Shown: positions 1 through 64,000 of the stretch, in pieces
How the letters are laid out: the number at the start of each line of letters is the position of its first letter
Position numbering within the stretch: the first letter of the stretch is position 1
Source of the DNA: a bacterium
GTDB lineage: Bacteria > Patescibacteriota > Minisyncoccia > JBBINA01
Direction of reading: 5' to 3'
Assembly (NCBI GenBank): GCA_037444125.1
Contig: JBBINA010000003.1
Span: 3,167 to 67,166 of the forward strand
DNA length: 64,000 bases
Notes under the pieces: generated by a model
What the model was told of the DNA's origin: nothing
What the model saw: only the letters and a program-made list of their open reading frames with translations
Databases searched by the model: none
Program-made: the position numbers and the translations under genes

Positions 1-403
1 AAAAAAGAAATAAAACAACTAAAAATGGCAACAATGTAGGCACCACCCCAAAGAAAAAGATTTTCAAAAAACTTTCTCCGCTTGATACAATCTCCACTTT
101 CCTTAAATTATCTTCACTAACCCCTAAATTAACAAGTGTCTGCGTTAAAGAAGCGTCTTGTTCTTTATAGGTAATTTTTTTCTTATCGCTATCTTTGTAT
201 TCAATACTTAATCTATTTCCTTGTTCAGTGATCCTCTTAACTTTTTGCAGCTCAATGTCTTCAGCTAACTGCGTCAATGATATTTTATAATCATTTAGCC
301 GTCCCATTTGGGTGGCTAAATTCGTATCTTTACCTGAAAAAAGAAGTGAAATAAAAATTAAGACCATAAATACCGCTATTAGGTTTTTGGTAAACTGCTT
401 CAT
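1..403 (-). CDS. ftsH: ATP-dependent zinc metalloprotease FtsH, N-terminal part only. The gene runs off the left edge of the window.
   Basis: Hand translation from ATG at 403-401 gives MKQFTKNLIAVFMVLIFISLLFSGKD... (TM1), then a periplasmic segment, then a second hydrophobic helix (IFFFGVVPTLLPFLVVLFLF) with no stop before position 1. The periplasmic segment ISLTQLAEDIELQKVKRITEQGNRLSIEYKDSDKKKITYKEQDASLTQTLVNLGV runs parallel to the E. coli FtsH N-terminal domain ([43 protein letters not shown]). It is absent from the ORF track because its stop lies outside the window. Confidence 0.5.
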   Translation of the reverse strand, partial: MKQFTKNLIAVFMVLIFISLLFSGKDTNLATQMGRLNDYKISLTQLAEDIELQKVKRITEQGNRLSIEYKDSDKKKITYKEQDASLTQTLVNLGVSEDNLRKVEIVSSGESFLKIFFFGVVPTLLPFLVVLFLF

Positions 404-409
404 ATTTTC

Positions 410-1462
410 TTATATTGGTTGCACAATTAAACGATGATTCTTAGGTTCAAAAGTGATAATTTTAAAACTACGCTCCTCTCCAACCTTGAATTTATTTAAC
501 ATATCCTGATGATTGGTAAACTTCGAAGAAGGTATTAATCCATGAACTTTAGGCATAATATCTACAATAATACCATAAGATTTTATCCTAACTATTTTGC
601 CTTTAATCATCTGTCCTTCCTGCAAATCAGATGTCAACCAGGGATCAGGTATAAGTTGTTTAATCGACAAGCTGACTTGATCACCGTTAATACCAATGAT
701 TTTAGCTTTAACTCGCTGGCCTATTTTATACAAAGTTCTGGGATCGTCAATTAATTGCCAGTCAAGTTCTGATATATGCACTAACCCTTCAATAACCTCA
801 TCGAACCTGACAAAAATTCCATACTCAACTATACCCCGCACTTCACCTTCAATAATGTCTCCCACTTTGTATTTTGACAGTTTTTGCCTTAAAGCTTCTA
901 ATTCTTCCAATTTTTCAGAAATAATTAATTTTTTTGTAGCCTGTTCAATACCAATTATACGAACCCGAAATTCTCTGCCAATAAATTTCTTAAGTTCCTG
1001 CAAAATTAATTTTTGATTACCCCCCACATCAGGATAATTCTCTTTTTTTAACTGAGAAGTCGGTAAAAAGGCATCTATGTTTCTCACTTTGGTTAAAAGA
1101 CCGCCGCGATTAACTCCCATAATTTTAACTGTTATTTCCTCTTTGGTTTGAATCATCTTATTAATATAATCCCAAAGGGGCATTTCATTAACTTTCTTAA
1201 GTGAAACCTCAATTAAGCCTTCCTCGTTGTCTATAGAAATCACTTTCACCTTCACTTTATCGCCAACCTTAAGAGCCTTCACGTCTTCTTTATTATCATA
1301 AAATTCACTTTTATAACATAAACCTATGCCATAATTACCCAAATCAAAATAAATTCTATTTCTCTTTTTCTCAATAATCTCGCCTTCAACGATCTGACCT
1401 TTTTTTATAAAACCAACAAGCTGCAAATTGTCTTTTACAATTTGTTTCATAATAAAACCCAT
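410..1462 (-). CDS. rpsA: 30S ribosomal protein S1-like protein with four S1 RNA-binding domains
   Basis: 350 aa with repeated S1-fold signatures (G.IV.G.I..I....YFDLG..GIG; VGD.V..KVI.ID...G.I.LS). Confidence 0.65.
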   Translation of the reverse strand: MGFIMKQIVKDNLQLVGFIKKGQIVEGEIIEKKRNRIYFDLGNYGIGLCYKSEFYDNKEDVKALKVGDKVKVKVISIDNEEGLIEVSLKKVNEMPLWDYINKMIQTKEEITVKIMGVNRGGLLTKVRNIDAFLPTSQLKKENYPDVGGNQKLILQELKKFIGREFRVRIIGIEQATKKLIISEKLEELEALRQKLSKYKVGDIIEGEVRGIVEYGIFVRFDEVIEGLVHISELDWQLIDDPRTLYKIGQRVKAKIIGINGDQVSLSIKQLIPDPWLTSDLQEGQMIKGKIVRIKSYGIIVDIMPKVHGLIPSSKFTNHQDMLNKFKVGEERSFKIITFEPKNHRLIVQPI

Positions 1463-1567
1463 TAATAATTGACTAAAATATTATAGTTTAATTTTGAATT
1501 TTTTGCAAGTTAACATACAGACGACTTTAATTTGCAAAACTAAGTTTTTTCTACTAGAATATTTTTT

Positions 1568-2194
1568 ATGAAGTTTATTCTACAAAAAAAATTAAATAAC
1601 TTTTGTCTTCAAAGCGAACTTCTTTCAATTTGGCTCAGCAAAACTGCATCAACAATCTCTGTAAATAACACAAATATCGACAGTTTATCTAAAAAAAATG
1701 TTTTTCTCTTAGATAGTCCCGACCATCAAAATACAACCAACAATAAAGAAACTGACGACAACTTTTTCATCAAATTCCCAGGCATATACGAATTTTCAGG
1801 CGTCATTATTAATGTTTATGCCTTGCATCACGACAAACTAATCAAAAATGTCCCACAAATTAACCTCAGTAAGGATTTTGATATTACTTATATCGCTTAT
1901 CCAGAATTCCTCGACACAACTCGCCACAAAAACCTTTTAGAAAATATTGAAGAAACAAAAATCCTAATACTCAACTGCAAAAATGACACCGAGAAAAATA
2001 CAAAACTTACCAAAAACCTCGTAGATGCCATTGAACCACAATTAGTCATACCATATTCAGATTCAGATACCAAACTAGATCTCAACATATATATTACTAA
2101 ACTCTTTGGCACCAATCCCTTTAAAACAGATCGTTTAATCATCAAACCCAACTTGACTAATGAATTAAAGGATAAATTCATTCTTATTGAGTAA
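1568..2194 (+). CDS. hypothetical protein
   Basis: 208-aa ORF with low-complexity N/K/T-rich composition and no recognised motif. Confidence 0.35.
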   Translation: MKFILQKKLNNFCLQSELLSIWLSKTASTISVNNTNIDSLSKKNVFLLDSPDHQNTTNNKETDDNFFIKFPGIYEFSGVIINVYALHHDKLIKNVPQINLSKDFDITYIAYPEFLDTTRHKNLLENIEETKILILNCKNDTEKNTKLTKNLVDAIEPQLVIPYSDSDTKLDLNIYITKLFGTNPFKTDRLIIKPNLTNELKDKFILIE

Positions 2195-2244
2195 GTAACG
2201 ACGCATTATATCCTTGCGCAATTTTGCTTAACACAAATTCTAAC

Positions 2245-2319
2245 GCCCCTGTAGTTTAATTGGATAGAACGCTGCCCTGCGGAGGCAGAGGTTTGGAGGT
2301 TCGAATCCTCCCAGGGGCA
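2245..2319 (+). tRNA. tRNA-Arg, anticodon read as GCG
   Basis: Cloverleaf: acceptor stem GCCCCTG/CAGGGGC, U8, a D-arm with GG, anticodon stem CTGCC/GGCAG with loop CTGCGGA, T-arm GGAGG-TTCGAAT-CCTCC, discriminator A, and no encoded CCA. The D-loop and T-arm are near-identical to E. coli tRNA-Arg(ACG). Confidence 0.75.
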
Positions 2320-2631
2320 CATAATTTTATTGCGCAAATTTTCTTTTCGTCCCCATCTTCGGGCTGTTTTATAGATTTAGAACGATTTCAATCTTAGTTT
2401 AGAAAACAAAATTTAATCATTTAAAACCAAGAAACTAAAATTTTAATCTTTGGTATCTTCCACATAAGAATAAAAAATATAAGAATAAAAAATCGGCAAA
2501 GCCCAAAAATTGTCTAAAATAAAAGGAGAAACCAACTCCTTCCAATAAGACACAAAAATTATGCCAAGTTTTGAAAAGTAAATATTTTGCAATAAATAAA
2601 AATGTTTTAAATTTTATTAAACTTATCAACC

Positions 2632-2656
2632 AAAAAACCCCGTAACGGGGCTTTTT
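2632..2656. terminator. Bidirectional rho-independent terminator downstream of hup
   Basis: An A-run, then hairpin CCCCG-taa-CGGGG, then TTTTT. It reads as a terminator on either strand. Confidence 0.5.
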
Positions 2657-2685
2657 GGCTTTGCGAGAGTTTCGTAAAGAATATA

Positions 2686-2967
2686 TTATCTAACTGCATC
2701 CTTTAAACCTTTACCTGCTCGGAATTTCGGAACCTTAGCTGCTGGAATTTTGATAACTGCCCCTGTTCTCGGATTCCTCCCAGTCCTCTCTTTTCTCCTT
2801 GCAACTACAAAAGTACCAAATCCAGCAAAAGCAACTGGATTGCCGGATTTAAGGGTTGATTTAATAACATCCATTGAGGCATCAAGAGTTGCTCTAACCT
2901 GGCTCTTGGAAAAGCCTGTTTTTTTGGCTACGGCTTCAACAAATTCTCCTTTGTTCATTTTATTCAC
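2686..2967 (-). CDS. hup: HU-family nucleoid DNA-binding protein
   Basis: 93 aa: MNKGEFVEAVAKKTGFSKSQVRATLDA...GFGTF...RKERTGRNPRTGAVIKIPAAKVPKFRAGKGLKDAV, the classic HU/IHF fold signature. A strong GGAGGTG Shine-Dalgarno lies upstream. Confidence 0.85.
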   Translation of the reverse strand: MNKMNKGEFVEAVAKKTGFSKSQVRATLDASMDVIKSTLKSGNPVAFAGFGTFVVARRKERTGRNPRTGAVIKIPAAKVPKFRAGKGLKDAVR

Positions 2968-3159
2968 CTCCTTCCAAAATTATTTCATAATTTCTTGTTA
3001 ATCGCAGTTCGTTTATTTTATCTAAACAAACAGCGTTTTTTATTGTAATCAATTTGTTATTTATACCCGCATCTTTTAAAGCGGGCAAGCATAATTAGAT
3101 TAAAAGTCAGCTATAGTATTTTAAATCCTTTCTTAAAATATATCCAGCTAACATATTCT

Positions 3160-4743
3160 TTAACGTGCGTATTCAATTACTCTTGTTTCTCTTATGACAT
3201 TAACCCGAATTTCACCCGGATAAGTTATCTCTTCCTCGATTTTTTTGGCAATTTTCTTTGCCAAATTCATAGCTTCAAGATCTGAAATTAATTTAGGATT
3301 AATAAATACTCTCACTTCTCTTCCCCCGGAAATAACATATGAAGATTCAACACCTTCAAAGCCATTAATAGTTTTTTCTAGAGATTCTATTCTTTTAATA
3401 TAAGCCTCGTATGATTCTTTACGCGCGCCTGGCCGCGAAGAAGAAATAGCATCAGCTACCTGAATAATTTTAGCTTCAAGTGGGGCTTCTACACCTACCT
3501 CATGGTGAAAAAGTACTGCTTTGACAATTCTATCATCTAACTCAAATTTTTCAAGTATACGCTTACCAATTTCAACATGCGAACCTTCAACATCGTGCGA
3601 CAAAACTTTACCAATATCATGAAGCAAACCGGCCCGACAACACACATCTTTGTCTACATTAAGCTCCTGAGCTAACAATCTAGACAGATGAGCTACTTCA
3701 ATTGAATGTCTCAAAAGATTCTGGCCGTAAGATGTTCTAAAATGCAACATCCCAACTAAATAAATAAGTTTTGCTGGAAAATCATTAATTCCCAGTTCAA
3801 CACAACTTTCCTCGCCAAGCGTCTGAATTCTTTCAGAAAACTCCTCTTTAACTTTTTGGTAAATTTCTTCGATTCTGGCCGGCTGGATTCGTCCGTCTTT
3901 AATCAACCTGGCTAGAGTTTCTTTGCCTATTTCTCGGCGTAAAGGACTAAAAGAAGAAATGACTACCACATTAGGCGTTTCATCTATTAAGACATCAACG
4001 CCGGTAATACGCTGAAAGGTTTTAATGTTCCTGCCTTCTTTACCTATAATTTTGCCTTTAGTTTCTTCATCTGGTAATTCGACAGTGGCGGTTGTGTATT
4101 CTTCAATCTTCGAGGGAGCGTATCTTTGCATAGCCTCAAGCATAATCTCAACACCTTTTTTCTCTAAAACTTCTTTTTTATTCTTTTCTAGCCGGGTAAC
4201 TAATTCCTTAATCTCTTTTTCATAATCTTGATTAATGGTCTCAAACAACATTTTTCTAGCCTCATCTTTGCTTAAACCAGCTATAACACTAAGTTTTGCT
4301 TCTTCTTCTTTCTTTAGTTCTTCTAGCGATTCTCGTAACGACCTTAGTTCGTCAGCTTTCGTCTGAAGGACTTCTTTGATCTTTTCAATTTTCTCCTCAC
4401 GATCATGAAGTTTTTGCTCCCATGATCTCAAACGAATTTCTTCTTTCCTTACATTATCAAGGCGCTCTTTCTCTTCGCTTTTTGCTTGATCAATAATTTT
4501 TAAAGCTTTATCTTTAGCTACTAAAATTATCTTCTCAGCTTCGTTTCTTTTCTCCTCAATGATTCCTTTAATGGAGCCAGCAATCTCTTTTTCCTTACGG
4601 GATAAGCTTAATTTCTTTAATACATAACCACCAATAATGCCTATGACTAAGAAAATGAAAGAAAAAACAATTGTGATTGGTTGCATAAATTGCATAAATT
4701 TTGAGTAATAAATTAGACATATAACTCCAAAAATACTTATCAA
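3160..4743 (-). CDS. rny: ribonuclease Y (N-terminal TM, coiled coil, KH and HD domains)
   Basis: 527 aa. KH motif [25 protein letters not shown] and HD domain LLHDIGKV...HHE... Architecture is typical RNase Y. Confidence 0.85.
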
Positions 4744-5321
4744 GCGACGATTTTATCAACAATACCATATTTAACAGCTTCATGGGCGTCAAGATAAAAA
4801 TCTCTATCTGTATCCTTCTCAATTATTTTAATATCCTTACCTGTATGATGAGATAAAATTTTATTAAGACGATCTCTCATTTTCATAATATGCCTAGCTG
4901 TTATTTCTACTTCAATCGCTTGACCACCGACACCAGTAATCATCACTTGATGCAACATCACTTCTGAGTTAGGTAAAATATACCTTTTTCCCCGCTTACC
5001 TGCTGCAAGCAAAACCGCAGCCATTGAAGCAGCCATACCAACGCAAATTGTAGAAACATCACATTTTACATGCTGTATGGTATCATATATAGCAAGCCCG
5101 GCAGTTACAACACCACCTGGACTATTAATATAAAGTTTAATGTCTTTATCCCTTGACTGGCTTTCTAAAAAAAGCAATTGAGCAATAACTATATTAGCCA
5201 CAGAGTCAGTTACTGGACCGCCTAAAAAAACTATACGATCTTTTAGTAAACGAGAATATATATCATAAGCTCGCTCGCCATAATTGGTTTTTTCGATTAC
5301 AGTCGGTATAAGATAACTCAT
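4740..5321 (-). CDS. clpP: ATP-dependent Clp protease proteolytic subunit
   Basis: 193 aa: [22 protein letters not shown]...[21 protein letters not shown]...[31 protein letters not shown], the ClpP catalytic-triad context. Confidence 0.9.
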
Positions 5322-5342
5322 AGATTAGATATTATTTTTAAT

Positions 5343-6620
5343 TTAAGATGACACAAGGAATGCCGACGCTTTTTGCTGCATTAATAAACTGGTTACTAAA
5401 CGCCTCATGTTATCTTTTTTCATATATTCATCGGCTTCCTTTTCATTATAGGCATATTTAACATAATGATTCAAGAAGTTTGTAACCTCTTGATGGCTTG
5501 GCAGTAAATTTTCTTTTTTGGCAATTTCTTCTAAAACAAGTCTAGCCTTAACACGATAAACAGCTTCTTTTTCTATGGAAGCCGCTATTTCTTTATTTTC
5601 TAAATTCTTTTGAAACCAAGCTTTTGAATCCCGGCCCTTCGCCTCCAATTCTTTTTTAATCTCGCTAAGAATAACTTTTTTTTCTTCGTCATAAAAAATT
5701 AAAGGAATGGCAAAACTTGAAGAATCGATTATTTTTCTTACTTTTTCATTCAAAACCTTTTTTCGCCACCAATCTTTCTTATTAGCCTCAATTTGTTTTT
5801 TTACTGCCTTAATAAATTCCCCAACATTATGATGCTGGCTTATTTTCTTTACAAATTCATCTGTCAATTCTGGTAATTCTTCAACTTCAACTTTCAATAA
5901 TTTAAACCAAACATTAGCCGTCAAACCGCGTAATTTTTTATCAAAATAGTCTTCGGGAAACACAAAAATAAATGACTTTTCCTCTCCCTTGCGCAATCCT
6001 AAAATATTGTCTTCAAAATCCTTAAACAACCTGCCGTCGCCTATTTTAATCACAAAATTGTTTTTTTCCTCATTTGGCAATAAATTGTTTTTAAAACTTA
6101 TTTTGTAATGCAAAGTTACTAGATCACCTTTTTTTACCGGTTCTGTAGTTTCATTTCTAGAAGCATATGCGCGACGAACCTCATATATAACAGCCTCGAT
6201 TTCTTTATCAGACACTTTTTCCTCTCCGCCTTCTCCAATTTTAATATTTCTATAATCGCCCAATTCTACGGAAGGAACAAGATAAATTTCAATGTTAAAT
6301 ATTGCCTTTCCATCTTTTAAAATATCATTCATAATTTTCACGCTGGGTTCATATGAAATTTGCTTAATCTCTTTTTCAGCTAAAAACTTCTTTAAAAAAT
6401 CAAGAATATAAAACCTAGCAGCGAAGTCTACTATCTTAGCTCGGCCAAATCGCTTCTCAATAATCTCATTAGAAGCCTTACCCTTCCTAAAACCATTAAA
6501 ACTAAAATTATCTCTATAATACTTATAGGCTTCATTTCTAAAATTATCGATTTCCCCTAAATCAACTTCCAATTTAAGTAAAATAGTAGCGTTTTCAATT
6601 TTATTTTCTTTAATGGTCAT
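5343..6620 (-). CDS. tig: trigger factor
   Basis: 425 aa with the N-terminal ribosome-binding signature NGFRKGKAS (GFRxGKxP). The tig-clpP gene order is conserved. Confidence 0.75.
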   Translation of the reverse strand: MTIKENKIENATILLKLEVDLGEIDNFRNEAYKYYRDNFSFNGFRKGKASNEIIEKRFGRAKIVDFAARFYILDFLKKFLAEKEIKQISYEPSVKIMNDILKDGKAIFNIEIYLVPSVELGDYRNIKIGEGGEEKVSDKEIEAVIYEVRRAYASRNETTEPVKKGDLVTLHYKISFKNNLLPNEEKNNFVIKIGDGRLFKDFEDNILGLRKGEEKSFIFVFPEDYFDKKLRGLTANVWFKLLKVEVEELPELTDEFVKKISQHHNVGEFIKAVKKQIEANKKDWWRKKVLNEKVRKIIDSSSFAIPLIFYDEEKKVILSEIKKELEAKGRDSKAWFQKNLENKEIAASIEKEAVYRVKARLVLEEIAKKENLLPSHQEVTNFLNHYVKYAYNEKEADEYMKKDNMRRLVTSLLMQQKASAFLVSS

Positions 6621-7693
6621 TTTATCTCGTCTATTTCCTGAATATCAATTTTATAGTCGGTTAATTTTGCGGCCAAACGAACATTCTGGCCATTTTTACC
6701 TATAGCTAAAGATAATTGATCTTTACTAACCTTAACCGTAGCTTTTTTTTCTTTCTCGTCAACCACTACTTCCATAACCTTAGCCGGTGATAAGGCATTC
6801 TGAATAAATTTGACTGGATTTTCGTCCCACTTAATAATATCTATGTTTTCCCATCCAAGCTCATTAAGAATCAAGGAAATTCTTGTTCCCTTCTGACCAA
6901 CACAAGCTCCAATAGGATCAATTTTTGGATCATTAGAAACAACGGCAATTTTTGAACGTGAGCCAGGCTCGCGGGCTAAATTTTTAATCTCAACAATATT
7001 TTGATTAATTTCAGGTATTTCAGTAGCAAATAACTGTTTTAAAAATTCGTCTCGACGTCTGGTTAAATAAAGTGTAACTCCCTTAGGTTCAGTTTTTACT
7101 TCGTAAAGCAATGCTCTTATGCGCTGGCCTACTTTTAATTCTTCGCCTTCCATCAATTCAGTCGGAAAAATAACTCCAGTAGTTTTTCCGATTTCAAGAT
7201 AAACAATTCCTTTTTCAATACGCTGAACACGCGAATAAAAAATTTCATTCTCTCGGCCTTTATACTCTTTAAACAAGTATTCTTTCTCCATTTCTTTAAT
7301 TCTCTGCACTAAAACCTGCCTTGCTGTCTGGCTAGCTATACGACCAAAATCTAATTCCAAAGGTAAATCAAATTCCAAAACATCTCCCTCTTTAACATCT
7401 GACTTAATTTTCTGGGCCTCGCTAAGACTTATTTCTTTTTTGGGATTCAAGTCTTTGCTATCATCAGCACGAACCAACTTTTCTTCATAAATTCGTTTTA
7501 CAGCATAATCGTCAGAAAACTCTATTTTTATTTTATGTCCCTGCAAATTGCGCTCCTTCTTATAGGCACCAGCTATAGCTTCACCAAGAGCTTCAACGAT
7601 TATATTTTTAGGTAAATCTTTTTCTTCGGCAATCTGGCTAAGAAGCGTATTAATGAGCCGTATATCTAAATTCATCATCAGAACATATAACAA
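6617..7693 (-). CDS. nusA: transcription termination/antitermination factor NusA
   Basis: 358 aa: NusA N-terminal domain, S1 domain and two KH domains (GACVGQKGTRISLILNELGWENIDII; IGKNGQNVRLAAKLTDYKIDI). Confidence 0.85.
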   Translation of the reverse strand: MLYVLMMNLDIRLINTLLSQIAEEKDLPKNIIVEALGEAIAGAYKKERNLQGHKIKIEFSDDYAVKRIYEEKLVRADDSKDLNPKKEISLSEAQKIKSDVKEGDVLEFDLPLELDFGRIASQTARQVLVQRIKEMEKEYLFKEYKGRENEIFYSRVQRIEKGIVYLEIGKTTGVIFPTELMEGEELKVGQRIRALLYEVKTEPKGVTLYLTRRRDEFLKQLFATEIPEINQNIVEIKNLAREPGSRSKIAVVSNDPKIDPIGACVGQKGTRISLILNELGWENIDIIKWDENPVKFIQNALSPAKVMEVVVDEKEKKATVKVSKDQLSLAIGKNGQNVRLAAKLTDYKIDIQEIDEIK

Positions 7694-7776
7694 ATAATTT
7701 TTTTATCCAAATAATAATAAGTCAATCTTAATAGAGAGCACTTCATTTGTCAAGCAAAAACTAATTATACAACCAC

Positions 7777-7804
7777 TTGAATTCTTAAATTCATATCGTA
7801 TAAT
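7777..7804 (+). promoter_or_regulatory. Sigma-70-like promoter TTGAAT-N16-TATAAT upstream of yraN
   Basis: -35 TTGAAT at 7777-7782 and -10 TATAAT at 7799-7804, about 16 nt before the start codon at 7821. Confidence 0.4.
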
Positions 7805-7820
7805 GTGTTGACTTTTTTAG

Positions 7821-8189
7821 ATGAAAAACTTAAAAAGACTTGGTTTTAATGCCGAAGAGAGAGTAGTTCAATACCTCAAAAACAATGGTTTTGCTATCTT
7901 AAAAAGAAATTACCGAACGCGTTATGGAGAAATAGATATTATTGCCCAAAAACTAGACACTGTTTATTTCATTGAAGTTAAACTAATTAAAAACGTTCAA
8001 TATCTTCCTGAAGCTAAAATTAACCAAAAGAAGAAAAGAGCTCTCAAACGTACAGCTTTAATGTTTTTAGAAGAAACGGCACCAAACGAAAATGAAAAAA
8101 ATACAGAATTCTGGTTAATAGCCGTTATAGAATCACCAAAAAATACGCAAAAACCATCTATCTCAATAATTCATAATCTATCTCTATGA
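7821..8189 (+). CDS. yraN: YraN-family (UPF0102) endonuclease-like protein
   Basis: 122 aa: RLGFNAEERVVQYLKNNGFAILKRNYRTRYGEIDIIAQK...YFIEVKL matches the YraN/UPF0102 signature. Its TGA stop overlaps the next ATG as ATGA. Confidence 0.7.
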   Translation: MKNLKRLGFNAEERVVQYLKNNGFAILKRNYRTRYGEIDIIAQKLDTVYFIEVKLIKNVQYLPEAKINQKKKRALKRTALMFLEETAPNENEKNTEFWLIAVIESPKNTQKPSISIIHNLSL

Positions 8190-8563
8190 AAAATGATTTT
8201 AAAAATATCTTAAACCAATTGCGAGAACTTCCAGAAGGCACGCGCGTAAAATTAGCGCTTATAATCTGTTTTTTTTCTGTTTTTGGTCTTTTCTCTTTAT
8301 GGGTCAAAAAAACAAGCGATAAATTCGTCCAACTTGACATCAATAAACCCAGCGCTCCTGACAAAATTGAAGTTACCGCTCTTTTAAATAATGTTAAAAG
8401 CGGCATAGCAAATCTAAGATCGATTTTGCAAGAAAATTTTAATCATCTCTTCTCTTTTAAACAACCTCCGTATCAAAACGAAATTTCCAACTCAAACCCT
8501 CTTTCTAAACAACCAAAGCCTCTAAATCCAAATGACTTTCCGCAATTACCCCTCTCGGACTAA
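8186..8563 (+). CDS. hypothetical membrane-anchored protein
   Basis: 125 aa with one hydrophobic helix (LALIICFFSVFGLFSLWV) and a P/N/Q-rich tail. Confidence 0.35.
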   Translation: MKNDFKNILNQLRELPEGTRVKLALIICFFSVFGLFSLWVKKTSDKFVQLDINKPSAPDKIEVTALLNNVKSGIANLRSILQENFNHLFSFKQPPYQNEISNSNPLSKQPKPLNPNDFPQLPLSD

Positions 8564-8621
8564 TGAGAAATTAATATTTATATGACAGAAAAGAAATATT
8601 GCATATTCATAATTTTTTATT

Positions 8622-11072
8622 TTGTTTGTGAATGAATCTAAATTCAAAATTTCACCAATTGAGAATGAGCTAAAAAGTTCTTATTTGGCTTATGCACTTT
8701 CAGTTATAATTTCAAGGGCTATCCCTGATCTAAGAGACGGTTTAAAACCCGTGCAGAGAAGAATTCTCTATGCCATGTATAAAACTGGGCTCCTCCACAA
8801 TAAAAAATTTAGAAAATCAGCCACTGTAGTTGGTTCAGTTATTGGCTCTTACCACCCGCATGGTGATTTGCCGGTATATGAAGCGCTAGTTCGAATGACG
8901 CAAGATTTTTCTCTAAGGTATCCGTTGGTTGAAGGACAAGGTAACTTCGGTTCTATTGATGGAGATCCGCCAGCCGCCCACCGTTACACAGAATGTAGAC
9001 TCGCTAGTATTGGCGAAATTCTTTTACGTAATATTGAAAAAAATACTGTTGAATTTATGCCTAATTTTGATGGTACCAAAAAAGAACCAAAAACTTTACC
9101 CGCACCAATTCCTTTACTGCTTTTAAACGGCGCTTCAGGCATTGCCGTAGGTTTAGCCACATATATCTTTCCCCACAATATCAATGAGGTAATAGATAGT
9201 TTTATTTATTTTATTGACCATAAAGAGTGCGCCATTACTGACTTATTGAAATTTATTCAAGGCCCAGATTTCCCTACCGGCGGCGAAATCGTTTCTTCCA
9301 AGGCTGATTTAATAAACTTTTATCAAAGGGGCCAAGGTAAAGTTACTGTAAGATCAAACTATGAATTAGAAGAAGACAAAAGAATTGTCATAACCTCAAT
9401 TCCTTATCAAGTAAATAAAGCTGAAACCTTAAAAAAAGTGGCTACACTGGTTAAGGATAAAAAGCTAGAGGATATCAAAGAAATTAGAGACGAATCAAAT
9501 AAAAAAGGTATTCGTATAGTTTTCGAACTTAAAAAGGGTTCGTCGCCACAGATTGTCTTGAAAAAATTGTTTTATTACACTGACTTCCAAAAAACTTATT
9601 ATGGCAATTTTGTAGCCTTAAAAAACGGCCTGGAACCAAAAATTCTCAACTTAAAAGAATATTACGAGGAATTTCTTCTTTACCGCATTAAAACATTCAA
9701 AAATGAAATTATTTTTGATTTGGAAGAAGCTAAAAAAAGAGTTGAAATCTTGGAAGGCCTAAAAAAAGCTCTAGATAAAATTGATGTCGTCATCGATCTA
9801 ATCAAAAAATCCCAAGATAGAGAAGATGCCAAGCAAAAACTCATCAATTTTCTCCAAATTAACGCAACTCAAGCTGACGCCATTTTAGAAATGAAACTTG
9901 AAAGATTAGCTAGGTTAGAACAAGAAAAGATATTAGCAGAGCTTAAAGAAAAACTAGAAAAAATAACTGCGCTTCAAGAATTACTTAATGATCCACGCAA
10001 AATAGAAAAAAATATTAAAGACGACATTTTGTCTTTAAAAAATAAGTTTAAAAGCCGCCGTCAAACAAAAATTAAAACAAGCGAAATTGAGTCTTCTGAT
10101 CTTTCTAGTCTATCAGCTTATGAAGAAAATTTAGTCGAAAAAAAACCTAATATCCTAATCATTACGAATAATAACTATATTAAAAGATTAGACGCCTCAT
10201 CAATCAAATCCCAAAAAAGAGGCGGCAGTGGTTTATTCCAAAAAACTAAAGACGGCGTAGAAGTTCGCAAAATTACATATCTTGCTTCTACTGACGAACT
10301 TTATCTTATCTCCAACAAAGGAAGGCTTTTTAAAATAAAAACTTTTTCAATCCCTGAGTCTCAACGTCTCAAAGTTGCTTCTCCTATAAACTCGCTTATT
10401 AAACTTGAACCTGATGAGGAAATTGTTGATTTGTTAGGCATAAATCAAGAAACCATATCTAACCATCAGTACTTTGTTTTTTTAACTAAAAAAGGTTTAA
10501 TTAAAAAAGTCGAAATTTCCAAATTTAAACTTATCAAACAGAACGGCGTAAAAGTTATAAAACTCGAAAATGATGATAGAATTTTAGGGTTTGGCTGCGC
10601 CAAACTAAAATCAGAAGTGCTTATAGCCACGCGAAAAGGCCTAGGTATTCGTTTTGAACTAGACCGAGTCAGGTCTCAAGGAAAAACAAGTTATGGCGTA
10701 AAATCACTTCGCTTTAAAAAACAAGGGGACGAAATAATGGACTTCTTAATAATTAACGATCCTGCGCCTGAATCATTAATATTTATTGCAACTGAAAAAG
10801 GTTATGGTAAAATTATCAGATTAAAAGATATTAGAAAAATAAATCGCGGCGGAAGCGGCGTTATTATCCTAAAAATAAACGCCTCAAAAGGCGAATTAGC
10901 CAAGATTAGCCAAATTTATAATTTAAACAGCGAAGCTATGCTTATAACTAAGAAGGGTGTTGTTTTAAGATTAGCAGCCAAAGAGGTTCCTTTATTGGGG
11001 CGAAACTCGTCGGGCGTTAGAATTATTAGATTAGAAAGTGAAGACTCGCTAAAAAGTTGCGTTGTCTTTTAA
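8622..11072 (+). CDS. gyrA: DNA gyrase subunit A (type IIA topoisomerase A subunit), TTG start
   Basis: 816 aa. N-terminal [33 protein letters not shown], the catalytic-Tyr region [10 protein letters not shown], a GyrA-box-like QKRGGSG, and a C-terminal beta-pinwheel repeat region. Confidence 0.85.
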
Positions 11073-11116
11073 ACATCATAGAATTGTCAGCAATTTAATA
11101 AAACTGTTTTAGATAA

Positions 11117-11659
11117 ATGGATCTTTTTATAAAGCCAGACAAGTTCATAAAAAATCTTGCTTATATTAAACCATCTTTTAATGTAGCTGATTTTGGCTGC
11201 GGATCAGGCTATTTTACTCTAGAAATTGCCAAAAAAATCGGTCAAATTTCTAAAGTTTATGCCATAGACATACTTAAAGAACCTCTGATTAATTTAAAAA
11301 GGAAAGCTGAAATGCTTGGCATATTTAATATTAAATTTGTTCTGTCTGATTTAGAAAAAATTGGCGGCTCTCTTTTGGACAACGAATCTGTCAATTGCGT
11401 ATTCGTTGCTAATATTCTTTTCCAGGTAAAACATAAAAATAATTTAATTAATGAAGCAATAAGAATTATCCAAAAAAACGGCTATTTAATTTTACTTGAA
11501 TACGAAAATTCTTTCGCGCAATTCGGGCCGCCAAAAACACAACGGATACCCAAAAAACTCTTACTGGAACTTCTAAATGACTCAGGTATGAAACTCATCG
11601 AAGACTTCAAACCAAGCGAAAGTCATTATTGCCTTGTTTATGAGAAAACGATACAATGA
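11117..11659 (+). CDS. class I SAM-dependent methyltransferase
   Basis: 180 aa with motif I VADFGCGSGYFTLEIA and downstream motifs typical of the Rossmann-fold MTase family. Confidence 0.6.
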   Translation: MDLFIKPDKFIKNLAYIKPSFNVADFGCGSGYFTLEIAKKIGQISKVYAIDILKEPLINLKRKAEMLGIFNIKFVLSDLEKIGGSLLDNESVNCVFVANILFQVKHKNNLINEAIRIIQKNGYLILLEYENSFAQFGPPKTQRIPKKLLLELLNDSGMKLIEDFKPSESHYCLVYEKTIQ

Positions 11660-12966
11660 TGTTCTTACAACCTAAATCAATACGACTTATTGTCATAATA
11701 TTTATATGCTTATTATTGGTTACTTTTGTTTTGTTATGGTTTAGCTCCAAAAAAAAAGAACCAGTCCTACCAGTACAACTATACTTTTGGGGTGTTTTTG
11801 ATGATTCAGATATTTACGAAGATTTTATAAGAGAGTTTAGATTAAAACATCCTGATGTAAGTATCGAATACAAGAAATTTGACTATCTTGAATATGAAAG
11901 CGAGCTGCTAGATGCACTCAATAAGAAAATTGGTCCTGACATATTTTTTATCCATAACGCTGGCCTTTGGCGGTATATGAACTTTATATCTCCGGCTCCT
12001 CGTAATCTTATATCATCGGATTATGTACAAAAAAATTACGCGCCGGTAGTAACTAAAGATTTTGTAAGGGATAACGAAGTATATTCTTTGCCTTTATATG
12101 TTTCCACGCCAGCTCTTTTTTATAATAAAAAGCTCTTTACTAAAAATTTTATCGTCAGTCCTCCATACACATGGGAGGAATTTATCAAACAAACCGAAGT
12201 TTTAAAAAGAATAGACGAAAATGGCAACATACTTACCGCTGGCGCAGCCATGGGAACGGCTCAGAATATCAACCGGGCAGTGGACATATTGTATCTTTTA
12301 ATGCTGCAGTCTGGAACAATATTTTATGCTGATAATGGACGAGCTGTTTTTGCCCAAGATATTATTATTGATAACAAAACTTTCAATCCGGCTGAACAAG
12401 CGTTAAAGTTTTACACTGATTTTGCTAATCCTAAAAAAAAGGTATACACTTACAATAATACCCTTGATTACTCTATTGACCTTTTTACTAAAGACCGTTT
12501 AGGCATGATGTTTAACTATAACTGGCATATCAGAACTATTAGGACAAAAAACCCCCTGCTTGACTTTGGAATAGCTCCTATTCCACAACCAAAAGTTTCA
12601 AAAAACCAAAAAGCCTTTGCTAACTATTGGTCCTTGGTAGTGAATAAAAATTCAGCGTTTAAAAATATTGCTTGGGAATTCATCAGTTTTTTAAGTCAAC
12701 CGGAAAATCTTAAACGTTACCTTCAAAAAACATCCAATCCCACTCCTCGTAAAGACCTAATTTCTTGGCAAATTGAAAATATGCCGGAACTAGCTGTTTT
12801 TGCTTCGCAAATTATTATTGCCGACTCTTTTCCCCGCTACGATGATGTTGCATACGAAAAAGTTTTTAATAAAATGATAGATGATGTTGTCTATGAATAC
12901 TATAGTCCAAAAACAGCACTACAAAATGCCCAAAACGAAATAAATAAAATAATAATAAGTAGATAA
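11656..12966 (+). CDS. extracellular solute-binding protein (ABC-transporter family-1 SBP-like), membrane anchored
   Basis: 436 aa. N-terminal TM, then LYFWGVFDDSDIYEDFIREFRLKHPDVSIEYKKFDY...GPDIFFIHNAGLW, which is typical of sugar-type SBPs. No permease or ATPase genes are adjacent. Confidence 0.55.
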   Translation: MMFLQPKSIRLIVIIFICLLLVTFVLLWFSSKKKEPVLPVQLYFWGVFDDSDIYEDFIREFRLKHPDVSIEYKKFDYLEYESELLDALNKKIGPDIFFIHNAGLWRYMNFISPAPRNLISSDYVQKNYAPVVTKDFVRDNEVYSLPLYVSTPALFYNKKLFTKNFIVSPPYTWEEFIKQTEVLKRIDENGNILTAGAAMGTAQNINRAVDILYLLMLQSGTIFYADNGRAVFAQDIIIDNKTFNPAEQALKFYTDFANPKKKVYTYNNTLDYSIDLFTKDRLGMMFNYNWHIRTIRTKNPLLDFGIAPIPQPKVSKNQKAFANYWSLVVNKNSAFKNIAWEFISFLSQPENLKRYLQKTSNPTPRKDLISWQIENMPELAVFASQIIIADSFPRYDDVAYEKVFNKMIDDVVYEYYSPKTALQNAQNEINKIIISR

Positions 12967-12981
12967 ATCCTATAAAATACG

Positions 12982-13986
12982 GTGCAAAACAACTATAAAA
13001 TTATAAAAATATCGCAACTCAAAAAGTTTTTATGGTTTTTTTTCTTCTATATTATTATATTGTCACTACCTAAAATAGGTAAAGCGCAACTTAGCTTAAA
13101 CTGCACAGGTAGTTGCATCAAAGGTAGTGATTGTTCAATTTCTTTATCATTTACTTGTCCTGCAGGTATTCCACCTGGCACTAACTGTTTAGTAACAGGC
13201 AATATGCCACCAATCGGATCAAATGCTCAATGTGGGGCAGGCGGAATAGGAAGCGGCACAGTTATGTTCAGCGGCAGCAGTTATCCTGCCTCGGGACAAT
13301 TCGAAGTAAACCTAACATGCCTTGGCAGACATGATAACTGCGCTATCCCTATCCAAAGTACACCAGGCAACAATAATAATAGCATATGTGAACCCGGCGA
13401 ATCTGGCCTACCTGACTGTGACGGCAACTGTGATCCAACAACTGAATGCGATTCATCTGACTGCGCCGACAACGCTCTTTGCAATTCTGGTGGGTGCAGT
13501 GCTGATGGTAATTGTAATACCGGTTGCGCAGGGGCAGGATTTGCTGATCCTGACTGTACAATGCTGCCATCTGACTTACCACCTGCCGGGCCAAGTGGTA
13601 AGATATGTGCCGGGGTGCCCCCACCACCATCAAATCCAAAACTATGCGAAAACATAGTTCGTTGCGGCGGCTGTTGGGAACCACCCTGCAATCTATGTCA
13701 CATCTTTGAAACCATCAGCAATATTATAAATTGCATCTTGAGATTAGCGTTCCTTATAGGCGCAGTCTTAATTGTCTTTGGAGGTATGTTAATTCTTCTT
13801 TCAGGTTTTTATCCAAATCTTCGCCAACAAGGCAAAACAATTTTTACAGCTGTTATTTACGGCCTAATTATTGCTATGTTATCTTATATCATTGTTTTTA
13901 CTATTGTTTCGCTTTTTGCCCAAAATATGGCCGACTTCAGTTTCTCAGCCAGTGGCTTTAGTTTTACCTGCCAAGCTTATCAATAA
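12982..13986 (+). CDS. cysteine-rich secreted protein with a C-terminal two-helix pilin-like module (putative adhesin/minor pilin)
   Basis: 334 aa. Signal peptide, then roughly 220 aa rich in Cys (about 27), Gly and Pro with CxxxC/CxGxC spacing. The C-terminal segment IINCILRLAFLIGAVLIVFGGMLILLSGFYPNLRQQGKTIFTAVIYGLIIAMLSYIIVF aligns with the conserved module of the five downstream small proteins. Local GC is above 50% against a background near 30%. Confidence 0.6.
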   Translation: MQNNYKIIKISQLKKFLWFFFFYIIILSLPKIGKAQLSLNCTGSCIKGSDCSISLSFTCPAGIPPGTNCLVTGNMPPIGSNAQCGAGGIGSGTVMFSGSSYPASGQFEVNLTCLGRHDNCAIPIQSTPGNNNNSICEPGESGLPDCDGNCDPTTECDSSDCADNALCNSGGCSADGNCNTGCAGAGFADPDCTMLPSDLPPAGPSGKICAGVPPPPSNPKLCENIVRCGGCWEPPCNLCHIFETISNIINCILRLAFLIGAVLIVFGGMLILLSGFYPNLRQQGKTIFTAVIYGLIIAMLSYIIVFTIVSLFAQNMADFSFSASGFSFTCQAYQ

Positions 13987-13995
13987 AATAAATCT

Positions 13996-14370
13996 TTGAA
14001 GCGAAGAAAAAACATAATCCCAAAACTTATATACTACATAATAGCGTTAATAACAGTTTTGCCTACAACAGCAACAGCGCAACCAACAGACTGTCTTGGC
14101 GGATGTCCCTTACCGCAGTATAGCATTTTTGACAGCATTGAAAGTTTTTTAGATAAAGTAGCCTGGTTTGTTGCTTCAGTGGCTTTTCCGATCGCCGGCA
14201 TTGCTCTAATCTGGGCAGGCATCAAGTTTCTTTTGGCCAGAGGCGACGAAATGCAACTAAGGGAAGCTAAAGAAAATCTCAGATGGGCAATAATAGGGAC
14301 ATTCATTGCTCTAGGTGCCTATGTTTTCGTTAACACTATCAAAAAAGTCATTGAAACCTTTGCGCCGTAA
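13996..14370 (+). CDS. VirB2/TrbC-like pilin-family small secreted protein (paralog 1)
   Basis: 124 aa (TTG start). Signal peptide, a Cys pair (DCLGGCP), hydrophobic helix, loop AGIKFLLARGDEMQLREAKENLRWAIIG, then a second hydrophobic helix. Confidence 0.6.
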   Translation: MKRRKNIIPKLIYYIIALITVLPTTATAQPTDCLGGCPLPQYSIFDSIESFLDKVAWFVASVAFPIAGIALIWAGIKFLLARGDEMQLREAKENLRWAIIGTFIALGAYVFVNTIKKVIETFAP

Positions 14371-14397
14371 ATAAAATTAAATTAAATATTAAATTAA

Positions 14398-14775
14398 ATG
14401 AAAAAACTAATACTGAAATTAACAATAGTAACAACAAGCGTCTTTGTCTTCTTTTTTTGTGTTAGTCCAACGGTTCTTACACAAAATCTCATCACTAATG
14501 TGATTGATATTACATCTCCAACAGGTCAAAGAACCATTATTGAAATCCTTAAAGAGGTTTTAAATTGGATAGTTTTATTAGGTCTACCAATTACTGGAGC
14601 CTTTCTGATTCTTGCCGGCATCAAGTTTTTAACTGCTCACGGAGACGAAAGCCAAATTCGCGATGCCAAACGAATGTTAGTCTATACAATCGTCGGTGGA
14701 GCCATAGTTTTAGCCGCCTTTATTATTGTCAACACAATACGGGAAATTCTAATTAGAAAAGGGCTATTCATTTAA
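14398..14775 (+). CDS. VirB2/TrbC-like pilin-family small secreted protein (paralog 2)
   Basis: 125 aa with the same architecture. Loop is LAGIKFLTAHGDESQIRDAKRMLVYTIVG. Confidence 0.6.
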   Translation: MKKLILKLTIVTTSVFVFFFCVSPTVLTQNLITNVIDITSPTGQRTIIEILKEVLNWIVLLGLPITGAFLILAGIKFLTAHGDESQIRDAKRMLVYTIVGGAIVLAAFIIVNTIREILIRKGLFI

Positions 14776-14798
14776 TAATTTTAGGCTAAAATAATATT

Positions 14799-15206
14799 AT
14801 GCTGAAAAAATTTTTTACAATACTAACGGTAATTTTTCTCTTATTGAATATAATACTCTTTGCCCTGCGTTCTTATGCCTTTGACGCTAATATTTTGGTA
14901 AATCCGCCTAACCAGCTTAATAATATGTATCCCTCCAATCAAATGCAGGCAGGAGAAATTCTTGAATTTATCATTGCCATCAGGAATTTTATTTTATTTC
15001 TCGGTGTGGCACTTTTTATAATTTTTGTGGTTATTGCCGGCATTAAATATATGGGCTCCGGTGGAGACGAGGCTAAAATAGAAGAAGCCAGAAAAAATCT
15101 TATATACGCCATTGTGGGTGGCATTATAACTTTCAGCGCTTTTATCATAATGCAGGCAATTATAAGCTTCATTAAACAATCAATTGATTTTAATTCTCTA
15201 TTCTAA
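14799..15206 (+). CDS. VirB2/TrbC-like pilin-family small secreted protein (paralog 3)
   Basis: 135 aa with the same architecture. Loop is IAGIKYMGSGGDEAKIEEARKNLIYAIVG. Confidence 0.6.
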   Translation: MLKKFFTILTVIFLLLNIILFALRSYAFDANILVNPPNQLNNMYPSNQMQAGEILEFIIAIRNFILFLGVALFIIFVVIAGIKYMGSGGDEAKIEEARKNLIYAIVGGIITFSAFIIMQAIISFIKQSIDFNSLF

Positions 15207-15217
15207 CAAAAACTATA

Positions 15218-15245
15218 TTGACATCTGGTTTACAATCCCTAAAAT
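15218..15245 (+). promoter_or_regulatory. Near-consensus sigma-70 promoter TTGACA-N16-TAAAAT inside the pilin array, upstream of paralog 4
   Basis: -35 TTGACA at 15218-15223 and -10 TAAAAT at 15240-15245. A strong SD AAGGGGGTG sits 8 nt before the ATG at 15332. Confidence 0.45.
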
Positions 15246-15331
15246 AAAAGTTAAGCTAATAAAAAACAGTTAGCAAAGATTAAATATATTAAATAAATAA
15301 AAATATTTAAGAGAAAGGGGGTGAAAAAATA

Positions 15332-15769
15332 ATGATAACCAAACTAAGTTTAAATGCTAAAAAACTTGTGGGTTTAATGTTTTTAGGACTTATGGTAGTA
15401 GGAGCGCTGGCTGGATTTTATGGCAACACGGACGCCCAGTGGAACCCAAACTATATAGGTTGGCCCGGCAATACTCTCAATAACTTTTATCCAACTACTT
15501 CGGTGGACGTGGCAGATATACTAATGATGATTATCGGTATAAGAAACTTTATCTTATTCTTAGGCATAGTGCTTGGTATTATATTCTTAGTATTAGGAGG
15601 GATAAACTATATGAGATCCGGAGGTGATGAGGCTAAAATGGCAACAGCCAGGGCGCAAATTATAGGTGGCATCATTGGTCTCGCTGTGGCAGTAGCCGCA
15701 TTCGTTTTATTGTCCGCCATAGTTGATTTTGTGGAAAAATCAGGGCAAGGAATAACAGAATTACAATAA
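15332..15769 (+). CDS. VirB2/TrbC-like pilin-family small secreted protein (paralog 4), a candidate major subunit
   Basis: 145 aa with the same architecture. Loop is LGGINYMRSGGDEAKMATARAQIIGGIIG. It is the only array member with its own consensus promoter, a strong SD and an immediate terminator. Confidence 0.6.
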   Translation: MITKLSLNAKKLVGLMFLGLMVVGALAGFYGNTDAQWNPNYIGWPGNTLNNFYPTTSVDVADILMMIIGIRNFILFLGIVLGIIFLVLGGINYMRSGGDEAKMATARAQIIGGIIGLAVAVAAFVLLSAIVDFVEKSGQGITELQ

Positions 15770-15788
15770 AAATAATATAAAAATAAAA

Positions 15789-15826
15789 AGAGAGGGTAAG
15801 GGTTTCGCACCTCTCTTTTTATTTTT
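15789..15826 (+). terminator. Rho-independent terminator after pilin paralog 4
   Basis: Hairpin AGAGAGG...CCTCTCT (7-bp stem) followed by TTTTTATTTTTT. Confidence 0.55.
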
Positions 15827-15860
15827 TATAAAATTATAAAAAATAATCTCACTAAATAGC

Positions 15861-15888
15861 TTGAAAACAGAAAATTAAAAAATATAAT
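15861..15888 (+). promoter_or_regulatory. Sigma-70-like promoter TTGAAA-N16-TATAAT ending 6 nt before the start codon of paralog 5 (a leaderless mRNA is predicted)
   Basis: -35 at 15861-15866 and -10 at 15883-15888, with the ATG at 15895. There is no room for a Shine-Dalgarno. Confidence 0.4.
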
Positions 15889-15894
15889 TAAATT

Positions 15895-16257
15895 ATGGAA
15901 AACCTACTGGATTTAATAATAACTAAAATCGTTTTTGCGCAAGCTGGAAACGTCCTCTGCCCCAGCGGCGTAGCTAACGGCCTTGTGCCATGCGATCCCT
16001 GGGCACCAGAAGATATCCTTATTTTCTTTATTTCTGTCAGAGATTTTCTGCTGGCCGTAGGTTTAGTTTTAATAATTATTTTTTTGGTTTTAAGCGGGAT
16101 AAAATTTTTAACTTCCCGAGGCAACGAAAGTCAGGTTGAAGAAGCGCGGAAAATGCTTATTTGGTCAATTGTCGGTGCGATTGTCTTAATCGGTGCTTTT
16201 GTTATCCTGCAAATGATAATTGGGATCCTACGGGATAAAGGGTTCAAAATATTCTAA
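15895..16257 (+). CDS. VirB2/TrbC-like pilin-family small secreted protein (paralog 5)
   Basis: 120 aa. Signal peptide, Cys pair (CPSGVANGLVPCDP), then the module LSGIKFLTSRGNESQVEEARKMLIWSIVG between two hydrophobic helices. Confidence 0.6.
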   Translation: MENLLDLIITKIVFAQAGNVLCPSGVANGLVPCDPWAPEDILIFFISVRDFLLAVGLVLIIIFLVLSGIKFLTSRGNESQVEEARKMLIWSIVGAIVLIGAFVILQMIIGILRDKGFKIF

Positions 16258-16262
16258 ATATT

Positions 16263-17888
16263 CTAAAGACGATACACAGTAATTTCTTCAAAATAAGAAT
16301 CTTCGTATACTTTTTTTAATTCCGGACTTTGTCTAATCAAATAATCAAAATTGTAATTTTTTTGAATTTTTTTTAAATTATACCTATCAACGACTAAAAA
16401 CTTAGCGTTAAATTCTTCTTTTAAAAGCTTATACAGGGCGTTATCGCTTTTATCGTAGCAAGCAAGCTTTTCGCCGCATTTTGACGCATATCTATCACAA
16501 ATCGCGCCTAGCCTTATCAAATTATCATAGTAGAAAAACTTTCTCGGATTATAGGGCAATATTGAATTACCATTAAGACCAACGACATAGTAATTATGAG
16601 TATTGTAATAAAAAAAGTAAGGGAAGATATCCCAACGGTCTAAAAAAACAAGATCACCGGGTTCCGAATTGTGCTTTAAAAACATAGCCGCGCCATAAAA
16701 CCGGGACAACGAAAAAGCTTGCCTATCAAAATGTCTTGCTTCACTTAACCATATTAACAAAACAATCGATAAGGTAAACGCCGCTACTATAATTACTGAC
16801 AAATAATACAGGGAGCGTCTTATCAACAACCTTGACTCTCTATTTAACAAACGATTAAAAAGTCTAAAATTTATATTTTCAGGCAAAAAAATATGAAAAC
16901 AAGCCACAAGAAAAAGAAAAATCAAGGGAACGCTATATTCAACAAATCGCTGAGACAAGAAAGTTAAAAACACAAAAAAAACTGAGCTTAGCCATAGAAA
17001 AAACCATTGAGAACACTGGCGATTTTTCTTTTGTTGGATTTCCTGATATAAAAAAAAGAAGCCAAAGCTTAAAATCACCAGATAACCAATCAAAATATAA
17101 AATAGATGCCTATCACTAAAGTAGGGAGAAGTCCACTCAATACTAACAGGAAAAGCAAAATTAATGATTGGGTTGGTATAAATCGCCTGCGAATTTAAAA
17201 TATTATTTGGAAAATATGGATTAAGAATTATACCCCACACTATACCAGAAATAACGCACAAAAACGGCTTTAAATCAAGCGCTTTATCAACAATTAACCG
17301 ACTTAAGAAATATAAAAAAGCAAGTATTACTAAAATTACATAACCATCATAAGCCCAGACAAAGAAAAAGCTGGTCATAAAAAGAAACCAATTTCTTCTA
17401 AGTAAAAGCGCATAAAGCCCGGTTAAAAAAAACAGAACAGCAAAAGCAATAGCTCTAACATTTTGAAACCTACTCATAAAATACGAAGCAAGCGGAAACA
17501 AAAAAAATAGTAAAAAAAATATAAAATGATGATCTCTTCGAATATGTTTAATAATAAGATATAAAATGCCCAAAATAAACCCAACTACAAGGGACTGTAG
17601 AAGTTTAGTGCCGTTTAAATCACCAAAAACTTTAACAAACGGGATAAGCACTACTGACCACAGAAAGTGTATACCCGGAAAATCCTTGCGCCAGCTAGTA
17701 TGATAAAGCCAAGGCATTTCTTTTATAAATCCTTTATCAGCATATATATGAGACATAGCAATGTAAAAATAACTGTCATTATCATTAATTTCATAAATAA
17801 TCTGAAATCCCAAAAACCAAACTAGCGAAACAAGCAGAAAGACAAACAAAAAACCGTGTTTTTTTATTCTTTGGCTTACAAAAGTCAT
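16263..17888 (-). CDS. polytopic membrane protein, putative GT-C-fold glycosyltransferase (ArnT/PMT-like)
   Basis: 541 aa and more than 10 predicted TM helices. Acidic first-loop motif INDNDSYFYIAMSHIY and a shared VWAYDGY motif. It is a paralog of the next gene. Confidence 0.45.
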   Translation of the reverse strand: MTFVSQRIKKHGFLFVFLLVSLVWFLGFQIIYEINDNDSYFYIAMSHIYADKGFIKEMPWLYHTSWRKDFPGIHFLWSVVLIPFVKVFGDLNGTKLLQSLVVGFILGILYLIIKHIRRDHHFIFFLLFFLFPLASYFMSRFQNVRAIAFAVLFFLTGLYALLLRRNWFLFMTSFFFVWAYDGYVILVILAFLYFLSRLIVDKALDLKPFLCVISGIVWGIILNPYFPNNILNSQAIYTNPIINFAFPVSIEWTSPYFSDRHLFYILIGYLVILSFGFFFLYQEIQQKKNRQCSQWFFLWLSSVFFVFLTFLSQRFVEYSVPLIFLFLVACFHIFLPENINFRLFNRLLNRESRLLIRRSLYYLSVIIVAAFTLSIVLLIWLSEARHFDRQAFSLSRFYGAAMFLKHNSEPGDLVFLDRWDIFPYFFYYNTHNYYVVGLNGNSILPYNPRKFFYYDNLIRLGAICDRYASKCGEKLACYDKSDNALYKLLKEEFNAKFLVVDRYNLKKIQKNYNFDYLIRQSPELKKVYEDSYFEEITVYRL

Positions 17889-19444
17889 TAAATTAAAACT
17901 TTAAAAAGATAGACCCCCTTGTTGTAACCAAAACCTTCATATATTTTGCCAAAATAAGGCGAGCGATTCAAAACATTAAATACATTAAATATGGGACGAT
18001 AAATATCTTCACCCCAAAACAAATCAATAAAAACAACCTTAGAACCAAAAATTTCTTTTATTGCTTTGGCGTATTTTTTATCTAGATAATAGTCACAGTA
18101 TTTAATTTCTTTTAAACATCGCTCTTCTTCGCAATAAATCATACCTCTATTGATTATTTCATAAATAAAATCCCTTTGTGGGTCGTATGTTTTCATAAAC
18201 TGCCGACCAAGGCCTGCCACATAATAATTATAATCATTAGCGTAAAATAAAGTCGGAAAAGACGACCAGTTTATATTAAAAATAATTTCTCCTTTAACTG
18301 TATGCTGCTTTAGAAATTGGCTTACGGCTTCGTATCTTGAAATTTTGGGTTGGCTGACAAAATATGAATTTAACTCTTTGAAATTAAATAAAAAACTTAA
18401 AACTAAATATGCGCTCCCAGCAAAAACAAAAACTTTTTTTTGTTTAAGAGGAAAATTCTTTAATTCAACTAATAATTTTTTATAAAAGGAGGCAAAAAAA
18501 ATTAAAGCAAATGGCAAAAGATAATCAATAAAACGCGCAAAAAAGAGATAAAAAACTGAAAAAATCAAGAAAACATATAATTGAAAATTGTTATAAAGCC
18601 TATTATTTTTCTGGCGTAAAAACGCCCAAAATGCCAAAATCAAAGCAAGCAAAAAATAAGCCACAATGCTTTCATGACCCCAGGGCCAAAATTCTATCCT
18701 CGGCGGAAGCCACTCTACACTAAGTGGCATATATAAAGCCTTAATTGGATTAACAATCGTAATATGCATAAACAAAATATTATTCGGAAAAAACGGGTTA
18801 ATAATTAATCCCCATAATATTCCGGATAGGCTATATAGGAAAGGCTTAAAATTCAACTTTCGCCCGCTGATAAAATTATAAATGCTCCAAAGGATCACTA
18901 AAACAAGCGATAAAAAATAACCATCATAAGCCCAGACAAAGAAAAAATTAACCAACCACAGCCAAAGATGTTTTTCTTTTAACAAAAAATAAAAAACCAG
19001 CAATAAGAAAAGCAATGAAAAAGTCAACGGCCTTATATTTAGCATTCGCCACAAGAAAGGTGTAGGCGCAGCATATAATATAAAAACAAAAAAACTTGCC
19101 GTTTTATTATTTAACTTAAAAAGATTTCGAAAAATAAAAAAAAGAGAAAAACTACTTAAAGCAAGAATAAGAGACTGATATATTTTAGCAGCCAAAAGAT
19201 CGTTTTCTATAAACCTGACAAACGGAAACATTAAAAACCAATAAAGAAAATGGTGCCCAGTAAAATTCTCTCGATAAATCGAATAATAGAGCCAAGGCAA
19301 TTTTTGAAAAAACCCGCCTTCACTAAATAATTGGGCAAGTTTAATATAAAAATAATTATCATCAAATGCCGCCAAAACAGGATAAAGACTAAGTAATAAT
19401 ACGCTAAAACTGAAGGAAACGGCAAAAACCCAAAAATAAATCAT
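17888..19444 (-). CDS. polytopic membrane protein, putative GT-C-fold glycosyltransferase (paralog of 16263-17888)
   Basis: 518 aa. First-loop motif AAFDDNYFYIKLAQLF (DD/DE-type as in ArnT/PMT) and the shared VWAYDGY motif. Confidence 0.45.
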   Translation of the reverse strand: MIYFWVFAVSFSFSVLLLSLYPVLAAFDDNYFYIKLAQLFSEGGFFQKLPWLYYSIYRENFTGHHFLYWFLMFPFVRFIENDLLAAKIYQSLILALSSFSLFFIFRNLFKLNNKTASFFVFILYAAPTPFLWRMLNIRPLTFSLLFLLLVFYFLLKEKHLWLWLVNFFFVWAYDGYFLSLVLVILWSIYNFISGRKLNFKPFLYSLSGILWGLIINPFFPNNILFMHITIVNPIKALYMPLSVEWLPPRIEFWPWGHESIVAYFLLALILAFWAFLRQKNNRLYNNFQLYVFLIFSVFYLFFARFIDYLLPFALIFFASFYKKLLVELKNFPLKQKKVFVFAGSAYLVLSFLFNFKELNSYFVSQPKISRYEAVSQFLKQHTVKGEIIFNINWSSFPTLFYANDYNYYVAGLGRQFMKTYDPQRDFIYEIINRGMIYCEEERCLKEIKYCDYYLDKKYAKAIKEIFGSKVVFIDLFWGEDIYRPIFNVFNVLNRSPYFGKIYEGFGYNKGVYLFKVLI

Positions 19445-20127
19445 CTAATTCCCAAAAAGTATAAATATAGTCTAGCTAGATGCATAAGATATCTTAAAAA
19501 TTCCCTTGTGTTTAATTTTGACGAGCCACGCTTACGATTCTTAAATACATACGGCACCTCGTCATATTTTTTATATTTACCCTTGACTAAAATTTCAATT
19601 AATATTTTATAGCCTATTGGGCTCAGTTTGATTCCCTCGATAACCGAGCGTCGTATAACGAAAAATCCAGACATAGGATCAGTACACTTACCAACTAAAG
19701 GTCTTGCCATAATCTCGCCCAGACGAGAAACTAATCTACGATGAAAAGGCCAGTCTTCAACTCTGCCACCAGCCTTTCGCCGTGTACCTACAACTAAATC
19801 GCATCCCTCCTTCTCAATCCTTGCCAAAAATTTGGGCAAAAATTCCGGCGGGTGACTCAAATCGCCATCCATAATGACAATAATCTTTCCTTGTGATTTT
19901 TTGAAACCATAAATAACCGAGTTCGAAAGATCGTATGAAACCTGATAAAATTTAACTGGATATATACGGGTTAACTTTTGGACGATACTTTTTGTGTTAT
20001 CAGCAGAAAACTTATCAATAATCAAAATTTCATAAGACTTTCCTCTTAAGGTCCTATCTAGACGTTTTATTAATTCTTTTAAATTCCTACCTTCATTTAA
20101 GGTTGGTACAACAATTGATAAACTCAT
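19441..20127 (-). CDS. GT2-family glycosyltransferase, polyprenyl-phosphate sugar synthase (Dpm1/GtrB-like)
   Basis: 228 aa: LSIVVPTLNEGRNL...IIDKFSADNT...VIMDGDLSHPPEF, i.e. DxD plus the GT-A fold. No C-terminal TM. Confidence 0.7.
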   Translation of the reverse strand: MSLSIVVPTLNEGRNLKELIKRLDRTLRGKSYEILIIDKFSADNTKSIVQKLTRIYPVKFYQVSYDLSNSVIYGFKKSQGKIIVIMDGDLSHPPEFLPKFLARIEKEGCDLVVGTRRKAGGRVEDWPFHRRLVSRLGEIMARPLVGKCTDPMSGFFVIRRSVIEGIKLSPIGYKILIEILVKGKYKKYDEVPYVFKNRKRGSSKLNTREFLRYLMHLARLYLYFLGIR

Positions 20128-21416
20128 GATGCCGTCCTTAAATTTCCTTTAAAAATATAAGCAATAATTATAATCTGAACTATATAGTAAAAATGGTTAA
20201 GATGGAAATAGCGGGAAAAAAATAAGAAAGTAAAAGTTAGTAAAGCATAAACCATCAAAAAAGCACTTAATGATCTCTCCCTTTGTAAATAAATATAGCC
20301 TACTATAAAAATAGGTAAACCAAACAATAACTGCAATATCCAGAACGGAAAATAAGCAAAAATGTCTTTTACAAAACCAAAATAATATAAATAAGAAGCA
20401 AATCCTATTCCCCTAACTCCACCTAAAGGATATGGCGATAACGAAGTTCCGCTGCCATAATTCCAAATGTCATCAATAAAATCACCTGCCGAAAAAATAA
20501 AGAACGGAAAAATTACCACGCCCGCAACCACTAACGCAGGCATTAGTTCGTATAAACTTCGACGAAATAATAACATTAAGTTTGCTCCACCCTTTTTCCA
20601 ATCTCTAAAACGATACAAAAAATACAATGGCAATAAAAGCCAAGTAGTCTGCTTGCTAGCATACAAAAAACTCATAAAAATAGAGGATAAAATTGTTTTT
20701 CTTCTAATTAAAAAATATAGGAAAAACAGCAATAATGCAATAATTATTACATCATTATATCCATAAATTAAACCGTTTAAAAAAAACGGATTGGCGAATA
20801 AAATCAACCCTACCATCTTTCTCGGGTTATCAATGGTAACATTATTTAAAATTAGCATCGATAATATAAAAGCTATCACATGAATTAATCTAAAATCAAA
20901 CCAACTAAAAAGCCAATAACTCAATAAATAAAATGGAACAGAGATAACTAAAAAAAATGGAAGATATATATAATGATATAGTGCTGGATTTTCTATTATT
21001 TGACCATTAAGCAAAGGTCCTATATAGCCATAGTTCCAACTTGCCAATTCGGTATCTAAATAGTTCTCTCGATATGGATTTTTGTTTTTCAACAAAAAAG
21101 AAACCGCAGCTTCGGTTTGAATTACGCTATCATGGGTATAACGTAATTCTCCCTTTACTCTTAAAAATAAATTTATAACTAGGATTGGTAAAAAAAGAAC
21201 TACTAATATTATCCCCAATAATATTTTTTTAAAAAAATATGAATTTATGTTGAGGCGGTATGAAATAAACACATAACCTAAAAAAAACAACAATGCTAAT
21301 GTTGTTAATCCAAATATTATTAGCTGACCACGCAAACTTCCAAAATATAGGCTCAGATACCTTTCGGTTGTAAAAAAATATGCAAAAAAGTATGCAACTA
21401 GTAGTAATATATCCAT
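20124..21416 (-). CDS. polytopic membrane protein, putative GT-C-like glycosyltransferase (GT87/DUF2029-like)
   Basis: 430 aa, about 11 TM helices, aromatic-rich loops. Family assignment is tentative. Confidence 0.35.
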   Translation of the reverse strand: MDILLLVAYFFAYFFTTERYLSLYFGSLRGQLIIFGLTTLALLFFLGYVFISYRLNINSYFFKKILLGIILVVLFLPILVINLFLRVKGELRYTHDSVIQTEAAVSFLLKNKNPYRENYLDTELASWNYGYIGPLLNGQIIENPALYHYIYLPFFLVISVPFYLLSYWLFSWFDFRLIHVIAFILSMLILNNVTIDNPRKMVGLILFANPFFLNGLIYGYNDVIIIALLLFFLYFLIRRKTILSSIFMSFLYASKQTTWLLLPLYFLYRFRDWKKGGANLMLLFRRSLYELMPALVVAGVVIFPFFIFSAGDFIDDIWNYGSGTSLSPYPLGGVRGIGFASYLYYFGFVKDIFAYFPFWILQLLFGLPIFIVGYIYLQRERSLSAFLMVYALLTFTFLFFSRYFHLNHFYYIVQIIIIAYIFKGNLRTAS

Positions 21417-21426
21417 ATAATATTAC

Positions 21427-22155
21427 TCACTTTAAAAATCTAAACTTTAAAAGCGTATAAACCGCTTTGAAACCCTGATACCACCTTAACTTCTTTCCCT
21501 CCTGAAAACCTCTGGGCAGATAACTAATAGGTACTTCTGTAATTTTTATTCCTTTTCTTAATATTTTTGCTGTAATTTCCTCGCAAAACTCAAAACCGTT
21601 ATGCTCTAAAGTAATATTGGCCAAAACCTTCCTTCTAAATACTTTATAACCGGTACTAATGTCACTTAAATAACTTCGGTATAAGATATTTCCAGCCAAA
21701 GTCACTAAACGTCCTCCATAATAATAAAATGGTGTAAATTTAGGATTCCGAATATTCAATATCCTTGAACCATATACAACTTCACTTTTACCTTCTAAAA
21801 TTGGCTTAAGCAAAAAAGGATAATCTTTAGGATTGTATTCAAGATCGGCATCCTGAATAATCACTATATCACCCGTTGCCATACTCAAACCAGTTCTAAT
21901 CGCTGCCCCCTTACCTTGGTTTTTAAGATGTCTCTTAACCTTAATAATAAAATAAGGATTAATTGGCAAACTGCGAATATATTTATTCAAATAAAAATAG
22001 GTGCCGTCTGTAGAACAATCGTCAATTACGATAATTTCTTTTGCTATATCATAAAGTGAAACCTTTATAACTCTATCTAACACTAATCTAATGGTTTTAC
22101 GCTCGTTAAAACAAGGAATGATGATAGATAACTTAATAAGTTTATTGCTGGACAT
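21427..22155 (-). CDS. GT2-family glycosyltransferase (Dpm1-like)
   Basis: 242 aa: LSIIIPCFNERKTI...VIDDCSTDGT...QDADLEYNPKDYP. Confidence 0.7.
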   Translation of the reverse strand: MSSNKLIKLSIIIPCFNERKTIRLVLDRVIKVSLYDIAKEIIVIDDCSTDGTYFYLNKYIRSLPINPYFIIKVKRHLKNQGKGAAIRTGLSMATGDIVIIQDADLEYNPKDYPFLLKPILEGKSEVVYGSRILNIRNPKFTPFYYYGGRLVTLAGNILYRSYLSDISTGYKVFRRKVLANITLEHNGFEFCEEITAKILRKGIKITEVPISYLPRGFQEGKKLRWYQGFKAVYTLLKFRFLK

Positions 22156-23503
22156 AGTTGTAAAAATATTTTTCCTTTATAGTTTTAAGAAGTTTAAAAA
22201 TTAATATGGCTGGCAAAATTATATAAAAAACAGTAAAACCTACAGAATTAAACATTGGATAGGCAATGAGGGCGGTTATAGTAAGTAGAAACAGCTCATC
22301 GCTCTTTTGCAAAAAAATCAAAAAGGGAACAAGCCATAGAGAATCCCATTGCCTAACATTAATCTGAAATAAAATTATAAACATAACTAACGCAAGCAAT
22401 CCCTTCATCAAGAATGTCTTTTTGCTGTTTATTAGATTTATAAGATAACCAATAAAAAACAATGGTCTAAAAATAAAACGCGACAAGTAAGAAACTATAA
22501 AAAATAAAGTTAGTCTATCCTTAATTGTCTCTACAAATGGTATATAGAATATATTAGCGTAAGGCAATAAAAATATTTGGGATTGGAGAAATAAGCTTTT
22601 AAATGTTGTCCTTCCTGCCCAAATATCTTTATAGGCGAAGTAAACAATTAAAAACCCCAGTAACAAATTAACCAACAAAAATTGTATCTTACGCGCTAAG
22701 GTTTTTATTTTTTTAACAAGCTCGACCAAAGCAATTGGCACTAATAAAAAATATACATACTTAACTAGCCCTGAAACTATCAACAAAGGTATTACCAAAT
22801 ATCTTTTCCGATAAACAAAAAAGTAAATTCCCAAAATACCAAAAAATATCATCAGGTAATCGTTATGGGCATTATTAATAAATTCAATTAATATCCAAGG
22901 ATTAAATGCATATAGATAAGTTGCTTGAATCTCGCAGCCGGGCGCCAACTTTTTAACAACTAAATAAACTAACACTACGCTCAAGGTATTTATTAAGAAA
23001 GCGAACATTTTAAACACTATCATTGTGTATTGCGGAAATGAAGCAGACGATTTAGTCAGAAAATGCCCCACCCAGTACCACACTGGCCCATAATGATTCT
23101 CTTGGTTCCTCCACTCGCTCTGCTTAGTAAACATATCATCTGGATATTGAAATGGTGCAACTTTATAAGAATTTTCGTGGTATATCGAGCTTAACCTGCC
23201 CAAAGCAATAACTCTATAAACATCATTGGAAAAAAAAGGCGGTATAAAAACTAAAATTAAAGAGACCAGACAATAAGTCATTGCCAGCTTTGTTTTGTTT
23301 TTTTTAAGAAACTCGGCTCTGTAATAATAAACAATATAGATTACGACAATAAAAATTACAATTGCTAATAACTGCCAAACCCTAAAGTTATCATCAAAAA
23401 TATATACAGGCACCTTTAAACTTACGCGTGAATAACCAAAGTAGTAAAAACCGAGCATAAAGCAAAAACCAATATAAGATAAAACAAAAACAAACAATAG
23501 CAT
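22142..23503 (-). CDS. polytopic membrane protein, putative GT-C-like glycosyltransferase
   Basis: 453 aa with many TM helices. It sits inside the glycosylation island. Confidence 0.35.
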   Translation of the reverse strand: MLLFVFVLSYIGFCFMLGFYYFGYSRVSLKVPVYIFDDNFRVWQLLAIVIFIVVIYIVYYYRAEFLKKNKTKLAMTYCLVSLILVFIPPFFSNDVYRVIALGRLSSIYHENSYKVAPFQYPDDMFTKQSEWRNQENHYGPVWYWVGHFLTKSSASFPQYTMIVFKMFAFLINTLSVVLVYLVVKKLAPGCEIQATYLYAFNPWILIEFINNAHNDYLMIFFGILGIYFFVYRKRYLVIPLLIVSGLVKYVYFLLVPIALVELVKKIKTLARKIQFLLVNLLLGFLIVYFAYKDIWAGRTTFKSLFLQSQIFLLPYANIFYIPFVETIKDRLTLFFIVSYLSRFIFRPLFFIGYLINLINSKKTFLMKGLLALVMFIILFQINVRQWDSLWLVPFLIFLQKSDELFLLTITALIAYPMFNSVGFTVFYIILPAILIFKLLKTIKEKYFYNYVQQ

Positions 23504-23575
23504 ATTAATTATTCCAAGATCTTAAAACTTAAAATAATAAATAAACAAAAACATTTTTAAAAACAACTTATAAAA

Positions 23576-25319
23576 CTAATCTGTCCGTAATATTTTTCTA
23601 AACTCGTCTTCGTAAACAACCGGGAACTGCTCTTCAAAGAAGAAACGAACCATCTCTGGGAAAACAAGTTCTTTACAAAAAAATCTGTCATGCACATCGA
23701 GCTTGTAGATAATAACAAATTTAATCTTATATTTAATAAGAAATTCTTTTAACTCGTCAATTGACGGCGCATCAGTTCCTGGATTTGTCTGACAAGAAAA
23801 GAAAGGCCTCACATTATCTTCAAATAAATAGTTTATAAATTTTCTACTTTGATATACACGGATATTTATTAATCCTCCGATCAGCTTTCTTCCGTGAAGA
23901 GTCTGGTCATAAAGATGCAGACCTGACATAACTGGTCCCAACGGTAAATTCATAACAGCAAAGTCGCTGGTATCTTTTTGCCATTGATAAAAAATAGGTG
24001 GAACCCTAATGTCAAATCTGCCATAAGGATATATTGCTCTTTCAAAAATCAAACCAGCAAGTAATAAAACAACACTAACCCATCTAAATTTTATTTTTGA
24101 AAATGCTAAAGATAGAATGATCGCAAGAATTAAAACCGGAAAAATTGCGAATCTAGTCGCAAAACGCAACTGATTAAAGGGGGGAATATACATAAGTATA
24201 GCCATAAGGTAAGATAACTTTTTTCTCCATACCGAGTGACGCTCCTAAAACCGCTTCGTCTTCGGTCGGCTCAAACATATATAGAATAGGTCCTAAGGAT
24301 AAAACTAAAAAAACGGCACCAATAATTATGAGTTTCTTATATTTTACCGCCGCCTCATAACCCAACTTAAAGATTCTCGCCCGCCACAAAAACAGAAAAA
24401 TAAATCCCAACTCAATATAACCAAAAAAAACACTTGCGCCTTCTGTAGAGGCATAGTGACCTATAATTGGTATCTGTTTTAAAAACTTGCTCAGCCACTC
24501 CATATTCATCTCCATGTTCATATTCCTAGGGCTAACAAAGGAAAAAACGCGCGCGGCACCTGATGTTTGTTCCCAAAAAGAAAAACGAGGAACAAATAGC
24601 TCATAACCAAAAAAGAAGAACATAAACACCAAAACGCCACCATAGATACCTAAAGCCACTTTTAAAAGCTGCCGACTACCAAATACCAAACTAAACACAA
24701 AAAGTAGCAAGATGCTATAAAAAAAATAAATATAGGATGATAGAACCGCCAATAAAAGTCCACTTAAGATTTTTACCAGACTCCAGATGTTTGGCTTTTC
24801 TTTATACTGAAAACAAAACATTAGTATCAAAGGTAAGCTGAAACCGGCCAAAAGATTCAAATATTTATCACCGCGGGAAATAAAATAAGGGGAAAATGCG
24901 TAAATTGCGCTACCAATAAACGAGGCCAAGGGTTTATGATGGAAATATCTTCGCAATACATAGAAAAGCGTCGTGCCGTTTAAAGCAAAAAATAGCAGAA
25001 TAACAATATTGTTTATAAAAATACCGTTAGTAAAACTTCCAAATAAATAATAAATAATAATATATAGATAACTATCTATCGAGGTTGTCATGTCAACACC
25101 CCTGGGATACCATAAAAGATCAGTAGTCAACCTAAAATTACCGTCAACAACGCCCTTCATAAACCAACCCACCCAAGTCATTCCTAAAGCATCACGTAAT
25201 GAATTTGATGTATTAAAATTAAAGTAAGGTGTCGCTATCGGCGTGCCAAGTGCTAAATAAAATAAAAACGCCCAGATGATTTCTATATTTTTTATTATTT
25301 TATCTTTAATTTCGAACAT
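23576..25319 (-). pseudogene. Frameshifted paralog of the 597-aa membrane protein at 27626-29419 (two ORFs, 24174-25319 and 23576-24205)
   Basis: The upstream ORF ends ...VILPYGYTYVYSPL* and the downstream ORF begins MAILMYIPPF.. in a different frame. The intact paralog reads ..VPLPYFLIMYLPPF.. across the same point. The C-terminal halves also align (YDQTLHGRKLIGG vs YDQTIHNKRIVGG). This implies a 1-nt indel near 24200-24207. A G6 run lies at 24179-24184. Confidence 0.6.
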
Positions 25320-25474
25320 TATAATAAATTTGCTTTTGAAGCGTAATATCTTTTCAACCTTGAGTGGTGCTCTTAAAGGTAGATGTAGATAATCTTAAGG
25401 TTTTTAGCATATAAATTGTCGAAATCGCCAATAATTAAAAATTCTTATCAACAGAGATTCCGGCATAAACAATA

Positions 25475-26104
25475 CTATTTCAGTAAAAACTTAGGAATAT
25501 TATATAACTTACAGGTTGGGACGGCTCTGAATATCAAATCATAATCTGAGGCAAAACTTAAAGATTCATTATAACCATTCAGCTTGAAATAAATATCTCT
25601 CCTGTAACACCTAACAGGATCGGCAATTGGACTAACACGAAAAATGTACTTCCTTATCGCCTCATCTGTAACAGGATAATAACGTTTGCCTAAATCTTTT
25701 CCTCTGTCATTTATGATAACAAGATATGACCCACACACACCATAGGTTGGATTTTTTTCTAAAAAATCAACTTGCTCCTTTAGACGATCCGGTTCAGCAA
25801 TATCATCACTGTCCATAATAGCTACATATTTGCCCCTTGCGAACTTTCGTATAGCATAATTACGATTTCTAAATAAACCCTGTTTTTTTTCATTATCTAT
25901 AACTATAATCCTCGAATCTTTCATCTTATAATGATTTATGATTGTCATTGTATCATCTGTAGAGCAATCATTTATTATAATAAATTCGAAATTCGTAAAA
26001 GTTTGACCTAATATACTTTCTATTGCAACACCAATATATCGCTCCGAATTATAAGCCGACATTACCACAGATACTTTCGGTTTGGCATTATTTTGCATTC
26101 CCAT
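25475..26104 (-). CDS. GT2-family glycosyltransferase
   Basis: 209 aa: VSVVMSAYNSERYI...IINDCSTDDT...AIMDSDDIAEPDRL (DxD, GT-A fold). Confidence 0.65.
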   Translation of the reverse strand: MGMQNNAKPKVSVVMSAYNSERYIGVAIESILGQTFTNFEFIIINDCSTDDTMTIINHYKMKDSRIIVIDNEKKQGLFRNRNYAIRKFARGKYVAIMDSDDIAEPDRLKEQVDFLEKNPTYGVCGSYLVIINDRGKDLGKRYYPVTDEAIRKYIFRVSPIADPVRCYRRDIYFKLNGYNESLSFASDYDLIFRAVPTCKLYNIPKFLLK

Positions 26105-26121
26105 ATTTATGTTTATCTTAT

Positions 26122-27666
26122 TTACTGTAACATATTTTCATCAATACTTTCTCTTTTTAAAATAACTCCAGCTGAATTTTTTGAAAAAACCCTAAACTCG
26201 TTTGAAATGATTATCTTATCCAAACTACGTTCAAGCCATGGCTTATCCTTTTCAAGATACAAAATATACTCAACATCACTAAATACCGGCAACTGAGCAA
26301 GATGTTGCCTTTTAAACAAATGGGGCAACGAATAAACATAGGCAGCAACTGAGACATCCTGTGGAATACGGCTAATTAAGTTTATTGTTTCGTTTCTACG
26401 ATAATCAGTAAATCGTTCGTGCCACCGCTGATATGATGCCACGGGCATATAATATATAAAATTAAAAAAAACGACTGCAATTAAGCTGTATATAAACCCA
26501 AAGGTAACAATATTAACCCTAGTAAATTTACTAATCAAGAAGTTTTTGGCGGCTAAAATACTAATTATCCCCAAAGGCAAATAGGAAAGATTGTAATGAA
26601 ACCATGCAAGATGGCTATAATAAAAAATGTTACTAACCAACAACCTTTCTGCAATCGGTAAGACAAACAGCAAAATCCCGGGGGTAAAAACAGCCGGCAT
26701 AAAAGTGCCGACATTAAAAAAAATATTAGCATATTTCAAGGCATTAAAACCATTTAAGCATATAAATGATGATAACTTGCCTTGAAGAAATCTTTCCCAA
26801 GATTCTTTATAAAATGAAAAGTAAAAATAACTATCCTGTAAAAAATGAGGTATAACTATTTTAATAACTGTTATAAAGACAATGATACTGATAAAAACCG
26901 TAGCTAAGCCATGTTTTAAAAAAGTTCGTCTATCATAAATAATCAAAAATAAACCAAAAGCTGATAGATGAAGAATAAAATTCTCCTTTATCGTCATAAC
27001 TAAAATTGCCACGAGCCAATAAAATAACCACTTGCGGGTTATAGCAAAATAAAAAAGACTTAAGAGTAAAAAGGGATAAAAACTGTCCTGGGTAAAATCA
27101 TAAAGAGCAGCTGATTGTAAACCAGGATATAAAATATAAGTTAAACCAATCAATAGGGTATAAAATGATTGAATCTTAAGATGTCGAGCAATATAGTAAA
27201 GTGGAATAACGCCTAACAAAAGCAGCGTCACCTGGCCATAAATCAATGTTTCTGCCTCGGGCCAAAGCTTGAAAAAAGGTATGAATATCCAAATAATTGG
27301 ATTGAAGTGATTACCAAACTCATTTATAAGAACTTTGTTTCCGCTATCAATGGTTATTATAGGACTTCCCGTAGTTACCAAGTTCCATAATAAGTTCAGG
27401 GTATTAGCCAAATCTTGGGTGCTGAAAAAATTATAGTGACGATGTAGCGCAAGCGATGAATAATAAAAAAATAAGCAAATAACTAATATCGAAAGTATTA
27501 TCTTGGTTAAATGATAGCTTAGGTATTGTCCGGTCATATCAGAAAGTTTCTTGATAAATCCCTTTCTATGGGAATAAACGCTCAGAACACCACTTATTGA
27601 CAAGATTAAAATAATTTTAAACAAATCAGTCATAATGTTTTGGTAAGTTTCCGACTGAATACACAC
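26122..27666 (-). CDS. polytopic membrane protein, putative GT-C-like glycosyltransferase
   Basis: 514 aa with more than 10 TM helices. It overlaps the next gene by 41 nt. Confidence 0.35.
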   Translation of the reverse strand: MCIQSETYQNIMTDLFKIILILSISGVLSVYSHRKGFIKKLSDMTGQYLSYHLTKIILSILVICLFFYYSSLALHRHYNFFSTQDLANTLNLLWNLVTTGSPIITIDSGNKVLINEFGNHFNPIIWIFIPFFKLWPEAETLIYGQVTLLLLGVIPLYYIARHLKIQSFYTLLIGLTYILYPGLQSAALYDFTQDSFYPFLLLSLFYFAITRKWLFYWLVAILVMTIKENFILHLSAFGLFLIIYDRRTFLKHGLATVFISIIVFITVIKIVIPHFLQDSYFYFSFYKESWERFLQGKLSSFICLNGFNALKYANIFFNVGTFMPAVFTPGILLFVLPIAERLLVSNIFYYSHLAWFHYNLSYLPLGIISILAAKNFLISKFTRVNIVTFGFIYSLIAVVFFNFIYYMPVASYQRWHERFTDYRRNETINLISRIPQDVSVAAYVYSLPHLFKRQHLAQLPVFSDVEYILYLEKDKPWLERSLDKIIISNEFRVFSKNSAGVILKRESIDENMLQ

Positions 27667-29419
27667 TTATTAATCTATCCTCGTAAATTAACGGGTATCC
27701 ATCGATAAGCTTGGAAAAATTCTTAGCGACTGCATAGCAAAAATCGTCCTTTTTTTCTCCCAATTCTAATAAAGTTTCTGTATATACTACTATATATTTG
27801 CTCCTTGATTTACTCAGAAATGCTTCAAATTTTTTTTTGTCTTCGACGTCTATAGAAAACACGGCATTATCTCCTTGATTAAAAGTACAACTTAATTTTC
27901 TCAAGAAAGAATTTTCTGGCGCATTATAAAAATTATTGAACTCTGATGACCTAATTATCAAACTATGTAGGGCCCCGCCTACAATTCGTTTATTATGAAT
28001 TGTTTGATCATAATTAGCCAGAGTATTTAATATTGAATCAGTAGGAATAATAAATAAAGAATAATCACTACGATCGTTTTTGATATCATTAAAAAACTTA
28101 GGTCGCTCTATATTTTCTAAATTATAAGGAAGGGTTAAACGCTCAATTAAAAAAGAAGCACAAATTATTGCAAAAAAAAGAGGCCGTGAGGTTAATTTTT
28201 TTTCTTTCATAAAAAAAGACACAATAACCGCTACAGCAAGCAGGGAAAAAATAATAAACCGGTTTGGTGTTCTTAAAAAAATAAAAGGGGGAAGATACAT
28301 TATCAAAAAATATGGCAAAGGGACAATTAGTTTCCCAAAAGGAGAAACAGGAGCTTGAAAAAACTTCAGAATTGGCCCCATTGAAAAAATAAGAAAACTC
28401 AAAAAAATAAGATACCATAATTTTACCTTTTTCAAAAATTCCTTGATGAACAAACCGACTACCAGTATAGCCACCTCCGGTATGCCAAGATACACATCCT
28501 TCTCGGGCAAAGTAACAATGTATTTAGTATAAAACCCAGACAACAATTTTCCCAAGCTCGTAACAGGAGGTAGAATAAACAAAAAAGGGAAATCAGTCGC
28601 ATAACTAAAATTGCTAACCAATGAATAACCCAGATCATAAAACGATAACATGCCACCATTAGAATCAACAAGTAAGGAGGAAATGATAAGCATTAAAGGC
28701 ATCATCAATAATAAGGTGAACAAAAAAACAGCCAAGTACACTTTTATATACGAACTAAACGAACGGTCAACGGTGATATGATATATAATCACTTCTACGA
28801 TTGAAAATGTGATAATAAAGATAAAATATGTTGAACTTGCTAAAAAATTAAGAAAAATAGCTAGGCTAAATAAAATCGCATAATATAGTCGCTTATTCTT
28901 TTGTAGTTTTAATAAAAATAAGATTGCCAAAGGTATAAACTCAGCAGACATAATATTAAGATGTGTAACGCCACGAGATAACATAAATGTGCTAAAACCA
29001 AAAAGAAAACCACCTACTAAAGAAGCAGTAGTATGATTCGTCAAATACTTGATCAATAGAAAACTAAAAAAAGCAGTTAAAACAAATGCTAGCAAAACTT
29101 CTATGTTATAAGCGATATGTTGAGGAAAAAATTGAGCCAATATAAATGAAAGCCCGATATTAAAATAAGAATCGGTAGTTTGAGTTATATTTACAACAAA
29201 TGGGCTCCACAGATAATCATTAAAAAATGGGTTTTTATTTAACTCAAAAATAGAATACTTAAACCACCAATTTTGCCAAATAAATAAAAAGGGATCAGAA
29301 ATAAACGATTCCGCTGGAATTGAGGAAGTAAATCTAATTATTAAAGGAAAAGTAAAAATAATAGCACAAAAAAAATAAATCATTAGAACTATTAGATTTT
29401 CTTTTATCGATTCTCGCAT
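27626..29419 (-). CDS. polytopic membrane protein with a C-terminal extracytoplasmic domain (intact paralog of the frameshifted gene)
   Basis: 597 aa. N-terminal TM bundle plus a roughly 180-aa soluble C-terminal domain (..ANYDQTIHNKRIVGGALHSL..). Confidence 0.4.
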   Translation of the reverse strand: MRESIKENLIVLMIYFFCAIIFTFPLIIRFTSSIPAESFISDPFLFIWQNWWFKYSIFELNKNPFFNDYLWSPFVVNITQTTDSYFNIGLSFILAQFFPQHIAYNIEVLLAFVLTAFFSFLLIKYLTNHTTASLVGGFLFGFSTFMLSRGVTHLNIMSAEFIPLAILFLLKLQKNKRLYYAILFSLAIFLNFLASSTYFIFIITFSIVEVIIYHITVDRSFSSYIKVYLAVFLFTLLLMMPLMLIISSLLVDSNGGMLSFYDLGYSLVSNFSYATDFPFLFILPPVTSLGKLLSGFYTKYIVTLPEKDVYLGIPEVAILVVGLFIKEFLKKVKLWYLIFLSFLIFSMGPILKFFQAPVSPFGKLIVPLPYFLIMYLPPFIFLRTPNRFIIFSLLAVAVIVSFFMKEKKLTSRPLFFAIICASFLIERLTLPYNLENIERPKFFNDIKNDRSDYSLFIIPTDSILNTLANYDQTIHNKRIVGGALHSLIIRSSEFNNFYNAPENSFLRKLSCTFNQGDNAVFSIDVEDKKKFEAFLSKSRSKYIVVYTETLLELGEKKDDFCYAVAKNFSKLIDGYPLIYEDRLISVYSVGNLPKHYD

Positions 29420-29627
29420 GTTAGCTGAATAAACTTTAATTTAAGTTTATTTTTTCACCTGGGTTTGTTTAATATTCTGACAAGATAAAAAAATGATACC
29501 AGTAGCCTATAATATAATCTGAAGAATTTTATATCTCTTGTCTGAAACTTGGTAACACATAATAAAAATTTAAATGGAGTATTATGCACTAAAACAATCA
29601 TCTCTAAACTACTAAAGTTTTAAAGGA

Positions 29628-30593
29628 TTATTTCCTATCGAAATTTATCCTCCGTTTCACTATAAACAATGGCCTATCACTTACCTCACTATGAATATTG
29701 GCAATATAAAGGGATACTATACCAATAGAAAACAACATTATTCCAGTTAAGAAAAGATTGAAAATAGCTAAAATCGCCGTTCCAGAAAAATGAAAACCAA
29801 ACGGGTCGTTAATAATATATTTATTTAAAAATATGAATAAACCTAATAGTCCTGAAAATATCGTAACAACTACGCCAAGATAACCGACTAACCTTAAAGG
29901 AAAAAGGCTATGAGTTGTAAAGCTAACTAAAGCCAGGCTAACTAATTTCCCATAAGAATATTCACCTAATCCATGTTTTCTCTCATTAACCCGAAATATC
30001 ACATAGGCTTTTTTAAAACCCAACCAATCTATTAATCCGCGCGCAATGCGGTTTCTTTCTGTAAACCGATTAAATTCTTTTATAATTTTTCGGTCAATAA
30101 GCCGAAAGTCTGTCTCGCCGGAAACGATCTCGGTCTCGCTAATAATCTGCATAATTTTATAAAAAATCAAGGAACTTATTCTTCTAATAAAATTTGTTTT
30201 GCCAACATTTTTTTTGATGCCAATCACAATATCAAATCCTTCCTTCCATTTCTTCAGAAATTCAGAAATAAGTTCTGGCGGGTGCTGAAGGTCACCATCC
30301 ATTATTACGGCCGCGTCGCCTGAGGAATAAAAAATTCCAGCTGAAATAGCAATCTCCTTACCAAAATTTCTGGACAAACCAACGCATTTTACTCTCTCGT
30401 CTTTTTCAGCTATTTTCTTAATTACCTTATAGCTACCATCATTACTTCCATCATCTATAAAAATAATTTCAAAATTGTACTTTTCTTTTAAAGACAAAAA
30501 AACTTTTTTGAGTTTTTCATATAGTAATTCAATATTGTCTTCCTCGTTATAAACTGGGATGATAATTGAAATTAGTTTTTTGCGCATGTACAA
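29628..30593 (-). CDS. GT2-family polyprenyl-phosphate glycosyltransferase with C-terminal TM helices (GtrB/ArnC-like)
   Basis: 321 aa: ISIIIPVYNEEDNI...IFIDDGSNDGS...VIMDGDLQHPPELI, plus two C-terminal TM helices as in bactoprenol glucosyl/ArnC transferases. Confidence 0.7.
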   Translation of the reverse strand: MYMRKKLISIIIPVYNEEDNIELLYEKLKKVFLSLKEKYNFEIIFIDDGSNDGSYKVIKKIAEKDERVKCVGLSRNFGKEIAISAGIFYSSGDAAVIMDGDLQHPPELISEFLKKWKEGFDIVIGIKKNVGKTNFIRRISSLIFYKIMQIISETEIVSGETDFRLIDRKIIKEFNRFTERNRIARGLIDWLGFKKAYVIFRVNERKHGLGEYSYGKLVSLALVSFTTHSLFPLRLVGYLGVVVTIFSGLLGLFIFLNKYIINDPFGFHFSGTAILAIFNLFLTGIMLFSIGIVSLYIANIHSEVSDRPLFIVKRRINFDRK

Positions 30594-30681
30594 ACCACTA
30601 AGAAAAAGCCTTCTCTCTGAAGATAAATTATATATGAACGCATATTAAGAAATCAAATGTTATAAAAAAGCAGGTGATTTC

Positions 30682-32034
30682 TCACCTGCTCTTAGGAACG
30701 AATTCTGTGCGGGAAACGCCGTTAACGGCGAATTCATCGATCCAGAGTTTATTCGAGTTAACTTTGAGACATCCTGCGAAAGCAAATCGTGGGAAACAAG
30801 CTCCGCCTGGACAAAGCCCACGAATTCTTGTTGGGATTATAAGTTCATTCTCTTTAGAAAGCTGTACAATATAAGGATGGTTAAACTGACTTGTCTCGCC
30901 TCGGCCGATTTTCAACCAGATGCGCGGCGGATCCTCTTGATTAATGGTACAGCCGCCGGCAAAAGTTATTCTGACCTTATCGCCGGGCGAGAATCTAACA
31001 TCAATTTGCTTAATTTTCTCACCAAAATCATATCTTAACCAAGACATCTCGGGAGTAAACTCTCTATCAGGAGGGGGCGCGTCTCCGGGAACTGTAACAA
31101 CACTTTGTGCCCCCTGTAATTCCAGATAGAAATCAGTTATTCCCTGTGCCGCTTTTCCCAACCTGAAAGAACTAATCGCCGGCCAGACAAAATAAACAAA
31201 TCCACCAATGATACCCAAAATCAGCAACAGTCTAAACGCCTTATAGCTACTTTTTTCAAATGGTATTGCAATGCCAAAAATTAACAAGAGAAGTGTCCCA
31301 AGAATCATAAAAAAGAATTGAGGCTTATTTTCGGCGTACTTGACGACTGTCTCCAAAAAATCCTTTACACCGCTAAATCCTTGTTCCTGAACAATAAAGT
31401 AGCCTATAATAACGACACCGGCTGTTATAATCGCCAGCGTAAGAAATTTAAAAACTGATTTTTCCTCGCGTAGCAATACCAAAACCAAAACGCCAAAACC
31501 CAGAACAACTCCAAGTAAGATCCATTCTGAGGAAAGCTTGCTAAAAGGCTCTATCTGACGTAAATAGTAAAATCCTGCGCCAAGTAGCCCCAAAAATAAA
31601 ATCAGTATGGGAATGCCAAAAACTAATTCGGCAAAAGATCCACCTCTTCTAAACAAAAACCAAAACCCAGCTAACACAAGAATAACTATACCCGTAGCAA
31701 GAAGCTCTACTGGTCCGATATCCTGGGTAAATTTAGCGCTTTCGTTAATAATAAAACCAAGAATAGCGCTAAAGTTTAAGATGGCTATTATTAACCCTAC
31801 TAAGCTCAGGATAGTCAGAAATGTCTTTCCAACTGACCAAGTGCCAAAGTCAAGGATTGGACCCTTAAACTCTGGTTTAAACTCGCCCTTTTTAATAGTC
31901 ACTGTCTTGTCTAAAAACTTTTTTGCCGCAACAATGACTAAAGTTAAAACTACTAACCAAAAACCTGCGAAACCTAAAACATAAGGCACAAGAAATAACG
32001 CCACTAGGCCGATAACGATCCATCCAATATTCAT
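30682..32034 (-). CDS. polytopic membrane protein with a C-terminal Cys-containing beta-rich domain, hypothetical
   Basis: 450 aa. Its stop overlaps the downstream SPFH gene by 4 nt, so the two form an operon. Confidence 0.35.
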   Translation of the reverse strand: MNIGWIVIGLVALFLVPYVLGFAGFWLVVLTLVIVAAKKFLDKTVTIKKGEFKPEFKGPILDFGTWSVGKTFLTILSLVGLIIAILNFSAILGFIINESAKFTQDIGPVELLATGIVILVLAGFWFLFRRGGSFAELVFGIPILILFLGLLGAGFYYLRQIEPFSKLSSEWILLGVVLGFGVLVLVLLREEKSVFKFLTLAIITAGVVIIGYFIVQEQGFSGVKDFLETVVKYAENKPQFFFMILGTLLLLIFGIAIPFEKSSYKAFRLLLILGIIGGFVYFVWPAISSFRLGKAAQGITDFYLELQGAQSVVTVPGDAPPPDREFTPEMSWLRYDFGEKIKQIDVRFSPGDKVRITFAGGCTINQEDPPRIWLKIGRGETSQFNHPYIVQLSKENELIIPTRIRGLCPGGACFPRFAFAGCLKVNSNKLWIDEFAVNGVSRTEFVPKSR

Positions 32035-33299
32035 TCTTCTGCACCACCCTCCTCGTCTTTCTTGCCTAATTTACCTATTCCCTCACCTATACTGATAAGC
32101 CCTTCTTTCAGCCCGGGAATATTAAATATGGTCTCAGTGGCCTTACCTCGCTCAATTTTCAAGAGATCAGCAGCTTCCTTAGCTGTAAGCCCACGTCTCT
32201 TGTGCTTACTAATCTCCTCTGCAATAAATTCTTGCTCTGCCCTCTCCGCTTCGATTTGTTTAAGTTCTCTGTATCTTTTCTGTAAATCATCCTCAACTTC
32301 CTTATCAAACGATACATCACCAACAAAAGCTCGCACCACTTCAATGCCATAACGGCTTTCAGAATCAACCAGCTCTCCAGGAACAGGTCTACCTTGCTGA
32401 TCAGTGATTACATTACCATTCTCGTCAATCTGTTGTTCTTCAAAAAGATTTTGAATAGCCCGTTGCAGCTGGTTTCTATTACTCCGCACCCAGTCAGCAT
32501 CATGTTCAGCTACTGTATCTCGTAATGCCTCAAGAAATATATGAGGCAAAGTCTGTTTAAGCACCAACTGATCTATATTCAAAGCATTATAAGGATTGAT
32601 CACCCGATAAACAAATCCTACCTCAACAGCAACGCGGACACCATCATTTGTCAAAATAGGCTTCATCTCGGGAACTATATTATCAACCAGCTTTTCAGCC
32701 TGTTGATGTGCCATCTCCTGCTCTGATGTTTGTTCCGTAACTGTTGCCACAACACCCTGCTCAGTACTTCTACCCACCACACGGAAAATCTGATCAGTAA
32801 CATTGAACTTCTTCAATGACATAATACCCAAAGGCAAAGGTAAAAAAACTAAGCCTTGATGGTAAATAATTCTTTCCCGCCTTTTGAGAAAAAAAACCAC
32901 GGCACTTTCCAAGGGATCACTACTAATAAGTTGTAATACTTTATTTTCGCCGGTAAAATAGAAAAGGATAACTGCTATAACCGAAAGCCCCATTGCCGTT
33001 ATTTCAACATTAAAAGGTATAGCAGGAATCTTGCCAATTAAACTAACAAGAAAAAGCACCGTACAAAGAACAGAGCAAAATCCTAAAAATCCAGACAGCC
33101 AAGTATCTTCACCTCTGTTAAACACAATATAGCCGTTAAATCTATTACCGGGCTCGTTCACTAGATGCTCCTGATAGTTTCTATACGCCCAGCGGGCACA
33201 ATAAAAAGCACCAACCGCTAGCCCAACACTCACCAACCAGTCAAATATTCCTAACAAAACACCCATCGCTTTTCCTCCTTTACATTGATTCAGATTCAA
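32031..33299 (-). CDS. SPFH/band-7 domain membrane protein (HflK/flotillin-like)
   Basis: 422 aa. N-terminal TM helices, then an SPFH-like core (VRVAVEVGFVYRVINPYNALNID) and a charged C-terminal coiled coil (RYRELKQIEAERAEQEFIAEE). Confidence 0.45.
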   Translation of the reverse strand: MNLNQCKGGKAMGVLLGIFDWLVSVGLAVGAFYCARWAYRNYQEHLVNEPGNRFNGYIVFNRGEDTWLSGFLGFCSVLCTVLFLVSLIGKIPAIPFNVEITAMGLSVIAVILFYFTGENKVLQLISSDPLESAVVFFLKRRERIIYHQGLVFLPLPLGIMSLKKFNVTDQIFRVVGRSTEQGVVATVTEQTSEQEMAHQQAEKLVDNIVPEMKPILTNDGVRVAVEVGFVYRVINPYNALNIDQLVLKQTLPHIFLEALRDTVAEHDADWVRSNRNQLQRAIQNLFEEQQIDENGNVITDQQGRPVPGELVDSESRYGIEVVRAFVGDVSFDKEVEDDLQKRYRELKQIEAERAEQEFIAEEISKHKRRGLTAKEAADLLKIERGKATETIFNIPGLKEGLISIGEGIGKLGKKDEEGGAEE

Positions 33300-33459
33300 G
33301 TAACACCAACTATAAAAGAACTTGCTATTATTATACTATAACTACCGAAAAAAATCAAGAAAAATTTGGTATATATGCTACCGCGAAATATAATTTGTGG
33401 CTTCGGTTTTGAGTCAAAATGTGTTATTATAATATTGTGCAAAGAAAAAATTATCATAA

Positions 33460-33531
33460 GGGGGTATCGGTTAATTGGTAAACCACCGGTCTCCAAAACC
33501 GGGACTCCAGGTTCGAATCCTGGTACCCCCG
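33460..33531 (+). tRNA. tRNA-Trp (anticodon CCA)
   Basis: Acceptor stem GGGGGTA/TACCCCC, anticodon stem CCGGT/ACCGG with loop CTCCAAA, T-arm CAGG-TTCGAAT-CCTG. CCA is not encoded. Confidence 0.8.
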
Positions 33532-33765
33532 CATTAAAACTTCTTAAGTGCCGGTAAGATAAGTTTATATGTCCTACCCTATTAGATAAACCAAGACAAC
33601 AAAAAGATTAAATTAATATATTTCTTGTTCAATAACCAAAGCCCACAATTTTACGATATTCTGACATGCAAACCTTCAAAATATAACAAGATTGATTTAT
33701 TTTGAATATCTTCTGTGGAAAAATAATAATTAAGAAAGTTTTTTTATTTTTCTAATCTTTATAAT

Positions 33766-34812
33766 TTATAAGGCAAGATTTGGCTGCGCAAAAATGGCTT
33801 CTAGATTATTAGCATTTTTTTTCTTTTTCAAATACTTTAAATAACCAACATAGGCAATCATAGCAGCGTTGTCTTGGGTTAAAATTTTGTCAGGAAAATA
33901 TATTTTTATTTTTAAATTTTTGGCTTCCAATTCTTCTTTAAATAACTCTTTTAACCTATTATTAGCCGAAACTCCTCCAGCAACAAAAATGGTTTTTATA
34001 TCATATTTCTGGACGGCGGCAAGTGTTTTTTTTACCAGAGGCATCAAGGCCGCCTCCTGAAAATGCCAAGCAATATAAGAATTTTCAATATTTGTTTTTT
34101 GGCTTTTGATTTTATATAACACGGCTGTCTTAAGACCCGAATAAGAGAAATTAAAATTATTGGAATTAATCATTGGCGGCTTAAATAATAGCTTTGGTCT
34201 TTGATTTTTAATATTTGGCTTAAACTCTAAAGCTAGCCTTTCGATTTGCGGCCCGCCAGGGTATCCCAATCCCAAAAGCCGCGCCACTTTATCAAATGCC
34301 TCGCCACAAGCGTCATCTAAAGTACGACCTAAAACTAAATACTCACCAACTCCTTTAACAACCACAAGTTCAGTGTGGCCTCCAGAAACTAATAAACATA
34401 AAAATGGGAGATTAAATATTGGCCTTTCAAAAACATCATTTAAAAATGGCGAAAATAAATGTCCCTCAAGATGATTTACGGCAATTATAGGTTTTTGCCA
34501 TGAATAGCTTAAAAGCTTTGCTGCCACTATTCCCATTAATAAAGAAGGCCCTAACCCTGGCCCAACAGTAACAGCTATAAGACCAAGCGCTTCTTTTAGG
34601 TGCCTGTGCTTTTTTATCGCCTCTTCAATTAAAACGTAAAGGTTTTTCTCGTGGTAACGAGCCGCTAAATAAGGCACTACGCCTCCGTATTTAGCATGAA
34701 TTTTGACTTGCGATGATATAAGATTCAATAAATTAATAGGCACGCCACTATTTATCTCTACTAAAGCAATGCCGGTGTCATCGCAACTAGTCTCAATACC
34801 TAGAATCAACAT
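33766..34812 (-). CDS. tsaD: tRNA N6-adenosine threonylcarbamoyltransferase TsaD
   Basis: 348 aa: MLILGIETSCDDTGIALVE..., with the Kae1/TsaD ASKHA fold and His metal-binding residues. Confidence 0.85.
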   Translation of the reverse strand: MLILGIETSCDDTGIALVEINSGVPINLLNLISSQVKIHAKYGGVVPYLAARYHEKNLYVLIEEAIKKHRHLKEALGLIAVTVGPGLGPSLLMGIVAAKLLSYSWQKPIIAVNHLEGHLFSPFLNDVFERPIFNLPFLCLLVSGGHTELVVVKGVGEYLVLGRTLDDACGEAFDKVARLLGLGYPGGPQIERLALEFKPNIKNQRPKLLFKPPMINSNNFNFSYSGLKTAVLYKIKSQKTNIENSYIAWHFQEAALMPLVKKTLAAVQKYDIKTIFVAGGVSANNRLKELFKEELEAKNLKIKIYFPDKILTQDNAAMIAYVGYLKYLKKKKNANNLEAIFAQPNLAL

Positions 34813-34889
34813 AAATAATAAAAAAACATCTTATTATATTATACAATATATAACTAAGTTTTATAAAATTTTTAAGGACGCTTGGACTA

Positions 34890-34918
34890 TTGACAACTTT
34901 GAATTTGTTTCTTATTAT
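34890..34918 (+). promoter_or_regulatory. Near-consensus sigma-70 promoter TTGACA-N17-TATTAT upstream of the sigma-r4 domain gene
   Basis: -35 at 34890-34895 and -10 at 34913-34918, with the gene start at 34977. Confidence 0.45.
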
Positions 34919-34976
34919 ATTATATTCTTTATAATATTATAATATTATATTCTCAATTTAAAATCTAAAGCCATAA

Positions 34977-36020
34977 ATGTCTCTCAACATAAACACCCTC
35001 AGAAATATTTCCCTAAATATCCTCAATTCGCTCAATGACAAACAGCAAAATGTAATTAAAAAAAGATTTGCTATTGATGCCAAAGAACCTCTCACTCTAC
35101 AAGAAATAGGTAATGAATACGGCATCACACGCGAGCGAGTGCGCCAAATTCAAAATGAAGCTTTAAACAAGCTACGTCGCAACTCCCAAGTAATTGAACA
35201 AATAAAGAACCTGCATGACGAACTGCATGAATTTTTAGAAACACATGGCGGCCTAAAACACGAAGAAAAATTACTTGACTCATTCTTAACCGCGCATCTT
35301 AAAATACAAAAGCCAAAAGGTCTTTCAGGGTTCATCCACCTTGCTTTACATATTGGTCATCCCTACTTTAAAAATATTAAAGAGGATAATGAATTTTTTG
35401 CCCACTGGTATAATTTAGAAACGGCAGTTAAAAACGCGCGACGGCTCACAGAAGAAATGATTAACCGTTTTAATAAAATTAAGACAATTTTGCATTATTA
35501 TGATGTTATTGAGGAAGCTCGTAAAATTATTAAAGGTCTTTCGGAAAAAGCTATTATCTCATACCTTGAAATTTCAAAACAAATAAGCAGCAACACTTTT
35601 GGTTACTGGGGTTTGGCCGACTGGGAAGAAATAAGACAACGCGGCGTCAAGGGTAAAATATATGTAATTCTGGAAAAAGAAAGACGGCCAATGCATTTTC
35701 GCGAAATTTCTCAAATCATCAACAAACACTACCCCAAAAAAGTTAAAATACCGACAGTTCACAACGAACTTATCAAAGATGATCGTTTTGTTCTTGCCGG
35801 CCGCGGCACTTATGCACTTAGAAAATGGGGCTACGAAGATCTACCCGTCAAGGATGTGATTATTAAAATTATCCGAGAAAACAAAGGAAAATTATCCAAA
35901 GAAAAACTTATTCAAGAGGTTTTAAAAAGGAAAATTGTTAAACCAGAAACCGTTAAACTTAATATCAAAATGCTTAAAAACATCAAGGAAAAAGGCGACT
36001 TACTGAGCTTAATAGCCTAA
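34977..36020 (+). CDS. DNA-binding protein with an N-terminal sigma-70 region-4 HTH and a roughly 270-aa C-terminal domain of unknown function
   Basis: Residues about 20-70 (QQNVIKKRFAIDAKEPLTLQEIGNEYGITRERVRQIQNEALNKLR) match RpoD region 4.2. No regions 2 or 3 are present. Confidence 0.55.
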   Translation: MSLNINTLRNISLNILNSLNDKQQNVIKKRFAIDAKEPLTLQEIGNEYGITRERVRQIQNEALNKLRRNSQVIEQIKNLHDELHEFLETHGGLKHEEKLLDSFLTAHLKIQKPKGLSGFIHLALHIGHPYFKNIKEDNEFFAHWYNLETAVKNARRLTEEMINRFNKIKTILHYYDVIEEARKIIKGLSEKAIISYLEISKQISSNTFGYWGLADWEEIRQRGVKGKIYVILEKERRPMHFREISQIINKHYPKKVKIPTVHNELIKDDRFVLAGRGTYALRKWGYEDLPVKDVIIKIIRENKGKLSKEKLIQEVLKRKIVKPETVKLNIKMLKNIKEKGDLLSLIA

Positions 36021-36046
36021 TTTTATTCAGTTTATTCTTAATATAA

Positions 36047-37456
36047 ATGGCTCTTTTTGAAAAAATATTGCTATATGTAGTGGTTTTTTTATTTATCAGA
36101 ATTTTATATATCTACGCCAGAAATAAATTCATTGACATTAAAGAAACACAATTCCTGGCACAACGAAAATTTGCAGTTTTAGAAGTAATGATTCCTGCGG
36201 AGATTGAAAAAACGCCCCTAGCTATGGAAAATGTTTTTTCAATTATCCATGGAACGCTTATTGTGCCCGGACCAATTGATTACAATTTTTATGGCGTTAG
36301 AGAGTATTTATATGTTTTTGAAATAGTCGGACGCAATGGTTATGTTAATTACTACCTAAATGTACCTGTAGAGTATACTGAACTTGTTAAGTCAGCTCTA
36401 TATTCAAACTTCCCTACGCTGGAAGTAAAAGAAACCGAAGACTGGAAAAAAGACCTACCAACTTTTAAACCTGGGCAAAATATATATTTTAAAAATAATA
36501 CCAAATACCGCGTCAAAATAGGCGAATTAAAACTCATTAAACCTGATGCTTATCCTATTAAAACTTATTTGGATTTTGGCTTTAAGGAGAAATTTGTTGA
36601 TTTAGAAGAAGAAAGTAAAATATCTGACCCGCTGGCTAATGTCTTAGAAGCTATTGGTAGTGCCGGCAAAGACGAAATAATAGTATACCAACTATTAATT
36701 CAGCCAACCGCCGACGCTTGGAAAGAAGAAGGTCTAAAACTAAGAGATCAATTGTTGGGACGCAACCAACAAAAGAAAGCTACTGGCCTGAAGTATATCT
36801 TCAATGAGATGCTTAAAGAATTAAGATTATGGCTTACAGCCGCTATTGATAGATTTATGCATTTAGTCACTGGCGGCCATATAGGCTCCATCGAAGAACA
36901 AATAAAACAAATGCAGCAAGAAAAGGAACTATTCCCTCAAGCTCTAGCATTATCAAAGCGGGAAATGGAAGTTATTTATGCCATCGAACGCAATATTTCA
37001 AAACTTGGTTTTACCACTTGGATAAGACTAGGTTATATCGCGCCTAAGCAATCATATAATGTAGCTAAATATGAAAATTTGGTTTATTCTTTCAAACAGT
37101 TCAACAGCCAAGATTTAAATGGTTTTATGAGTAATTCTTATTTTAGCAGTGAAGTTGATATTCGACTGGGAGATTTGTTGGATTTTAAAACTCTTTATTA
37201 TATTTGGTGGAAACATAGAGGAATTATTGCACCTACTAATAAACGCAAACTAGATGCCTTACGACAATATAATCTTTTTACTCTTCTTTACAGAAAGGTG
37301 CCAGGCAAAAGAAAAATCGGTCACCGATCATTTGTTTTCAATACAGAAGAGTTGGCCACAATTTATCATTTTCCAACCAAAGGAATAGTAGCGCCATATA
37401 TTAAAAGAATTGAAGCAAAAAGAAAGAGACCGCCTCTTGGCTTGCCAACCGGTTAA
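36047..37456 (+). CDS. single-pass membrane protein, hypothetical, directly upstream of the HerA/FtsK-like ATPase
   Basis: 469 aa with an N-terminal TM (ILLYVVVFLFIRILYIY) and a large soluble domain with no recognised motif. Confidence 0.35.
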   Translation: MALFEKILLYVVVFLFIRILYIYARNKFIDIKETQFLAQRKFAVLEVMIPAEIEKTPLAMENVFSIIHGTLIVPGPIDYNFYGVREYLYVFEIVGRNGYVNYYLNVPVEYTELVKSALYSNFPTLEVKETEDWKKDLPTFKPGQNIYFKNNTKYRVKIGELKLIKPDAYPIKTYLDFGFKEKFVDLEEESKISDPLANVLEAIGSAGKDEIIVYQLLIQPTADAWKEEGLKLRDQLLGRNQQKKATGLKYIFNEMLKELRLWLTAAIDRFMHLVTGGHIGSIEEQIKQMQQEKELFPQALALSKREMEVIYAIERNISKLGFTTWIRLGYIAPKQSYNVAKYENLVYSFKQFNSQDLNGFMSNSYFSSEVDIRLGDLLDFKTLYYIWWKHRGIIAPTNKRKLDALRQYNLFTLLYRKVPGKRKIGHRSFVFNTEELATIYHFPTKGIVAPYIKRIEAKRKRPPLGLPTG

Positions 37457-37487
37457 GATTTTATAAATTAACTTCGTATTAATAATT

Positions 37488-39077
37488 ATGGCTGAACAAA
37501 TAACAATAATCGGGGCAACTGACTTTCGCGGCCAAAAAATAAAGTTCGGTATAAAAAAAGATGACCGTCGTCGCCATTTATATATTATTGGAAAAACTGG
37601 TATGGGTAAAACAACACTTCTTGAAAACCTGGCTATTCAAGATATACAAAATGGCAACGGTCTATGCGTGGTTGATCCGCACGGCGAATTCGCTGATAAA
37701 CTCCTTGATTATGTGCCAGCTAATCGCATAAAAGATGTCGTCTATTTTAATCCTTCAGACACTAATTACCCTATTGGCTTCAATGTTATGTCGACTGAGA
37801 ATCAAGAAGAGCGTTATCTTATCGCTTCGGGCTTAATGGGGGTTTTTAAAAAGATATGGCCTGATGTTTGGTCGCCACGAATGGAATATATTCTCAATAA
37901 TACTATTTTATCTTTATTGGAAATGCCCGGTATGACGCTATTAGGCATTAATAGAATGCTGGGCGAAACCGATTATCGAAAACAAATAATCCAACGTTTA
38001 AAAGATCCAGTGGTTAAAACCTTCTGGGTTAATGAATTTGCCAAATACTCGCCATCGTTCCAAACAGAAGCCGTAGCCGCTATCCAAAATAAGGCTGGAC
38101 AATTTATCACTAATCCTCTGGTGCGAAATATTGTCGGTCAAATGGAGAATAAAATTAACATGCGTGAAATAATGGACGGCCAAAAAATTTTAATTGTCAA
38201 TCTCTCTAAGGGAAAAATTGGCGAAGACAACTCCAGTCTTCTGGGCGGTATGATTATTACAAAACTACAACTAGCTGCTATGTCGCGAGTCGATACTCCA
38301 GAAAATCTGCGCAAAGACTTTTATTTATATGTCGATGAGTTCCAAAATTTCGCCACCGAGTCTTTTATTAATATTTTATCAGAAGCCCGAAAATACCGAC
38401 TTTGCCTAACATTAGCTCATCAATACATCGCCCAACTAACTGATAAGGGCGTCAATAAGAGTACAGGCGTGAGGGATGCTATTTTCGGCAATGTCGGCAC
38501 AATTATTTCCTTCAGGGTAGGAGGCGAAGATGCAGAGTTTTTAGAAAAAGAGTTCTTTCCCGAATTCACCAAATTAGATTTTGTAAATCTGCCAAAATAT
38601 AAAATTTATCTAAGGCTTATGATAGACGGTGTGGTTTCTAGACCATTTTCAGCTGAAACTTTGCCCCCTCTTCCCAAACCAACCAAAACTTACCGCAAAG
38701 AAATTATTGACTTTAGCCGCAAAACCTATGGAGTCGCCCGAGAAACCGTTGATGTATTTGTGGCTGAATGGATGAGTATAGAAAAACTAGATGATGAAAA
38801 AATAGAAAGAGCTTTTAAACAGCATGTTACCAAATTATATGATGCTGTCTGCGCTAATTGCCAGAAAAAAACCAAACTCATTTTTGAACCTCGTCCAAAT
38901 GAACCAGTTTTTTGCCGCAAGTGTTATAAAAATAAAGCCGAATCTAGTACCCGCAAGCCAACACAGCAAGCTAGAAAAAAACCTATACCAAAAACCACAG
39001 AAGAAGATCAATCTAAAACTCTTAAAAATCTTTTGTTAGAAGCTATTAAAATGAAAGGCGAAAAACCTAAACAATAA
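37488..39077 (+). CDS. FtsK/HerA-superfamily P-loop ATPase with a C-terminal zinc ribbon (VirD4/TraD-coupling-protein-like or HerA-like)
   Basis: 529 aa. Walker A IIGKTGMGKTT, a HerA-type VVDPHGEF motif, Walker B LYVDEFQNF, and a C-terminal CANCQ...CRKC zinc ribbon. No TM segment. Confidence 0.55.
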   Translation: MAEQITIIGATDFRGQKIKFGIKKDDRRRHLYIIGKTGMGKTTLLENLAIQDIQNGNGLCVVDPHGEFADKLLDYVPANRIKDVVYFNPSDTNYPIGFNVMSTENQEERYLIASGLMGVFKKIWPDVWSPRMEYILNNTILSLLEMPGMTLLGINRMLGETDYRKQIIQRLKDPVVKTFWVNEFAKYSPSFQTEAVAAIQNKAGQFITNPLVRNIVGQMENKINMREIMDGQKILIVNLSKGKIGEDNSSLLGGMIITKLQLAAMSRVDTPENLRKDFYLYVDEFQNFATESFINILSEARKYRLCLTLAHQYIAQLTDKGVNKSTGVRDAIFGNVGTIISFRVGGEDAEFLEKEFFPEFTKLDFVNLPKYKIYLRLMIDGVVSRPFSAETLPPLPKPTKTYRKEIIDFSRKTYGVARETVDVFVAEWMSIEKLDDEKIERAFKQHVTKLYDAVCANCQKKTKLIFEPRPNEPVFCRKCYKNKAESSTRKPTQQARKKPIPKTTEEDQSKTLKNLLLEAIKMKGEKPKQ

Positions 39078-39108
39078 GACCATTTTTATTAAGTATTTTT
39101 ATTAATTA

Positions 39109-39138
39109 TTTGAAAAATCAACCCAATATCAAGTATAA
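39109..39138 (+). promoter_or_regulatory. Sigma-70-like promoter TTGAAA-N18-TATAAT upstream of rplU
   Basis: -35 at 39109-39114 and -10 at 39133-39138, with the gene start at 39174. Confidence 0.4.
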
Positions 39139-39173
39139 TGTATTTCATAAAATAAATTACTAAATAAGTTAAT

Positions 39174-39515
39174 ATGTCAGACAATAAAGCAGCCGTAATC
39201 AAACTAGGCGGCCATCAATATTTTGTAGTCGAAAATCAAGAACTTTTAGTCGATAAAATTGGTAATTTGGCCGATAACAAAACCAAGTCGTTCAAAATAA
39301 ACGAAGTTCTGTTGATTAAAAACGACCAAAAAGTTATTGTCGGCAAACCATTAATTAAGGACTGTTATGTCGAAATCCAAAATTTAGGAGAACATAAAGG
39401 CAAAAAGGTCACTATTTTCAAAATGAAACCAAAGAAAAGATATCATGTTAAAAAAAGCCATCGTCAAAAATATTGGAAAATAAAAATTCTCAAAATTTCT
39501 GAGCCTAAAAAATAA
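39174..39515 (+). CDS. rplU: 50S ribosomal protein L21
   Basis: 113 aa: AVIKLGGHQYFV...KKVTIFKMKPKKRYHVKKSHRQKYWKIKI, the L21 signature. Confidence 0.8.
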   Translation: MSDNKAAVIKLGGHQYFVVENQELLVDKIGNLADNKTKSFKINEVLLIKNDQKVIVGKPLIKDCYVEIQNLGEHKGKKVTIFKMKPKKRYHVKKSHRQKYWKIKILKISEPKK

Positions 39516-39558
39516 AATAAATTTTGTTCAAACCTTAAACCAAATATTGCACCAAAAA

Positions 39559-39840
39559 TCACTCGGACTTTTCTTTTTCTAAAGACTGAGAAAAATGCTC
39601 ATTTATCAAGTCCTTAAATTCAGTCCAGCTAGCTACACCAGCTTCTTTAACCATTTGGTCTTTCTCTTCATCTGTAAAATACTGACCCAATTCTTCCCTA
39701 TCGCCTCCAAAAGCCTCCTCGGAAATTTTCGAAACTTTTCTTTTTAAAATTTCCATTGCTTTTTCTCTTAGGGCTTTACGCTTTTCCAATTCTTCCCGAT
39801 TAAATTCAGAATTTAATTTTTCTTCTTTAAATTCTTCCAT
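39559..39840 (-). CDS. hypothetical acidic coiled-coil protein
   Basis: 93 aa, E/K-rich, with no recognised motif. Confidence 0.3.
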   Translation of the reverse strand: MEEFKEEKLNSEFNREELEKRKALREKAMEILKRKVSKISEEAFGGDREELGQYFTDEEKDQMVKEAGVASWTEFKDLINEHFSQSLEKEKSE

Positions 39841-39904
39841 AAATAATACACCTCCCTTATTTATATATTAATAAATTATAAAAAAAAGCAACCAGATTAG
39901 CTCG

Positions 39905-40546
39905 CTATTTTGCAGATCGAAACTTAACCCTTCTTGTCAATGATTCTCTTAATGTTTCCTTATCAAAGTATTCAATTTCTCCACCAGAAGGAATACCGCG
40001 CGCTATCCTAGTAACCTTTAGTCCAAAAGGCGCGATAATTTCATTTAGAAAAAGCGCTCTTAGTTCTCCCTCGCGAGTTGGACTAAATCCAAGTATAATT
40101 TCAAGCTCATCTTTGGAATATTTACGTAGGAGACCCTTTATTCGCCTAAGTAGCTTCTTAATGTGAGGATTATTAGACCTACTAAGCTCTTTAATTGGAG
40201 CCTCTCCAATAATATGGTAAAGACCGTTATAGATTTTTAAACTTTCTATCCGTTCTAATTCTGATATTTTTTCTAGCACCATAACTGAAGTTTGTTTTCG
40301 TTCAGGTCTTTGGCAAATTGTACATAGAGCCTGACTAACAAAGCTGTTTTTTTTTGGAGCGACATTGGAACAAACAGAACAAACTGTTGTTTCCTTTTTT
40401 AATCTAGCTATTAAACGCGCTAATTCCTGCAATTTTTCTTCTTTCTCTTTTAATAAATAAAAAACGATTCTAGCCGCCTGACGCTTTGTTATATCCGGTA
40501 AGGCATCAAAAGATTCTATAAGTTGTTCGATGTGTTTTGGTAACAT
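39905..40546 (-). CDS. recR: recombination protein RecR
   Basis: 213 aa. N-terminal HhH, a C4 zinc finger (CSVCSN...CTICQ), then a Toprim domain. Confidence 0.75.
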   Translation of the reverse strand: MLPKHIEQLIESFDALPDITKRQAARIVFYLLKEKEEKLQELARLIARLKKETTVCSVCSNVAPKKNSFVSQALCTICQRPERKQTSVMVLEKISELERIESLKIYNGLYHIIGEAPIKELSRSNNPHIKKLLRRIKGLLRKYSKDELEIILGFSPTREGELRALFLNEIIAPFGLKVTRIARGIPSGGEIEYFDKETLRESLTRRVKFRSAK

Positions 40547-40550
40547 AAAT

Positions 40551-41924
40551 TTATTCGTATTGCTCGCTGGCTAATGACTCAAACGACGTAGTTGCTGAAT
40601 CAAAATAAAGATTAACTTTACCTGTAGGACCATTTCTATGTTTAGCCACAATTATCTCAACGATATCTTGTTTTGTTTCTTCTTTTTTGGCAAATGGCTT
40701 GTGAATAAAAATCACCACATCGGCATCTTGTTCTATTGAGCCAGACTGACGCAAATCCGAAAGCTTTGGTCTAGCGTCGCTTCTATATTCTGTTCGTCGA
40801 GAAAGTTGAGATAATGCTATAATCGGTATGTCTAGTTCCCTGGCTAAACCCTTTAAACCTCTAGAAATCTCTGAAATTTGCTGAACTTCATTATCACGGG
40901 GCGTAAGCGGACTCATCAATTGCAAATAATCAACGATAAGGAGGTCTAGATCTCTTTCAGCTTTAAGACGCCTGGCCATCCCTCTCATTTGAAAAATATT
41001 CAACGATGGGCTATCGTCAATATAAATAGGGGCATTATAAAGCTCATTTAAGGCGTGATCTAAAGCTTTTCTTTCTTTATCGGCTATCTTGCCAACTCTC
41101 AACTTCCATAGATTTATGCGCCCAGATACAGCCAACAACCTATCAACAAGTTGCTCCTTAGACATTTCCAAACTAAAAATACCGACTACTCTTTTCTTTT
41201 CCGCCGCTAGGTAGCGAGCAATATTTAACGCCAATGCCGTTTTACCCAAAGACGGTCGCGCTCCTAAAATTATCAGATCTGATTTATGTAAACCGCCTAA
41301 TAAATTATCCAGCTCCGGAAAACCGGTTAATAAACCTTTAAGCTCGCCTTTACCTTCAGAAATAGCCAACAACCTTTCAAACTCTGCACTAACAAAGCTC
41401 CTAAGTTCAAGCAGCGATTTAGAACTTGAACGCTGGCTAATTCTGAAAATCACTTTTTCAGCTTCGTCTAAAATCTCTTCAATAGGTCTTGTAGCCTCGA
41501 AAGAGCTACCTAATATCTCATAGGCTGCATTGATTAAATCTCGAAGGACTTTCTTCTCATAAACTATTTTAGCATAATCAACTAAATTTACGCTCGTCGC
41601 CAATGTCTCAACTAAATCAGTTATATAGGTCACCCCACCGCATTTATCAAGAACCTGCCACTGTTCAAGCTTGTTGGTAATAGTAATTATATCTATAGCT
41701 TCCCCAGCTGCATAAATTTCTTTCATTGCTCTAAATATCTCGCGATGTGCTGGTTTATAAAAATCATCTTCTGTAATATTATCAACAATCCTAGACATTC
41801 CCTGCTGATCAATCAAAATAGAACCAAGTAATCCTCGTTCTGCTTCAATACTATGGGGCATTACCTTTAAATCTAAACTTTCAATAAATTTATCTTTGGT
41901 CCTGGTTTCTCTTTTTAAAGCCAC
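40551..41924 (-). CDS. dnaB: replicative DNA helicase DnaB
   Basis: 457 aa. N-terminal domain (PHSIEAERGLLGSILID), a RecA-like core with Walker A GARPSLGKTALAL, and DnaB motifs. Confidence 0.85.
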   Translation of the reverse strand: MALKRETRTKDKFIESLDLKVMPHSIEAERGLLGSILIDQQGMSRIVDNITEDDFYKPAHREIFRAMKEIYAAGEAIDIITITNKLEQWQVLDKCGGVTYITDLVETLATSVNLVDYAKIVYEKKVLRDLINAAYEILGSSFEATRPIEEILDEAEKVIFRISQRSSSKSLLELRSFVSAEFERLLAISEGKGELKGLLTGFPELDNLLGGLHKSDLIILGARPSLGKTALALNIARYLAAEKKRVVGIFSLEMSKEQLVDRLLAVSGRINLWKLRVGKIADKERKALDHALNELYNAPIYIDDSPSLNIFQMRGMARRLKAERDLDLLIVDYLQLMSPLTPRDNEVQQISEISRGLKGLARELDIPIIALSQLSRRTEYRSDARPKLSDLRQSGSIEQDADVVIFIHKPFAKKEETKQDIVEIIVAKHRNGPTGKVNLYFDSATTSFESLASEQYE

Positions 41925-42047
41925 AAAGGTTTTATAAAGTTTATTTAAATCACATTATCATACAGCCATCAAATATCAAAAACAAGGTAATAATATAAAC
42001 CTTGTTTTTAGTTATTAATATAAAAATGGTGGAAAATAATGTGGGTT

Positions 42048-42248
42048 TTATCTTAACATAAAGGGGAGAAGCCCTAAATATCTTGCTCGCTTAATGGCTC
42101 TTTTTAATTTTCGCTGACAAGTAAAACAGCTACCTGTTTTTTGGGCACTTAAAATCTTGCCCGTAGTGCTCATATAATTTTTTAACAAGGGCACATCCTT
42201 GTAAGTTATTTTATCAATATTTTTGGTGCAAAAATAACAACCTCGCAT
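42048..42248 (-). CDS. rpsR: 30S ribosomal protein S18
   Basis: 66 aa: CYFC...ITYKDVPLLKNYMSTTGKILSAQKTG.C..CQRKLKRAIKRARYLGLLPF. Confidence 0.85.
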   Translation of the reverse strand: MRGCYFCTKNIDKITYKDVPLLKNYMSTTGKILSAQKTGSCFTCQRKLKRAIKRARYLGLLPFMLR

Positions 42249-42268
42249 ATTTTTAAAAATTAATTTAT

Positions 42269-42733
42269 TTAGAAAGGGATATCTTCAACATTAATCTCAT
42301 CATTACTATCATCATTTTGGTTCTCCTGTTTTTCTGATGAAATTGTATCTTCTACTTCTTCTTGAGTTTCGGAGCTAACCAGTGGCCGCTCTTCGGACTC
42401 GCCCACCGTACGCGGGCCAAGCTGAAGCTCCTCAGCAACTATCTCTGTTCTTTTATGAGTAACCCCATCTTGTCCTTGCCAACTTCTTGTTTGCAAACGG
42501 CCAACTATTAAACATAAACTGCCTTTTTTCAGGTACTGAGAAGCCACTTCACCTAATCTACCGAACAAAACTATATGATGAAATTCGGCTAACATTTTAC
42601 GATTGCCATCTGGATCCATGCGCAGCGAATTAGTAGCTAAACCGATATTAACCACTGTTTTACCTGAAGGCGTTACCCGTAATTCTGGATCTCGCGTAAG
42701 TCTCCCTAATAAGAAGACTTTATTTAGATTCAT
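42269..42733 (-). CDS. ssb: single-stranded DNA-binding protein
   Basis: 154 aa. An OB fold (MNLNKVFLLGRLTRDPELR) and an acidic C-terminal tail ending DIPF. Confidence 0.85.
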   Translation of the reverse strand: MNLNKVFLLGRLTRDPELRVTPSGKTVVNIGLATNSLRMDPDGNRKMLAEFHHIVLFGRLGEVASQYLKKGSLCLIVGRLQTRSWQGQDGVTHKRTEIVAEELQLGPRTVGESEERPLVSSETQEEVEDTISSEKQENQNDDSNDEINVEDIPF

Positions 42734-42762
42734 TAAACTAATTAGAGGTTATTGCTGTCTTG

Positions 42763-43218
42763 TTATAAAGTTTCTTTGAAGATGTCCTCAAGTTTCTTAT
42801 CAATTTCTTTTATTGGCACTTTAGCTTTCTTTTTGGCCCGTTTAAATTTCTTAGCTGAAGTTGGTCTTATCTCTTTTTCTGGCTGCTTTTCCTCAGTCTC
42901 AGGCTTTACTTTAGCCACAGTTTCATCTTGCCTAAAAATCATATGCCTCAAAATCTCTTTTTGCAGATTAAAATACTTGGTTAAATTAGACATAGTTGAA
43001 GTGCTGGCTTTAAAATATATCGTGTAAAAAAATCCGTCATCCTGCTTTTTGATCGGATAAGCTAGCGTAATTTTACCATTATTTTCAACATTCATCACTT
43101 CGACTTTGTGCATTTTCATATAATCAACAATAGTAGTAGATAAATACTTCTCAGCTTCTTCCTGAGTAAACCTAGGAGTTAATATAACAGGCATTTCATA
43201 GCTTCGTTTGGTTTTCAT
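42763..43218 (-). CDS. rpsF: 30S ribosomal protein S6
   Basis: The start is probably the internal Met (MKTKRSYEMPVILTPRF, compare S6 MRHYEIVFMVHPD). The listed 178-aa ORF has a spurious 5' extension. The rpsF-ssb-rpsR order is conserved. Confidence 0.7.
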   Translation of the reverse strand: MKTKRSYEMPVILTPRFTQEEAEKYLSTTIVDYMKMHKVEVMNVENNGKITLAYPIKKQDDGFFYTIYFKASTSTMSNLTKYFNLQKEILRHMIFRQDETVAKVKPETEEKQPEKEIRPTSAKKFKRAKKKAKVPIKEIDKKLEDIFKETL

Positions 43219-43350
43219 AATATATAATAAATATAATAATTGAATGGCTCTAAAAGAATTAATCGGAAACATTATAACACAAGTCGCTTTTTTTTTCAAA
43301 TTTAGACCAATAGTTCAATTTAAGTACTAAATTAAACAATTAGCAATAGC

Positions 43351-43379
43351 TTGAAAAAAAAATAAAAAGTTAGTATGAT
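43351..43379 (+). promoter_or_regulatory. Sigma-70-like promoter TTGAAA-N17-TATGAT upstream of rpmE
   Basis: -35 at 43351-43356 and -10 at 43374-43379, with the gene start at 43413. Confidence 0.4.
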
Positions 43380-43412
43380 AACACTTCTTAAGAAATTAGC
43401 TAATCTTTTATT

Positions 43413-43640
43413 ATGAAACCAAAAATTCATCCTATTTACTATCCCAATGCCAAAGTTACCTGTGGCTGCGGGAATACTTTTAAGGTTGGTTCGGTCTTAA
43501 AAGAAATGAAAATAGAATTTTGTTCAAAATGTCATCCGGCTTTTACCGGCGTAAAAAAATTTATTGATACGACCCACAGGATTGAGAAGTTTAAAGAAAA
43601 AATGTCCCGAATCCAAAAAATGAAAAAAAGTAACTCCTAG
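43413..43640 (+). CDS. rpmE: 50S ribosomal protein L31
   Basis: 75 aa: MKPKIHPIYY...CGCGNTF...CSKCHPAFTG. Confidence 0.85.
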   Translation: MKPKIHPIYYPNAKVTCGCGNTFKVGSVLKEMKIEFCSKCHPAFTGVKKFIDTTHRIEKFKEKMSRIQKMKKSNS

Positions 43641-43657
43641 AATTAAAAGATTGTGCT

Positions 43658-44422
43658 ATGTTACCGCACCAATCAAATGATTATTCAAAGATTGTTTTAG
43701 AAATAAGGCAAGGCGTAGGAGGGGACGAGGCTAGTCTTTTTGTAGTTGATCTAATTCAAGCTTATCGAAAATATGCCGAAAAACACGGTTTAGTTTTTTC
43801 ACTAGAAGACGCAGTGAAAAATAGTTTAGGCGGCATTAAGGAAGCTGTAATCGAAATTTCAGGTAAAAATGCTTTCCAACTTTTTAAATATGAAGGCGGC
43901 GTTCATCGTGTTCAAAGAATACCCCAAACTGAACGCTATGGCAGGATTCATACATCCACTGTTTCAGTAGTTGTCATCCCATATACTGAAAATAAAACGG
44001 GAAATATCTCAATAGACCAACGAGATTTAAAAATAACAACTTTTCGCGCTTCTGGACCTGGCGGGCAATATGTAAACAAAACAGATTCGGCTGTACGCAT
44101 AACTCATATCCCAACTAATATCACTGTCGTTTCTCAAGATGAACGTTCGCAACATAAAAATAGAGAAAAAGCGATGAAAATTTTAAAATTAAAACTTTAT
44201 CTTCTACAACAACATAAGCACCAACAAGAAATAGATTCATTAAGAAGAAATCAGATTAAAACACAGGAAAGGTCTTTTAAAATACGCACTTACAATTATA
44301 AACAGAATCGCATCACTGATCATCGTATCCACAAAAGCTTTCACAATTTACAACACATTTTAAGCGGCAATCTTGATATTATTGTTAAGGAAAACGCAAA
44401 ATACGCCACTGAAAACAAATAA
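43658..44422 (+). CDS. prfA: peptide chain release factor 1 (class I RF, PxT type), lacking the N-terminal domain 1
   Basis: 254 aa with the GGQ motif (SGPGGQYVNKTDSAVRITHIPT) and a PQT tripeptide where RF1 has PAT (RVQRIPQTERYGRIHTS). It begins at the equivalent of E. coli RF1 residue about 103. Confidence 0.75.
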   Translation: MLPHQSNDYSKIVLEIRQGVGGDEASLFVVDLIQAYRKYAEKHGLVFSLEDAVKNSLGGIKEAVIEISGKNAFQLFKYEGGVHRVQRIPQTERYGRIHTSTVSVVVIPYTENKTGNISIDQRDLKITTFRASGPGGQYVNKTDSAVRITHIPTNITVVSQDERSQHKNREKAMKILKLKLYLLQQHKHQQEIDSLRRNQIKTQERSFKIRTYNYKQNRITDHRIHKSFHNLQHILSGNLDIIVKENAKYATENK

Positions 44423-44495
44423 TAGATCTTTAAAATAAAATCGGTCGACAAAATATTAATTTGTAAAAATAATTAAAAATCGGGGGGTTCTTATT

Positions 44496-45113
44496 ATGGT
44501 GAAAAACGATGAGCCTTTATATGAGAAAATAGTTCGCTCGCTAAAAGAAAACTTCAGTCTTATTGTCCTGCCCGTTATAGCAATCATAGTTTTAGCAACA
44601 GGTATCTATCTTTATTCGAAACAAAAAGCTCAGCTTTCGGTGCAAGATATTGCTAATGTTATTTCCCAACGCGAAATAACTAGCGAAACTGAAGAAAAAC
44701 CCGCCCAAGAAGAAGTCAAAACAGATGAAAAAGTCGCCGTGACAGAAACTCTTAAACCTGAGCCAACTCCCAATAAAACCCAAACAACAACAGAAGAAAC
44801 CAAATATACCTATGTTGCCAAAAAAGGAGAAGGAACAACGCATCTAGCACGCTATGCCATCAAAGATTATCTCCTTAATGATGCTACGGGCAAAACAATT
44901 AAAAATAAACTTACCCCTGAACATAAAGTATACGCCGAAGACTACATTAAAGATGTAGTCAATAAAAGTTCGCTTAAGGTTGGCGAAAAAATAATTTTTT
45001 CTCAAGACCTTATCCAAGAAGCTGTCAATAAATCACTTAACTTAAGCGATAAACAGCTAGCCAACCTAAAACAGTTCTCTAATAAAATTGTTTCATTTAA
45101 CCTCAATTATTAG
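44496..45113 (+). CDS. hypothetical membrane-anchored protein
   Basis: 205 aa with one TM (LIVLPVIAIIVLATGIYLY) and a T/E/K-rich linker. Confidence 0.35.
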   Translation: MVKNDEPLYEKIVRSLKENFSLIVLPVIAIIVLATGIYLYSKQKAQLSVQDIANVISQREITSETEEKPAQEEVKTDEKVAVTETLKPEPTPNKTQTTTEETKYTYVAKKGEGTTHLARYAIKDYLLNDATGKTIKNKLTPEHKVYAEDYIKDVVNKSSLKVGEKIIFSQDLIQEAVNKSLNLSDKQLANLKQFSNKIVSFNLNY

Positions 45114-45137
45114 TATTAGTTCCTTTTTCCTATAAAC

Positions 45138-45173
45138 AAAACTCTCGCCCTAAACAAGCGGGAGTTTTGTTTT
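45138..45173. terminator. Bidirectional rho-independent terminator between convergent genes
   Basis: Hairpin AAAACTCTCGC...GCGGGAGTTTT (11 bp with one G-U) followed by GTTTT. An A/T-rich tract also flanks it on the opposite strand. Confidence 0.5.
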
Positions 45174-45177
45174 ATAA

Positions 45178-46551
45178 CTAATTTTGTCTCTCCAAAATAT
45201 CAATTTCTTTTTGGTAATAATCGGTCAGGTCCATAATAGAATCGCCATAAAAATAGTAACGCGGTTGGTTCCAACGTGATCCAGCAAAATACATCTGAAC
45301 CGCTTTCCATTCGCTTTTCTTATTACCAAAAACGGCTCCAAGATCTTTTAATTTTAACGCCGCACCTATAATAGCATCGCCAAAATTAAACGGTGAAGGC
45401 GGATTACGACCTACAATTTCGGCAATCCTATTTTTATAAGCAAGCCAGGTGCTTGGCAAAAATTGCGCTGGTCCCAAAGCACCGCCACAGCCGTAATCAG
45501 GCGCCTTAGAAACCTGAATAATATTAGCATCAAGTTTTAACTCCTGCATAATAGTAAAAAGGGCTTCTTTCTCTTGTTGGGCTTTGCTAATCTTGCCCAA
45601 AGACATATAACAATCATACAAATCAGTTTTCCAATTACCTTTACCAATATTAGCCCCCCATTCTGACTCTTTTTTCAACAAAGCTAATAAAAAAGCCGCC
45701 CTAACACCAGTTTTTTCTTCAGCATATTTAGCGTTTTTATAGGCATCGGCAAATGACATTTTTACGCCTAAACCTTCTAACACATATAACTGCTGTTTTA
45801 TTCTCTCAATATCGTCTTTGGTTATCTCGATAGTATTTTCATAAGACTTTTGTGCCTCTCGTATCTCGAAAAGAATACGTTCTTTGTTGCTTTTTTTTAA
45901 AGCCAATTCTCTTTTCTGAACAACAACCAATGCTTTTAATTCATTCATCTCTTCTTTGCGTTCCCTTAACTCCGCAATTTTTTGTTCTTTTTGAGCTTTA
46001 AGTTCCTTTAAATGAGCAACACGGGCATTAATTCTCTCCTGTATAGATTCTAAATGTTGCATGTTGCTAAAAACGCCAGAAAGGGTGGCGTTCAAAAAAA
46101 ACAGGCGAAAAACAGAAAAATTACTTTTAATTTCGTTTAAATCCCTTAAAAGCTGACTAATAATTTTCTTCTCCAAAAGCATGTTTTTCGTCAAATTCTC
46201 AATATCAATCTCGCTTTCAAAAATGCTATTTTTAGCCACTTCTATTTCGTAATTAAGCCTCTCTATCTCTAGATTCAATCTGTTAATTGAAAAATCTATG
46301 TTCTTGAGATCGTTAATTGTCGACTTCTCTCTTGATTTTTCTTCTTCAATTCTTTGGCGTAAATTATTTATTTCCTGTTCCAAATACTGAATCTTTTCAC
46401 GATAATACTTTTTCAGTTCTTCCTTATCTAAAGCATCTTGGGCTCTTGCAATATGACCAAAAGTAATAAAAAAAAATAAGCCAATAAGAAAAAAATTATA
46501 AATAGTTTTTTTGAAAAAATAGTTCACCTTACTTTTTTGTTGGTCATTTCT
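45178..46551 (-). CDS. secreted coiled-coil protein with a C-terminal lytic-transglycosylase-like domain (MltB/SLT family-3-like)
   Basis: The probable start is the internal Met (MRNDQQ..), followed by a signal/TM and about 250 aa of coiled coil. The C-terminal domain carries GCGGALGPAQFLPSTW, matching the GxxGxxQF(M/L)PSTW motif of MltB-type transglycosylases. The listed ORF has a 5' extension overlapping rplY. Confidence 0.5.
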   Translation of the reverse strand, partial: RNDQQKSKVNYFFKKTIYNFFLIGLFFFITFGHIARAQDALDKEELKKYYREKIQYLEQEINNLRQRIEEEKSREKSTINDLKNIDFSINRLNLEIERLNYEIEVAKNSIFESEIDIENLTKNMLLEKKIISQLLRDLNEIKSNFSVFRLFFLNATLSGVFSNMQHLESIQERINARVAHLKELKAQKEQKIAELRERKEEMNELKALVVVQKRELALKKSNKERILFEIREAQKSYENTIEITKDDIERIKQQLYVLEGLGVKMSFADAYKNAKYAEEKTGVRAAFLLALLKKESEWGANIGKGNWKTDLYDCYMSLGKISKAQQEKEALFTIMQELKLDANIIQVSKAPDYGCGGALGPAQFLPSTWLAYKNRIAEIVGRNPPSPFNFGDAIIGAALKLKDLGAVFGNKKSEWKAVQMYFAGSRWNQPRYYFYGDSIMDLTDYYQKEIDILERQN

Positions 46552-47224
46552 CATCTGTTTTTCTGTCTTTAGACACAGAATCGCTACCCTGCACAGTCTC
46601 TTTTGAAGCAAATTCTCCTTGACCCGAAACGGATGCCACATTTTCTGCAGAAATTTCTTCAGCGGCCCGACGCATAAAAGCAAAAACTATAACTTCATCT
46701 AAACCTTCTTTAATTTCTAAATCCTTTAAAACAGGCACATCTTTAACTTTAATTTGGTCACCTATTTTCTTCAAAGCTGAAATATCAATAGTTATTTCTT
46801 TGGGCAATTTGTCCGCTAAACCACTAACAGTCAGTTCCTTATGATTTTTAATCAAAATTCCACCTTGAGATTCGGCTTCGCTTTTACCCACAAACACCAA
46901 AGGAACTTTAACAGTTATCTTGTGAGACGGTATTTGATATAAGTCTATATGAAGCACATGGTCTGTAACTGGATGTACCTGAACATCTTTAAATAACACT
47001 CGATATTTTTGAGTTTCCTGATTTTCGCCAGACAGTTCAAAATCAATCACCATAGTCTTGCCCGACTCTCCATAGATTTTTTTAAGGTCTTTAGCTTTAA
47101 CAGAAAAAGGCAATGGAGACAATTTTTCTCCGTATAAAATCCCAGGCACAAAACCCGCTTGTCTCAATTTTGCAATTTTTTTTCCAAAAACTGAACGTCT
47201 TTCACCTTTTAAAGTTATAGTCAT
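46544..47224 (-). CDS. rplY: 50S ribosomal protein L25 / general stress protein Ctc
   Basis: 226 aa with the L25 N-terminal beta-barrel (RQAGFVPGILYG) and a Ctc-type C-terminal domain. Confidence 0.75.
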   Translation of the reverse strand: MTITLKGERRSVFGKKIAKLRQAGFVPGILYGEKLSPLPFSVKAKDLKKIYGESGKTMVIDFELSGENQETQKYRVLFKDVQVHPVTDHVLHIDLYQIPSHKITVKVPLVFVGKSEAESQGGILIKNHKELTVSGLADKLPKEITIDISALKKIGDQIKVKDVPVLKDLEIKEGLDEVIVFAFMRRAAEEISAENVASVSGQGEFASKETVQGSDSVSKDRKTDEK

Positions 47225-47556
47225 ACCGGATGATTATTTTTAAAAAATCGGTGTACTTTTAAAATTTCACTGGAACTTAAATTAGATTTTTCCCTAAAAT
47301 AAATCGTATCTTCCTTTGTCAAATCAGTCATACAAACAACAACTGAATACTTTTCCTTAACTTGACTTTTCTTTAACCTTAATAAAACCGATCCTGCACA
47401 TTCTACGCAGTCAATATGGATTAAAAGGCACTTCCCATTATCATAAACAATTAGAGCATTCCTTTTATTAAAACTAGTCTGACAAACTGGACAATTAATC
47501 AACAATTCTGCATCTTCCAATTTATTATTTTTAAACTCTAATAAAGATCCTTTCAA
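47221..47556 (-). CDS. hypothetical protein with a CxxC...CxxC motif
   Basis: 111 aa: CPVCQ...CVEC. Possibly a zinc ribbon. Confidence 0.3.
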   Translation of the reverse strand: MKGSLLEFKNNKLEDAELLINCPVCQTSFNKRNALIVYDNGKCLLIHIDCVECAGSVLLRLKKSQVKEKYSVVVCMTDLTKEDTIYFREKSNLSSSEILKVHRFFKNNHPV

Positions 47557-47584
47557 AAAAATAAAAAACAGTTATAGCTTAACT

Positions 47585-48847
47585 CTATTCTATTATTATA
47601 TAACCTTTTTCGAAATTTTCAAGCACTAATTTCTCCAAATTTTCCGCTCCCAAATACTCTTTAAAAAGGTTATTCCATAAAGCTTCTTGATGATGATAGA
47701 GATATTTTATCATCTCTTCTTCTTTAACAAGCGCCATTATATTATCAATAAGGTCAAAACTTACCAATATCTCACCCTCACGTTCTGACCTAAAATAATC
47801 ACCAACAAAACTTAGTCCTTCAAATAAATCCAATTCCAAACCAGATACATCTCTTGATAACCTACTTAAGGCCGCCTCGGCTTTTTCCCAATGAAACGCC
47901 TCAGGATTAACATGAGGAAAAACAAGTCTTGGATCCTCCTTGTTTTCCTTAGCTAAATATCGTTGAATTATCAAGCAGGTCGGCTTATTTTGAGCCCTAA
48001 GTTTTTCTAAAGATTCTAAGCTAACAATATCTCCTCGCAAAGCTGATTGAAATTTTTCATTAAAACCTTCTGACTTTGTATAGTGCTGAAAAAGGGCTGA
48101 ATAAAACTTTATCTCAAAAATATAATGAAGCAAAAGCGAAAAAACTCTTAACCAAAAACCGCTACCTTCGGGATTAATAGGCAATATGAACACTACTCCC
48201 AGCTCTTTAAGGTGGCTCAGGTTGTGATACTTTTTCTCAACAAAATCTTTAAAAAGCTCGCGCCATTTTGTCTGCACTAATATAATTTCTATCTCCCTCG
48301 GTTCAAAATCTAACGGACTGATATTATTGTAGTTAAGAATAAATTCTGTGTTCATCCAATTTCTATCCTCAACCACTCTTAACAACGCGTATATTTCGTA
48401 AATATCTTCTCTTTCTAATAGCTCTTTTGTCGAAGAATAACCAAGAAGTCTCAAAAGATTTGGCGGTGGCGTTTCTAAAATCATTTTTCGGGCAACATCT
48501 TTTTTTAAGAAATAACCAGTACGCCCAGCAACAAGGTCTTCCGCTCCATTGATAAATTTTTGCAATGTCGGCGGTTTAGCAAAATCTGGCTTGCCAAAAT
48601 ATTTAAAAAGAATCTGCTCAGACTTCGCAAGCAAATGCTCCACCCGACGGCTAACTAATTCAGCAGAGGCAGTTATATCAAGCCCTAATTTTTTAAGAAA
48701 CGCTATCATCCGTTCTTCATTGATTTTAATAACGCTTTCTATGATATCTTCCTTAATGCTGTATGGCCGAATGCGTTCATCTAATCGAAACAAATCATCA
48801 GGTTGAATTCGTAATATTTTAGCTAAACGTCTATATGGATTTACCAT
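47585..48847 (-). CDS. hypothetical protein
   Basis: 420-aa soluble protein with no recognised motif. Confidence 0.3.
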   Translation of the reverse strand: MVNPYRRLAKILRIQPDDLFRLDERIRPYSIKEDIIESVIKINEERMIAFLKKLGLDITASAELVSRRVEHLLAKSEQILFKYFGKPDFAKPPTLQKFINGAEDLVAGRTGYFLKKDVARKMILETPPPNLLRLLGYSSTKELLEREDIYEIYALLRVVEDRNWMNTEFILNYNNISPLDFEPREIEIILVQTKWRELFKDFVEKKYHNLSHLKELGVVFILPINPEGSGFWLRVFSLLLHYIFEIKFYSALFQHYTKSEGFNEKFQSALRGDIVSLESLEKLRAQNKPTCLIIQRYLAKENKEDPRLVFPHVNPEAFHWEKAEAALSRLSRDVSGLELDLFEGLSFVGDYFRSEREGEILVSFDLIDNIMALVKEEEMIKYLYHHQEALWNNLFKEYLGAENLEKLVLENFEKGYIIIE

Positions 48848-48883
48848 TTAAAAGATTAACTATAAAAATTTGAATTTTTAATT

Positions 48884-49921
48884 TTAAATGAAATCTTTTT
48901 TTATTTTAAGATGGTTTATGTGCCAACGCGAATCTTCCAAATCTCGACCATTTAATAAGTAATTTTTGGCTCCTACATTTTCCACAACTGAGGTGGCGTT
49001 GGCATTAGCTATTCTCAAACATTCCTGCAAAAGTAAATCTTCATTATGCGAATCAAAAAGCTTACTTTCTAAGATACCAGTTTTTATCACACCATAAACA
49101 AATCCAGAACCAAAAGCGTCGCCGGCTCCAGTTCTATCTACAATTTGATGTTCGGGAAAAGTTGTTGAGTAAAGATAATACCTCCCATTGGATACATACG
49201 AGCCGTTTTTGCCGTCAGTTATAACCACATAATATTTATAAAGACCCCTTAATTTTTTCAAGATAGTTTTTATATCTTCTCTATGAGTTCGTGTTAAAAT
49301 AGAAGCCTCGTCCAGATTTAACAAAAGAATATCCGCATCTTTTATAACTGATTTAAGCTTCTCAAAATCTTGTTGTAATTCTTTAGCTCCGGGATTTAAA
49401 ATAGTTTTTGTTCGATTCTTTTTGGCTTGCTCAAAAATAAATTGAAACAAACTTATCTTCCCATTCAACGATCCAATATAAAACCATTTCGATATAAGAT
49501 TTACCAAAATACTCTCATCAAAACTAATCAATGCGGAAGCATTTTTATAAACTAATATAGTCCGCTCACCAGATCCAACATGTAAAATTGAAGAATAATC
49601 AGTAATAGCGTTTGAACGAACTTGCATAAAATCTGTAACCACCCCTTCTTTGTTTAACTCTTCAATTATTGCTCGGCCATTAAAGTCGTTACCAACCGAA
49701 GCCAAACAAGCTGTTTTTAAACCTTTGCGGGCAAAAGAAACTGCCGTGTTGGTAGCCGAACCTCCGCTGGTAAAAATTACTTCATCAACTTCAATTTTTT
49801 CGCCTAAAACAAAACAGCCAACGGGTTTAGTCAACAAATGCCGTTCTTTTAAAATATGGAATGCCTTTGATTTTAGAAAAACATCGCGCGTGGCTGAACC
49901 AATTGTCACGACATCAAACAT
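48884..49921 (-). CDS. PfkB-family carbohydrate/nucleoside kinase (ribokinase-like)
   Basis: 345 aa. N-terminal GG motif (GGSATNTAVSFARKG) and the C-terminal anion-hole DRTGAGDAFGSGFVYG. Confidence 0.7.
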   Translation of the reverse strand: MFDVVTIGSATRDVFLKSKAFHILKERHLLTKPVGCFVLGEKIEVDEVIFTSGGSATNTAVSFARKGLKTACLASVGNDFNGRAIIEELNKEGVVTDFMQVRSNAITDYSSILHVGSGERTILVYKNASALISFDESILVNLISKWFYIGSLNGKISLFQFIFEQAKKNRTKTILNPGAKELQQDFEKLKSVIKDADILLLNLDEASILTRTHREDIKTILKKLRGLYKYYVVITDGKNGSYVSNGRYYLYSTTFPEHQIVDRTGAGDAFGSGFVYGVIKTGILESKLFDSHNEDLLLQECLRIANANATSVVENVGAKNYLLNGRDLEDSRWHINHLKIKKDFI

Positions 49922-50116
49922 TTTTTATATTATCATACCTCATTAGTAAAAATATACAAGTCGCATCTAGATAAAATCCTAAAAGGATTTTTTATCAAAC
50001 AATTATGCATTCAATTGCCATTTCTAATGTCGCATAATTTCATCAGACTTATTTTACTTCACAAAGAATAAAATATTTTTTGATGTCGCTAAATTGATGT
50101 AACAAAATAAAAAAGT

Positions 50117-51106
50117 TTATTTTCTTTTTATCACGCGTTTAACCGCTTCTTTAATAGACGAGGTGCCAATTTCATAAAACTCAATAAGCTCTTCAGGACT
50201 GCCCGATTGTCCAAATTTATCATTTATTCCCACAAACTCAATCGGAACTGGTGAATTTTTAACACATAATTCGGCAATAGCACCACCCAAACCTCCATTA
50301 ATTTGATGCTCTTCAACAGTTACGACTGCCCGCGTGCTTCTTATAGCTTCCAGTAAAACTACCTCATCAAGGGGTTTAACCGTAGGCAAATTAATCACTT
50401 TAACCTTAACATTCTCCTCATCAAGTTGTTTAGCCGCCAGCAAAGCATTATAAACTAAAGAACCAGTAGCAATAATTGCCGCGTCGTTACCAGAATCCCA
50501 ATAAATATATGCCTTACCTATTTCAAAAGGTGATTCTTCAGAAGTTATTACTGGCGTCGCTTCGCGAGCCAAACGTATATAAGTTGGCTTGCCATTAAAA
50601 GCCGCCGCCACCGTGGCTTTTCGCGCCTCAAGCCAATCACACGGAGATAATACTATCATATTAGGTAAAACCCTCATAATAGCAATATCTTCTAAGGCTT
50701 GATGTGTTCCTCCATCTGGCCCTACAGACACTCCTGCATGTGCACCACCAAGTTTAACTGGCACATCATTATAACAAACAGTGGTCCGGATTTGTTCCCA
50801 ATTTCTCCCTGGGCTAAAAACAGCATATGACGAAATAAAAGGAATTTTGCCGTAATTAGCCAATCCAGCTGCTACTGTTACTAAATTCTGCTCGGCCACG
50901 CCAACTTCAATAAACCTATCGGGAAATTTCTCTTTAAACCATAAAGACTTCGTGCTCTCAGTCAAATCAGCGCAAAGGACCACTACATTTTTATTCTGTT
51001 CGCCGGCAATTACCAAACCCTTGCCATAACCATCGCGTATCGGAATTTTTTTAATAGCCGATAAATTAAATAAATCTGGATTCAGTTTTAAATTTTGATT
51101 CAACAT
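50117..51106 (-). CDS. transketolase, C-terminal (pyrimidine-binding) subunit
   Basis: 329 aa matching the Pyr and C-terminal domains of split transketolase. Confidence 0.8.
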   Translation of the reverse strand: MLNQNLKLNPDLFNLSAIKKIPIRDGYGKGLVIAGEQNKNVVVLCADLTESTKSLWFKEKFPDRFIEVGVAEQNLVTVAAGLANYGKIPFISSYAVFSPGRNWEQIRTTVCYNDVPVKLGGAHAGVSVGPDGGTHQALEDIAIMRVLPNMIVLSPCDWLEARKATVAAAFNGKPTYIRLAREATPVITSEESPFEIGKAYIYWDSGNDAAIIATGSLVYNALLAAKQLDEENVKVKVINLPTVKPLDEVVLLEAIRSTRAVVTVEEHQINGGLGGAIAELCVKNSPVPIEFVGINDKFGQSGSPEELIEFYEIGTSSIKEAVKRVIKRK

Positions 51107-51129
51107 CTTTAATGTCTAATATTTAAAGC

Positions 51130-51987
51130 TTATTGATGTTCGCTCTGAATTTTTCCACCTAGGGTTCTTAATTGATCCAGAGCTCTTTTTGCCTCTTCTT
51201 GATTAGGCGGTTTTCCATGCCACTCATACTGAAATTCCATAAAATCGATGTCCTTACCAGGAATTGTATGAGCAATAATGGCAGTTGGCTTTTCAAATAC
51301 AGCTTTAGCATGCTCGCAGGCATCAATTATTTCCCGAAAATTATGACCATCAATATGAAGTGTATGCCAATTAAAAGAACGGTATTTTTTATCAAGCGGT
51401 TCAAGTGGCATTACTTCTTCTGTGTAACCATCTATTTGAATATTGTTTCTATCTATAATAACGGTCAAATTATTCAACCTGTATTTTGAAGCAAACATTA
51501 CTGCTTCCCAAGTATTACCTGAATCATGCTCGCCATCAGACATTAGGCAATAAATGCGAAATTTTTTCTTGTCCATTTTAGCCCCAACAGCAATTCCACA
51601 AGCTTGCGACAAGCCAGAACCCAACGGCCCAGAAGTCGTTTCTAATCCAGGTAAAGAAGTCCGATGAGGATGACCCTGCAAGCGACTGTTCAGTTTTCTT
51701 AGAGTCAAAAGCTCTTCTATAGGAAAATAGCCTGCATGAGCCATAGCGGCATATCTTGCTGGACAAATATGGCCATTGGATAAAATAAGTCTATCTCTTT
51801 CCGGCCATTCTGGATTTTTAGGATCGTGGTTCAAGATATGAAAATATAAGGCGGTAAAAACATCAACCATACCTAAGGAACCAGCAGAATGCCCGGAACC
51901 AGCCCTAAGCAACATTTGAATTATATCTTGCCTAATAGTATTTGCTGTTATTTTAAGTTGTTCTTCGTTGTAATTAAAAGGATTCAT
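51130..51987 (-). CDS. transketolase, N-terminal (thiamine-diphosphate-binding) subunit
   Basis: 285 aa: GHSAGSLGMVDV...GHICPARYA...SDGEHDSGNTWEA, the TPP-binding fold. Confidence 0.8.
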   Translation of the reverse strand: MNPFNYNEEQLKITANTIRQDIIQMLLRAGSGHSAGSLGMVDVFTALYFHILNHDPKNPEWPERDRLILSNGHICPARYAAMAHAGYFPIEELLTLRKLNSRLQGHPHRTSLPGLETTSGPLGSGLSQACGIAVGAKMDKKKFRIYCLMSDGEHDSGNTWEAVMFASKYRLNNLTVIIDRNNIQIDGYTEEVMPLEPLDKKYRSFNWHTLHIDGHNFREIIDACEHAKAVFEKPTAIIAHTIPGKDIDFMEFQYEWHGKPPNQEEAKRALDQLRTLGGKIQSEHQ

Positions 51988-52014
51988 ACATATTTTATTT
52001 TAGCAAAAAATTAA

Positions 52015-52689
52015 TCAACCATTAACTAATTCCTGCAATCTCATAAAATTTTCTCTGGCTTCACCTTGCCAAATAAAACTTCCCACACTAAAAATTGTAG
52101 CACCAGCTTCTTTTAATTTTAAAATGTTTTGTTCATTAATGCCACCGTCAACTTCAATAACCAAATTAGGATGTTTAGCCTTCAAGTAAGTAATCTTATC
52201 ATAAATACCCAATTCAAAAGCCTTACCTTGAAAACCTGGCTCCTTAATTGCCAAAAGCAACACTGAATCAATTTTATCTACAAAAGAGTCAATGAAACGA
52301 ACGCTTGTTTCATATAACAAACCAATGCCTATCTTCAGTTTTTCTTTTTTTAAAAGATTAATAAAATTATTTACAGCTGAAGTCCTGGCAGTTTTTTTAA
52401 GATCCCAGAAGCTTTCCAAGTGAAAAATAATTTTTTTTGTCCCTCCATTGAGCCATCTTTTATAAGCTTGATGTGGATTTTTCACCATTAAGTGAACTTC
52501 AAGATTCAAATTTTGACTAAATTCAATTAATTTTTCGCCATTTAAAAAACTGCTACTTTTGGTCAATGTACGATCAGCTACATCTATTTGAAAATCTTTG
52601 GTTTCGCTGTTTAATAGATTAATTTTTTGCCTGATAGAAAAAAAATCCTTTTCCAAAATAGCCGGAATAATTTTACATTCTTTTATCAC
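52015..52689 (-). CDS. rpe: ribulose-phosphate 3-epimerase
   Basis: 224 aa, a TIM barrel. EPGFQGKAF matches the RPE motif NPGFGGQKF, and the HLMV and DGGIN motifs are present. Confidence 0.7.
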   Translation of the reverse strand: MIKECKIIPAILEKDFFSIRQKINLLNSETKDFQIDVADRTLTKSSSFLNGEKLIEFSQNLNLEVHLMVKNPHQAYKRWLNGGTKKIIFHLESFWDLKKTARTSAVNNFINLLKKEKLKIGIGLLYETSVRFIDSFVDKIDSVLLLAIKEPGFQGKAFELGIYDKITYLKAKHPNLVIEVDGGINEQNILKLKEAGATIFSVGSFIWQGEARENFMRLQELVNG

Positions 52690-52754
52690 TCTTTTCTTTA
52701 TGTTAATTTTTAACAGCTTCTATTTTCTTTTATTCAAATATTATAAAAAAATAA

Positions 52755-53795
52755 TTAGCTCAATTTTAACACATGCTCCAATAAAGTCGCGCAATAGCCC
52801 CATTCATTATCATACCAAGAAAAAACTTTCACCATATCGCCGTCTAAAACTTTAGTAAGAGTGAGGTCAATAATAGCTCCGTATGGTTCGCCAATAATAT
52901 CGGAAGAAACTAAAGGCGTATCGCTTACTTTAATAATTTTGCGCCACCTCTCATCTTCATTTGCTTTTTTAAAAATATTATTAACCTCTTCAACTGTTGT
53001 CTTTCTTTTAGCCAAAAAAGTAAAATCAACCAAAGATCCAGTAATCACTGGCACACGAATAGCTAAAGCCTCAAATCTATTCTCAATATAAGGAAGCGAT
53101 CTTATAACTGCGTCAGCGGCTCCAGTATGGCTGGGTATAATATTAAAAGCAGCGGCTCTCCCCCTTAAAAAATCACCCTTTTTTCCAGGCCCATCAACTA
53201 AACTTTGAGTCGCTGTATAAGCATGTATAGTAGTCATCATACCTTTAATAATACCTAAAGACTCTTCCAAAATAGAAACCAAAGGCACAACCGCATTAGT
53301 TGTACATGAGGCATTAGCGGTAATGCGTTGCTCGCGGACTTTAACTTCAAAAAACTTTTCATTATTTGCCCCCACTAAAACATGAGGAACATCACTAGTA
53401 GATGGAGCAGTAATAACCACTCTTTTGGCGCCGGCTTCAAGATGCTTTTCAGCAGACTCGCGGTCATTAAAGACGCCAGTTGACTCAAGTACAACATCGA
53501 TGGATAGTTCGCCCCAAGGCAATCTATCTGGTTCTCTCTCGGCAAAAAGCAATATTTCCTTACCTTCAATAACCATTTTACCTATTGATTCCGTATTGGC
53601 CAATTTCGTTCTCTCATTCTTAATTTCAATGTCTTGCTTATATCTCCCGTAAACAGTATCGTACTTAAGCAAATAAGCCAAATTGTCAGGCTCGCCTAAA
53701 TCATTAATCGCCACTATAGAAATATCTTTTCTATCAAATGCCTGTTTAAAAAAACAGCGTCCAATTCGGCCAAAACCATTTATGGCTACGCGCAT
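52755..53795 (-). CDS. gap: glyceraldehyde-3-phosphate dehydrogenase
   Basis: 346 aa: MRVAINGFGRIGR..., the catalytic ASCTTNA, and a typical GAPDH C-terminal domain. Confidence 0.9.
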   Translation of the reverse strand: MRVAINGFGRIGRCFFKQAFDRKDISIVAINDLGEPDNLAYLLKYDTVYGRYKQDIEIKNERTKLANTESIGKMVIEGKEILLFAEREPDRLPWGELSIDVVLESTGVFNDRESAEKHLEAGAKRVVITAPSTSDVPHVLVGANNEKFFEVKVREQRITANASCTTNAVVPLVSILEESLGIIKGMMTTIHAYTATQSLVDGPGKKGDFLRGRAAAFNIIPSHTGAADAVIRSLPYIENRFEALAIRVPVITGSLVDFTFLAKRKTTVEEVNNIFKKANEDERWRKIIKVSDTPLVSSDIIGEPYGAIIDLTLTKVLDGDMVKVFSWYDNEWGYCATLLEHVLKLS

Positions 53796-53900
53796 AAAAA
53801 TAATTAAAATTAAATAAAATTAAAAACTGATTATTTAATTATTAATTATATTTAAGACCAACAAAATGTAAACCCACATATTTTCTCTTTTTAGATACAA

Positions 53901-53937
53901 AAGAATATAAAAAATGGCTCGGAAAATTCCGAGCCAT
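53901..53937 (-). terminator. Rho-independent terminator downstream of pps
   Basis: Perfect 9-bp hairpin ATGGCTCGG-aaaatt-CCGAGCCAT. On the minus strand it is followed by TTTTTATATTCTT. Confidence 0.55.
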
Positions 53938-53946
53938 ACAAACTTT

Positions 53947-56334
53947 TTAGCTATTATGTTGTGCTTCTTTCTTAGCAATAATTTGCCTTGTCTTTAAAAC
54001 TGTATCCGGGTTAAGAGAGATACTATCAATACCGCATTCAACTAGAAACTCGGCAAAATCTGGAAAATCTGACGGTGCCTGACCGCAGATTCCAATTTTC
54101 TTACCTTTTTTATGAACCTTTTCTACCACCTCGCGTAACAAAGCCTTAACGGCTGCATTGCGCTCATCGTAAATATGGGCAACCAATTCTGAATCGCGAT
54201 CCAATCCTAATGTTAACTGCGTTAAGTCATTGCTTCCGATAGAAAAGCCATCAAAAATCTCGGCAAACTCTTCGGCTAAAATAACATTACTTGGAATCTC
54301 GCACATCACATAAACTTCAAGGTCATTCTCGCCCTGACGCAGTCCAAACTCAACCATTGTCTTGATGACTTTACGACCTTCCTCAGGCGTCCTACAGAAA
54401 GGAATCATCACTTTAATGTTTGTCAAACCAAATTCATCGCGTGCCTTTTTAATTGCAAAACACTCTAAAGCAAAGGCGGGTTTAAATTTAGGATCATAAT
54501 AACGCGAGGCTCCTCGCCAGCCAATCATAGGATTTGATTCATTAGGTTCGTACAAAAATCCACCGATTAAACTACCGTACTCGTTAGTCTTAAAATCTGA
54601 TAACCTAACAATAACATCGTTAGGCCAAAAGGCGGCAGCAATTCTGCTGATGCCTCGTGCCAGTGTGTTGATAAAAAAATGTGTCTTGTCAGTATATCCT
54701 TTCGCACGTTGTTCAATCTTAATCACCGTATCGGCAATTCTAGGATCATCACTTGAAATAGCCTTCTCCTTTAACTCCTGGAAATTAACTAAAGCTAACG
54801 GGTGGATACCAATAGCGCTCGAAATAATAAACTCTATCCGCGCTAAACCCACACCGTCATTAGGTATTCGGCAATGCTGAAAAGCCTTTTCTGGCGTACC
54901 TACATTCATCATAATTTTGGTATGAGTTTGATCTTTCTTTACTGGAATCTTCTGACAATTATATTTTAACAAACCTTTAAAAACTCTACCTGTTCCGCTT
55001 GAACAATCAACCGTAATCTCATCGCCCGTATTAATAACTTGAGTAGCGTTTCCTGTACCAATAATACAGGGTATTCCCAGCTCGCGGCAGATAATAGCCG
55101 CATGGCAGGTACGACCCCCCCGTTCGGTCACCACTGCCGAAGCAATCTTCATTTGAGGCTCCATATCAGGATCAGTCATGGTAGTTACCAAAACTTCCCC
55201 TTTTTGGAAATGAATAATATCTTTTTTATCAAGCACTACTCGCGCTTTGCCGCTGCCAATCTTTGCACCGACTGGCTCGCCGGTTAAAATAATCTCGCCT
55301 TCCTGCTTTAACTCATAAATTTCATTTTCGCTGGCTTCTTTTTTTGCATGAATTGTTTCAGGTCTTGCCTGGACTATATAAATACCATTTTCGTCTTTAA
55401 CCCACTCAACATCCACATACCGACCATAGGTCTCCTCAATTATTATACACTGGCGAGCTAATTCCAAAGCCTCTTCATCTGAAATTGAAAACTGCTCGCG
55501 ATCAAAAACTGGAACTTGCTCGCGCACTAAACCACCATCATAAATCAGCTTTTCCTGTTTTAAACCACATTTTTTATCAATAACTGGCCTCTTGCCCTGT
55601 AGCAAGGTTGGCTTAAATACATAGAACTGGTCTGGGTTAACTTTTCCGCCAACCAAAAGCTCACCGAAACCATAAATTGAATTAATGTAAACAACCTTAT
55701 CAAAACCAGTTTCCGTATCAAGCGAAAACATTACACCAGAAGCTCCTCCTTTATCCGCTCTAACCATTCGCTGTACAATAATGCCTAATAGCACAGATTC
55801 TTCTGGTATTTTTCGGCCAACCCGATAAGAAATAGCCCGAGCATTAAAAAGCCCAGCTAGACACCCCCTGATACGTCCTATTAGCTCATCTTCTTCACGT
55901 ACACACAAAAAAGTATCAAATTGGCCAGCGAAAGACGCCACTTCCAGATCCTCTGTCGTAGCTGAGGAACGAACTGCCGCCATAAAATCATCTCTAAATC
56001 TTGCTTTCAGTTCGCGAAAAGATTTAATAACTAAACACCTAAGTTCATCAGGAAATTTAGCTTGAAAAAACAATGCCCTAATCTCTTCTGCTTTCTGCTC
56101 CATATCAAAAATTTTAGTAATATCAATGGTCTTAAAAATATCGTAAACTTGCTTCTTTATGCCTGTTAAATCAAGAAAGGCCCTATAAAATTCTGTAGTC
56201 AAAACAAATCCCTCAGGCACTTTAATATTATAGCTTGACAGAGATTGTAGCTTACCAAGCGAAAACGCCTTGCCGCCGACAAGATCATAATACTTGTCGG
56301 ATATTTGCTCAAAGAACAAAATAAGAGGATTCAT
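53947..56334 (-). CDS. ppsA: phosphoenolpyruvate synthase (pyruvate, water dikinase)
   Basis: 795 aa. N-terminal ATP-grasp domain (VGGKAFSLG), the phospho-His domain GGRTCHAAIICRELGIPCIIG, and a C-terminal PEP-utilising TIM barrel. Confidence 0.85.
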   Translation of the reverse strand: MNPLILFFEQISDKYYDLVGGKAFSLGKLQSLSSYNIKVPEGFVLTTEFYRAFLDLTGIKKQVYDIFKTIDITKIFDMEQKAEEIRALFFQAKFPDELRCLVIKSFRELKARFRDDFMAAVRSSATTEDLEVASFAGQFDTFLCVREEDELIGRIRGCLAGLFNARAISYRVGRKIPEESVLLGIIVQRMVRADKGGASGVMFSLDTETGFDKVVYINSIYGFGELLVGGKVNPDQFYVFKPTLLQGKRPVIDKKCGLKQEKLIYDGGLVREQVPVFDREQFSISDEEALELARQCIIIEETYGRYVDVEWVKDENGIYIVQARPETIHAKKEASENEIYELKQEGEIILTGEPVGAKIGSGKARVVLDKKDIIHFQKGEVLVTTMTDPDMEPQMKIASAVVTERGGRTCHAAIICRELGIPCIIGTGNATQVINTGDEITVDCSSGTGRVFKGLLKYNCQKIPVKKDQTHTKIMMNVGTPEKAFQHCRIPNDGVGLARIEFIISSAIGIHPLALVNFQELKEKAISSDDPRIADTVIKIEQRAKGYTDKTHFFINTLARGISRIAAAFWPNDVIVRLSDFKTNEYGSLIGGFLYEPNESNPMIGWRGASRYYDPKFKPAFALECFAIKKARDEFGLTNIKVMIPFCRTPEEGRKVIKTMVEFGLRQGENDLEVYVMCEIPSNVILAEEFAEIFDGFSIGSNDLTQLTLGLDRDSELVAHIYDERNAAVKALLREVVEKVHKKGKKIGICGQAPSDFPDFAEFLVECGIDSISLNPDTVLKTRQIIAKKEAQHNS

Positions 56335-56563
56335 TTTTCATACTCCTCCTTTTGAGATGTTTAGGGTACTGCTTTATGATTATAATAATCCTAAATTTGC
56401 AGTCAAGTAATTAATTAAGTCATTAAAAATAAGCTAGTCAATTTATTGCTTATATTAAAACATATTTATATCTGTCAGATTTAAGCTGACATTACATCAT
56501 TCTCCTTTATTATTCTCTTGATATTAAAGTGGTTCGCAATCTTAGAAACAAATGATATTAATT

Positions 56564-59314
56564 CTACTTACCGTGGCATTTTTTATATTTTTTACCGCTC
56601 CCGCAAGGACAAGGTTCATTACGACCGACTTTCCGACCAAACTCAGACTTACGCTCGTGATATCGGTAATAAACATTGCCTTTTGTCTGCAATTTTTCCT
56701 CGCTCATATTAATATTTTCCCGAACATTCTCTATTGGCAACACATTAACCTCTTCTTTGGAAAAAACAATGTTACGCGGGTGCTCCTCTTGTTTTTTTTC
56801 GGTCATTTCAACTTTAAAAAATATCTGAACAACTTGACTTTCAATATGATTCAATAAAACAGAAAAGTGCCGTCGCGCTTCTGTTTTGTATTCGACCAAG
56901 GGATCACGTTGTCCATAAGCCCTTAACCTAACCGCGTCGCGCAATTCCTGAAGCACAGTTAAATGTTCCTGCCAATAAAAATCAATATTATGTAAAATAA
57001 AATATCTTAAAACTTCATTAATTAAATCTTGACCAAATTTTTTTTCGCGCTTTTCAAATTCTTGACAAAATATAGTATACAAATAGTCAATAATTTCTTT
57101 TTGTTTAAGATGAGGACTTAAGCTTGTTTTAGTTAAACCATCAAGTTCTTTATGAAGGTCAAAAGTCGGTTTAATAATATTCTTTATCTCTTCGCTTAAT
57201 TCCTCCACATCCCAGGCCCCAACATTCATAACCGGCAAAAGAACCTCGACAATATTCTTAATATATCGTTTCACTTGCTCCAAAAAATTATCTTTAAGAA
57301 CAAAAGTTTTATTCTCTTTATATGTCTCGTAATCTTGCAAAACTTGCCTACGTAGGCGATAAATAGTTTGCCTCTGAACATTCAAAACATCATCATACTC
57401 AAGCACATGCTTTCGCAAATCAAAATTAAGTGCTTCAATTTTGCTCTGCGCCTTTTCAATCAAAGAACTAATAAAAGGGTGTTGAATTGGTTCATTATCG
57501 GGCATCCTAAAACGTTCCATTACCTGCTTAAGACGGTCTCCGCCCAAAACTCTTAAAATTTCATCTTCCAAAGAAACAATAAATTGAGACTCGCCTGGAT
57601 CTCCTTGACGACCGGAGCGTCCCCGCAGCTGATTATCAATACGCCTAGCTTCATGCCGCTCCGTGCCCAAAACAAAAAGCCCGCCCGCTTTAATTACACG
57701 TTCCCTTTCTTCAGGAATAACAGGATTACCTCCTAAAATGATATCAACACCACGACCAGCCATATTTGTTGCTACTGTAACTGCTCGAAAACGCCCAGCC
57801 TGGGCAATAATTTCTCCTTCCTTCTCATGATTTTTTGCATTTAAAACATTATGGGGAATATTAGCTTTGCGCAAATATTTAGATATTTCTTCGTTTTTAT
57901 CAATGGAACGCGTGCCGATTAGAACGGGTTGACCCGTTTTATGTCTTTCTATTACCTCCCTCACAATAGCTTCATATTTTTCCTTCTCGGTTTTAAAAAT
58001 TTTGTCGGGATAATCGCGACGGATCATTGGTTTATTAGTCGGCACTACCACAGCTTCCAAATTATAAACTTTATAAAACTCTTCGCTTGAAGTCTCGGCT
58101 GTACCAGTCATACCAGCCAATTTTTCATATAGACGAAAATAGTTCTGAAAAGTAATAGTTGCCAAAGTCCTTGATTCAGCTTTAACTTCAACGTTTTCCT
58201 GCGCTTCAATAGCCTGATGTAATCCTTCAGAAAAACGCCTACCATAAAGAAGCCTGCCAGTAAACTCGTCAACAATTATAACTTCGCCATCTCGTACCAC
58301 ATAGTCTCTATCACGTTTATATAAAGCCTTAGCCCTTAAAGCTTGAGTTATATGATGCAAGGTCCGCACATCACCTCCTTTATATGGATCGCGGCCGAGA
58401 ATTTTAGTTATTTTGTCAATTCCTTTTTCAGTCAAGGATACGGCTTTCATTTTATAATCAAGATTGTAGTCCTCATTTTCAATAAAACCGCTGATATGAC
58501 GTGCAAATTCATTATAACGGTTAGTAGCTTCAAAGTCCGGCTGTGAAATAATAAGAGGTGTACGCGACTCATCAATCAATATTGAATCCACTTCATCAAC
58601 AATGGCATAATAATGACCTCTCTGCGAAACATCCTTAAGGCTATGCACAAGATTGTCTCGCAAATAGTCAAAACCAAATTCATTATTAGTACCATAAGTA
58701 ATATCGCACAAATAAGCCTCTCGGCGAGAAATTGGACGCAAATGTTGATGAAATACCTTAAAGGCGCCGGTTTTCTTTTCTTCTTGTTCAAGGCTCTGCG
58801 ATTCTTCTATGTGAGTTGGGTCATAGATATAAGAGGCTTCGTGAACTATGCAGGCCGTTTTTAAACCTAATAAGTCATAAATCTGTCCCATCCAAGCTGT
58901 ATCGCGTTGCGCTAAATAATCATTAACAGTAACCAAATGGCAACCTTTTCCCGTTAGAGCATTCAAATAAAGCGGCAAGGTCGCCACCAAGGTTTTACCT
59001 TCGCCTGTCTTCATCTCAGCAATTTTTCCTTGATGCAAAACAATACCACCAATAAGTTGAACATCGTAATGACGCTGGCCGATGGTGCGCTTGGCGGCTT
59101 CTCTTACTAAAGCAAAAGCTTCGGGCAAAATATCGTCAAGGGTTTGTCCTTGTTTTAATCTTTCTTTAAATTCCTCTGTTTTAAGCTTCAAATCTGGGGT
59201 CTTAATCTTCTCAAAATCTGGCTCAAGTTTATTAATTTTTTCAATAATCGGCGCCATTCTCTTAAGCAATCTCTGTTGGGGGTTGCCGAATAAATTTGAA
59301 ATAAATTTAAACAT
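56564..59314 (-). CDS. secA: preprotein translocase ATPase SecA
   Basis: About 916 aa. The probable start is MFKFISNLFGNPQQRLLKRM (compare E. coli [21 protein letters not shown]). DEAD-like motor domains and a C-terminal zinc finger CPCGSGKKYKKCHG. Confidence 0.9.
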   Translation of the reverse strand: MFKFISNLFGNPQQRLLKRMAPIIEKINKLEPDFEKIKTPDLKLKTEEFKERLKQGQTLDDILPEAFALVREAAKRTIGQRHYDVQLIGGIVLHQGKIAEMKTGEGKTLVATLPLYLNALTGKGCHLVTVNDYLAQRDTAWMGQIYDLLGLKTACIVHEASYIYDPTHIEESQSLEQEEKKTGAFKVFHQHLRPISRREAYLCDITYGTNNEFGFDYLRDNLVHSLKDVSQRGHYYAIVDEVDSILIDESRTPLIISQPDFEATNRYNEFARHISGFIENEDYNLDYKMKAVSLTEKGIDKITKILGRDPYKGGDVRTLHHITQALRAKALYKRDRDYVVRDGEVIIVDEFTGRLLYGRRFSEGLHQAIEAQENVEVKAESRTLATITFQNYFRLYEKLAGMTGTAETSSEEFYKVYNLEAVVVPTNKPMIRRDYPDKIFKTEKEKYEAIVREVIERHKTGQPVLIGTRSIDKNEEISKYLRKANIPHNVLNAKNHEKEGEIIAQAGRFRAVTVATNMAGRGVDIILGGNPVIPEERERVIKAGGLFVLGTERHEARRIDNQLRGRSGRQGDPGESQFIVSLEDEILRVLGGDRLKQVMERFRMPDNEPIQHPFISSLIEKAQSKIEALNFDLRKHVLEYDDVLNVQRQTIYRLRRQVLQDYETYKENKTFVLKDNFLEQVKRYIKNIVEVLLPVMNVGAWDVEELSEEIKNIIKPTFDLHKELDGLTKTSLSPHLKQKEIIDYLYTIFCQEFEKREKKFGQDLINEVLRYFILHNIDFYWQEHLTVLQELRDAVRLRAYGQRDPLVEYKTEARRHFSVLLNHIESQVVQIFFKVEMTEKKQEEHPRNIVFSKEEVNVLPIENVRENINMSEEKLQTKGNVYYRYHERKSEFGRKVGRNEPCPCGSGKKYKKCHGK

Positions 59315-59333
59315 AAATATATTTAACTTAATA

Positions 59334-59696
59334 TTATTCAAACTGCAGTCGCATATTTTCTTTAATACGCCTACTTTTACGCCTCTTAAGATCTAATATC
59401 TTTTCTTTATATTTTTTAAGTTCAATCAATATTTCTTTTACGGCCTCATCAAGGGCTGTCTGAAAATTTTCACCTATACCAACTGACCGCAAGGCTTTCC
59501 TCTTAAGAGGAATATCAATAATTATATTAAGAAATGGTCCTTTTTTGCGGCGAGCTAAACGACTAACTTCAAACCAAAGGTCTTTTTTACCGGGCATCGC
59601 TCCTAAAATTTCTTTAAGTTTATTAATCTTTTTATTAAAATAATTTAGGTCTAAATCGCTCGGCTGAAAGTCACGCCAAATAATTTTATGATCCAT
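59334..59696 (-). CDS. hpf: ribosome hibernation promoting factor / RaiA-family protein
   Basis: 120 aa with the HPF-like pattern (..DLWFEVSRL...FLNIIIDIP...ALDEAVKEILIELKKYKEK). The hpf-secA gene order is common. Confidence 0.5.
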   Translation of the reverse strand: MDHKIIWRDFQPSDLDLNYFNKKINKLKEILGAMPGKKDLWFEVSRLARRKKGPFLNIIIDIPLKRKALRSVGIGENFQTALDEAVKEILIELKKYKEKILDLKRRKSRRIKENMRLQFE

Positions 59697-59861
59697 TATA
59701 GTATATTAACTTGTAAAAAGATTTTAAAAACTTTGATAATAAAAGTCAAATAAAACCATTTATCGCTCTTAACTGTCGTAATAGTTAAATTCAAGCTCAT
59801 TAACTGTATAAATCTAATCAAATTTAAAACCGCGTTTATAAAAAACAGCTTCATTCTAAAT

Positions 59862-61205
59862 CCATTTTTTCTGCTTACCCATGACTTCAAAAAATTTATA
59901 ATCGCCTAATCTTTGAATAAGACTTGAAGTAGCATGCATATCAATTATATCCTCGGTCAATTCATAAACTAATGCCTCTTTCAAATGAACGTATAGTGGC
60001 AACACCTCTTGGGCAACCGGTCTTTTATATTTTCCTTTAATTATATAAATTAAATTGCTGTTTTTGATTTTATAAGAGTGCCGTCTCCAAAATCTGTAAC
60101 GGGGTATTTTAGCTCTAAAGATATTCTTTTCCCTTGAATTGTTTTGCTTTCATCAAAATTATCTTGTCCAAACAAAGACAAACCAATAACTAAATTGGCA
60201 GCTCCACTTGAATCAATAATAATGCTTTCTCTTTCGCTCACTCGACGGTATTCTGTTTCAAAAAATCCGTTAACTAATTTTTTTCGAATAACCATACTCA
60301 AAAATGTTTCCTTATTAAAGGGCCCATCTCCCTTTAAACTAAATTTAGCTACATTCTGGGGATTAAATATTTCCACAAAATAAATTTGCGTATCTTTCAG
60401 GACATAATCTAATTTAAAAGTCGTCTTGGAACTATTTAAAGTAATATAATTATTTACCCAAATACGCCACTAATATAAAGCTCATTTATAAATTCTATAA
60501 AAATCCTGCTTAAATCAAGACTTGAACCTGAAAATAATAAAGTTTTATTAAACAATTCTTCGCCTGTTGCCTGAATAATAAAAAGTTTTTTAAGAAAATC
60601 AACGCCATATCTTCGTGCTAAGAAATCTTTAAATAAATTCACACTACCATAATCCACGCGCTCGTTTCGCCACTCGCGCAATGAATCATTTTTTACATAA
60701 ATAGTATTTATAGTAATCAATATAACAAAAATAACTAGCTAACCACTCTGCTCTAAGCTCATTGAGCCAAACATCATCAACTTTTTGAATTTTTTTTCTT
60801 TTAAATGAAATGAAATAAAGTGCCCTAATTCATGGACAAAAATTTATACAAGTCCCTAGGCTAAAATAAAAATTCAGTATTGAGATTAATATTATCGGGC
60901 GTACTATAATTAAAATAGCCGCCGGCCCGTTGTTTTATTGAACTTAAGGCAATATTAGCTTTTGGAATGTCTGTCTCTAAAAAACTTCTAAGTCGCGGCA
61001 AAATATTATTTTCATAGGTAGAGGCCAAGCCATTTATAACAATAATGGTACCCTGACGCGTCTGCGGTACAAGGACGTTATAATATGCTTCATCTATATA
61101 AAAATTAATCAATTCCCCCTGAAAAACTAAAGAAGCATTTATCTTCTCTCAAAAGCATCATAGGTGGGGTCAACTACAAAAATTTGCTTACTTTCCTGAG
61201 CCATA
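59862..61205 (-). pseudogene. Remnants of a degraded gene of unknown identity (at least four collinear ORF fragments in different frames)
   Basis: On the minus strand, consecutive short ORFs run 61205-61140 (MAQESKQIFVVDPTYDAFERR*), 61112-60861, 60720-60454, 60376-60050 and 60050-59862 (..LPLYVHLKEALVYELTEDIIDMHATSSLIQRLGDYKFFEVMGKQKKWI*). They abut each other with frame changes. No intact ORF longer than 110 aa exists in a 1.35-kb region flanked by intact genes. Confidence 0.3.
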
Positions 61206-61278
61206 ACAATACCATCAGATACAAAAAAATGAATCCCAAAACTGCAAAAATTTTAATTACTAAATGTCGCATATCAAC

Positions 61279-63042
61279 CTAGCGAAAATACTTTAAAAAC
61301 TTAATCAAAATCGTTCGACGGTAAATAAAAAAGTAGCTTATGATGCTCGAACTAATTAAAACAAGAATGATTACCGCAACGCCGCCGTAGTTAAAACCAG
61401 GATTTGACTTTAAAAGATTGGCTATATCTTGATTGTATGTTGATGCCAATAAGCTTCCATCCTCTAGTCGAGAAGCTAAAGCTTTTTTTATAAAGCTAAT
61501 ATCGTCAAGATCTAACGCTCCAGGCGCTTGAGCAATATATTGGGTTTTATTTTTAGTTAAACATTGCGTCTGACTAGGTTCCTTTAAGGTATTAAAACTA
61601 AAGTTCGCTACGAGGTTAAGATTTTTTATTTCCGAGGTAGTAGCTATATTGCTAACCTTACTTATGACAGGCTGCTTTTGTAAAGAAAATTTGTCATTTT
61701 TAAAATAGATGATGTTAGTTGCTGCAGGCGTTGGAATTTGGGAGAAAAAATACTTGTCGTTTTTGCGGGCAACCGCAAAACCTTCTTTTAAGCCCTGATA
61801 GTTGACTTCTTGCAGTAAAAATCTTTCTGGCGTCAGTAGTCTAACAACACCATTGTCGTTTTTTAGATTCAAACGCGTATTAGCGTTTTGCAAGACTAAA
61901 AATGAATCTTCAAATAATAATGTACCTTCCGGAATAACAAATTTATCACTAGCTGTTTCCAAAATATAACCTGAAATATCAACCGGAAAATCATTACTAT
62001 TATAAAGCTCTATCCACTCGTTGTTTTGGTCCCTACCGATAGGATTAGGCATAAGCTCATTAATAAAAATGTTTTTGGGATAAACATTAACTATTGATGA
62101 AACTCTCAATTCATTAACTGAATCTTTAACTGACAAGGTTAAAGTATAACGGCCTGGATAAAGGTAAAAATGTACAGCTTTAGCGTCTTTAGAGATGACA
62201 CCATCGCCAAAATTCCAATTAAAAGTAAGGGTTTCGTTTTCTGGATCTTGAATTAAAGAATTGTCTAGATTAAGTTTTTCGCCAACTAGCAAATAAATGC
62301 TGTCTGGCAAATTAATTATTGGCGGCTTGTTTAAGTTTGCACTTAAAGCGCTATTTTGACTTTTCTCCGAAGCAACATTATTAGGCAAACTGCCTGTAGC
62401 GCTCGTTGTGGAAGTTAGGGTTTCCGGTGTTAAATTCGGCTGCTTTATAAAAGGAGCGCGTTTGGGCGTGCCGAGTATTAACCCATCTTTGGAATCAAGG
62501 CCGTTGCTATTTATACCGCTATGTGTTATCCAATTATTAAAGTCGCTTCCTTGACCCAAAAGATTAATGCGTTCCATAGATTTGTAATCTGGACCGGTCG
62601 TACCGGCAGGCCAACCTGAACTAAAATTAACTTCGTCAACAATCTGACCAGAGGAATTCTTTATCACTAAATATTCACCGTTATTACTTAGACCATTGCC
62701 GCCAAAAGAACCAACTAAATCTGCATTAATATCTGAAATCACTTTATCGTCTGTCCTTTCTATAAGATAAAAACTTTGGGGCAAAATCTCTCCTTTAAGC
62801 GCCAAAACTAAAGTTTCGCCACCTTTTTCGTATAAACCCCAACCATCAAGATTAATAACCGCATCAGTTGTATTAAAAAGCTCTAGCCATTCATCGTTTG
62901 TTGAAGCTTTGGTACCAGACCAGGCAATCTCAGAAATAACCACCGATAGGTTTTGATCAGCTAAAACACTCCTCTGTCCAAAAGAAAAGAATAAAGCCAA
63001 TGTAAAAAAATTTACCATTAAAAATCTGAATAATGAGAACAT
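61279..63042 (-). CDS. surface-anchored protein with lamin-tail domain, PKD domain and a second lamin-tail domain (LTD-PKD-LTD), C-terminal TM anchor
   Basis: 587 aa. Signal peptide. LTD1 is VVISEIAWSG...NDEWLELFNTTDAVINLDGWGL...FYLI. The PKD-like part is NWNFGDGVISKDAKAVHFYLYPGRYTLTLSVKD. LTD2 is IFINELMPNP...NEWIELYNSNDFPVDISGYIL. The C-terminal TM is GGVAVIILVLISSSIISYFFIY. Confidence 0.6.
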   Translation of the reverse strand: MFSLFRFLMVNFFTLALFFSFGQRSVLADQNLSVVISEIAWSGTKASTNDEWLELFNTTDAVINLDGWGLYEKGGETLVLALKGEILPQSFYLIERTDDKVISDINADLVGSFGGNGLSNNGEYLVIKNSSGQIVDEVNFSSGWPAGTTGPDYKSMERINLLGQGSDFNNWITHSGINSNGLDSKDGLILGTPKRAPFIKQPNLTPETLTSTTSATGSLPNNVASEKSQNSALSANLNKPPIINLPDSIYLLVGEKLNLDNSLIQDPENETLTFNWNFGDGVISKDAKAVHFYLYPGRYTLTLSVKDSVNELRVSSIVNVYPKNIFINELMPNPIGRDQNNEWIELYNSNDFPVDISGYILETASDKFVIPEGTLLFEDSFLVLQNANTRLNLKNDNGVVRLLTPERFLLQEVNYQGLKEGFAVARKNDKYFFSQIPTPAATNIIYFKNDKFSLQKQPVISKVSNIATTSEIKNLNLVANFSFNTLKEPSQTQCLTKNKTQYIAQAPGALDLDDISFIKKALASRLEDGSLLASTYNQDIANLLKSNPGFNYGGVAVIILVLISSSIISYFFIYRRTILIKFLKYFR

Positions 63043-63184
63043 ACTTAATTAAACGATTTATATTATTTTAATAAGTTTATCTCAAACAATTTATAATAAA
63101 GAAATTATTTTGTCTATCTTGATAAAAATTTTAAACAACTTATAATAAAAGGTGTTCTTTGCAAATATATTCATCAAGAGGTGA

Positions 63185-63469
63185 TTGAGGTTTATGTACC
63201 CCGCAACAACGAAACGACCCTACACTATTAAAGCGATACTTGAAAGAAAACCCGAAATCAAAGCTTTATTTTGGCTAGATAATACAATTCATGTCGAGGA
63301 GCATCTTGACGCATTCTCTCTCGAGGATGCCGAACTTAAATTCCGCAAACTTGTTCTAAAAAAGTTCCCGCAATATTATATTAAAGAAATATCTGAAATA
63401 TTTGCTCATCATATATTTAAATCAAGTACCTTTATAAAAATGGTTTGGCGAATGCCTCGACTCTTTTAA
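63185..63469 (+). CDS. hypothetical protein
   Basis: 94-aa ORF followed by a terminator. No motif was recognised. Confidence 0.3.
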   Translation: MRFMYPATTKRPYTIKAILERKPEIKALFWLDNTIHVEEHLDAFSLEDAELKFRKLVLKKFPQYYIKEISEIFAHHIFKSSTFIKMVWRMPRLF

Positions 63470-63481
63470 GAAGAGACAGAC

Positions 63482-63513
63482 AAAAACGCGCCCGTAATCT
63501 TACGGGCGTTTTT
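63482..63513. terminator. Bidirectional rho-independent terminator between convergent genes
   Basis: An A-run, then the hairpin GCGCCCGTA...TACGGGCGT, then TTTTT. Confidence 0.5.
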
Positions 63514-63519
63514 ATAATA

Positions 63520-64000
63520 TCACTTCGAAAGAAGCTCAATTTCAGATTGATAATGATCCCTGTTTTTACTGTCTTGCTCAGCTAGCTTTTTATATGCCTC
63601 AATGGCTAAATCCTTTTTACCAACATTCTTATAATATTCAGCTAAATGTTTATAAAAAGTAGTGACCACTTTATCGCCTTTAAACTTTTCAATTACTCCT
63701 CTAATATAATTAACCGCGCTTGCCTCATCTCCAAGTTTAAGGGCATAAATATCAAAAATTGCTAAATAACCTTCAATTTCCTCTGGAAAATTAGTCACCA
63801 AATTATCATAAGCCCAAAGGGCTTTGTTATATTTCTTTTGGTCGCGATAAATTGAACCAAGATTGTTCCAAGGCACACGAGCCAAATTTGATATTTTAAT
63901 AGCCTCAAGATAGGCACTCTCGGCGCCTCTAAAATCGCCAAACGCCTGCAAGACTACACCTTTATCTACCCAAGCATTATAATTCTTCCTATCTTTAGCT
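63520..64000 (-). CDS. tetratricopeptide-repeat protein. The N-terminus lies beyond the window end.
   Basis: TPR-like helical repeats (AYLEAIKI..., ALWAYDNL..., AIEAYKKLAEQD). Reading upstream of the listed TTG shows no stop before position 64000. Confidence 0.5.
   Translation of the reverse strand, partial: AKDRKNYNAWVDKGVVLQAFGDFRGAESAYLEAIKISNLARVPWNNLGSIYRDQKKYNKALWAYDNLVTNFPEEIEGYLAIFDIYALKLGDEASAVNYIRGVIEKFKGDKVVTTFYKHLAEYYKNVGKKDLAIEAYKKLAEQDSKNRDHYQSEIELLSK

Follow-up and report, generated by a model that had tools for sequence, protein, structure and literature searches.

Tandem arrays of VirB2-like pilin genes have been described in Patescibacteria. According to the accessible parts of the two articles concerned, 441 arrays of 2 to 11 pilin genes, small and divergent, are present in the group (PMC12102498), and a cultivated Saccharibacterium cannot do without such arrays (PMC10633639). 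This is the one genetically tractable species among the ultrasmall CPR/Patescibacteria, and a T4SS adhesin has not been found in the phylum (PMC10633639, PMC12102498); in particular, a PrgB-type or PrgB-like adhesin was not detected in Patescibacteria, as far as the accessible text of the survey goes (PMC12102498). Polymerisation of these pilins is speculation even in the literature, a filament made from them having been seen so far in no Patescibacterium, and VirB5 is a soluble protein in its own right that is not fused to a pilin (PMC12857230). In conjugative pilins both the N- and the C-termini are solvent-exposed and a basic loop lines the lumen (10.1101/2024.03.04.583355).

The locus studied here lies in a stretch of 64,000 nucleotides (64 kb), which is analysed as a whole and called the window; its assignment to Patescibacteria follows from its gene content and from how its homologues are named. 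Six tandem pilin genes occupied positions 12982 to 16257, the first of them (the lead pilin gene) starting 15 nt after the end of a solute-binding protein (SBP) gene. The genes of the array and its surroundings were as follows.

11117 to 12966, forward strand: methyltransferase and SBP, the conserved upstream neighbours (assigned by Pfam)
12982 to 13986, forward strand: lead pilin gene, 334 aa, with a predicted signal peptide, a Cys-rich head, a Pro-rich linker and a capped VirB2-like pilin module (open reading frame; orthologues P0001 and P0002)
13996 to 14370, forward strand: short pilin 1, 124 aa (PF18895, 48.6 bits; TrbC/VirB2 PF04956, 46.5 bits; both above the gathering scores)
14398 to 14775, forward strand: short pilin 2, 125 aa (PF18895, 44.3 bits)
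14799 to 15206, forward strand: short pilin 3, 135 aa (PF18895, 39.6 bits)
15332 to 15769, forward strand: short pilin 4, 145 aa (PF18895, 27.5 bits)
15895 to 16257, forward strand: short pilin 5, 120 aa (PF18895, 33.9 bits)
37488 to 39077, forward strand: T4SS coupling-protein-like (T4CP-like) ATPase, 21 kb from the array (TrwB_AAD_bind, TraG-D_C and zf_Tbcl_2)

All five short pilins scored above the PF18895 gathering score, and four of them were 19 to 33% identical to short pilin 1. The T4CP-like ATPase is possibly part of a machinery serving the array, a link that is uncertain. Pfam scans of the window ORFs detected no VirB4 in the 64 kb, and the search for VirB4 or VirB6 near the array found neither within 64 kb, only the T4CP-like gene and an SLT-domain protein at positions 45178 to 46683. 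Promoter and terminator signals in the array were not above the expectation from shuffled sequence.

The lead pilin gene and its cysteine-rich head

The lead pilin ORF begins with a GTG start codon and its stop codon lies 9 nt 5' of short pilin 1, in full agreement with an earlier note on this DNA, which had placed a 334-aa protein immediately upstream of a pilin array; the two peptides quoted there were both found in the sequence. Two orthologues were identified, one with 99% identity (P0001) and one with approximately 70% identity (P0002; 69% by BLASTP, 73% in the alignment). Between the lead pilin and P0002, synonymous sites were saturated (pS 0.76, range 0.75 to 0.82), while pN was 0.17 overall (range over parts 0.11 to 0.22), being lower in the pilin part (0.11) than in the head (0.19). 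Because all 26 Cys are kept in P0002 (26/26 in the alignment, at approximately 70% identity) while synonymous sites are saturated, the comparison indicates that the gene is real and constrained.

The 26 Cys in 334 residues compare with a background of 0.7% Cys, and a maximum of 2.0%, in the 50 other proteins of the window (chance probability approximately 5e-19). Roughly 27 had been counted before; the Cys-richness stands, but the number is 26, and only 19 of these belong to the unique head proper (residues 36 to 215). Another six are stem cysteines (C228, C236, C239 and C330, plus C222 and C231), of which C222 is common to the closest relatives and C231 occurs only in the window lead pilin and P0002. 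Seen along the chain, 24 Cys fall within residues 41 to 239, with C251 in helix 1 and C330 near the C-terminus. The CxxxC/CxGxC-type spacing noted earlier holds in part, CxxxC occurring three times, but the pattern is mixed, with CxxC twice and a Cys every 4 to 6 residues through the D/N/G/S-rich stretch from C146 to C182 (residues 146 to 182) in subdomain B of the head. The parts that precede the pilin module were delimited as follows.

12982 to 13086, forward strand: signal peptide, residues 1 to 35, with a K-rich n-region, a FLWFFFFYIIILSL core and a GKA/Q site (hydrophobic segment at residues 15 to 34; putative cleavage)
13087 to 13386, forward strand: head subdomain A, residues 36 to 135, 8 Cys, probably beta-rich (AF2 strands of low confidence)
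13387 to 13557, forward strand: head subdomain B, residues 136 to 192, 10 Cys (Cys positions, all conserved in P0002)
13558 to 13644, forward strand: Pro/Ser-rich linker, residues 193 to 221, containing C209 (read from the sequence)

Subdomain A was 66% identical to its counterpart in P0002, with an omega of approximately 0.07, and the A/Q site recurred in positional orthologues of the lead pilin. An extracytoplasmic location of the head is supported because the protein has a signal peptide with a conserved A/Q site, conserved Cys and a basic loop between the two helices of the module (R281 and K285), the last of which fits an N-out/C-out topology; the same three features speak against a cytoplasmic ectodomain, the outcome that the earlier note had named as damaging to its proposal.

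Searches with the head gave no match in Pfam (E<=1), NCBIfam (E<=1) or PDB sequences (E<=10), and thus none to EGF, knottin, granulin or similar folds in Pfam (E<=1) or PDB sequences (E<=10). No match to the head was found among 150 relatives of the protein, its known relatives being the two orthologues only. A search with the head alone against an index of 5.8 billion proteins was also negative, a null result attributed to the search method, as the 99% identical P0001 was missed too. Scans of GTDB genomes and JGI metagenomes for the fusion yielded no confirmed locus, and this particular head was found only in the window and two other assemblies. An Ig-like similarity of subdomain A to the heads of P0005 and P0009 was unsupported (hhalign E=0.42), and no relevant DNA tandem repeats were detected in the lead pilin gene, with none in subdomain B. 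A full-length AF2 model, built from three sequences only, had a pLDDT of 40 overall and below 50 in the head, and was therefore unusable for a fold search with the head.

The coding DNA had been put above 50% GC, possibly reflecting foreign origin; the head has 48.7% GC, and only one 300-nt window exceeded 50% (0.507). GC3 in the head was normal (0.344, the background being 0.308 +/- 0.035), and the GC content expected from its amino acids and host codon usage was 48.4%, compared to the 48.7% observed. Foreign origin of the GC-rich stretch was accordingly rejected, the raised GC being due to the content of Gly, Pro, Ala and Cys. The long alternative-frame ORFs reported at positions 13281 to 13691 do exist, because the stretch is stop-poor and GC-richer; two of the three are shorter in the orthologue.

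The pilin module and its subfamily

The part of the lead pilin that follows the linker was divided into three features.

13645 to 13692, forward strand: pilin cap, residues 222 to 237 (LCENIVRCGGCWEPPC); the last of the three conserved cap Cys, C239, already lies in the hairpin, as its second residue
13693 to 13926, forward strand: helical hairpin, residues 238 to 315, with two hydrophobic helices and the basic loop NLRQQGK between them (AF2; PF18895)
13927 to 13983, forward strand: C-terminal tail, residues 316 to 334, with the conserved C330 (low pLDDT)

PF18895 (T4SS_pilin) matched residues 241 to 305 with E=1.4e-5, at a score (25.5 bits) that falls 1.1 bits short of the gathering cut-off (26.6 bits), and the orthologues were flagged as 'weak' PF18895 matches in precomputed annotation; the only other Pfam signal at E<=1 was a weak match to Flp. 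Profile comparisons confirmed that the C-terminus aligns with the downstream pilins. An alignment of the three orthologues matched an alignment of all five paralogs by hhalign (E=1.1e-5, probability 82%, 78 columns), a five-paralog profile searched against all window ORFs retrieved the lead pilin (E=2.9e-7) as its sole match despite the presence of several polytopic membrane proteins, and the paralogs were in turn recovered, all five and at E=1e-13 to 7e-17, by a profile built from the lead pilin's own relatives. When 1.84 billion representatives were searched exhaustively with phmmer, 1887 relatives came up; apart from P0002, every one of them aligned only at residues 215 to 333 or thereabouts. 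Among the listed relatives from the module-profile search, nearly all carried PF18895 in precomputed annotation, and several fused relatives exceeded the PF18895 threshold in direct scans. Judged from these sequence comparisons, residues 222 to 334 make up a genuine PF18895 (VirB2-like) pilin module, which at 113 aa is longer than the last 70 or so residues assigned to it before. Generic TM-helix composition, considered as a cause of the C-terminal similarity, was rejected by the hhalign and reciprocal profile results.

AF2 modelling of residues 215 to 334 from an alignment of 111 sequences gave a hairpin with a pLDDT of 81.5 and helices at residues 238 to 275 and 278 to 315; hydropathy segments of the lead pilin lay at residues 15 to 34, 241 to 280 and 285 to 317. 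In fold searches the module hairpin was indistinguishable from any other helical hairpin, the module profile searched against PDB sequences found VirB2 8exh only (E=9.4), and 72,556 plasmids searched by tblastn with the module contained no match. Because the fold searches were undiscriminating and the PDB-sequence and plasmid searches gave nothing of significance, the link to classical VirB2 runs via the Pfam families only.

Across 151 relatives, C228 was conserved in 96%, C236 in 100%, C239 in 89% and C330 in 75%, and the consensus before helix 1 read LVPCGG...PxCxLCHxF, accompanied by a C-terminal Cys. None of the five pilins downstream has this cap. The lead pilin had been said to carry the same module as these; by sequence it belongs instead to a distinct, capped subfamily of PF18895, which occurs once per array and always first. 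A disulfide between cap and tail is plausible, since both ends of the hairpin should be extracellular.

Heads at a conserved position and among wider relatives

The gene order UPF0102, hypothetical protein, GyrA, methyltransferase, SBP, lead pilin and an array of 3 to 6 short pilins was shared by the loci compared (the window, L001, L002, L004/L005, L007, L008/L009, L010, L011 and L012, together eight locus types). Identity to the window ranged over 42 to 82% for GyrA, 38 to 71% for SBP and 31 to 81% for the lead module, and the short pilins of the window and L004 were colinear orthologues. In every array-containing locus examined there was exactly one capped pilin and it was always the first gene, separated from the next pilin by 4 to 20 nt in the three closest locus types. 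The module was retained throughout, while the length of the head in front of it ranged from 4 to 366 aa, as follows.

Head of 4 aa: P0003, a protein of only 154 aa whose genome encodes a GyrA 82% identical to that of the window
Head of 53 aa: 6 Cys
Head of 89 aa: 12 Cys
Head of 114 aa: no Cys; FN3-like by eye
Head of 142 aa: 4 Cys
Heads of 177 aa (P0002) and 181 aa (window): 19 Cys each
Head of 366 aa: Ig-like-looking repeats, by eye

Except for the pair of the window and L001, the heads were mutually non-homologous by BLASTP, and Pfam recognised no domain beyond PF18895 in the slot orthologues; each of their heads ended in a P/S/T-rich linker. Compared with L002, a strain with 99.96% identity, the window had five substitutions in 21,008 nt, of which four lay in the lead pilin gene (P=2.5e-5, a value from small numbers, with assembly error possible); three changed the lead pilin protein, two of them being S-to-P in the linker. 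The conserved stem, fixed first position and replaceable head form a pattern such as would be expected of the receptor-binding, host-recognition part of a surface structure.

Fusions of a head to the module were also sought among the wider relatives, as the earlier note had proposed, and were found, in addition to the different heads at the same slot in the eight locus types. Among the best 150 of the 1887 relatives, 70 were extended at the N- or C-terminus, in many cases by Cys-rich sequence: as cluster representatives, 81 were pilin-only, 16 were extended N-terminally by more than 100 aa, 52 C-terminally by more than 60 aa and 2 at both ends. Many extensions were very rich in Cys, with counts such as 35 in 424 aa or 89 in 960 aa, and most of the Cys-rich ones gave no Pfam match. 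Recognisable domains fused to the module included TIG and FN3-like heads, and PKD in a C-terminal extension. A head on a VirB2-like stem is therefore common in metagenomic data. The statement that this is not a described architecture therefore holds for the literature searched, where no description of head-bearing members in VirB2-like arrays was found, but not for the databases, given the 70 extended proteins among the best 150 relatives.

Possible roles and comparison with known systems

The lead pilin is tentatively read here, at somewhat short of even confidence, as a VirB2-like pilin of modular design, a specialised minor or lead subunit of the filament, or filament-like structure, that the five short pilins would form, on which it would present an exchangeable adhesin head. 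The role of tip adhesin or minor pilin, already suggested, is one that we infer and that the variable-head comparison strengthens; polymerisation, tip location and adhesion are likewise parts that we infer. In the sequence of events proposed, the Sec system would export the lead pilin and the signal peptide would be cut after Ala35, the two-helix module would come to lie in the membrane with both ends outside and the basic loop inside, and the 180-aa head would fold extracellularly, locked by disulfides and kept apart from the pilin cap by the Pro-rich linker. A T4SS-type machinery would then polymerise the five short pilins. As it would be difficult to accommodate a head of 180 aa on each subunit, the lead subunit would be expected to enter rarely or first, and thus to reach the tip. 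Because the termini of conjugative pilins are solvent-exposed, a head at either terminus would be displayed on the filament exterior, where it would bind a surface structure of the host bacterium, and lineages that swap the head while keeping the stem would retune specificity. In type IV pili, modular minor pilins offer a parallel to this expected rare or first incorporation (PMC8179133).

The adhesion-type domains carried by other fusions of the module (TIG, FN3-like, PKD) count in favour of a swappable adhesin head, as does the concentration of strain-level substitutions in the lead pilin gene. Counting against it are the facts that no filament has been seen, that VirB4 and VirB6 are not near the array within the 64 kb, that the head has no recognisable adhesin fold, that the PF18895 score lies 1.1 bits below the gathering cut-off and that fold searches were undiscriminating; furthermore, in stand-alone enzyme and TIG fusions the module may be only an anchor.

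This last point leads to the main rival, in which the module is a pilin-derived anchor that tethers the head to the cytoplasmic membrane of a monoderm cell, the protein being a surface adhesin, receptor or structural protein that never enters a filament. This is regarded as less likely than the minor-pilin reading. In its favour, the module also carries an SLT lytic transglycosylase (P0042 and P0101), a papain protease with PKD (P0060) and a TIG head (P0029), and in the three contexts examined (P0029, P0042 and P0060) the genes did not adjoin pilin arrays; in such stand-alone enzyme fusions the module probably is an anchor. The C-terminal extensions of 52 of the best 150 relatives, many of several hundred residues, would be hard to pack in a filament, and T4SS core genes do not flank the array of the window. 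In this clade, however, a colinear pilin array invariably begins with this gene, which lies 4 to 20 nt from the next gene in the three closest locus types, and P0003 (154 aa) is practically headless, just a pilin, so that an anchor there would have nothing to display. The Cys cap and C-terminal Cys are, moreover, stem features common to hundreds of short pilin-only relatives.

Alternatively, the capped lead pilin could prime or terminate assembly, nucleating or capping the polymerisation of the short pilins, with the head a lineage-specific decoration without a binding role. This was judged improbable. The single capped pilin per array, always first, would fit such a function, and the headless orthologue keeps both position and cap, which points to a conserved function in the stem; on the other hand, purifying selection on the head is strong, no Cys having been lost at approximately 70% identity, and heads have been replaced, not lost, in most lineages. 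Primer and adhesin roles are in any case not exclusive, and a stem role is compatible with the lead pilin being either a minor pilin or an anchored protein. A primer or terminator of this kind may be likened to the minor pilins of type IV filaments.

That cleavage at the Pro-rich linker releases the head as a secreted peptide, a Cys-rich effector or something antimicrobial-like, with the pilin part as export carrier, is very improbable: disulfide-rich small domains are typical of secreted toxins, and the small Cys-rich head of P0034 resembled a myticin precursor, but that match was below threshold (E=9e-4, 19.8 bits versus a cut-off of 28.5) and included the signal peptide, no protease site or processing enzyme was evident, and other heads at the slot appeared FN3-like or Ig-like by eye, not toxin-like, with no Pfam domain beyond PF18895.

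Taken further, the reading of the lead pilin as a modular minor pilin would mean that this CPR clade reserves one fixed chromosomal position for a lead pilin of VirB2 type, with lineages exchanging its head (absent, a small Cys knot, FN3- or Ig-like, 19-Cys), and that the protein is the first modular T4SS pilin, located at the filament tip, where it supplies the adhesin and the determinant of host specificity so far missing from the essential T4SS-type pilus of Patescibacteria. This wider claim is possible but doubtful. The conserved stem with a lineage-specific, swappable head nevertheless provides a concrete candidate for the host-binding part. If filaments were confirmed, the 'modular pilin' principle would be extended from type IV pili to conjugation-type pilins, and a natural scaffold for surface display would be added.

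Like the VirB2/TrbC/TraA pilins (PF04956, PF18895), the lead pilin has a signal peptide, then a two-helix hydrophobic hairpin with a basic loop, and it matches PF18895 at the HMM level, its neighbour short pilin 1 being above the TrbC/VirB2 threshold. It differs from them in the 180-aa disulfide-rich head and Pro-rich linker that stand between signal peptide and module. VirB2 and TrbC undergo head-to-tail peptide cyclisation, whereas the lead pilin has a Cys cap and a C-terminal Cys. No sequence match linked it to solved pilins (8exh, E=9.4), and none was found in plasmids.

The role proposed for the lead pilin, touching a target cell on or close to the surface of pilus or cell, would be shared with the VirB5/TraC tip proteins and PrgB adhesins, but there is no sequence relation, and no such Pfam or NCBIfam match was detected in the lead pilin at E<=1. 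PilB and PilC of Streptococcus sanguinis are alike in combining a pilin module with a functional module, in a minor subunit that makes the filament adhesive (PMC8179133, PMC9934059); they differ in having the type IV pilus fold and machinery, a class III signal peptide and a C-terminal functional module. A search for the type IV class III signal peptide and N-methylation found no N_methyl match in the lead pilin at E<=1, and its N-terminus is of an ordinary Sec type. The likeness to PilB/PilC is one of analogy, not homology.

A further comparison is with the VirB2-like arrays of Patescibacteria (PMC10633639, PMC12102498), which, as described in the accessible parts of these articles, are likewise tandem and made of divergent small pilins, in genomes of the CPR type, the six genes of the window falling within the range of 2 to 11. 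The window array differs in lying in a GyrA-methyltransferase-SBP neighbourhood, not beside virB4. In their accessible parts, the same articles describe small pilins only, head-bearing members and a two-class array being unmentioned there (PMC10633639, PMC12102498). The VirB2-like pilin arrays of Patescibacteria were thus known already, and what is new here is the variable-headed lead pilin at a conserved slot.

Enzymes carrying the capped module

The capped VirB2-like module, a PF18895 subfamily with a conserved Cys cap before helix 1, was also found fused to enzymes in relatives. A capped PF18895-type module is joined C-terminally to the SLT lytic transglycosylases P0042 and P0101, and in P0060 (1086 aa, 93 Cys) the module is joined C-terminally to a Cys-rich region, after which come a PKD domain and papain protease. 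The neighbours of P0042 were type IV pilus genes (PilM, N_methyl), with no pilin array adjoining.

Enzyme fusions of the capped module
L006 (locus of a relative), 5658-7274
L014 (locus of another relative), 3050-6310
P0101

When the Cys-rich head of the lead pilin was searched alone (residues 36-220) for homologues with a word-index method, zero matches were returned at E<=10, and even the 99 % identical orthologue P0001, which was recovered by the full-length lead pilin query, was missed. Negatives of the word-index search are untrustworthy for Cys-rich, low-complexity queries of this kind.

Array structure and variation among relatives

Array genes 1-4 were separated by intergenic spacings of 9-27 nt, and two gaps of 125 nt each were located within the array (15207-15331 and 15770-15894). 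Each 125-nt gap contained an 11/12 sigma-70-like match (15218-15245 and 15861-15888), immediately before short pilins 4 and 5, respectively; taken as a whole, the scan gave no excess over shuffled expectation. Short pilin 1, a plus-strand ORF in the window, matched PF18895 (48.6 bits) and TrbC (46.5 bits). The public annotation of L002, the corresponding locus of a near-identical strain, omits this gene, an antisense 90-aa ORF being annotated in its place (L002 11053-11325, equivalent to 13996-14370 in the window). At two further relatives' loci, L008 and L009 (6697-7341 in both), array gene 2 (214 aa) was a tandem double pilin, with two PF18895/TrbC modules within a single ORF.

The window and L002, which derive from assemblies of different samples, were 99.96 % identical across 21,008 nt. 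Four of the five substitutions fell within the lead pilin gene (12982-13986 in the window, 10001-11005 in L002; binomial P=2.5e-5), namely F19C, S197P, S217P and a synonymous change at V212. This clustering may stem from a fast-evolving linker, or from errors in assembly.

In L011, a relative's locus on a 768,753-nt contig that is possibly a whole genome, GyrA (978-4049) was observed to contain an intein (PF14890).

Other genes of the window

16263-23503, minus strand: glycosyltransferase cluster, adjoining the array end
37488-39077, plus strand: T4SS coupling-protein-like ATPase, ending in a treble-clef zinc finger
43658-44422, plus strand: release-factor-like ORF of only 254 aa
61279-63042, minus strand: 587-aa protein containing one PKD domain plus two Lamin Tail Domains

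The glycosyltransferase cluster consisted, in order, of two polytopic paralogs (541 and 518 aa, neither matched in Pfam), GT2, GT87, GT2 and an MptA_B-like protein; in the relative's locus L004 the array is likewise followed by the 541-aa paralog and a GT2. A 469-aa ORF upstream of the coupling-protein-like ATPase (region 36047-39077, plus strand) had no match in Pfam, and no VirB4 was seen across the window's 64 kb. Residue 1 of the release-factor-like ORF aligned with the start of PCRF model positions 91-194, so that about 90 N-terminal positions are absent; no CTTTGAC frameshift site was present, and a small L31-like ORF lies immediately upstream. The 587-aa PKD/Lamin Tail Domain protein is probably another surface protein.

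What the first reader, a model, noticed from the sequence alone, without database searches (positions are those of the whole stretch)
13996..16257. Tandem array of five paralogous VirB2/TrbC-like two-helix pilin genes
Five consecutive same-strand genes of 120-145 aa share one architecture. Each has a Sec-type signal peptide and a short variable ectodomain; paralogs 1 and 5 carry a Cys pair there. An amphipathic stretch and a hydrophobic helix follow. Next comes the conserved loop (A/S/G)GI(K/N)(F/Y)(L/M)x(A/S)xG(D/N)E(S/A/M)(Q/K)(I/V/L/M)xxA(R/K)xxL(I/V)(Y/W)(A/S)I(V/I)G, and then a second hydrophobic helix. That is the topology of conjugative or T4SS VirB2/TrbC-type pilins, not of type IV (PilA) prepilins, which have a G/FTLIE motif. 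The N-terminal variable regions diverge while the C-terminal module is conserved. This suggests diversification of a surface-exposed part, which could mean antigenic or host-range variation in an epibiotic lifestyle. Five paralogs in about 2.3 kb is a large investment for a reduced genome.
Basis: partly seen in the sequence, partly recalled or inferred. Interest (0 to 1): 0.8.

Follow-up and report, generated by a model that had tools for sequence, protein, structure and literature searches.

The report
Patescibacterial VirB2-like T4SS pilin gene array
Six neighbouring genes (the five reported plus a larger cysteine-rich one upstream) encode small two-helix membrane proteins of the type IV secretion "pilin" family, an arrangement already described in hundreds of ultra-small Patescibacteria genomes, so this is a real but ordinary new example.

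Summary
The five ORFs exist as described (124, 125, 135, 145 and 120 aa, + strand). All pass Pfam PF18895 (T4SS_pilin), and paralog 1 also passes PF04956 (TrbC/VirB2). A sixth member lies directly upstream (12982-13986, 334 aa, 26 Cys, same C-terminal hairpin). GyrA and pilin relatives place the genome in a poorly sampled Patescibacteria (CPR) lineage.

Such arrays are published. Quinonero-Coronel 2025 report 441 arrays of 2-11 VirB2-like genes in 383 assemblies. An equivalent array is essential in Southlakia epibionticum (Wang 2023).

Its antigenic or host-range variation idea is not:
- Two syntenic relatives show one-to-one orthologs.
- Each paralog's mature N-terminal motif is conserved between orthologs.
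- dN/dS is below 1 wherever it is finite.
- Elsewhere, 2-11 modules are fused into single ORFs, which argues for co-assembly.

Added here:
- Three likely transcription units. Paralog 4 has its own conserved promoter-like site, the strongest SD of 53 genes and a conserved terminator, so it is the candidate major subunit.
- A gyrA-methyltransferase-SBP-pilin neighbourhood conserved at 44% GyrA identity.
- No virB4 in the 64 kb window.
- Closer profile similarity to an Enterococcus pHTbeta pilin-like protein than to Agrobacterium VirB2.

Pilus formation remains unproven.

The parts
12982..13986 (+). w0: sixth, larger array member (334 aa). It has a signal peptide, a Cys-rich ectodomain (26 Cys) and a C-terminal two-helix pilin module. 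It is a candidate minor or tip subunit that displays an ectodomain.
   Evidence: PF18895 25.5 bits against a cut-off of 26.6. 24.6 bits against the five-paralog HMM. Cys count. The ortholog in L011 is 332 aa; the L015 ortholog is only 179 aa but keeps the membrane-proximal Cys motif. Analogous FN3-like or Ig-like plus pilin-module proteins occupy the same position in L002, L006 and L001.
13996..14370 (+). w1: pilin paralog 1 (124 aa, TTG start). The predicted mature N-terminus is QPTDCLGGC..., which carries a Cys pair.
   Evidence: PF18895 48.6 bits and PF04956 46.5 bits, both above their cut-offs. The AF2 model has pLDDT 80.6 with helices at 8-20, 48-80 and 85-122. The ortholog P0001 is 86% identical.
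14398..14775 (+). w2: pilin paralog 2 (125 aa).
   Evidence: PF18895 44.3 bits. Orthologs are present in L011 and L015.
14799..15206 (+). w3: pilin paralog 3 (135 aa). It is the last gene of the tightly packed upstream unit, which has gaps of 9, 27 and 23 nt.
   Evidence: PF18895 39.6 bits. Gap lengths.
15218..15245 (+). Promoter-like site TTGACA-16-TAAAAT (11 of 12 matches) upstream of w4.
   Evidence: Best-scoring site in the region. Identical hexamers and spacing occur at the equivalent place in L011, 11240-11267.
15317..15323 (+). Shine-Dalgarno sequence GGGGGTG of w4.
   Evidence: Duplex energy with the anti-SD is -15.3 kcal/mol, the strongest of 53 genes in the window (median -0.5; only 6 of 53 at or below -6). 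It is conserved as GGAGGTG in L011.
15332..15769 (+). w4: pilin paralog 4 (145 aa). It looks like a stand-alone, probably highly expressed gene and is the candidate major subunit.
   Evidence: PF18895 27.5 bits against a cut-off of 26.6. It has its own promoter-like site, SD and terminator.
15776..15830 (+). Intrinsic-terminator-like hairpin followed by a T-run, after w4.
   Evidence: Free energy -20.1 kcal/mol, z = -6.3, and 0 of 200 shuffles fold as well. L011 has a hairpin at the same place with a different stem sequence (centroid -24.8 kcal/mol, z = -6.1). The simple terminator scan missed it.
15861..15888 (+). Promoter-like site TTGAAA-16-TATAAT (11 of 12 matches) upstream of w5.
   Evidence: The equivalent site TTGCAA-16-TATAAT is in L011 at 11867-11894.
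15895..16257 (+). w5: pilin paralog 5 (120 aa). It has a Cys pair and an atypically short N-terminal leader.
   Evidence: PF18895 33.9 bits. Leader analysis. The ortholog a5 in L011 keeps LCPSG...LVPCDPW.
11117..12966 (+). Conserved upstream neighbours (context, not pilins): a class I SAM methyltransferase (11117-11659) and a membrane-anchored family-1 solute-binding protein with no transporter genes beside it (11656-12966). The SBP gene ends 15 nt before w0.
   Evidence: Pfam hits. The same order, gyrA-MTase-SBP-pilin-module genes, occurs in L011, L015, L002 and L006. The SBP is 40% identical to its L006 counterpart, where GyrA is 44% identical.

Best explanation
The locus is a six-gene array of VirB2-like (Pfam T4SS_pilin) subunits belonging to the chromosomal type IV secretion system typical of Patescibacteria.

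**Shown.**
- Family membership of all five reported genes.
- A signal-peptide-like leader in w0-w4.
- A helical-hairpin fold, with a charged turn (GIKF..GDE..AK) between two hydrophobic helices.
- Ancient paralogy with one-to-one orthologs in related genomes.
- Promoter, SD and terminator signals, conserved in L011, that split the array into three units: [..SBP-w0-w1-w2-w3], [w4] and [w5].

**Inferred.**
- The proteins are exported by Sec, cleaved by signal peptidase and held as membrane hairpins with both termini outside.
- A VirB4-type T4SS encoded elsewhere in the genome extracts them and polymerises them into a pilus-like filament or conduit that contacts the host cell.
- The paralogs are non-redundant parts of one heteromeric structure and not alternative variants.
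- w4 is the abundant major subunit.
- w0-w3 and w5 are lower-abundance subunits. w0 would present a Cys-rich ectodomain, for example at a tip or base.
For: **Family and fold.**
- All five genes pass PF18895, and w1 also passes PF04956.
- The family is very large: 58,648 representatives at E <= 1e-3. Named members are almost all Patescibacteria, and some are annotated 'pilin'.
- The AF2 model of w1 is a hairpin with pLDDT of about 90-95 over residues 51-120, by 10-residue blocks.

**Literature.**
- 441 VirB2 arrays of 2-11 genes were found in 383 Patescibacteria assemblies, with mean identity of 25% within an array (PMC12102498).
- The pilin array inside the T4SS cluster of S. epibionticum is essential (PMC10633639; PMC12857230).

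**Non-redundant paralogs.**
- One-to-one orthologs exist, and each paralog's N-terminal motif is conserved between them.
- dN is 0.27-0.51 in the N-terminal part against 0.09-0.20 in the C-terminal module. dN/dS is 0.03-0.36 wherever it is finite.
- Natural single ORFs carry 2-11 concatenated modules. P0122 was verified on its contig L017.

**Expression architecture.**
Against: - No virB4, virB6, virB3 or trsD gene lies within the window, which reaches 14 kb upstream and 48 kb downstream of the array. L011 also has none within 10 kb. Linkage to a T4SS therefore rests on family membership and on other genomes.
- No T4SS pilus has been seen in any Patescibacterium, according to the reviews read.
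- Profile comparison with Agrobacterium VirB2 itself is insignificant (probability 1.9%).
- The role of w4 as major subunit rests on sequence signals only, and w4 is the weakest Pfam hit.
- The leader of w5 is atypical.
Confidence: 0.6

Rival explanations
1. The proteins are T4SS components that never form an extended pilus. They would stay in or just above the membrane as a channel-lining or stalk element. This is presumed to be the case for the single-copy pilin-like proteins of monoderm conjugative elements.
For: - The closest non-CPR similarities are to monoderm elements.
- hhalign probability is 75.8% (E 2.3e-5) to the 'TrbC/VirB2 family protein' in the tra region of Enterococcus faecium pHTbeta.
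- All five paralogs give sub-threshold hits (14.8-24.8 bits, cut-off 40) to NCBIfam NF045849, the Mycoplasma ICE pilin-like conjugal transfer protein.
- The Patescibacteria VirB4 clade is sister to MPF-FATA monoderm systems (PMC12102498).
- No pilus has been observed.
Against: - Six paralogs, and fusions of up to 11 modules, are hard to place in a short fixed channel.
- A stand-alone gene with strong promoter-like, SD and terminator signals (w4) is what a high-copy polymer subunit would look like.
- Large ectodomains fused to the module (w0; the FN3-like and Ig-like versions) suggest surface display.
Confidence: 0.22
2. The paralogs are alternative major pilins whose exposed N-termini diversify for antigenic or host-range variation, with one or a few expressed at a time.
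For: - Mature N-terminal segments are 14-36% identical between paralogs in nine of ten pairs (the tenth aligns only 4 residues). C-terminal modules are 23-48% identical.
- Two internal promoter-like sites and a terminator would allow differential expression of w4 and w5.
- The same idea is raised as a possibility in PMC12102498.
Against: - Each paralog has a one-to-one ortholog with a conserved N-terminal motif in genomes whose GyrA is 82% and 64% identical.
- There is no gain or loss among the members held on these contigs: all six in L011, and the first four in L015, whose contig ends there.
- dN/dS is below 0.4 wherever it is measurable.
- w0-w3 are separated by only 9-27 nt, with no promoter-like site above background between them.
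- Covalent fusions of modules in other genomes enforce co-expression.
Confidence: 0.1
3. The array works independently of any T4SS. The two-helix proteins would be envelope components that act with the conserved adjacent solute-binding protein, the methyltransferase and the downstream glycosyltransferase cluster, for example in a nutrient-capture or surface-layer structure.
For: - The gyrA-MTase-SBP-pilin-module order is conserved in genomes with only 44% GyrA identity.
- No virB4 lies nearby.
- A run of 11 glycosyltransferase or large membrane-protein genes lies immediately downstream.
Against: - In 1,135 of 1,948 assemblies the pilin genes lie near virB4. In S. epibionticum they lie inside the T4SS cluster.
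- Conserved order next to gyrA may only reflect an ancestral origin-proximal arrangement (PMC12102498 section 14).
Confidence: 0.06
4. The proteins belong to an unrelated two-TM family (holin, bacteriocin immunity protein, ATP synthase c-like), and the Pfam match reflects only hydrophobic composition.
For: - Weak composition-type hits occur, including tetraspanin, DUF350 and cytochrome bd names given by some sources.
- The best Foldseek hit is ATP synthase subunit c, with E = 0.93.
Against: - The Pfam hits cover the full 71-position model, include the conserved charged turn, and exceed the curated cut-off in all five genes.
- No PHROGs holin hit was found.
- No other family exceeds its cut-off.
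Confidence: 0.02

Closest known systems
VirB2-like pilin arrays of Patescibacteria (Quinonero-Coronel et al. 2025, PMC12102498; the essential pilin array of Southlakia epibionticum ML1, Wang et al. 2023, PMC10633639; the array of signal-peptide proteins in TM7x and other Saccharibacteria, bioRxiv 10.1101/258137)
   Same: - Tandem same-strand PF18895/PF04956 genes, with 2-11 per array.
- Low identity within an array: 25% mean in the published set, and 18-34% to paralog 1 over whole proteins here.
- N-terminal signal peptides.
- A Patescibacteria chromosome.
- Chromosomal rather than plasmid context.
   Different: - Here the array is not near virB4, at least 14 kb upstream and 48 kb downstream. 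It sits behind gyrA-MTase-SBP.
- It comes from a lineage whose GyrA has only three relatives above 50% identity.
- It includes a 334-aa Cys-rich member.
- The transcription-unit structure and ortholog-level conservation described here are not in the papers I read.
Canonical conjugative or T4SS pilins of diderms: Agrobacterium VirB2, RP4 TrbC, F TraA (Pfam PF04956)
   Same: - A signal peptide followed by a two-helix hydrophobic hairpin with a short polar turn.
- Paralog 1 passes the PF04956 cut-off.
- The alignment to VirB2 is in register at ...GISWMFGRAS against GIKWMTSGGD.
   Different: - Only paralog 1 passes PF04956. hhalign to VirB2 gives a probability of 1.9%.
- The organism is a monoderm.
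- There are multiple paralogs instead of one major pilin.
- No adjacent virB operon and no VirB5 were found in the window.
- Cyclisation or acetylation is unknown.
Pilin-like proteins of monoderm conjugative elements: the 'TrbC/VirB2 family protein' of Enterococcus faecium pHTbeta (WP_002311852) and NCBIfam NF045849, the Mbov_0395 family of Mycoplasma ICEs
   Same: - The same roughly 70-residue two-helix module.
- hhalign probability of 75.8% (E 2.3e-5) to the pHTbeta protein.
- All five paralogs hit NF045849 at 14.8-24.8 bits.
- Monoderm envelope.
   Different: - Those proteins are single-copy, about 80-90 aa, plasmid- or ICE-borne, and sit inside tra operons.
- The scores here are below the NCBIfam cut-off of 40, so this is a resemblance and not membership.
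Tandem virB2 paralogs of intracellular pathogens (Bartonella, Anaplasma phagocytophilum)
   Same: Several divergent virB2 copies in tandem. They are cited as the precedent for variation in PMC12102498.
   Different: Those are interpreted as immune-evasion variants in animal hosts. Here the paralogs are conserved one-to-one between genomes under purifying selection.

Membership tests
Pfam PF18895 T4SS_pilin | Score at or above the curated gathering cut-off (26.6 bits) over most of the 71-position model. | tested here: met
   Scores are 48.6, 44.3, 39.6, 27.5 and 33.9 bits for paralogs 1-5, and the matches run from model positions 2-12 to positions 70-71. w0 scores 25.5 bits, just below the cut-off.
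Pfam PF04956 TrbC/VirB2 pilin | Score at or above the gathering cut-off (27.9 bits). | tested here: inconclusive
   Met by paralog 1 (46.5 bits, model positions 2-98). Not met by paralogs 2, 3 and 5 (20.5, 17.2 and 15.3 bits). Paralog 4 gives no hit.
VirB2/TrbC-type T4SS pilin (functional class) | A cleavable Sec signal peptide followed by two hydrophobic helices joined by a short polar loop. | tested here: met
   Hydropathy and leader heuristics are clear for w0-w4, and the AF2 model shows the hairpin. The leader of w5 is atypical. Cleavage itself is not testable here.
VirB2/TrbC-type T4SS pilin (functional class) | Encoded with, or dependent on, a VirB4-family T4SS. | tested here: not met
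   No VirB4, VirB6 or VirB3 gene lies in the 64 kb window. Only a soluble TraD/VirD4-like ATPase is present, at 37488-39077. The rest of the genome was not available, so absence from the genome is not shown.
VirB2/TrbC-type T4SS pilin (functional class) | Polymerises, with phospholipid, into an extracellular helical filament. | not testable with these tools
   This needs cryo-EM, cryo-ET or biochemistry. The fold searches are non-specific.
Patescibacteria VirB2 array (as defined in PMC12102498) | Two or more pilin genes in tandem, or separated by one non-pilin gene, in a Patescibacteria genome, with low identity within the array. | tested here: met
   Six adjacent members are present. Identities to paralog 1 over whole proteins are 19-34%. 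C-terminal modules are 23-48% identical between paralogs. CPR affiliation is inferred from GyrA and pilin relatives.
Type IV pilin (PilA, class III signal peptide) | A G|F/M-T-L-I/L-E prepilin peptidase motif at the N-terminus and a single N-terminal hydrophobic helix. | tested here: not met
   The regex is absent from all six proteins. There is no Pfam N_methyl or pilin hit. Each protein has two C-terminal TM helices instead.
Phage holins and other unrelated two-TM families | A significant profile match to a holin or immunity family. | tested here: not met
   PHROGs gave no hit below E = 0.03 and none to a holin. All other Pfam hits are below their cut-offs.

The most novel reading that the evidence does not exclude
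The paralogs are obligate partners in one heteromeric filament or conduit, with each paralog in a distinct, conserved position. The evidence is one-to-one orthology and natural 'polypilin' ORFs that carry 2-11 fused modules. The module would have been inherited with the monoderm MPF-FATA-type T4SS and not co-opted from diderms, because the closest outside relatives are Enterococcus and Mycoplasma pilin-like proteins. Its deeply conserved linkage to a solute-binding protein with no adjacent transporter genes, and to a methyltransferase, would mean the apparatus is an import or nutrient-capture device and not an exporter.
Probability: 0.2. Interest if true: 0.65.

Novelty: new member of a known kind. 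Interest (0 to 1): 0.3.

Why it matters
**Relevance.** The Patescibacteria T4SS is essential for epibiotic growth in the one species tested, and its function is unknown. The pilin arrays are its most unusual feature, because they would imply a pilus on a monoderm T4SS.

**What this locus changes.** It does not change that picture. It does give three usable constraints:
- The paralogs are ancient and individually conserved. That argues against antigenic variation and for distinct structural roles.
- One paralog (w4) carries the expression signals expected of a major subunit. That gives a concrete target for proteomics or imaging.
- Multi-module fusions, and the conserved gyrA-MTase-SBP linkage, are testable leads on how the subunits assemble and what they work with.

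Tried and rejected
**Leads that gave nothing.**
- An exact-sequence contig look-up for w1, w2 and P0003 found nothing. The source record name was therefore never obtained. Only Logan run SRR11582170 and a 76,974-nt NCBI contig are known.
- The six-sequence alignment A1 was too divergent for the locus scan. A four-sequence alignment worked.
- A profile search of PDB sequences gave only a chance hit to OST3, with E = 2.4.
- AF2 on the six-module fusion P0122 without an alignment gave pLDDT 56.5 and pTM 0.31. Six hairpins are visible but their packing is unreliable.
- A dN/dS test for positive selection failed for most regions because dS is saturated. Only purifying values were obtained.

**Ideas rejected.**
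- I considered that five paralogs might match the five-start or pentameric layers of conjugative pili. I rejected this as unsupported, because arrays and fusions contain anything from 2 to 11 modules with no preference for five.
- I looked for T4SS core genes among all ORFs of the window that lack Pfam hits and found none.
- PHROGs gave no holin hit.


Full report
**1. Observation**

- Each has an N-terminal hydrophobic segment and two strongly hydrophobic 19-residue windows.
- The Cys pairs in paralogs 1 and 5 are real.
- No type IV prepilin motif is present.

Three corrections apply.

- The preceding ORF 12982-13986 (w0, 334 aa, 26 Cys) ends in the same two-helix module, so it is a sixth member. 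It scores 25.5 bits on PF18895 against a cut-off of 26.6 and 24.6 bits on an HMM built from the five paralogs. That HMM finds nothing else in the window.
- Paralog 5's leader (MENLLDLIITKIVFAQA) is short and net negative, with no clean hydrophobic core. Its status as a signal peptide is uncertain.
- The variable mature N-terminal segments are only 15-24 residues long.

**2. Family**

All five proteins exceed the Pfam gathering cut-off for PF18895 (T4SS_pilin): 48.6, 44.3, 39.6, 27.5 and 33.9 bits. Paralog 1 also passes PF04956 (TrbC/VirB2) at 46.5 bits.

- PHROGs gave no holin hit or any other significant hit.
- NCBIfam gave only sub-threshold hits. The consistent one is NF045849, the pilin-like conjugal transfer protein of Mycoplasma ICEs, at 14.8-24.8 bits against a cut-off of 40, for all five paralogs.
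- An AF2 model of paralog 1, built with 96 homologues, is a helical hairpin: helices at 48-80 and 85-122, with 10-residue-block pLDDT of about 90-95 over residues 51-120.

Membership therefore rests on sequence profiles and not on structure.

**3. Organism**

- GyrA of the window has an identical entry on a 76,974-nt contig (NCBI and Logan).
- Only three relatives exceed 50% identity, at 82%, 64% and 57%. Below that, identity drops to 48% or less, to proteins named Paceibacterota, Parcubacteria, Niyogibacteria and Falkowbacteria.
- Pilin relatives in the species-representative genome set are nearly all CPR MAGs: Magasanikbacteria, Saccharibacteria, Dojkabacteria, WWE3, Daviesbacteria and the Parcubacteria group.

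The window therefore comes from a poorly sampled Patescibacteria lineage. This is an inference, because the record title was not retrievable.

**4. Already known**

- Quinonero-Coronel et al. 2025 (PMC12102498) searched 3,035 Patescibacteria genomes with PF04956 and PF18895. They report VirB2-like pilins in 1,948 assemblies, near virB4 in 1,135 of them.
- They also report 441 arrays of 2-11 pilin genes in 383 assemblies, with mean identity of 25% and a maximum of 54% within an array. They propose host-strain adaptation by analogy with Bartonella and Anaplasma.
- Wang et al. 2023 (PMC10633639) showed that the pilin series within the T4SS cluster of Southlakia epibionticum is essential.
- A 2018 preprint had already noted arrays of 4-6 small signal-peptide proteins related to VirB2 in Saccharibacteria.
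- The family is very large. A profile of the window's paralogs retrieves 58,648 50%-identity cluster representatives at E <= 1e-3.
- PF18895 is reported as the dominant domain of freshwater-specific structure clusters.

**5. What the surroundings and relatives add**

*(a) Orthology.*

- Two Logan contigs are syntenic with the window. The shared order is RNase Y, ClpP, trigger factor, NusA, UPF0102, an unknown gene, GyrA, a methyltransferase, an SBP, the large pilin-module protein, the small pilins and then large membrane proteins with GT2 enzymes.
- The paralogs pair one-to-one between genomes. Each keeps its own mature N-terminal motif:
  - paralog 1: QPTDCLGGCPLPQYSIFDSIE against QPTNCLSGCQVPKYSIFDSIE;
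  - paralog 4: WNPNYIGWPGNTLNNFYPT against WDPNYLGWPGNALNNFYPT;
  - paralog 5: LCPSGVANGLVPCDPWAPEDIL against LCPSGPASGLVPCDPWSPEDIL.
- dN is 0.27-0.51 in the N-terminal parts, much of which is signal peptide, against 0.09-0.20 in the C-terminal modules.
- dS is saturated. Wherever dN/dS is finite it is 0.03-0.36.
- This pattern indicates old, individually constrained subunits and not rapidly varying cassettes.

*(b) Fusions.*

- The highest-scoring family members in the 1.84-billion-protein library are single ORFs with 2-11 concatenated modules behind one signal peptide. Examples are P0122 and P0123 (six modules), P0125 (five) and P0206 (eleven).
- P0122 translates correctly on its contig and lies inside an array of single-module genes.
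- Each module has two TM helices, so concatenation preserves topology.
- Such fusions enforce co-expression. By the usual gene-fusion argument they indicate that different modules assemble together.
- I found no mention of them in PMC12102498.

*(c) Ectodomain-bearing members.*

- w0 has counterparts at the same position in distant loci. These are FN3-like plus pilin-module proteins in L002 and L006.
- L001 has an Ig-like 681-aa protein and a 2,478-aa pilin-module ORF.
- The L015 ortholog of w0 is only 179 aa but keeps the membrane-proximal Cys motif. The distal Cys-rich domain is therefore the part that really varies.

*(d) Expression signals.*

- w0-w3 are separated by 9, 27 and 23 nt and follow the SBP gene by 15 nt.
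- The two best promoter-like sites in the region lie upstream of w4 (TTGACA-16-TAAAAT) and of w5 (TTGAAA-16-TATAAT). The equivalent sites are again the best + strand matches in L011.
- w4 has the strongest Shine-Dalgarno sequence of 53 genes, in a genome where only 6 of 53 genes have one.
- w4 is followed by a hairpin plus T-run (-20.1 kcal/mol, z = -6.3). The L011 counterpart has a different stem sequence.
- I infer three transcription units and propose w4 as the major subunit.

*(e) Neighbourhood.*

- The order gyrA-methyltransferase-SBP-pilin-module genes recurs in L002 and L006. There GyrA is only 44% identical and the SBP 40% identical to the window's proteins.
- No VirB4, VirB6 or VirB3 gene lies in the window or in L011.
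- The only T4SS-related gene is a soluble TraD/VirD4-like ATPase with a C-terminal zinc ribbon, at 37488-39077. That class is reported as widespread, usually unlinked to virB4, and non-essential in S. epibionticum.

*(f) Outside relatives.*

- tblastn against plasmids hits only the 'TrbC/VirB2 family protein' in the tra region of Enterococcus pHTbeta-type plasmids, at E = 0.1.
- hhalign of the 96-sequence CPR profile gives a probability of 75.8% (E 2.3e-5) to that protein.
- The same profile gives only 1.9% to Agrobacterium VirB2, although that alignment is in register.
- Together with the NF045849 hits, this suggests that the module may have come with the monoderm-type T4SS. The published suggestion is co-option from diderm systems. 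This is a lead and not a demonstration.

**6. Mechanism**

*Most likely (confidence about 0.6).* The proteins are Sec-exported, signal-peptidase-processed hairpin subunits held in the membrane. A T4SS encoded elsewhere polymerises them into a heteromeric pilus-like filament or conduit towards the host cell. w4 would be the major subunit and the others specialised subunits, with w0 carrying an ectodomain.

- Shown: family membership, fold, paralog conservation and expression signals.
- Inferred: export and cleavage, dependence on VirB4, polymerisation and subunit roles.

*Rivals.*

- A non-pilus, membrane-proximal T4SS element, as presumed for the monoderm homologues (0.22).
- A T4SS-independent envelope structure linked to the SBP and glycosyltransferase genes (0.06).
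- An unrelated two-TM family (0.02).

**7. Verdict**

The phenomenon is published and common in Patescibacteria, so this is a new member of a known kind. Interest is low to moderate (0.3). It rests mainly on the side observations: ortholog-level conservation, fused poly-pilins, the stand-alone candidate major subunit, the conserved gyrA-MTase-SBP linkage and the affinity to monoderm pilin-like proteins.

Noticed in passing
P0122, P0123, P0125, P0206; L017:1777-3435: Single ORFs carry 2-11 concatenated T4SS_pilin modules behind one signal peptide ('polypilins'). They dominate the top of the family search. P0122 (six modules) translates correctly on its contig and lies inside an array of single-module genes. 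I found no mention of them in the 2025 survey paper.
   Followed up: partly
window 12982-13986; L015:9477-10016; L002:4852-6006; L006:5384-6454; L001:9950-19422: Larger proteins fuse an ectodomain to the pilin module and sit at the head of the arrays. The ectodomain is a 26-Cys domain here, FN3-like in L002 and L006, and Ig-like Big_5 in L001, which also has a 2,478-aa ORF. The L015 ortholog of w0 lacks the distal Cys-rich part (179 aa) but keeps the CxxxxxCGG...CNLC motif next to the first helix.
   Followed up: partly
window 8622-12966; L002:72-3908; L006:175-4542; L011:4672-8980; L015:5112-9463: The gene order gyrA, small class I SAM methyltransferase, membrane-anchored family-1 solute-binding protein, then pilin-module genes is conserved between genomes with only 44% GyrA identity. 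No ABC permease or ATPase gene lies next to the SBP in the window.
   Followed up: partly
L016 (NC_007594.1 pHTbeta) 8968-9243; NCBIfam NF045849: The nearest non-CPR similarity is to pilin-like proteins of monoderm conjugative elements: Enterococcus pHTbeta (hhalign probability 75.8%) and the Mycoplasma ICE Mbov_0395 family. It is not to Agrobacterium VirB2 (probability 1.9%). This sits awkwardly with the published statement that Gram-positive T4SS classes lack virB2 homologues.
   Followed up: partly
window 16263-30593 (- strand): Immediately downstream of the array lies a run of 11 genes. It alternates GT2 glycosyltransferases with large polytopic membrane proteins (GT87-like, DUF2079 and several with no Pfam hit; YfhO in L011). 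This looks like a surface-glycan or protein-glycosylation cluster. Any link to the pilins is untested.
   Followed up: no
window 36047-39077: A gene pair encodes a 469-aa protein with one N-terminal TM helix and no Pfam hit, followed by a soluble 529-aa TraD/VirD4/HerA-like ATPase ending in a CxxC-x17-CxxC zinc ribbon. It is the only T4SS-related ATPase in the window.
   Followed up: partly
window 45178-46683 (-): A 501-aa protein has an SLT_2 lytic transglycosylase domain and could be a VirB1-like cell-wall opener. It lies 29 kb from the array.
   Followed up: no
whole window: The genome is almost free of Shine-Dalgarno sequences. Only 6 of 53 genes have an anti-SD duplex at or below -6 kcal/mol (median -0.5). 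The strongest is pilin paralog 4.
   Followed up: yes
window 43413-44422: A release-factor gene of only 254 aa lies directly after rpmE (L31). Its PCRF match starts at model position 91, so it appears to lack the usual N-terminal domain.
   Followed up: no
L009 (CAZTIC010000033.1) 1241-4349 and 7376-12405: A seven-gene pilin array lies on a contig binned as 'uncultured Gammaproteobacteria', next to HlyD and AcrB efflux genes. This could be mis-binning or a non-CPR occurrence of the array.
   Followed up: no
window 61279-63042 (-): A 587-aa protein with PKD and lamin-tail domains is a likely surface or adhesin protein.
   Followed up: no

Follow-up and report, generated by a model that had tools for sequence, protein, structure and literature searches.

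Predicted nested expression units and a candidate major pilin gene in a VirB2-like array of a patescibacterium

A tandem array of six VirB2-like pilin genes would, under the reading that we favor with moderate confidence, be expressed as three nested units, with one gene, paralog 4, as the strongly expressed candidate major pilin and the following gene, paralog 5, translated from a leaderless or near-leaderless mRNA. The array is located in a 64,000-nt contig stretch (hereafter, the window) from an uncultured, ultra-small CPR/Patescibacteria bacterium, probably a member of Microgenomates. The motifs behind this reading are real: both promoters, the Shine-Dalgarno sequence (SD) and the terminator were found, by direct reading of the sequence, where the first-pass annotation had placed them; the interpretation of these motifs in terms of expression is plausible.

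Composition and genomic context of the array

The array consists of six members rather than the five pilin paralogs originally listed. The proteins are indeed pilin-like and, judging by their profile matches, are VirB2/TrbC-like type IV secretion system (T4SS) pilins (Pfam PF18895), not components of type IV pili.

12982-13986, forward strand: array member 1, 334 aa; N-terminal domain rich in Cys, C-terminal domain T4SS_pilin-like
13996-14370, forward strand: paralog 1, 124 aa, TTG start; VirB2/TrbC-like pilin
14398-14775, forward strand: paralog 2, 125 aa; VirB2-like pilin (PF18895, 44.3 bits)
14799-15206, forward strand: paralog 3, 135 aa; VirB2-like pilin (PF18895, 39.6 bits)
15332-15769, forward strand: paralog 4 (array member 5), 145 aa (PF18895, 27.5 bits)
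15895-16257, forward strand: paralog 5 (array member 6), 120 aa (PF18895, 33.9 bits)

Profile HMM scores for paralogs 1-5 (27.5-48.6 bits) all exceed the PF18895 gathering cutoff of 26.6 bits; paralog 1 (48.6 bits) also matches PF04956 above the threshold (46.5 bits). Array member 1, with 25.5 bits, falls slightly below the cutoff; it is 68% identical to its orthologue in a close relative, L005. The nearest paralogue of paralog 4 is paralog 3 (47.5% identity). In the alignment, all members share the layout of a small protein in which an N-terminal leader precedes a pair of hydrophobic helices with a short polar loop between them. In paralog 4, the helical hairpin comes after a long signal peptide; the AF2 model of this protein contains helices at residues 2-37, 60-95 and 100-138, with a GGDE loop in the hairpin and a hairpin pLDDT of ~88. 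The N-terminal leader of paralog 5 is short, weakly hydrophobic to non-hydrophobic, and ends in AQA, and this protein contains a conserved pair of cysteines. In the search for similarity to solved VirB2, TraA or TrbC pilins, a sequence profile search of the PDB found no match, and Foldseek against the PDB retrieved only non-specific helical hairpins (every E > 0.6) that provide no independent support for the VirB2 fold. Assignment to type IV (PilA-like) pilins was considered and rejected: the class III signal peptide with the G|F(T/S)LxE motif is absent from all translations, and there is no N_methyl Pfam match.

The neighbors of the array are gyrA, a methyltransferase gene and an SBP gene, together with genes for large membrane proteins or glycosyltransferases. 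Beside the array, neither VirB4 nor any other core gene of a T4SS was found; the window yielded only a T4CP-like ATPase (37488-39077), ~21 kb away. Spacers of just 9-27 nt separate members 1-4 (12982-15206), which have no promoters, SDs or terminators. Array member 1 starts 15 nt past the SBP gene, with neither an SD nor a promoter; the spacers upstream of paralogs 1, 2 and 3 are 9, 27 and 23 nt long, respectively, all without an SD and, for paralog 2, likewise without a promoter, and no terminator follows paralog 3.

Expression signals of paralog 4

15218-15245, forward strand: predicted sigma-70-type promoter of paralog 4 (TTGACA at 15218-15223, N16, TAAAAT at 15240-15245; 11/12 match)
15246-15331, forward strand: predicted 5' leader of paralog 4, A/U-rich, ~80 nt, with the SD near its 3' end
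15315-15323, forward strand: SD of paralog 4, AAGGGGGTG, followed by 8 nt and the ATG at 15332
15776-15830 (about), forward strand: predicted intrinsic terminator with an A-tract, a GC-rich stem and a U-tract (core 15786-15822)

The transcription start site (TSS) of paralog 4 is predicted at ~15252. Because the -10 hexamer ends 86 nt upstream of the ATG, the leader proper would be ~80 nt long. The SD yields a duplex energy of -18.0 kcal/mol, compared to at least -2.4 kcal/mol for every other gene of the array. Strong SDs are rare in this genomic region: only 8 of the 60 genes in the window have one at or below -10 kcal/mol, leaving ~87% without an SD, and the two strongest, those of the HU gene (-18.2 kcal/mol) and paralog 4, are tied. 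The rarity of SDs, together with the parity between paralog 4 and HU at the top of the range, fits high expression of paralog 4.

The hairpin of the terminator begins 7 nt past the stop codon of paralog 4, with the GC-rich core ~20 nt downstream and the U-tract TTTTTATTTTTT at 15817-15828. Its minimum free energy (MFE) is -20.1 kcal/mol (z = -5.1), and none of 200 shuffled sequences folds equally well, in agreement with the original description of a strong terminator directly after paralog 4. An automated terminator scan missed this element because its loop exceeds the 8-nt limit of the scan. No terminators were found behind the other array genes; the intergenic terminators of the window follow few genes besides paralog 4, namely HU, PPDK and those at 30682-32034 and 44496-45113, each of which has its own SD. 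Thus, as first proposed, paralog 4 is the only array member that combines all three signals: the other members have SD energies of at least -2.4 kcal/mol and no terminators, and, apart from paralog 5, none of them has a promoter of at least 10/12.

The claim that paralog 4 forms its own transcription unit holds in part. The promoter and the terminator are both present and conserved (see below), but no terminator lies between the stop codon of paralog 3 (15206) and the promoter (15218), so that read-through from the upstream genes is expected. Paralog 4 is thus uninsulated on its upstream side and not a fully separate unit. A regulatory RNA in the leader was also considered and rejected: there is no Rfam match above the threshold, all sub-threshold matches fall on the terminator, no conserved or unusually stable structure was detected, and the leader length varies from ~33 to 95 nt.

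The promoter and start codon of paralog 5

15861-15888, forward strand: predicted promoter of paralog 5 (TTGAAA at 15861-15866, N16, TATAAT at 15883-15888; 11/12 match)

A 6-nt discriminator, TAAATT, separates the -10 hexamer from the ATG at 15895, so that the predicted +1 coincides with the first letter of this codon. The start codon is fixed because an in-frame TAA precedes it (15889-15891) and there is no alternative start before codon 31; the N-terminus also aligns with those of the orthologues. The first 50 nt of the gene are unstructured. Paralog 5 lacks a terminator, and the convergent gene behind it ends at a distance of 5 nt. Paralogs 1 (with its TTG start) and 3 are also preceded by -10-like hexamers with a 6-nt gap, but these were rejected as additional leaderless promoters since they have no -35 element and are not conserved in L001 or L005.

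Conservation in close relatives

The conservation footprint covers three lineages, L001, L003 and L005, the only related ones found: when paralog 5 and the neighboring 541-aa protein served as homology queries, no further lineages with long contigs were detected (the 541-aa protein gave the same three relatives), a scan of metagenome contigs found no others, and a scan of genome contigs added a single distant Shapirobacteria locus. The database entry P0001, identical to paralog 4, led to a strain with 99.9% identity, which is uninformative for conservation.

All six array members are one-to-one orthologous across the close lineages, and their order is kept. Orthologues share 60-86% identity in L005 and 52-60% in L001, compared to 30-47% among the paralogues of the array, and this combination of one-to-one orthology with greater similarity between orthologues than between paralogues argues for fixed, specialized roles. 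Conservation is not highest for paralog 4 itself, whose orthologues are 56-67% identical: its identity to the L005 orthologue is 64%, compared to 86% for paralog 1.

Promoter hexamers in the relatives were located by a direct scan of the sequences. For paralog 4, the comparison covers the three lineages with spacer sequence, that is, the window, L001 and L005, in which TTGACA-N16-TAAAAT is identical (5871-5898 in L001 and 6464-6491 in L005). Unlike the hexamers, the spacer is only ~50% identical, and the gaps between the -10 hexamer and the ATG are 86, 102 and 40 nt, respectively; the hexamers and their spacing are invariant even though the neighboring 541-aa protein is just 50-68% identical across the relatives. 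The SD of paralog 4, GGAGGTGA, is conserved in L001, L003 and L005, and all three carry equivalent terminator hairpins with unrelated stems in the same position (-24.8, -18.5 and -24.8 kcal/mol, respectively). The paralog 5 promoter is conserved in all four lineages in the form TTGnnn-N16-TAnAAT (10/12 in L005 and L003, 8/12 in L001). Its -10 hexamer is separated from the ATG by 6 nt in the window and by 7 nt in L001 (with the weak 8/12 promoter); the distance grows to 21 nt for L005 and 25 nt for L003, whose orthologues have no SD.

Distant arrays of Microgenomates

Among the distant Microgenomates, four arrays of the Shapirobacteria/Woesebacteria type (L010-L013) contain, as the fifth gene, the closest homologue of paralog 4. 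In three of these (L010-L012), the fifth gene is followed by a terminator, the TATAAT-N6-ATG arrangement and a sixth pilin gene; in L013, the terminator behind the fifth gene is kept, and the next gene is a duplicate of the fifth one, without TATAAT-N6-ATG. Across L011-L013, a -10 hexamer exactly 6 nt upstream of the ATG is present at 10 of the 36 genes (Poisson P ~1e-7, with the counts non-independent given that the loci are orthologous). The literature searched contains no reports of leaderless mRNAs or TSS data for Microgenomates. We suggest, tentatively and with more doubt than confidence, that the VirB2-like arrays of Microgenomates share an ancient three-part expression layout, in which genes 1-4 form an operon, gene 5 is separately promoted and terminated, and gene 6 is leaderless, right after the terminator. 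Such a layout would fix the stoichiometry, with gene 5 encoding the shaft pilin and the other genes minor or tip pilins, and leaderless initiation would be common in Shapirobacteria/Woesebacteria-type members of the CPR.

Is paralog 5 leaderless?

The suggestion that paralog 5 is leaderless, made in the first-pass annotation, finds support in the TATAAT-N6-ATG geometry and in the conservation of the promoter, but of the three close relatives, only one retains the short gap. The rather unlikely alternative is that transcription starts a few nucleotides upstream, or that paralog 5 is mostly expressed by read-through from paralog 4; initiation would then be SD-independent and S1-assisted on an A/U-rich leader, and the 6-nt gap would be the end of a continuum, without regulatory meaning. 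Such an interpretation is compatible with the SD-less majority of genes in the window, where a multi-domain S1 protein is encoded (410-1462), with the typical distances there of 16-58 nt from the -10 hexamer to the ATG (promoter-to-ATG gaps of 16-50 nt are the usual case), and with the long gaps upstream of the SD-less orthologues in L005 and L003. Moreover, a gap of exactly 6 nt is found at 4 of the 60 window genes and is not enriched (P = 0.10). The lack of an SD at paralog 5 is itself uninformative because it is shared with ~87% of the genes.

Several observations nevertheless argue against a start further upstream. By the geometry of the promoter, +1 would coincide with the first letter of the start codon, and shuffled versions of the paralog 5 spacer combine a match of at least 11/12 and a 5-8-nt gap with P = 1.5e-4. 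The gap in L001 is nearly the same, at 7 nt, and the same arrangement lies directly past the terminator at the sixth gene of L010-L012, in distant loci where the 6-nt gap is enriched. Read-through from paralog 4 is, furthermore, opposed by the strong-looking terminator upstream of paralog 5. Since SD-less short leaders are the norm here, leaderless initiation, even if it occurs, may carry no special regulatory meaning.

The -10 element of leaderless mRNAs in Actinobacteria, Deinococcus and archaea, TANNNT, is located ~6-7 nt before the AUG; Cortes et al. 2013 is cited on this subject in PMC12641261. Paralog 5 resembles these mRNAs in the 6-nt distance between its -10 hexamer and the AUG, in the missing SD and in the unstructured 5' coding region. 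Unlike the known leaderless groups, paralog 5 is an isolated case in the window, and its leaderless status is a prediction.

A model of array expression

Under the model that we favor, the first unit comprises members 1-4, which probably share a transcript with the gyrA-methyltransferase-SBP genes that precede them. The second unit would arise as member 5 (paralog 4) gains its own near-consensus sigma-70 promoter, a leader, a strong SD and an efficient-looking terminator. Given the promoter, SD and terminator, the mRNA and protein output of paralog 4 should far exceed that of its neighbors, the pattern expected of a shaft (major) pilin; we infer, from these expression signals only, that paralog 4 is the major subunit. 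The third unit, member 6 (paralog 5), would be re-initiated just past the terminator from its own promoter. Because only 6 nt lie between the -10 hexamer and the ATG, its mRNA should start on the AUG or no more than 1-2 nt from it, so that translation would be leaderless or nearly so. The sequences show that the motifs exist, are non-random and are conserved; how active the promoters are, where transcription starts, how efficiently it terminates, how abundant the products are relative to one another and which pilins are major or minor are inferred.

The same signals could conceivably let the cell switch from one pilin to another depending on conditions or host, with paralogs 4 and 5 independently regulated and without a fixed stoichiometry of major and minor subunits, a scenario that we consider improbable. 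Three separate promoter contexts within one array would suit such switching, the virB2 paralogues of Anaplasma provide a precedent (PMC2527338), and the survey of T4SS in Patescibacteria suggests a possible role of the arrays in adapting to different hosts (PMC12102498). However, both promoters are near-consensus and of the housekeeping type, no conserved operator-like element was detected between the hexamers or in the leader, and no regulator gene is adjacent to the array; the one-to-one orthology and the kept order also fit obligatory specialized subunits better than interchangeable variants.

The third alternative, chance matches in intergenic DNA with 20% GC content and an array transcribed as one read-through operon, would account for the frequent -10-like hexamers upstream of genes and for the number of 9/12 promoter-like matches across the region (35, compared to 36.2 +/- 6.5 in shuffles). 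At higher stringency, the picture changes: 11/12 matches are rare (10 on both strands of the 64 kb, that is, in 128 kb) and clustered upstream of genes, with 8 of the 10 located just upstream in the right orientation, and the two array promoters are the top two matches within 11-20 kb. With 20,000 dinucleotide shuffles per 125-nt spacer, the probability of a match of at least 11/12 is 0.0025 for paralog 4 and 0.00095 for paralog 5. The promoter motifs are statistically non-random and not chance products of AT-rich DNA, and, considering also that the paralog 4 hexamers and their spacing are identical across three diverged lineages and that the terminators are kept in four lineages despite their differing stem sequences, the chance explanation is extremely improbable.

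Relation to known systems and implications

VirB2-like pilin arrays are widespread in Patescibacteria and especially common in Microgenomatia, with 2-11 genes each and ~25% mean identity (Quinonero-Coronel et al. 2025, PMC12102498). In Ca. Southlakia epibionticum, the one species tested, the VirB2-like array is essential (Wang et al. 2023, PMC10633639). The present array is similar in consisting of tandem, small, divergent PF18895/PF04956 proteins, here with six members. Many pilin genes of Patescibacteria are located away from virB4 whereas others often adjoin it (PMC12102498); unlike in many of those arrays, no VirB4 was found near the present one. The papers on Patescibacteria arrays describe gene content and leave aside the internal architecture of transcription and translation and the extent to which it is conserved, which are the points of interest here.

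Several tandem VirB2 paralogues that do not form one uniform operon (in the present case, by prediction) are also a feature of the Anaplasmataceae virB2 clusters. In A. phagocytophilum, 6 of the 8 virB2 paralogues are transcribed in a host-cell-specific manner (Nelson et al. 2008, PMC2527338). The host-cell-dependent expression in Anaplasma has been measured, and some of the paralogues there are recent duplicates, up to 93% identical (PMC2527338), whereas the present paralogues are old and one-to-one orthologous, and their expression is predicted.

In type IV pilus systems with pilA and in archaeal flagellin and pilin arrays, the major-pilin gene has its own promoter and terminator. The present array is comparable in that one subunit gene combines strong signals with a terminator, for a predicted high ratio of major to minor subunits, but the proteins belong to a different family, without class III signal peptides and with matches to T4SS pilin models.

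Because the signals described here are textbook elements, the advance is, as it stands, incremental, and with patescibacterial VirB2 arrays already published, the novelty is modest. With the conserved promoter, the rare strong SD and the terminator at one fixed position, a specific gene can be put forward, and tested, as the possible source of the major pilin, and the conserved separate unit of the last gene makes that gene a candidate for a differently dosed minor subunit. Beyond the array, the many start codons that a -10 hexamer precedes at a distance of exactly 6 nt in loci of related Microgenomates, along with the scarcity of SDs here, could matter for gene calling and start annotation in CPR bins.

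Conserved array of T4SS pilin-like genes

All five small ORFs of the array (paralogs 1-5) passed the threshold of the Pfam T4SS_pilin family (PF18895), and paralog 1 additionally scored above the threshold for TrbC/VirB2. The first array gene, upstream of the small ORFs, encodes a 334-aa protein (12982-13986) in which a signal peptide precedes an N-terminal Cys-rich domain of some 200 aa; its C-terminal T4SS_pilin-like helical hairpin scores slightly below the PF18895 threshold. The protein is 68% identical in the related locus L005, is present only in a shorter version (154 aa) in L001, and may represent a fusion of a pilin module with an adhesin or tip subunit. None of the array translations contains a class III signal peptide of type IV pilins. 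In the AF2 model of paralog 4, a helical hairpin comes after the signal helix; PDB searches by sequence and by fold yielded no specific match. Judging from its genomic context and from distant homologs that carry names (Woesebacteria and Shapirobacteria MAG proteins and one Shapirobacteria contig), the array probably belongs to a CPR/Patescibacteria bacterium of the Microgenomates group.

Apart from a 99.9% identical strain (L007), the syntenic locus was found in three related lineages only, namely L005/L006/L009, L001/L002/L008 and L003, in which the 541-aa neighbor is 68%, 50% and 49% identical to that in the window, respectively. The array members are collinear and one-to-one orthologous across the lineages, with ortholog identities of 60-86% (L005) and 52-60% (L001) versus 30-47% among the paralogs, indicating that the paralogs are ancient and that each has been retained.

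Paralog 4 cassette

Read directly from the sequence, the promoter, Shine-Dalgarno (SD) and terminator of paralog 4 and the promoter of paralog 5 all lie where the first-pass annotation had placed them:

15218-15223 and 15240-15245, + strand: paralog 4 promoter, TTGACA-N16-TAAAAT
15315-15323, + strand: paralog 4 SD, AAGGGGGTG, 8 nt before the ATG at 15332
15332-15769, + strand: paralog 4 coding sequence
~15776-15830, + strand: paralog 4 terminator, a hairpin with A-tract, GC stem and U-tract (MFE -20.1 kcal/mol, z = -5.1)
15861-15866 and 15883-15888, + strand: paralog 5 promoter, TTGAAA-N16-TATAAT, followed by TAAATT and the ATG at 15895

The paralog 4 promoter hexamers and their spacing are identical in L001 and L005 (the L003 contig stops short of this region and is outside the comparison); only about half of the positions in the 16-nt spacer match, and the -10 hexamer lies 86, 102 and 40 nt from the start codon in the window, L001 and L005, respectively. 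The SD GGAGGTGA is present in every lineage compared. No shuffled sequence out of 200 folded as well as the terminator, and a terminator follows the paralog 4 ortholog in all four lineages (MFE -18.5 to -24.8 kcal/mol) despite unrelated stem sequences, a hallmark of selection for structure. The leader showed no conserved fold across the lineages and no Rfam match. The description of paralog 4 as a transcription unit of its own holds in part: with no terminator between the paralog 3 stop (15206) and the promoter (15218), the unit would be a nested one, open to read-through from the genes before it. The four preceding array genes are separated by 9-27 nt spacers with no promoter, SD or terminator, and are probably read from a transcript that begins further upstream; among + strand promoters matching the sigma-70 hexamers at 10/12 or better, the nearest is at 7777-7804.

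Even with a generous choice of starts, only 8 of the 60 window genes have an SD of -10 kcal/mol or stronger, the strongest being those of HU (-18.2 kcal/mol) and paralog 4 (-18.0 kcal/mol). Examples of SD-bearing genes are HU (2686-2958), 39559-39840, 30682-32034, 53947-56334 and 44496-45113; the genes for ribosomal proteins L21, L25, S6 and S1 and for GAPDH lack an SD. The genes with an intergenic terminator behind them come from this small set, and each has an SD of its own (HU, PPDK, 30682-32034 and 44496-45113). Together with the rare strong SD, this distribution supports the view that paralog 4 is geared to high output; it is a candidate for the major subunit, and we lean slightly toward its being the most abundant pilin.

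A paralog-4-like pilin, 61% identical, occurs outside any array in one lineage (L004, 5292-6480), after the rpoB-rpoC, S5 and L15 genes, where it has a promoter-like site and an SD (GAGGTGA) to itself; the 140-aa membrane protein gene before it has the full cassette of TTGACA-N16-TATAAT, SD and terminator. Gene-caller start errors were noted near array signals (L008 2673-3092, L005 6532, L001 5391, L003 30): the last pilin of L008 is called 17 codons too long, back through the terminator hairpin, and the paralog-4-like genes of L005, L001 and L003 are called from a GTG within the SD GGAGGTGA.

Predicted leaderless or near-leaderless start of paralog 5

The paralog 5 start is unambiguous, given an in-frame TAA (15889-15891) and no alternative start before codon 31, and the protein alignment shows its position to be conserved. 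A promoter precedes paralog 5 in every relative:

Promoters of paralog 5 and its orthologs (sequence; match to sigma-70 hexamers; gap between -10 hexamer and ATG)
Window: TTGAAA-N16-TATAAT; 11/12; 6 nt
L005: TTGCAA-N16-TATAAT; 10/12; 21 nt
L003: TTGAAT-N16-TATAAT; 10/12; 25 nt
L001: TTGCTT-N16-TACAAT; 8/12; 7 nt

Other good promoters in the window lie 16-58 nt from the ATG; the gap-6 class comprises 4 of 60 genes, with no overall enrichment (P = 0.10). The predicted mRNA has unusually little structure in its first 50 nt. No SD was found at the paralog 5 orthologs in any relative, which is uninformative, SDs being rare in this genome. The leaderless geometry proposed previously is seen in the window, in L001 with its weaker 8/12 promoter and at the sixth gene of the distant arrays L010-L012, but not in L005 and L003, whose wider gaps fit a rival reading, a short, SD-independent leader for paralog 5. 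With modest confidence, we favor a start site at most 2 nt from the AUG in the window.

The leader peptide of this last pilin is only about 17 aa long, weakly hydrophobic and even acidic (MENLLDLIITKIVFAQA; window 15895-15950, L001 from 6520, L011 from 5410, L012 from 5445), and is followed by a conserved Cys pair, which implies export of the predicted product; the signal peptides of the other members are long. A second candidate leaderless gene in the window, a 208-aa ORF (1568-2194) with no Pfam match, is preceded by TTGCAA-N17-TAGAAT-N7-ATG (9/12; 1520-1570).

Distant arrays

The best distant homologs of paralog 4 (P0037, P0032 and P0020) each come from an array of six or seven pilin genes in which theirs is the fifth, on Shapirobacteria/Woesebacteria-type contigs (L011-L013, plus L010), and BLAST confirms that paralog 4 corresponds to gene 5. 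In these arrays, a 45-55 nt spacer lies ahead of gene 5 and a terminator behind it. Immediately after that terminator, in L010, L011 and L012, TATAAT-N6-ATG opens the sixth gene, whose product resembles paralog 5 in its Cys pair and in its short, non-hydrophobic N-terminal peptide (ending ALAQT/FAQA). L013 retains the terminator, and its next gene is a gene 5 duplicate without TATAAT-N6-ATG. A -10-like hexamer lies exactly 6 nt before the ATG in 10 of the 36 genes of L011-L013 (7 being perfect TATAAT; Poisson P ~1e-7, with the caveat that these loci are orthologous and the counts not independent). This layout and frequency make leaderless initiation credible for the clade, in particular at this array position, and suggest that leaderless mRNAs may be widespread in these CPR lineages; no mention of the pattern there was found in the literature searched. 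TATAAT/TAAAAT hexamers 6 nt (sometimes 5 or 7) before the ATG occur at many genes, both pilin and non-pilin:

L011: 2612-3496, 3613, 5410, 7147, 7582
L012: 2500-3441, 3594, 3939, 5445
L013: 19-972, 2469-3350, 3480, 3823

Genomic neighborhood

The array is flanked by gyrA-methyltransferase-SBP on one side and a convergent glycosyltransferase/large membrane protein cluster on the other, and no VirB4 was found nearby. The synteny of array and cluster is kept (window 16263-30593, - strand; L001 6885-12438; L005 7514-12441). Products of the cluster are large polytopic membrane proteins with no Pfam match (541 and 518 aa), glycosyltransferases of the GT2 and GT87 families and DUF2079, joined in relatives by YfhO; the cluster is possibly linked to surface or pilin glycosylation. 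Asn residues N40, N47, N50 and N51, in the N-terminal part of the mature protein, are invariant among paralog 4 orthologs.

A T4CP/TraG-like ATPase (37488-39077), which ends in a C-terminal zinc finger, is the one piece of T4SS-related machinery seen in the window and lies about 21 kb from the array. Its gene is the last of three behind a strong promoter, TTGACA-N17-TATTAT (34890-34918; promoter and genes together, 34890-39077), the others encoding a sigma-70 region 4 and HARE-HTH protein (34977-36020) and a 469-aa protein of unknown function.

Predicted expression architecture

We propose operon-level expression for genes 1-4. The output of gene 5 (paralog 4) would be raised by its own promoter and rare strong SD before the terminator cuts off transcription, and gene 6 (paralog 5) would be re-initiated as a leaderless or near-leaderless transcript. 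Host- or condition-specific pilin switching, as in the Anaplasma virB2 paralogs (PMC2527338), is a rival explanation. The possibility that the motifs arose by chance is essentially excluded: the paralog 4 and paralog 5 promoters are the top two matches within 11-20 kb, only ten 11/12 matches occur on both strands of the window, 8 of these directly upstream of a correctly oriented gene, and dinucleotide shuffles of each 125-nt spacer (~20% GC) gave P = 0.0025 (paralog 4) and 0.00095 (paralog 5) for a match of at least 11/12, and P = 1.5e-4 for such a match ending 5-8 nt before the ATG. The motifs are not a by-product of AT-richness, and each promoter and the terminator are very probably functional.

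VirB2 arrays are already known in Patescibacteria (441 arrays of 2-11 genes each, enriched in Microgenomatia; PMC12102498), and such an array is essential in Ca. S. epibionticum (PMC10633639). The individual elements described here are likewise all of known kinds; the novelty lies in the conserved expression layout predicted within the array.
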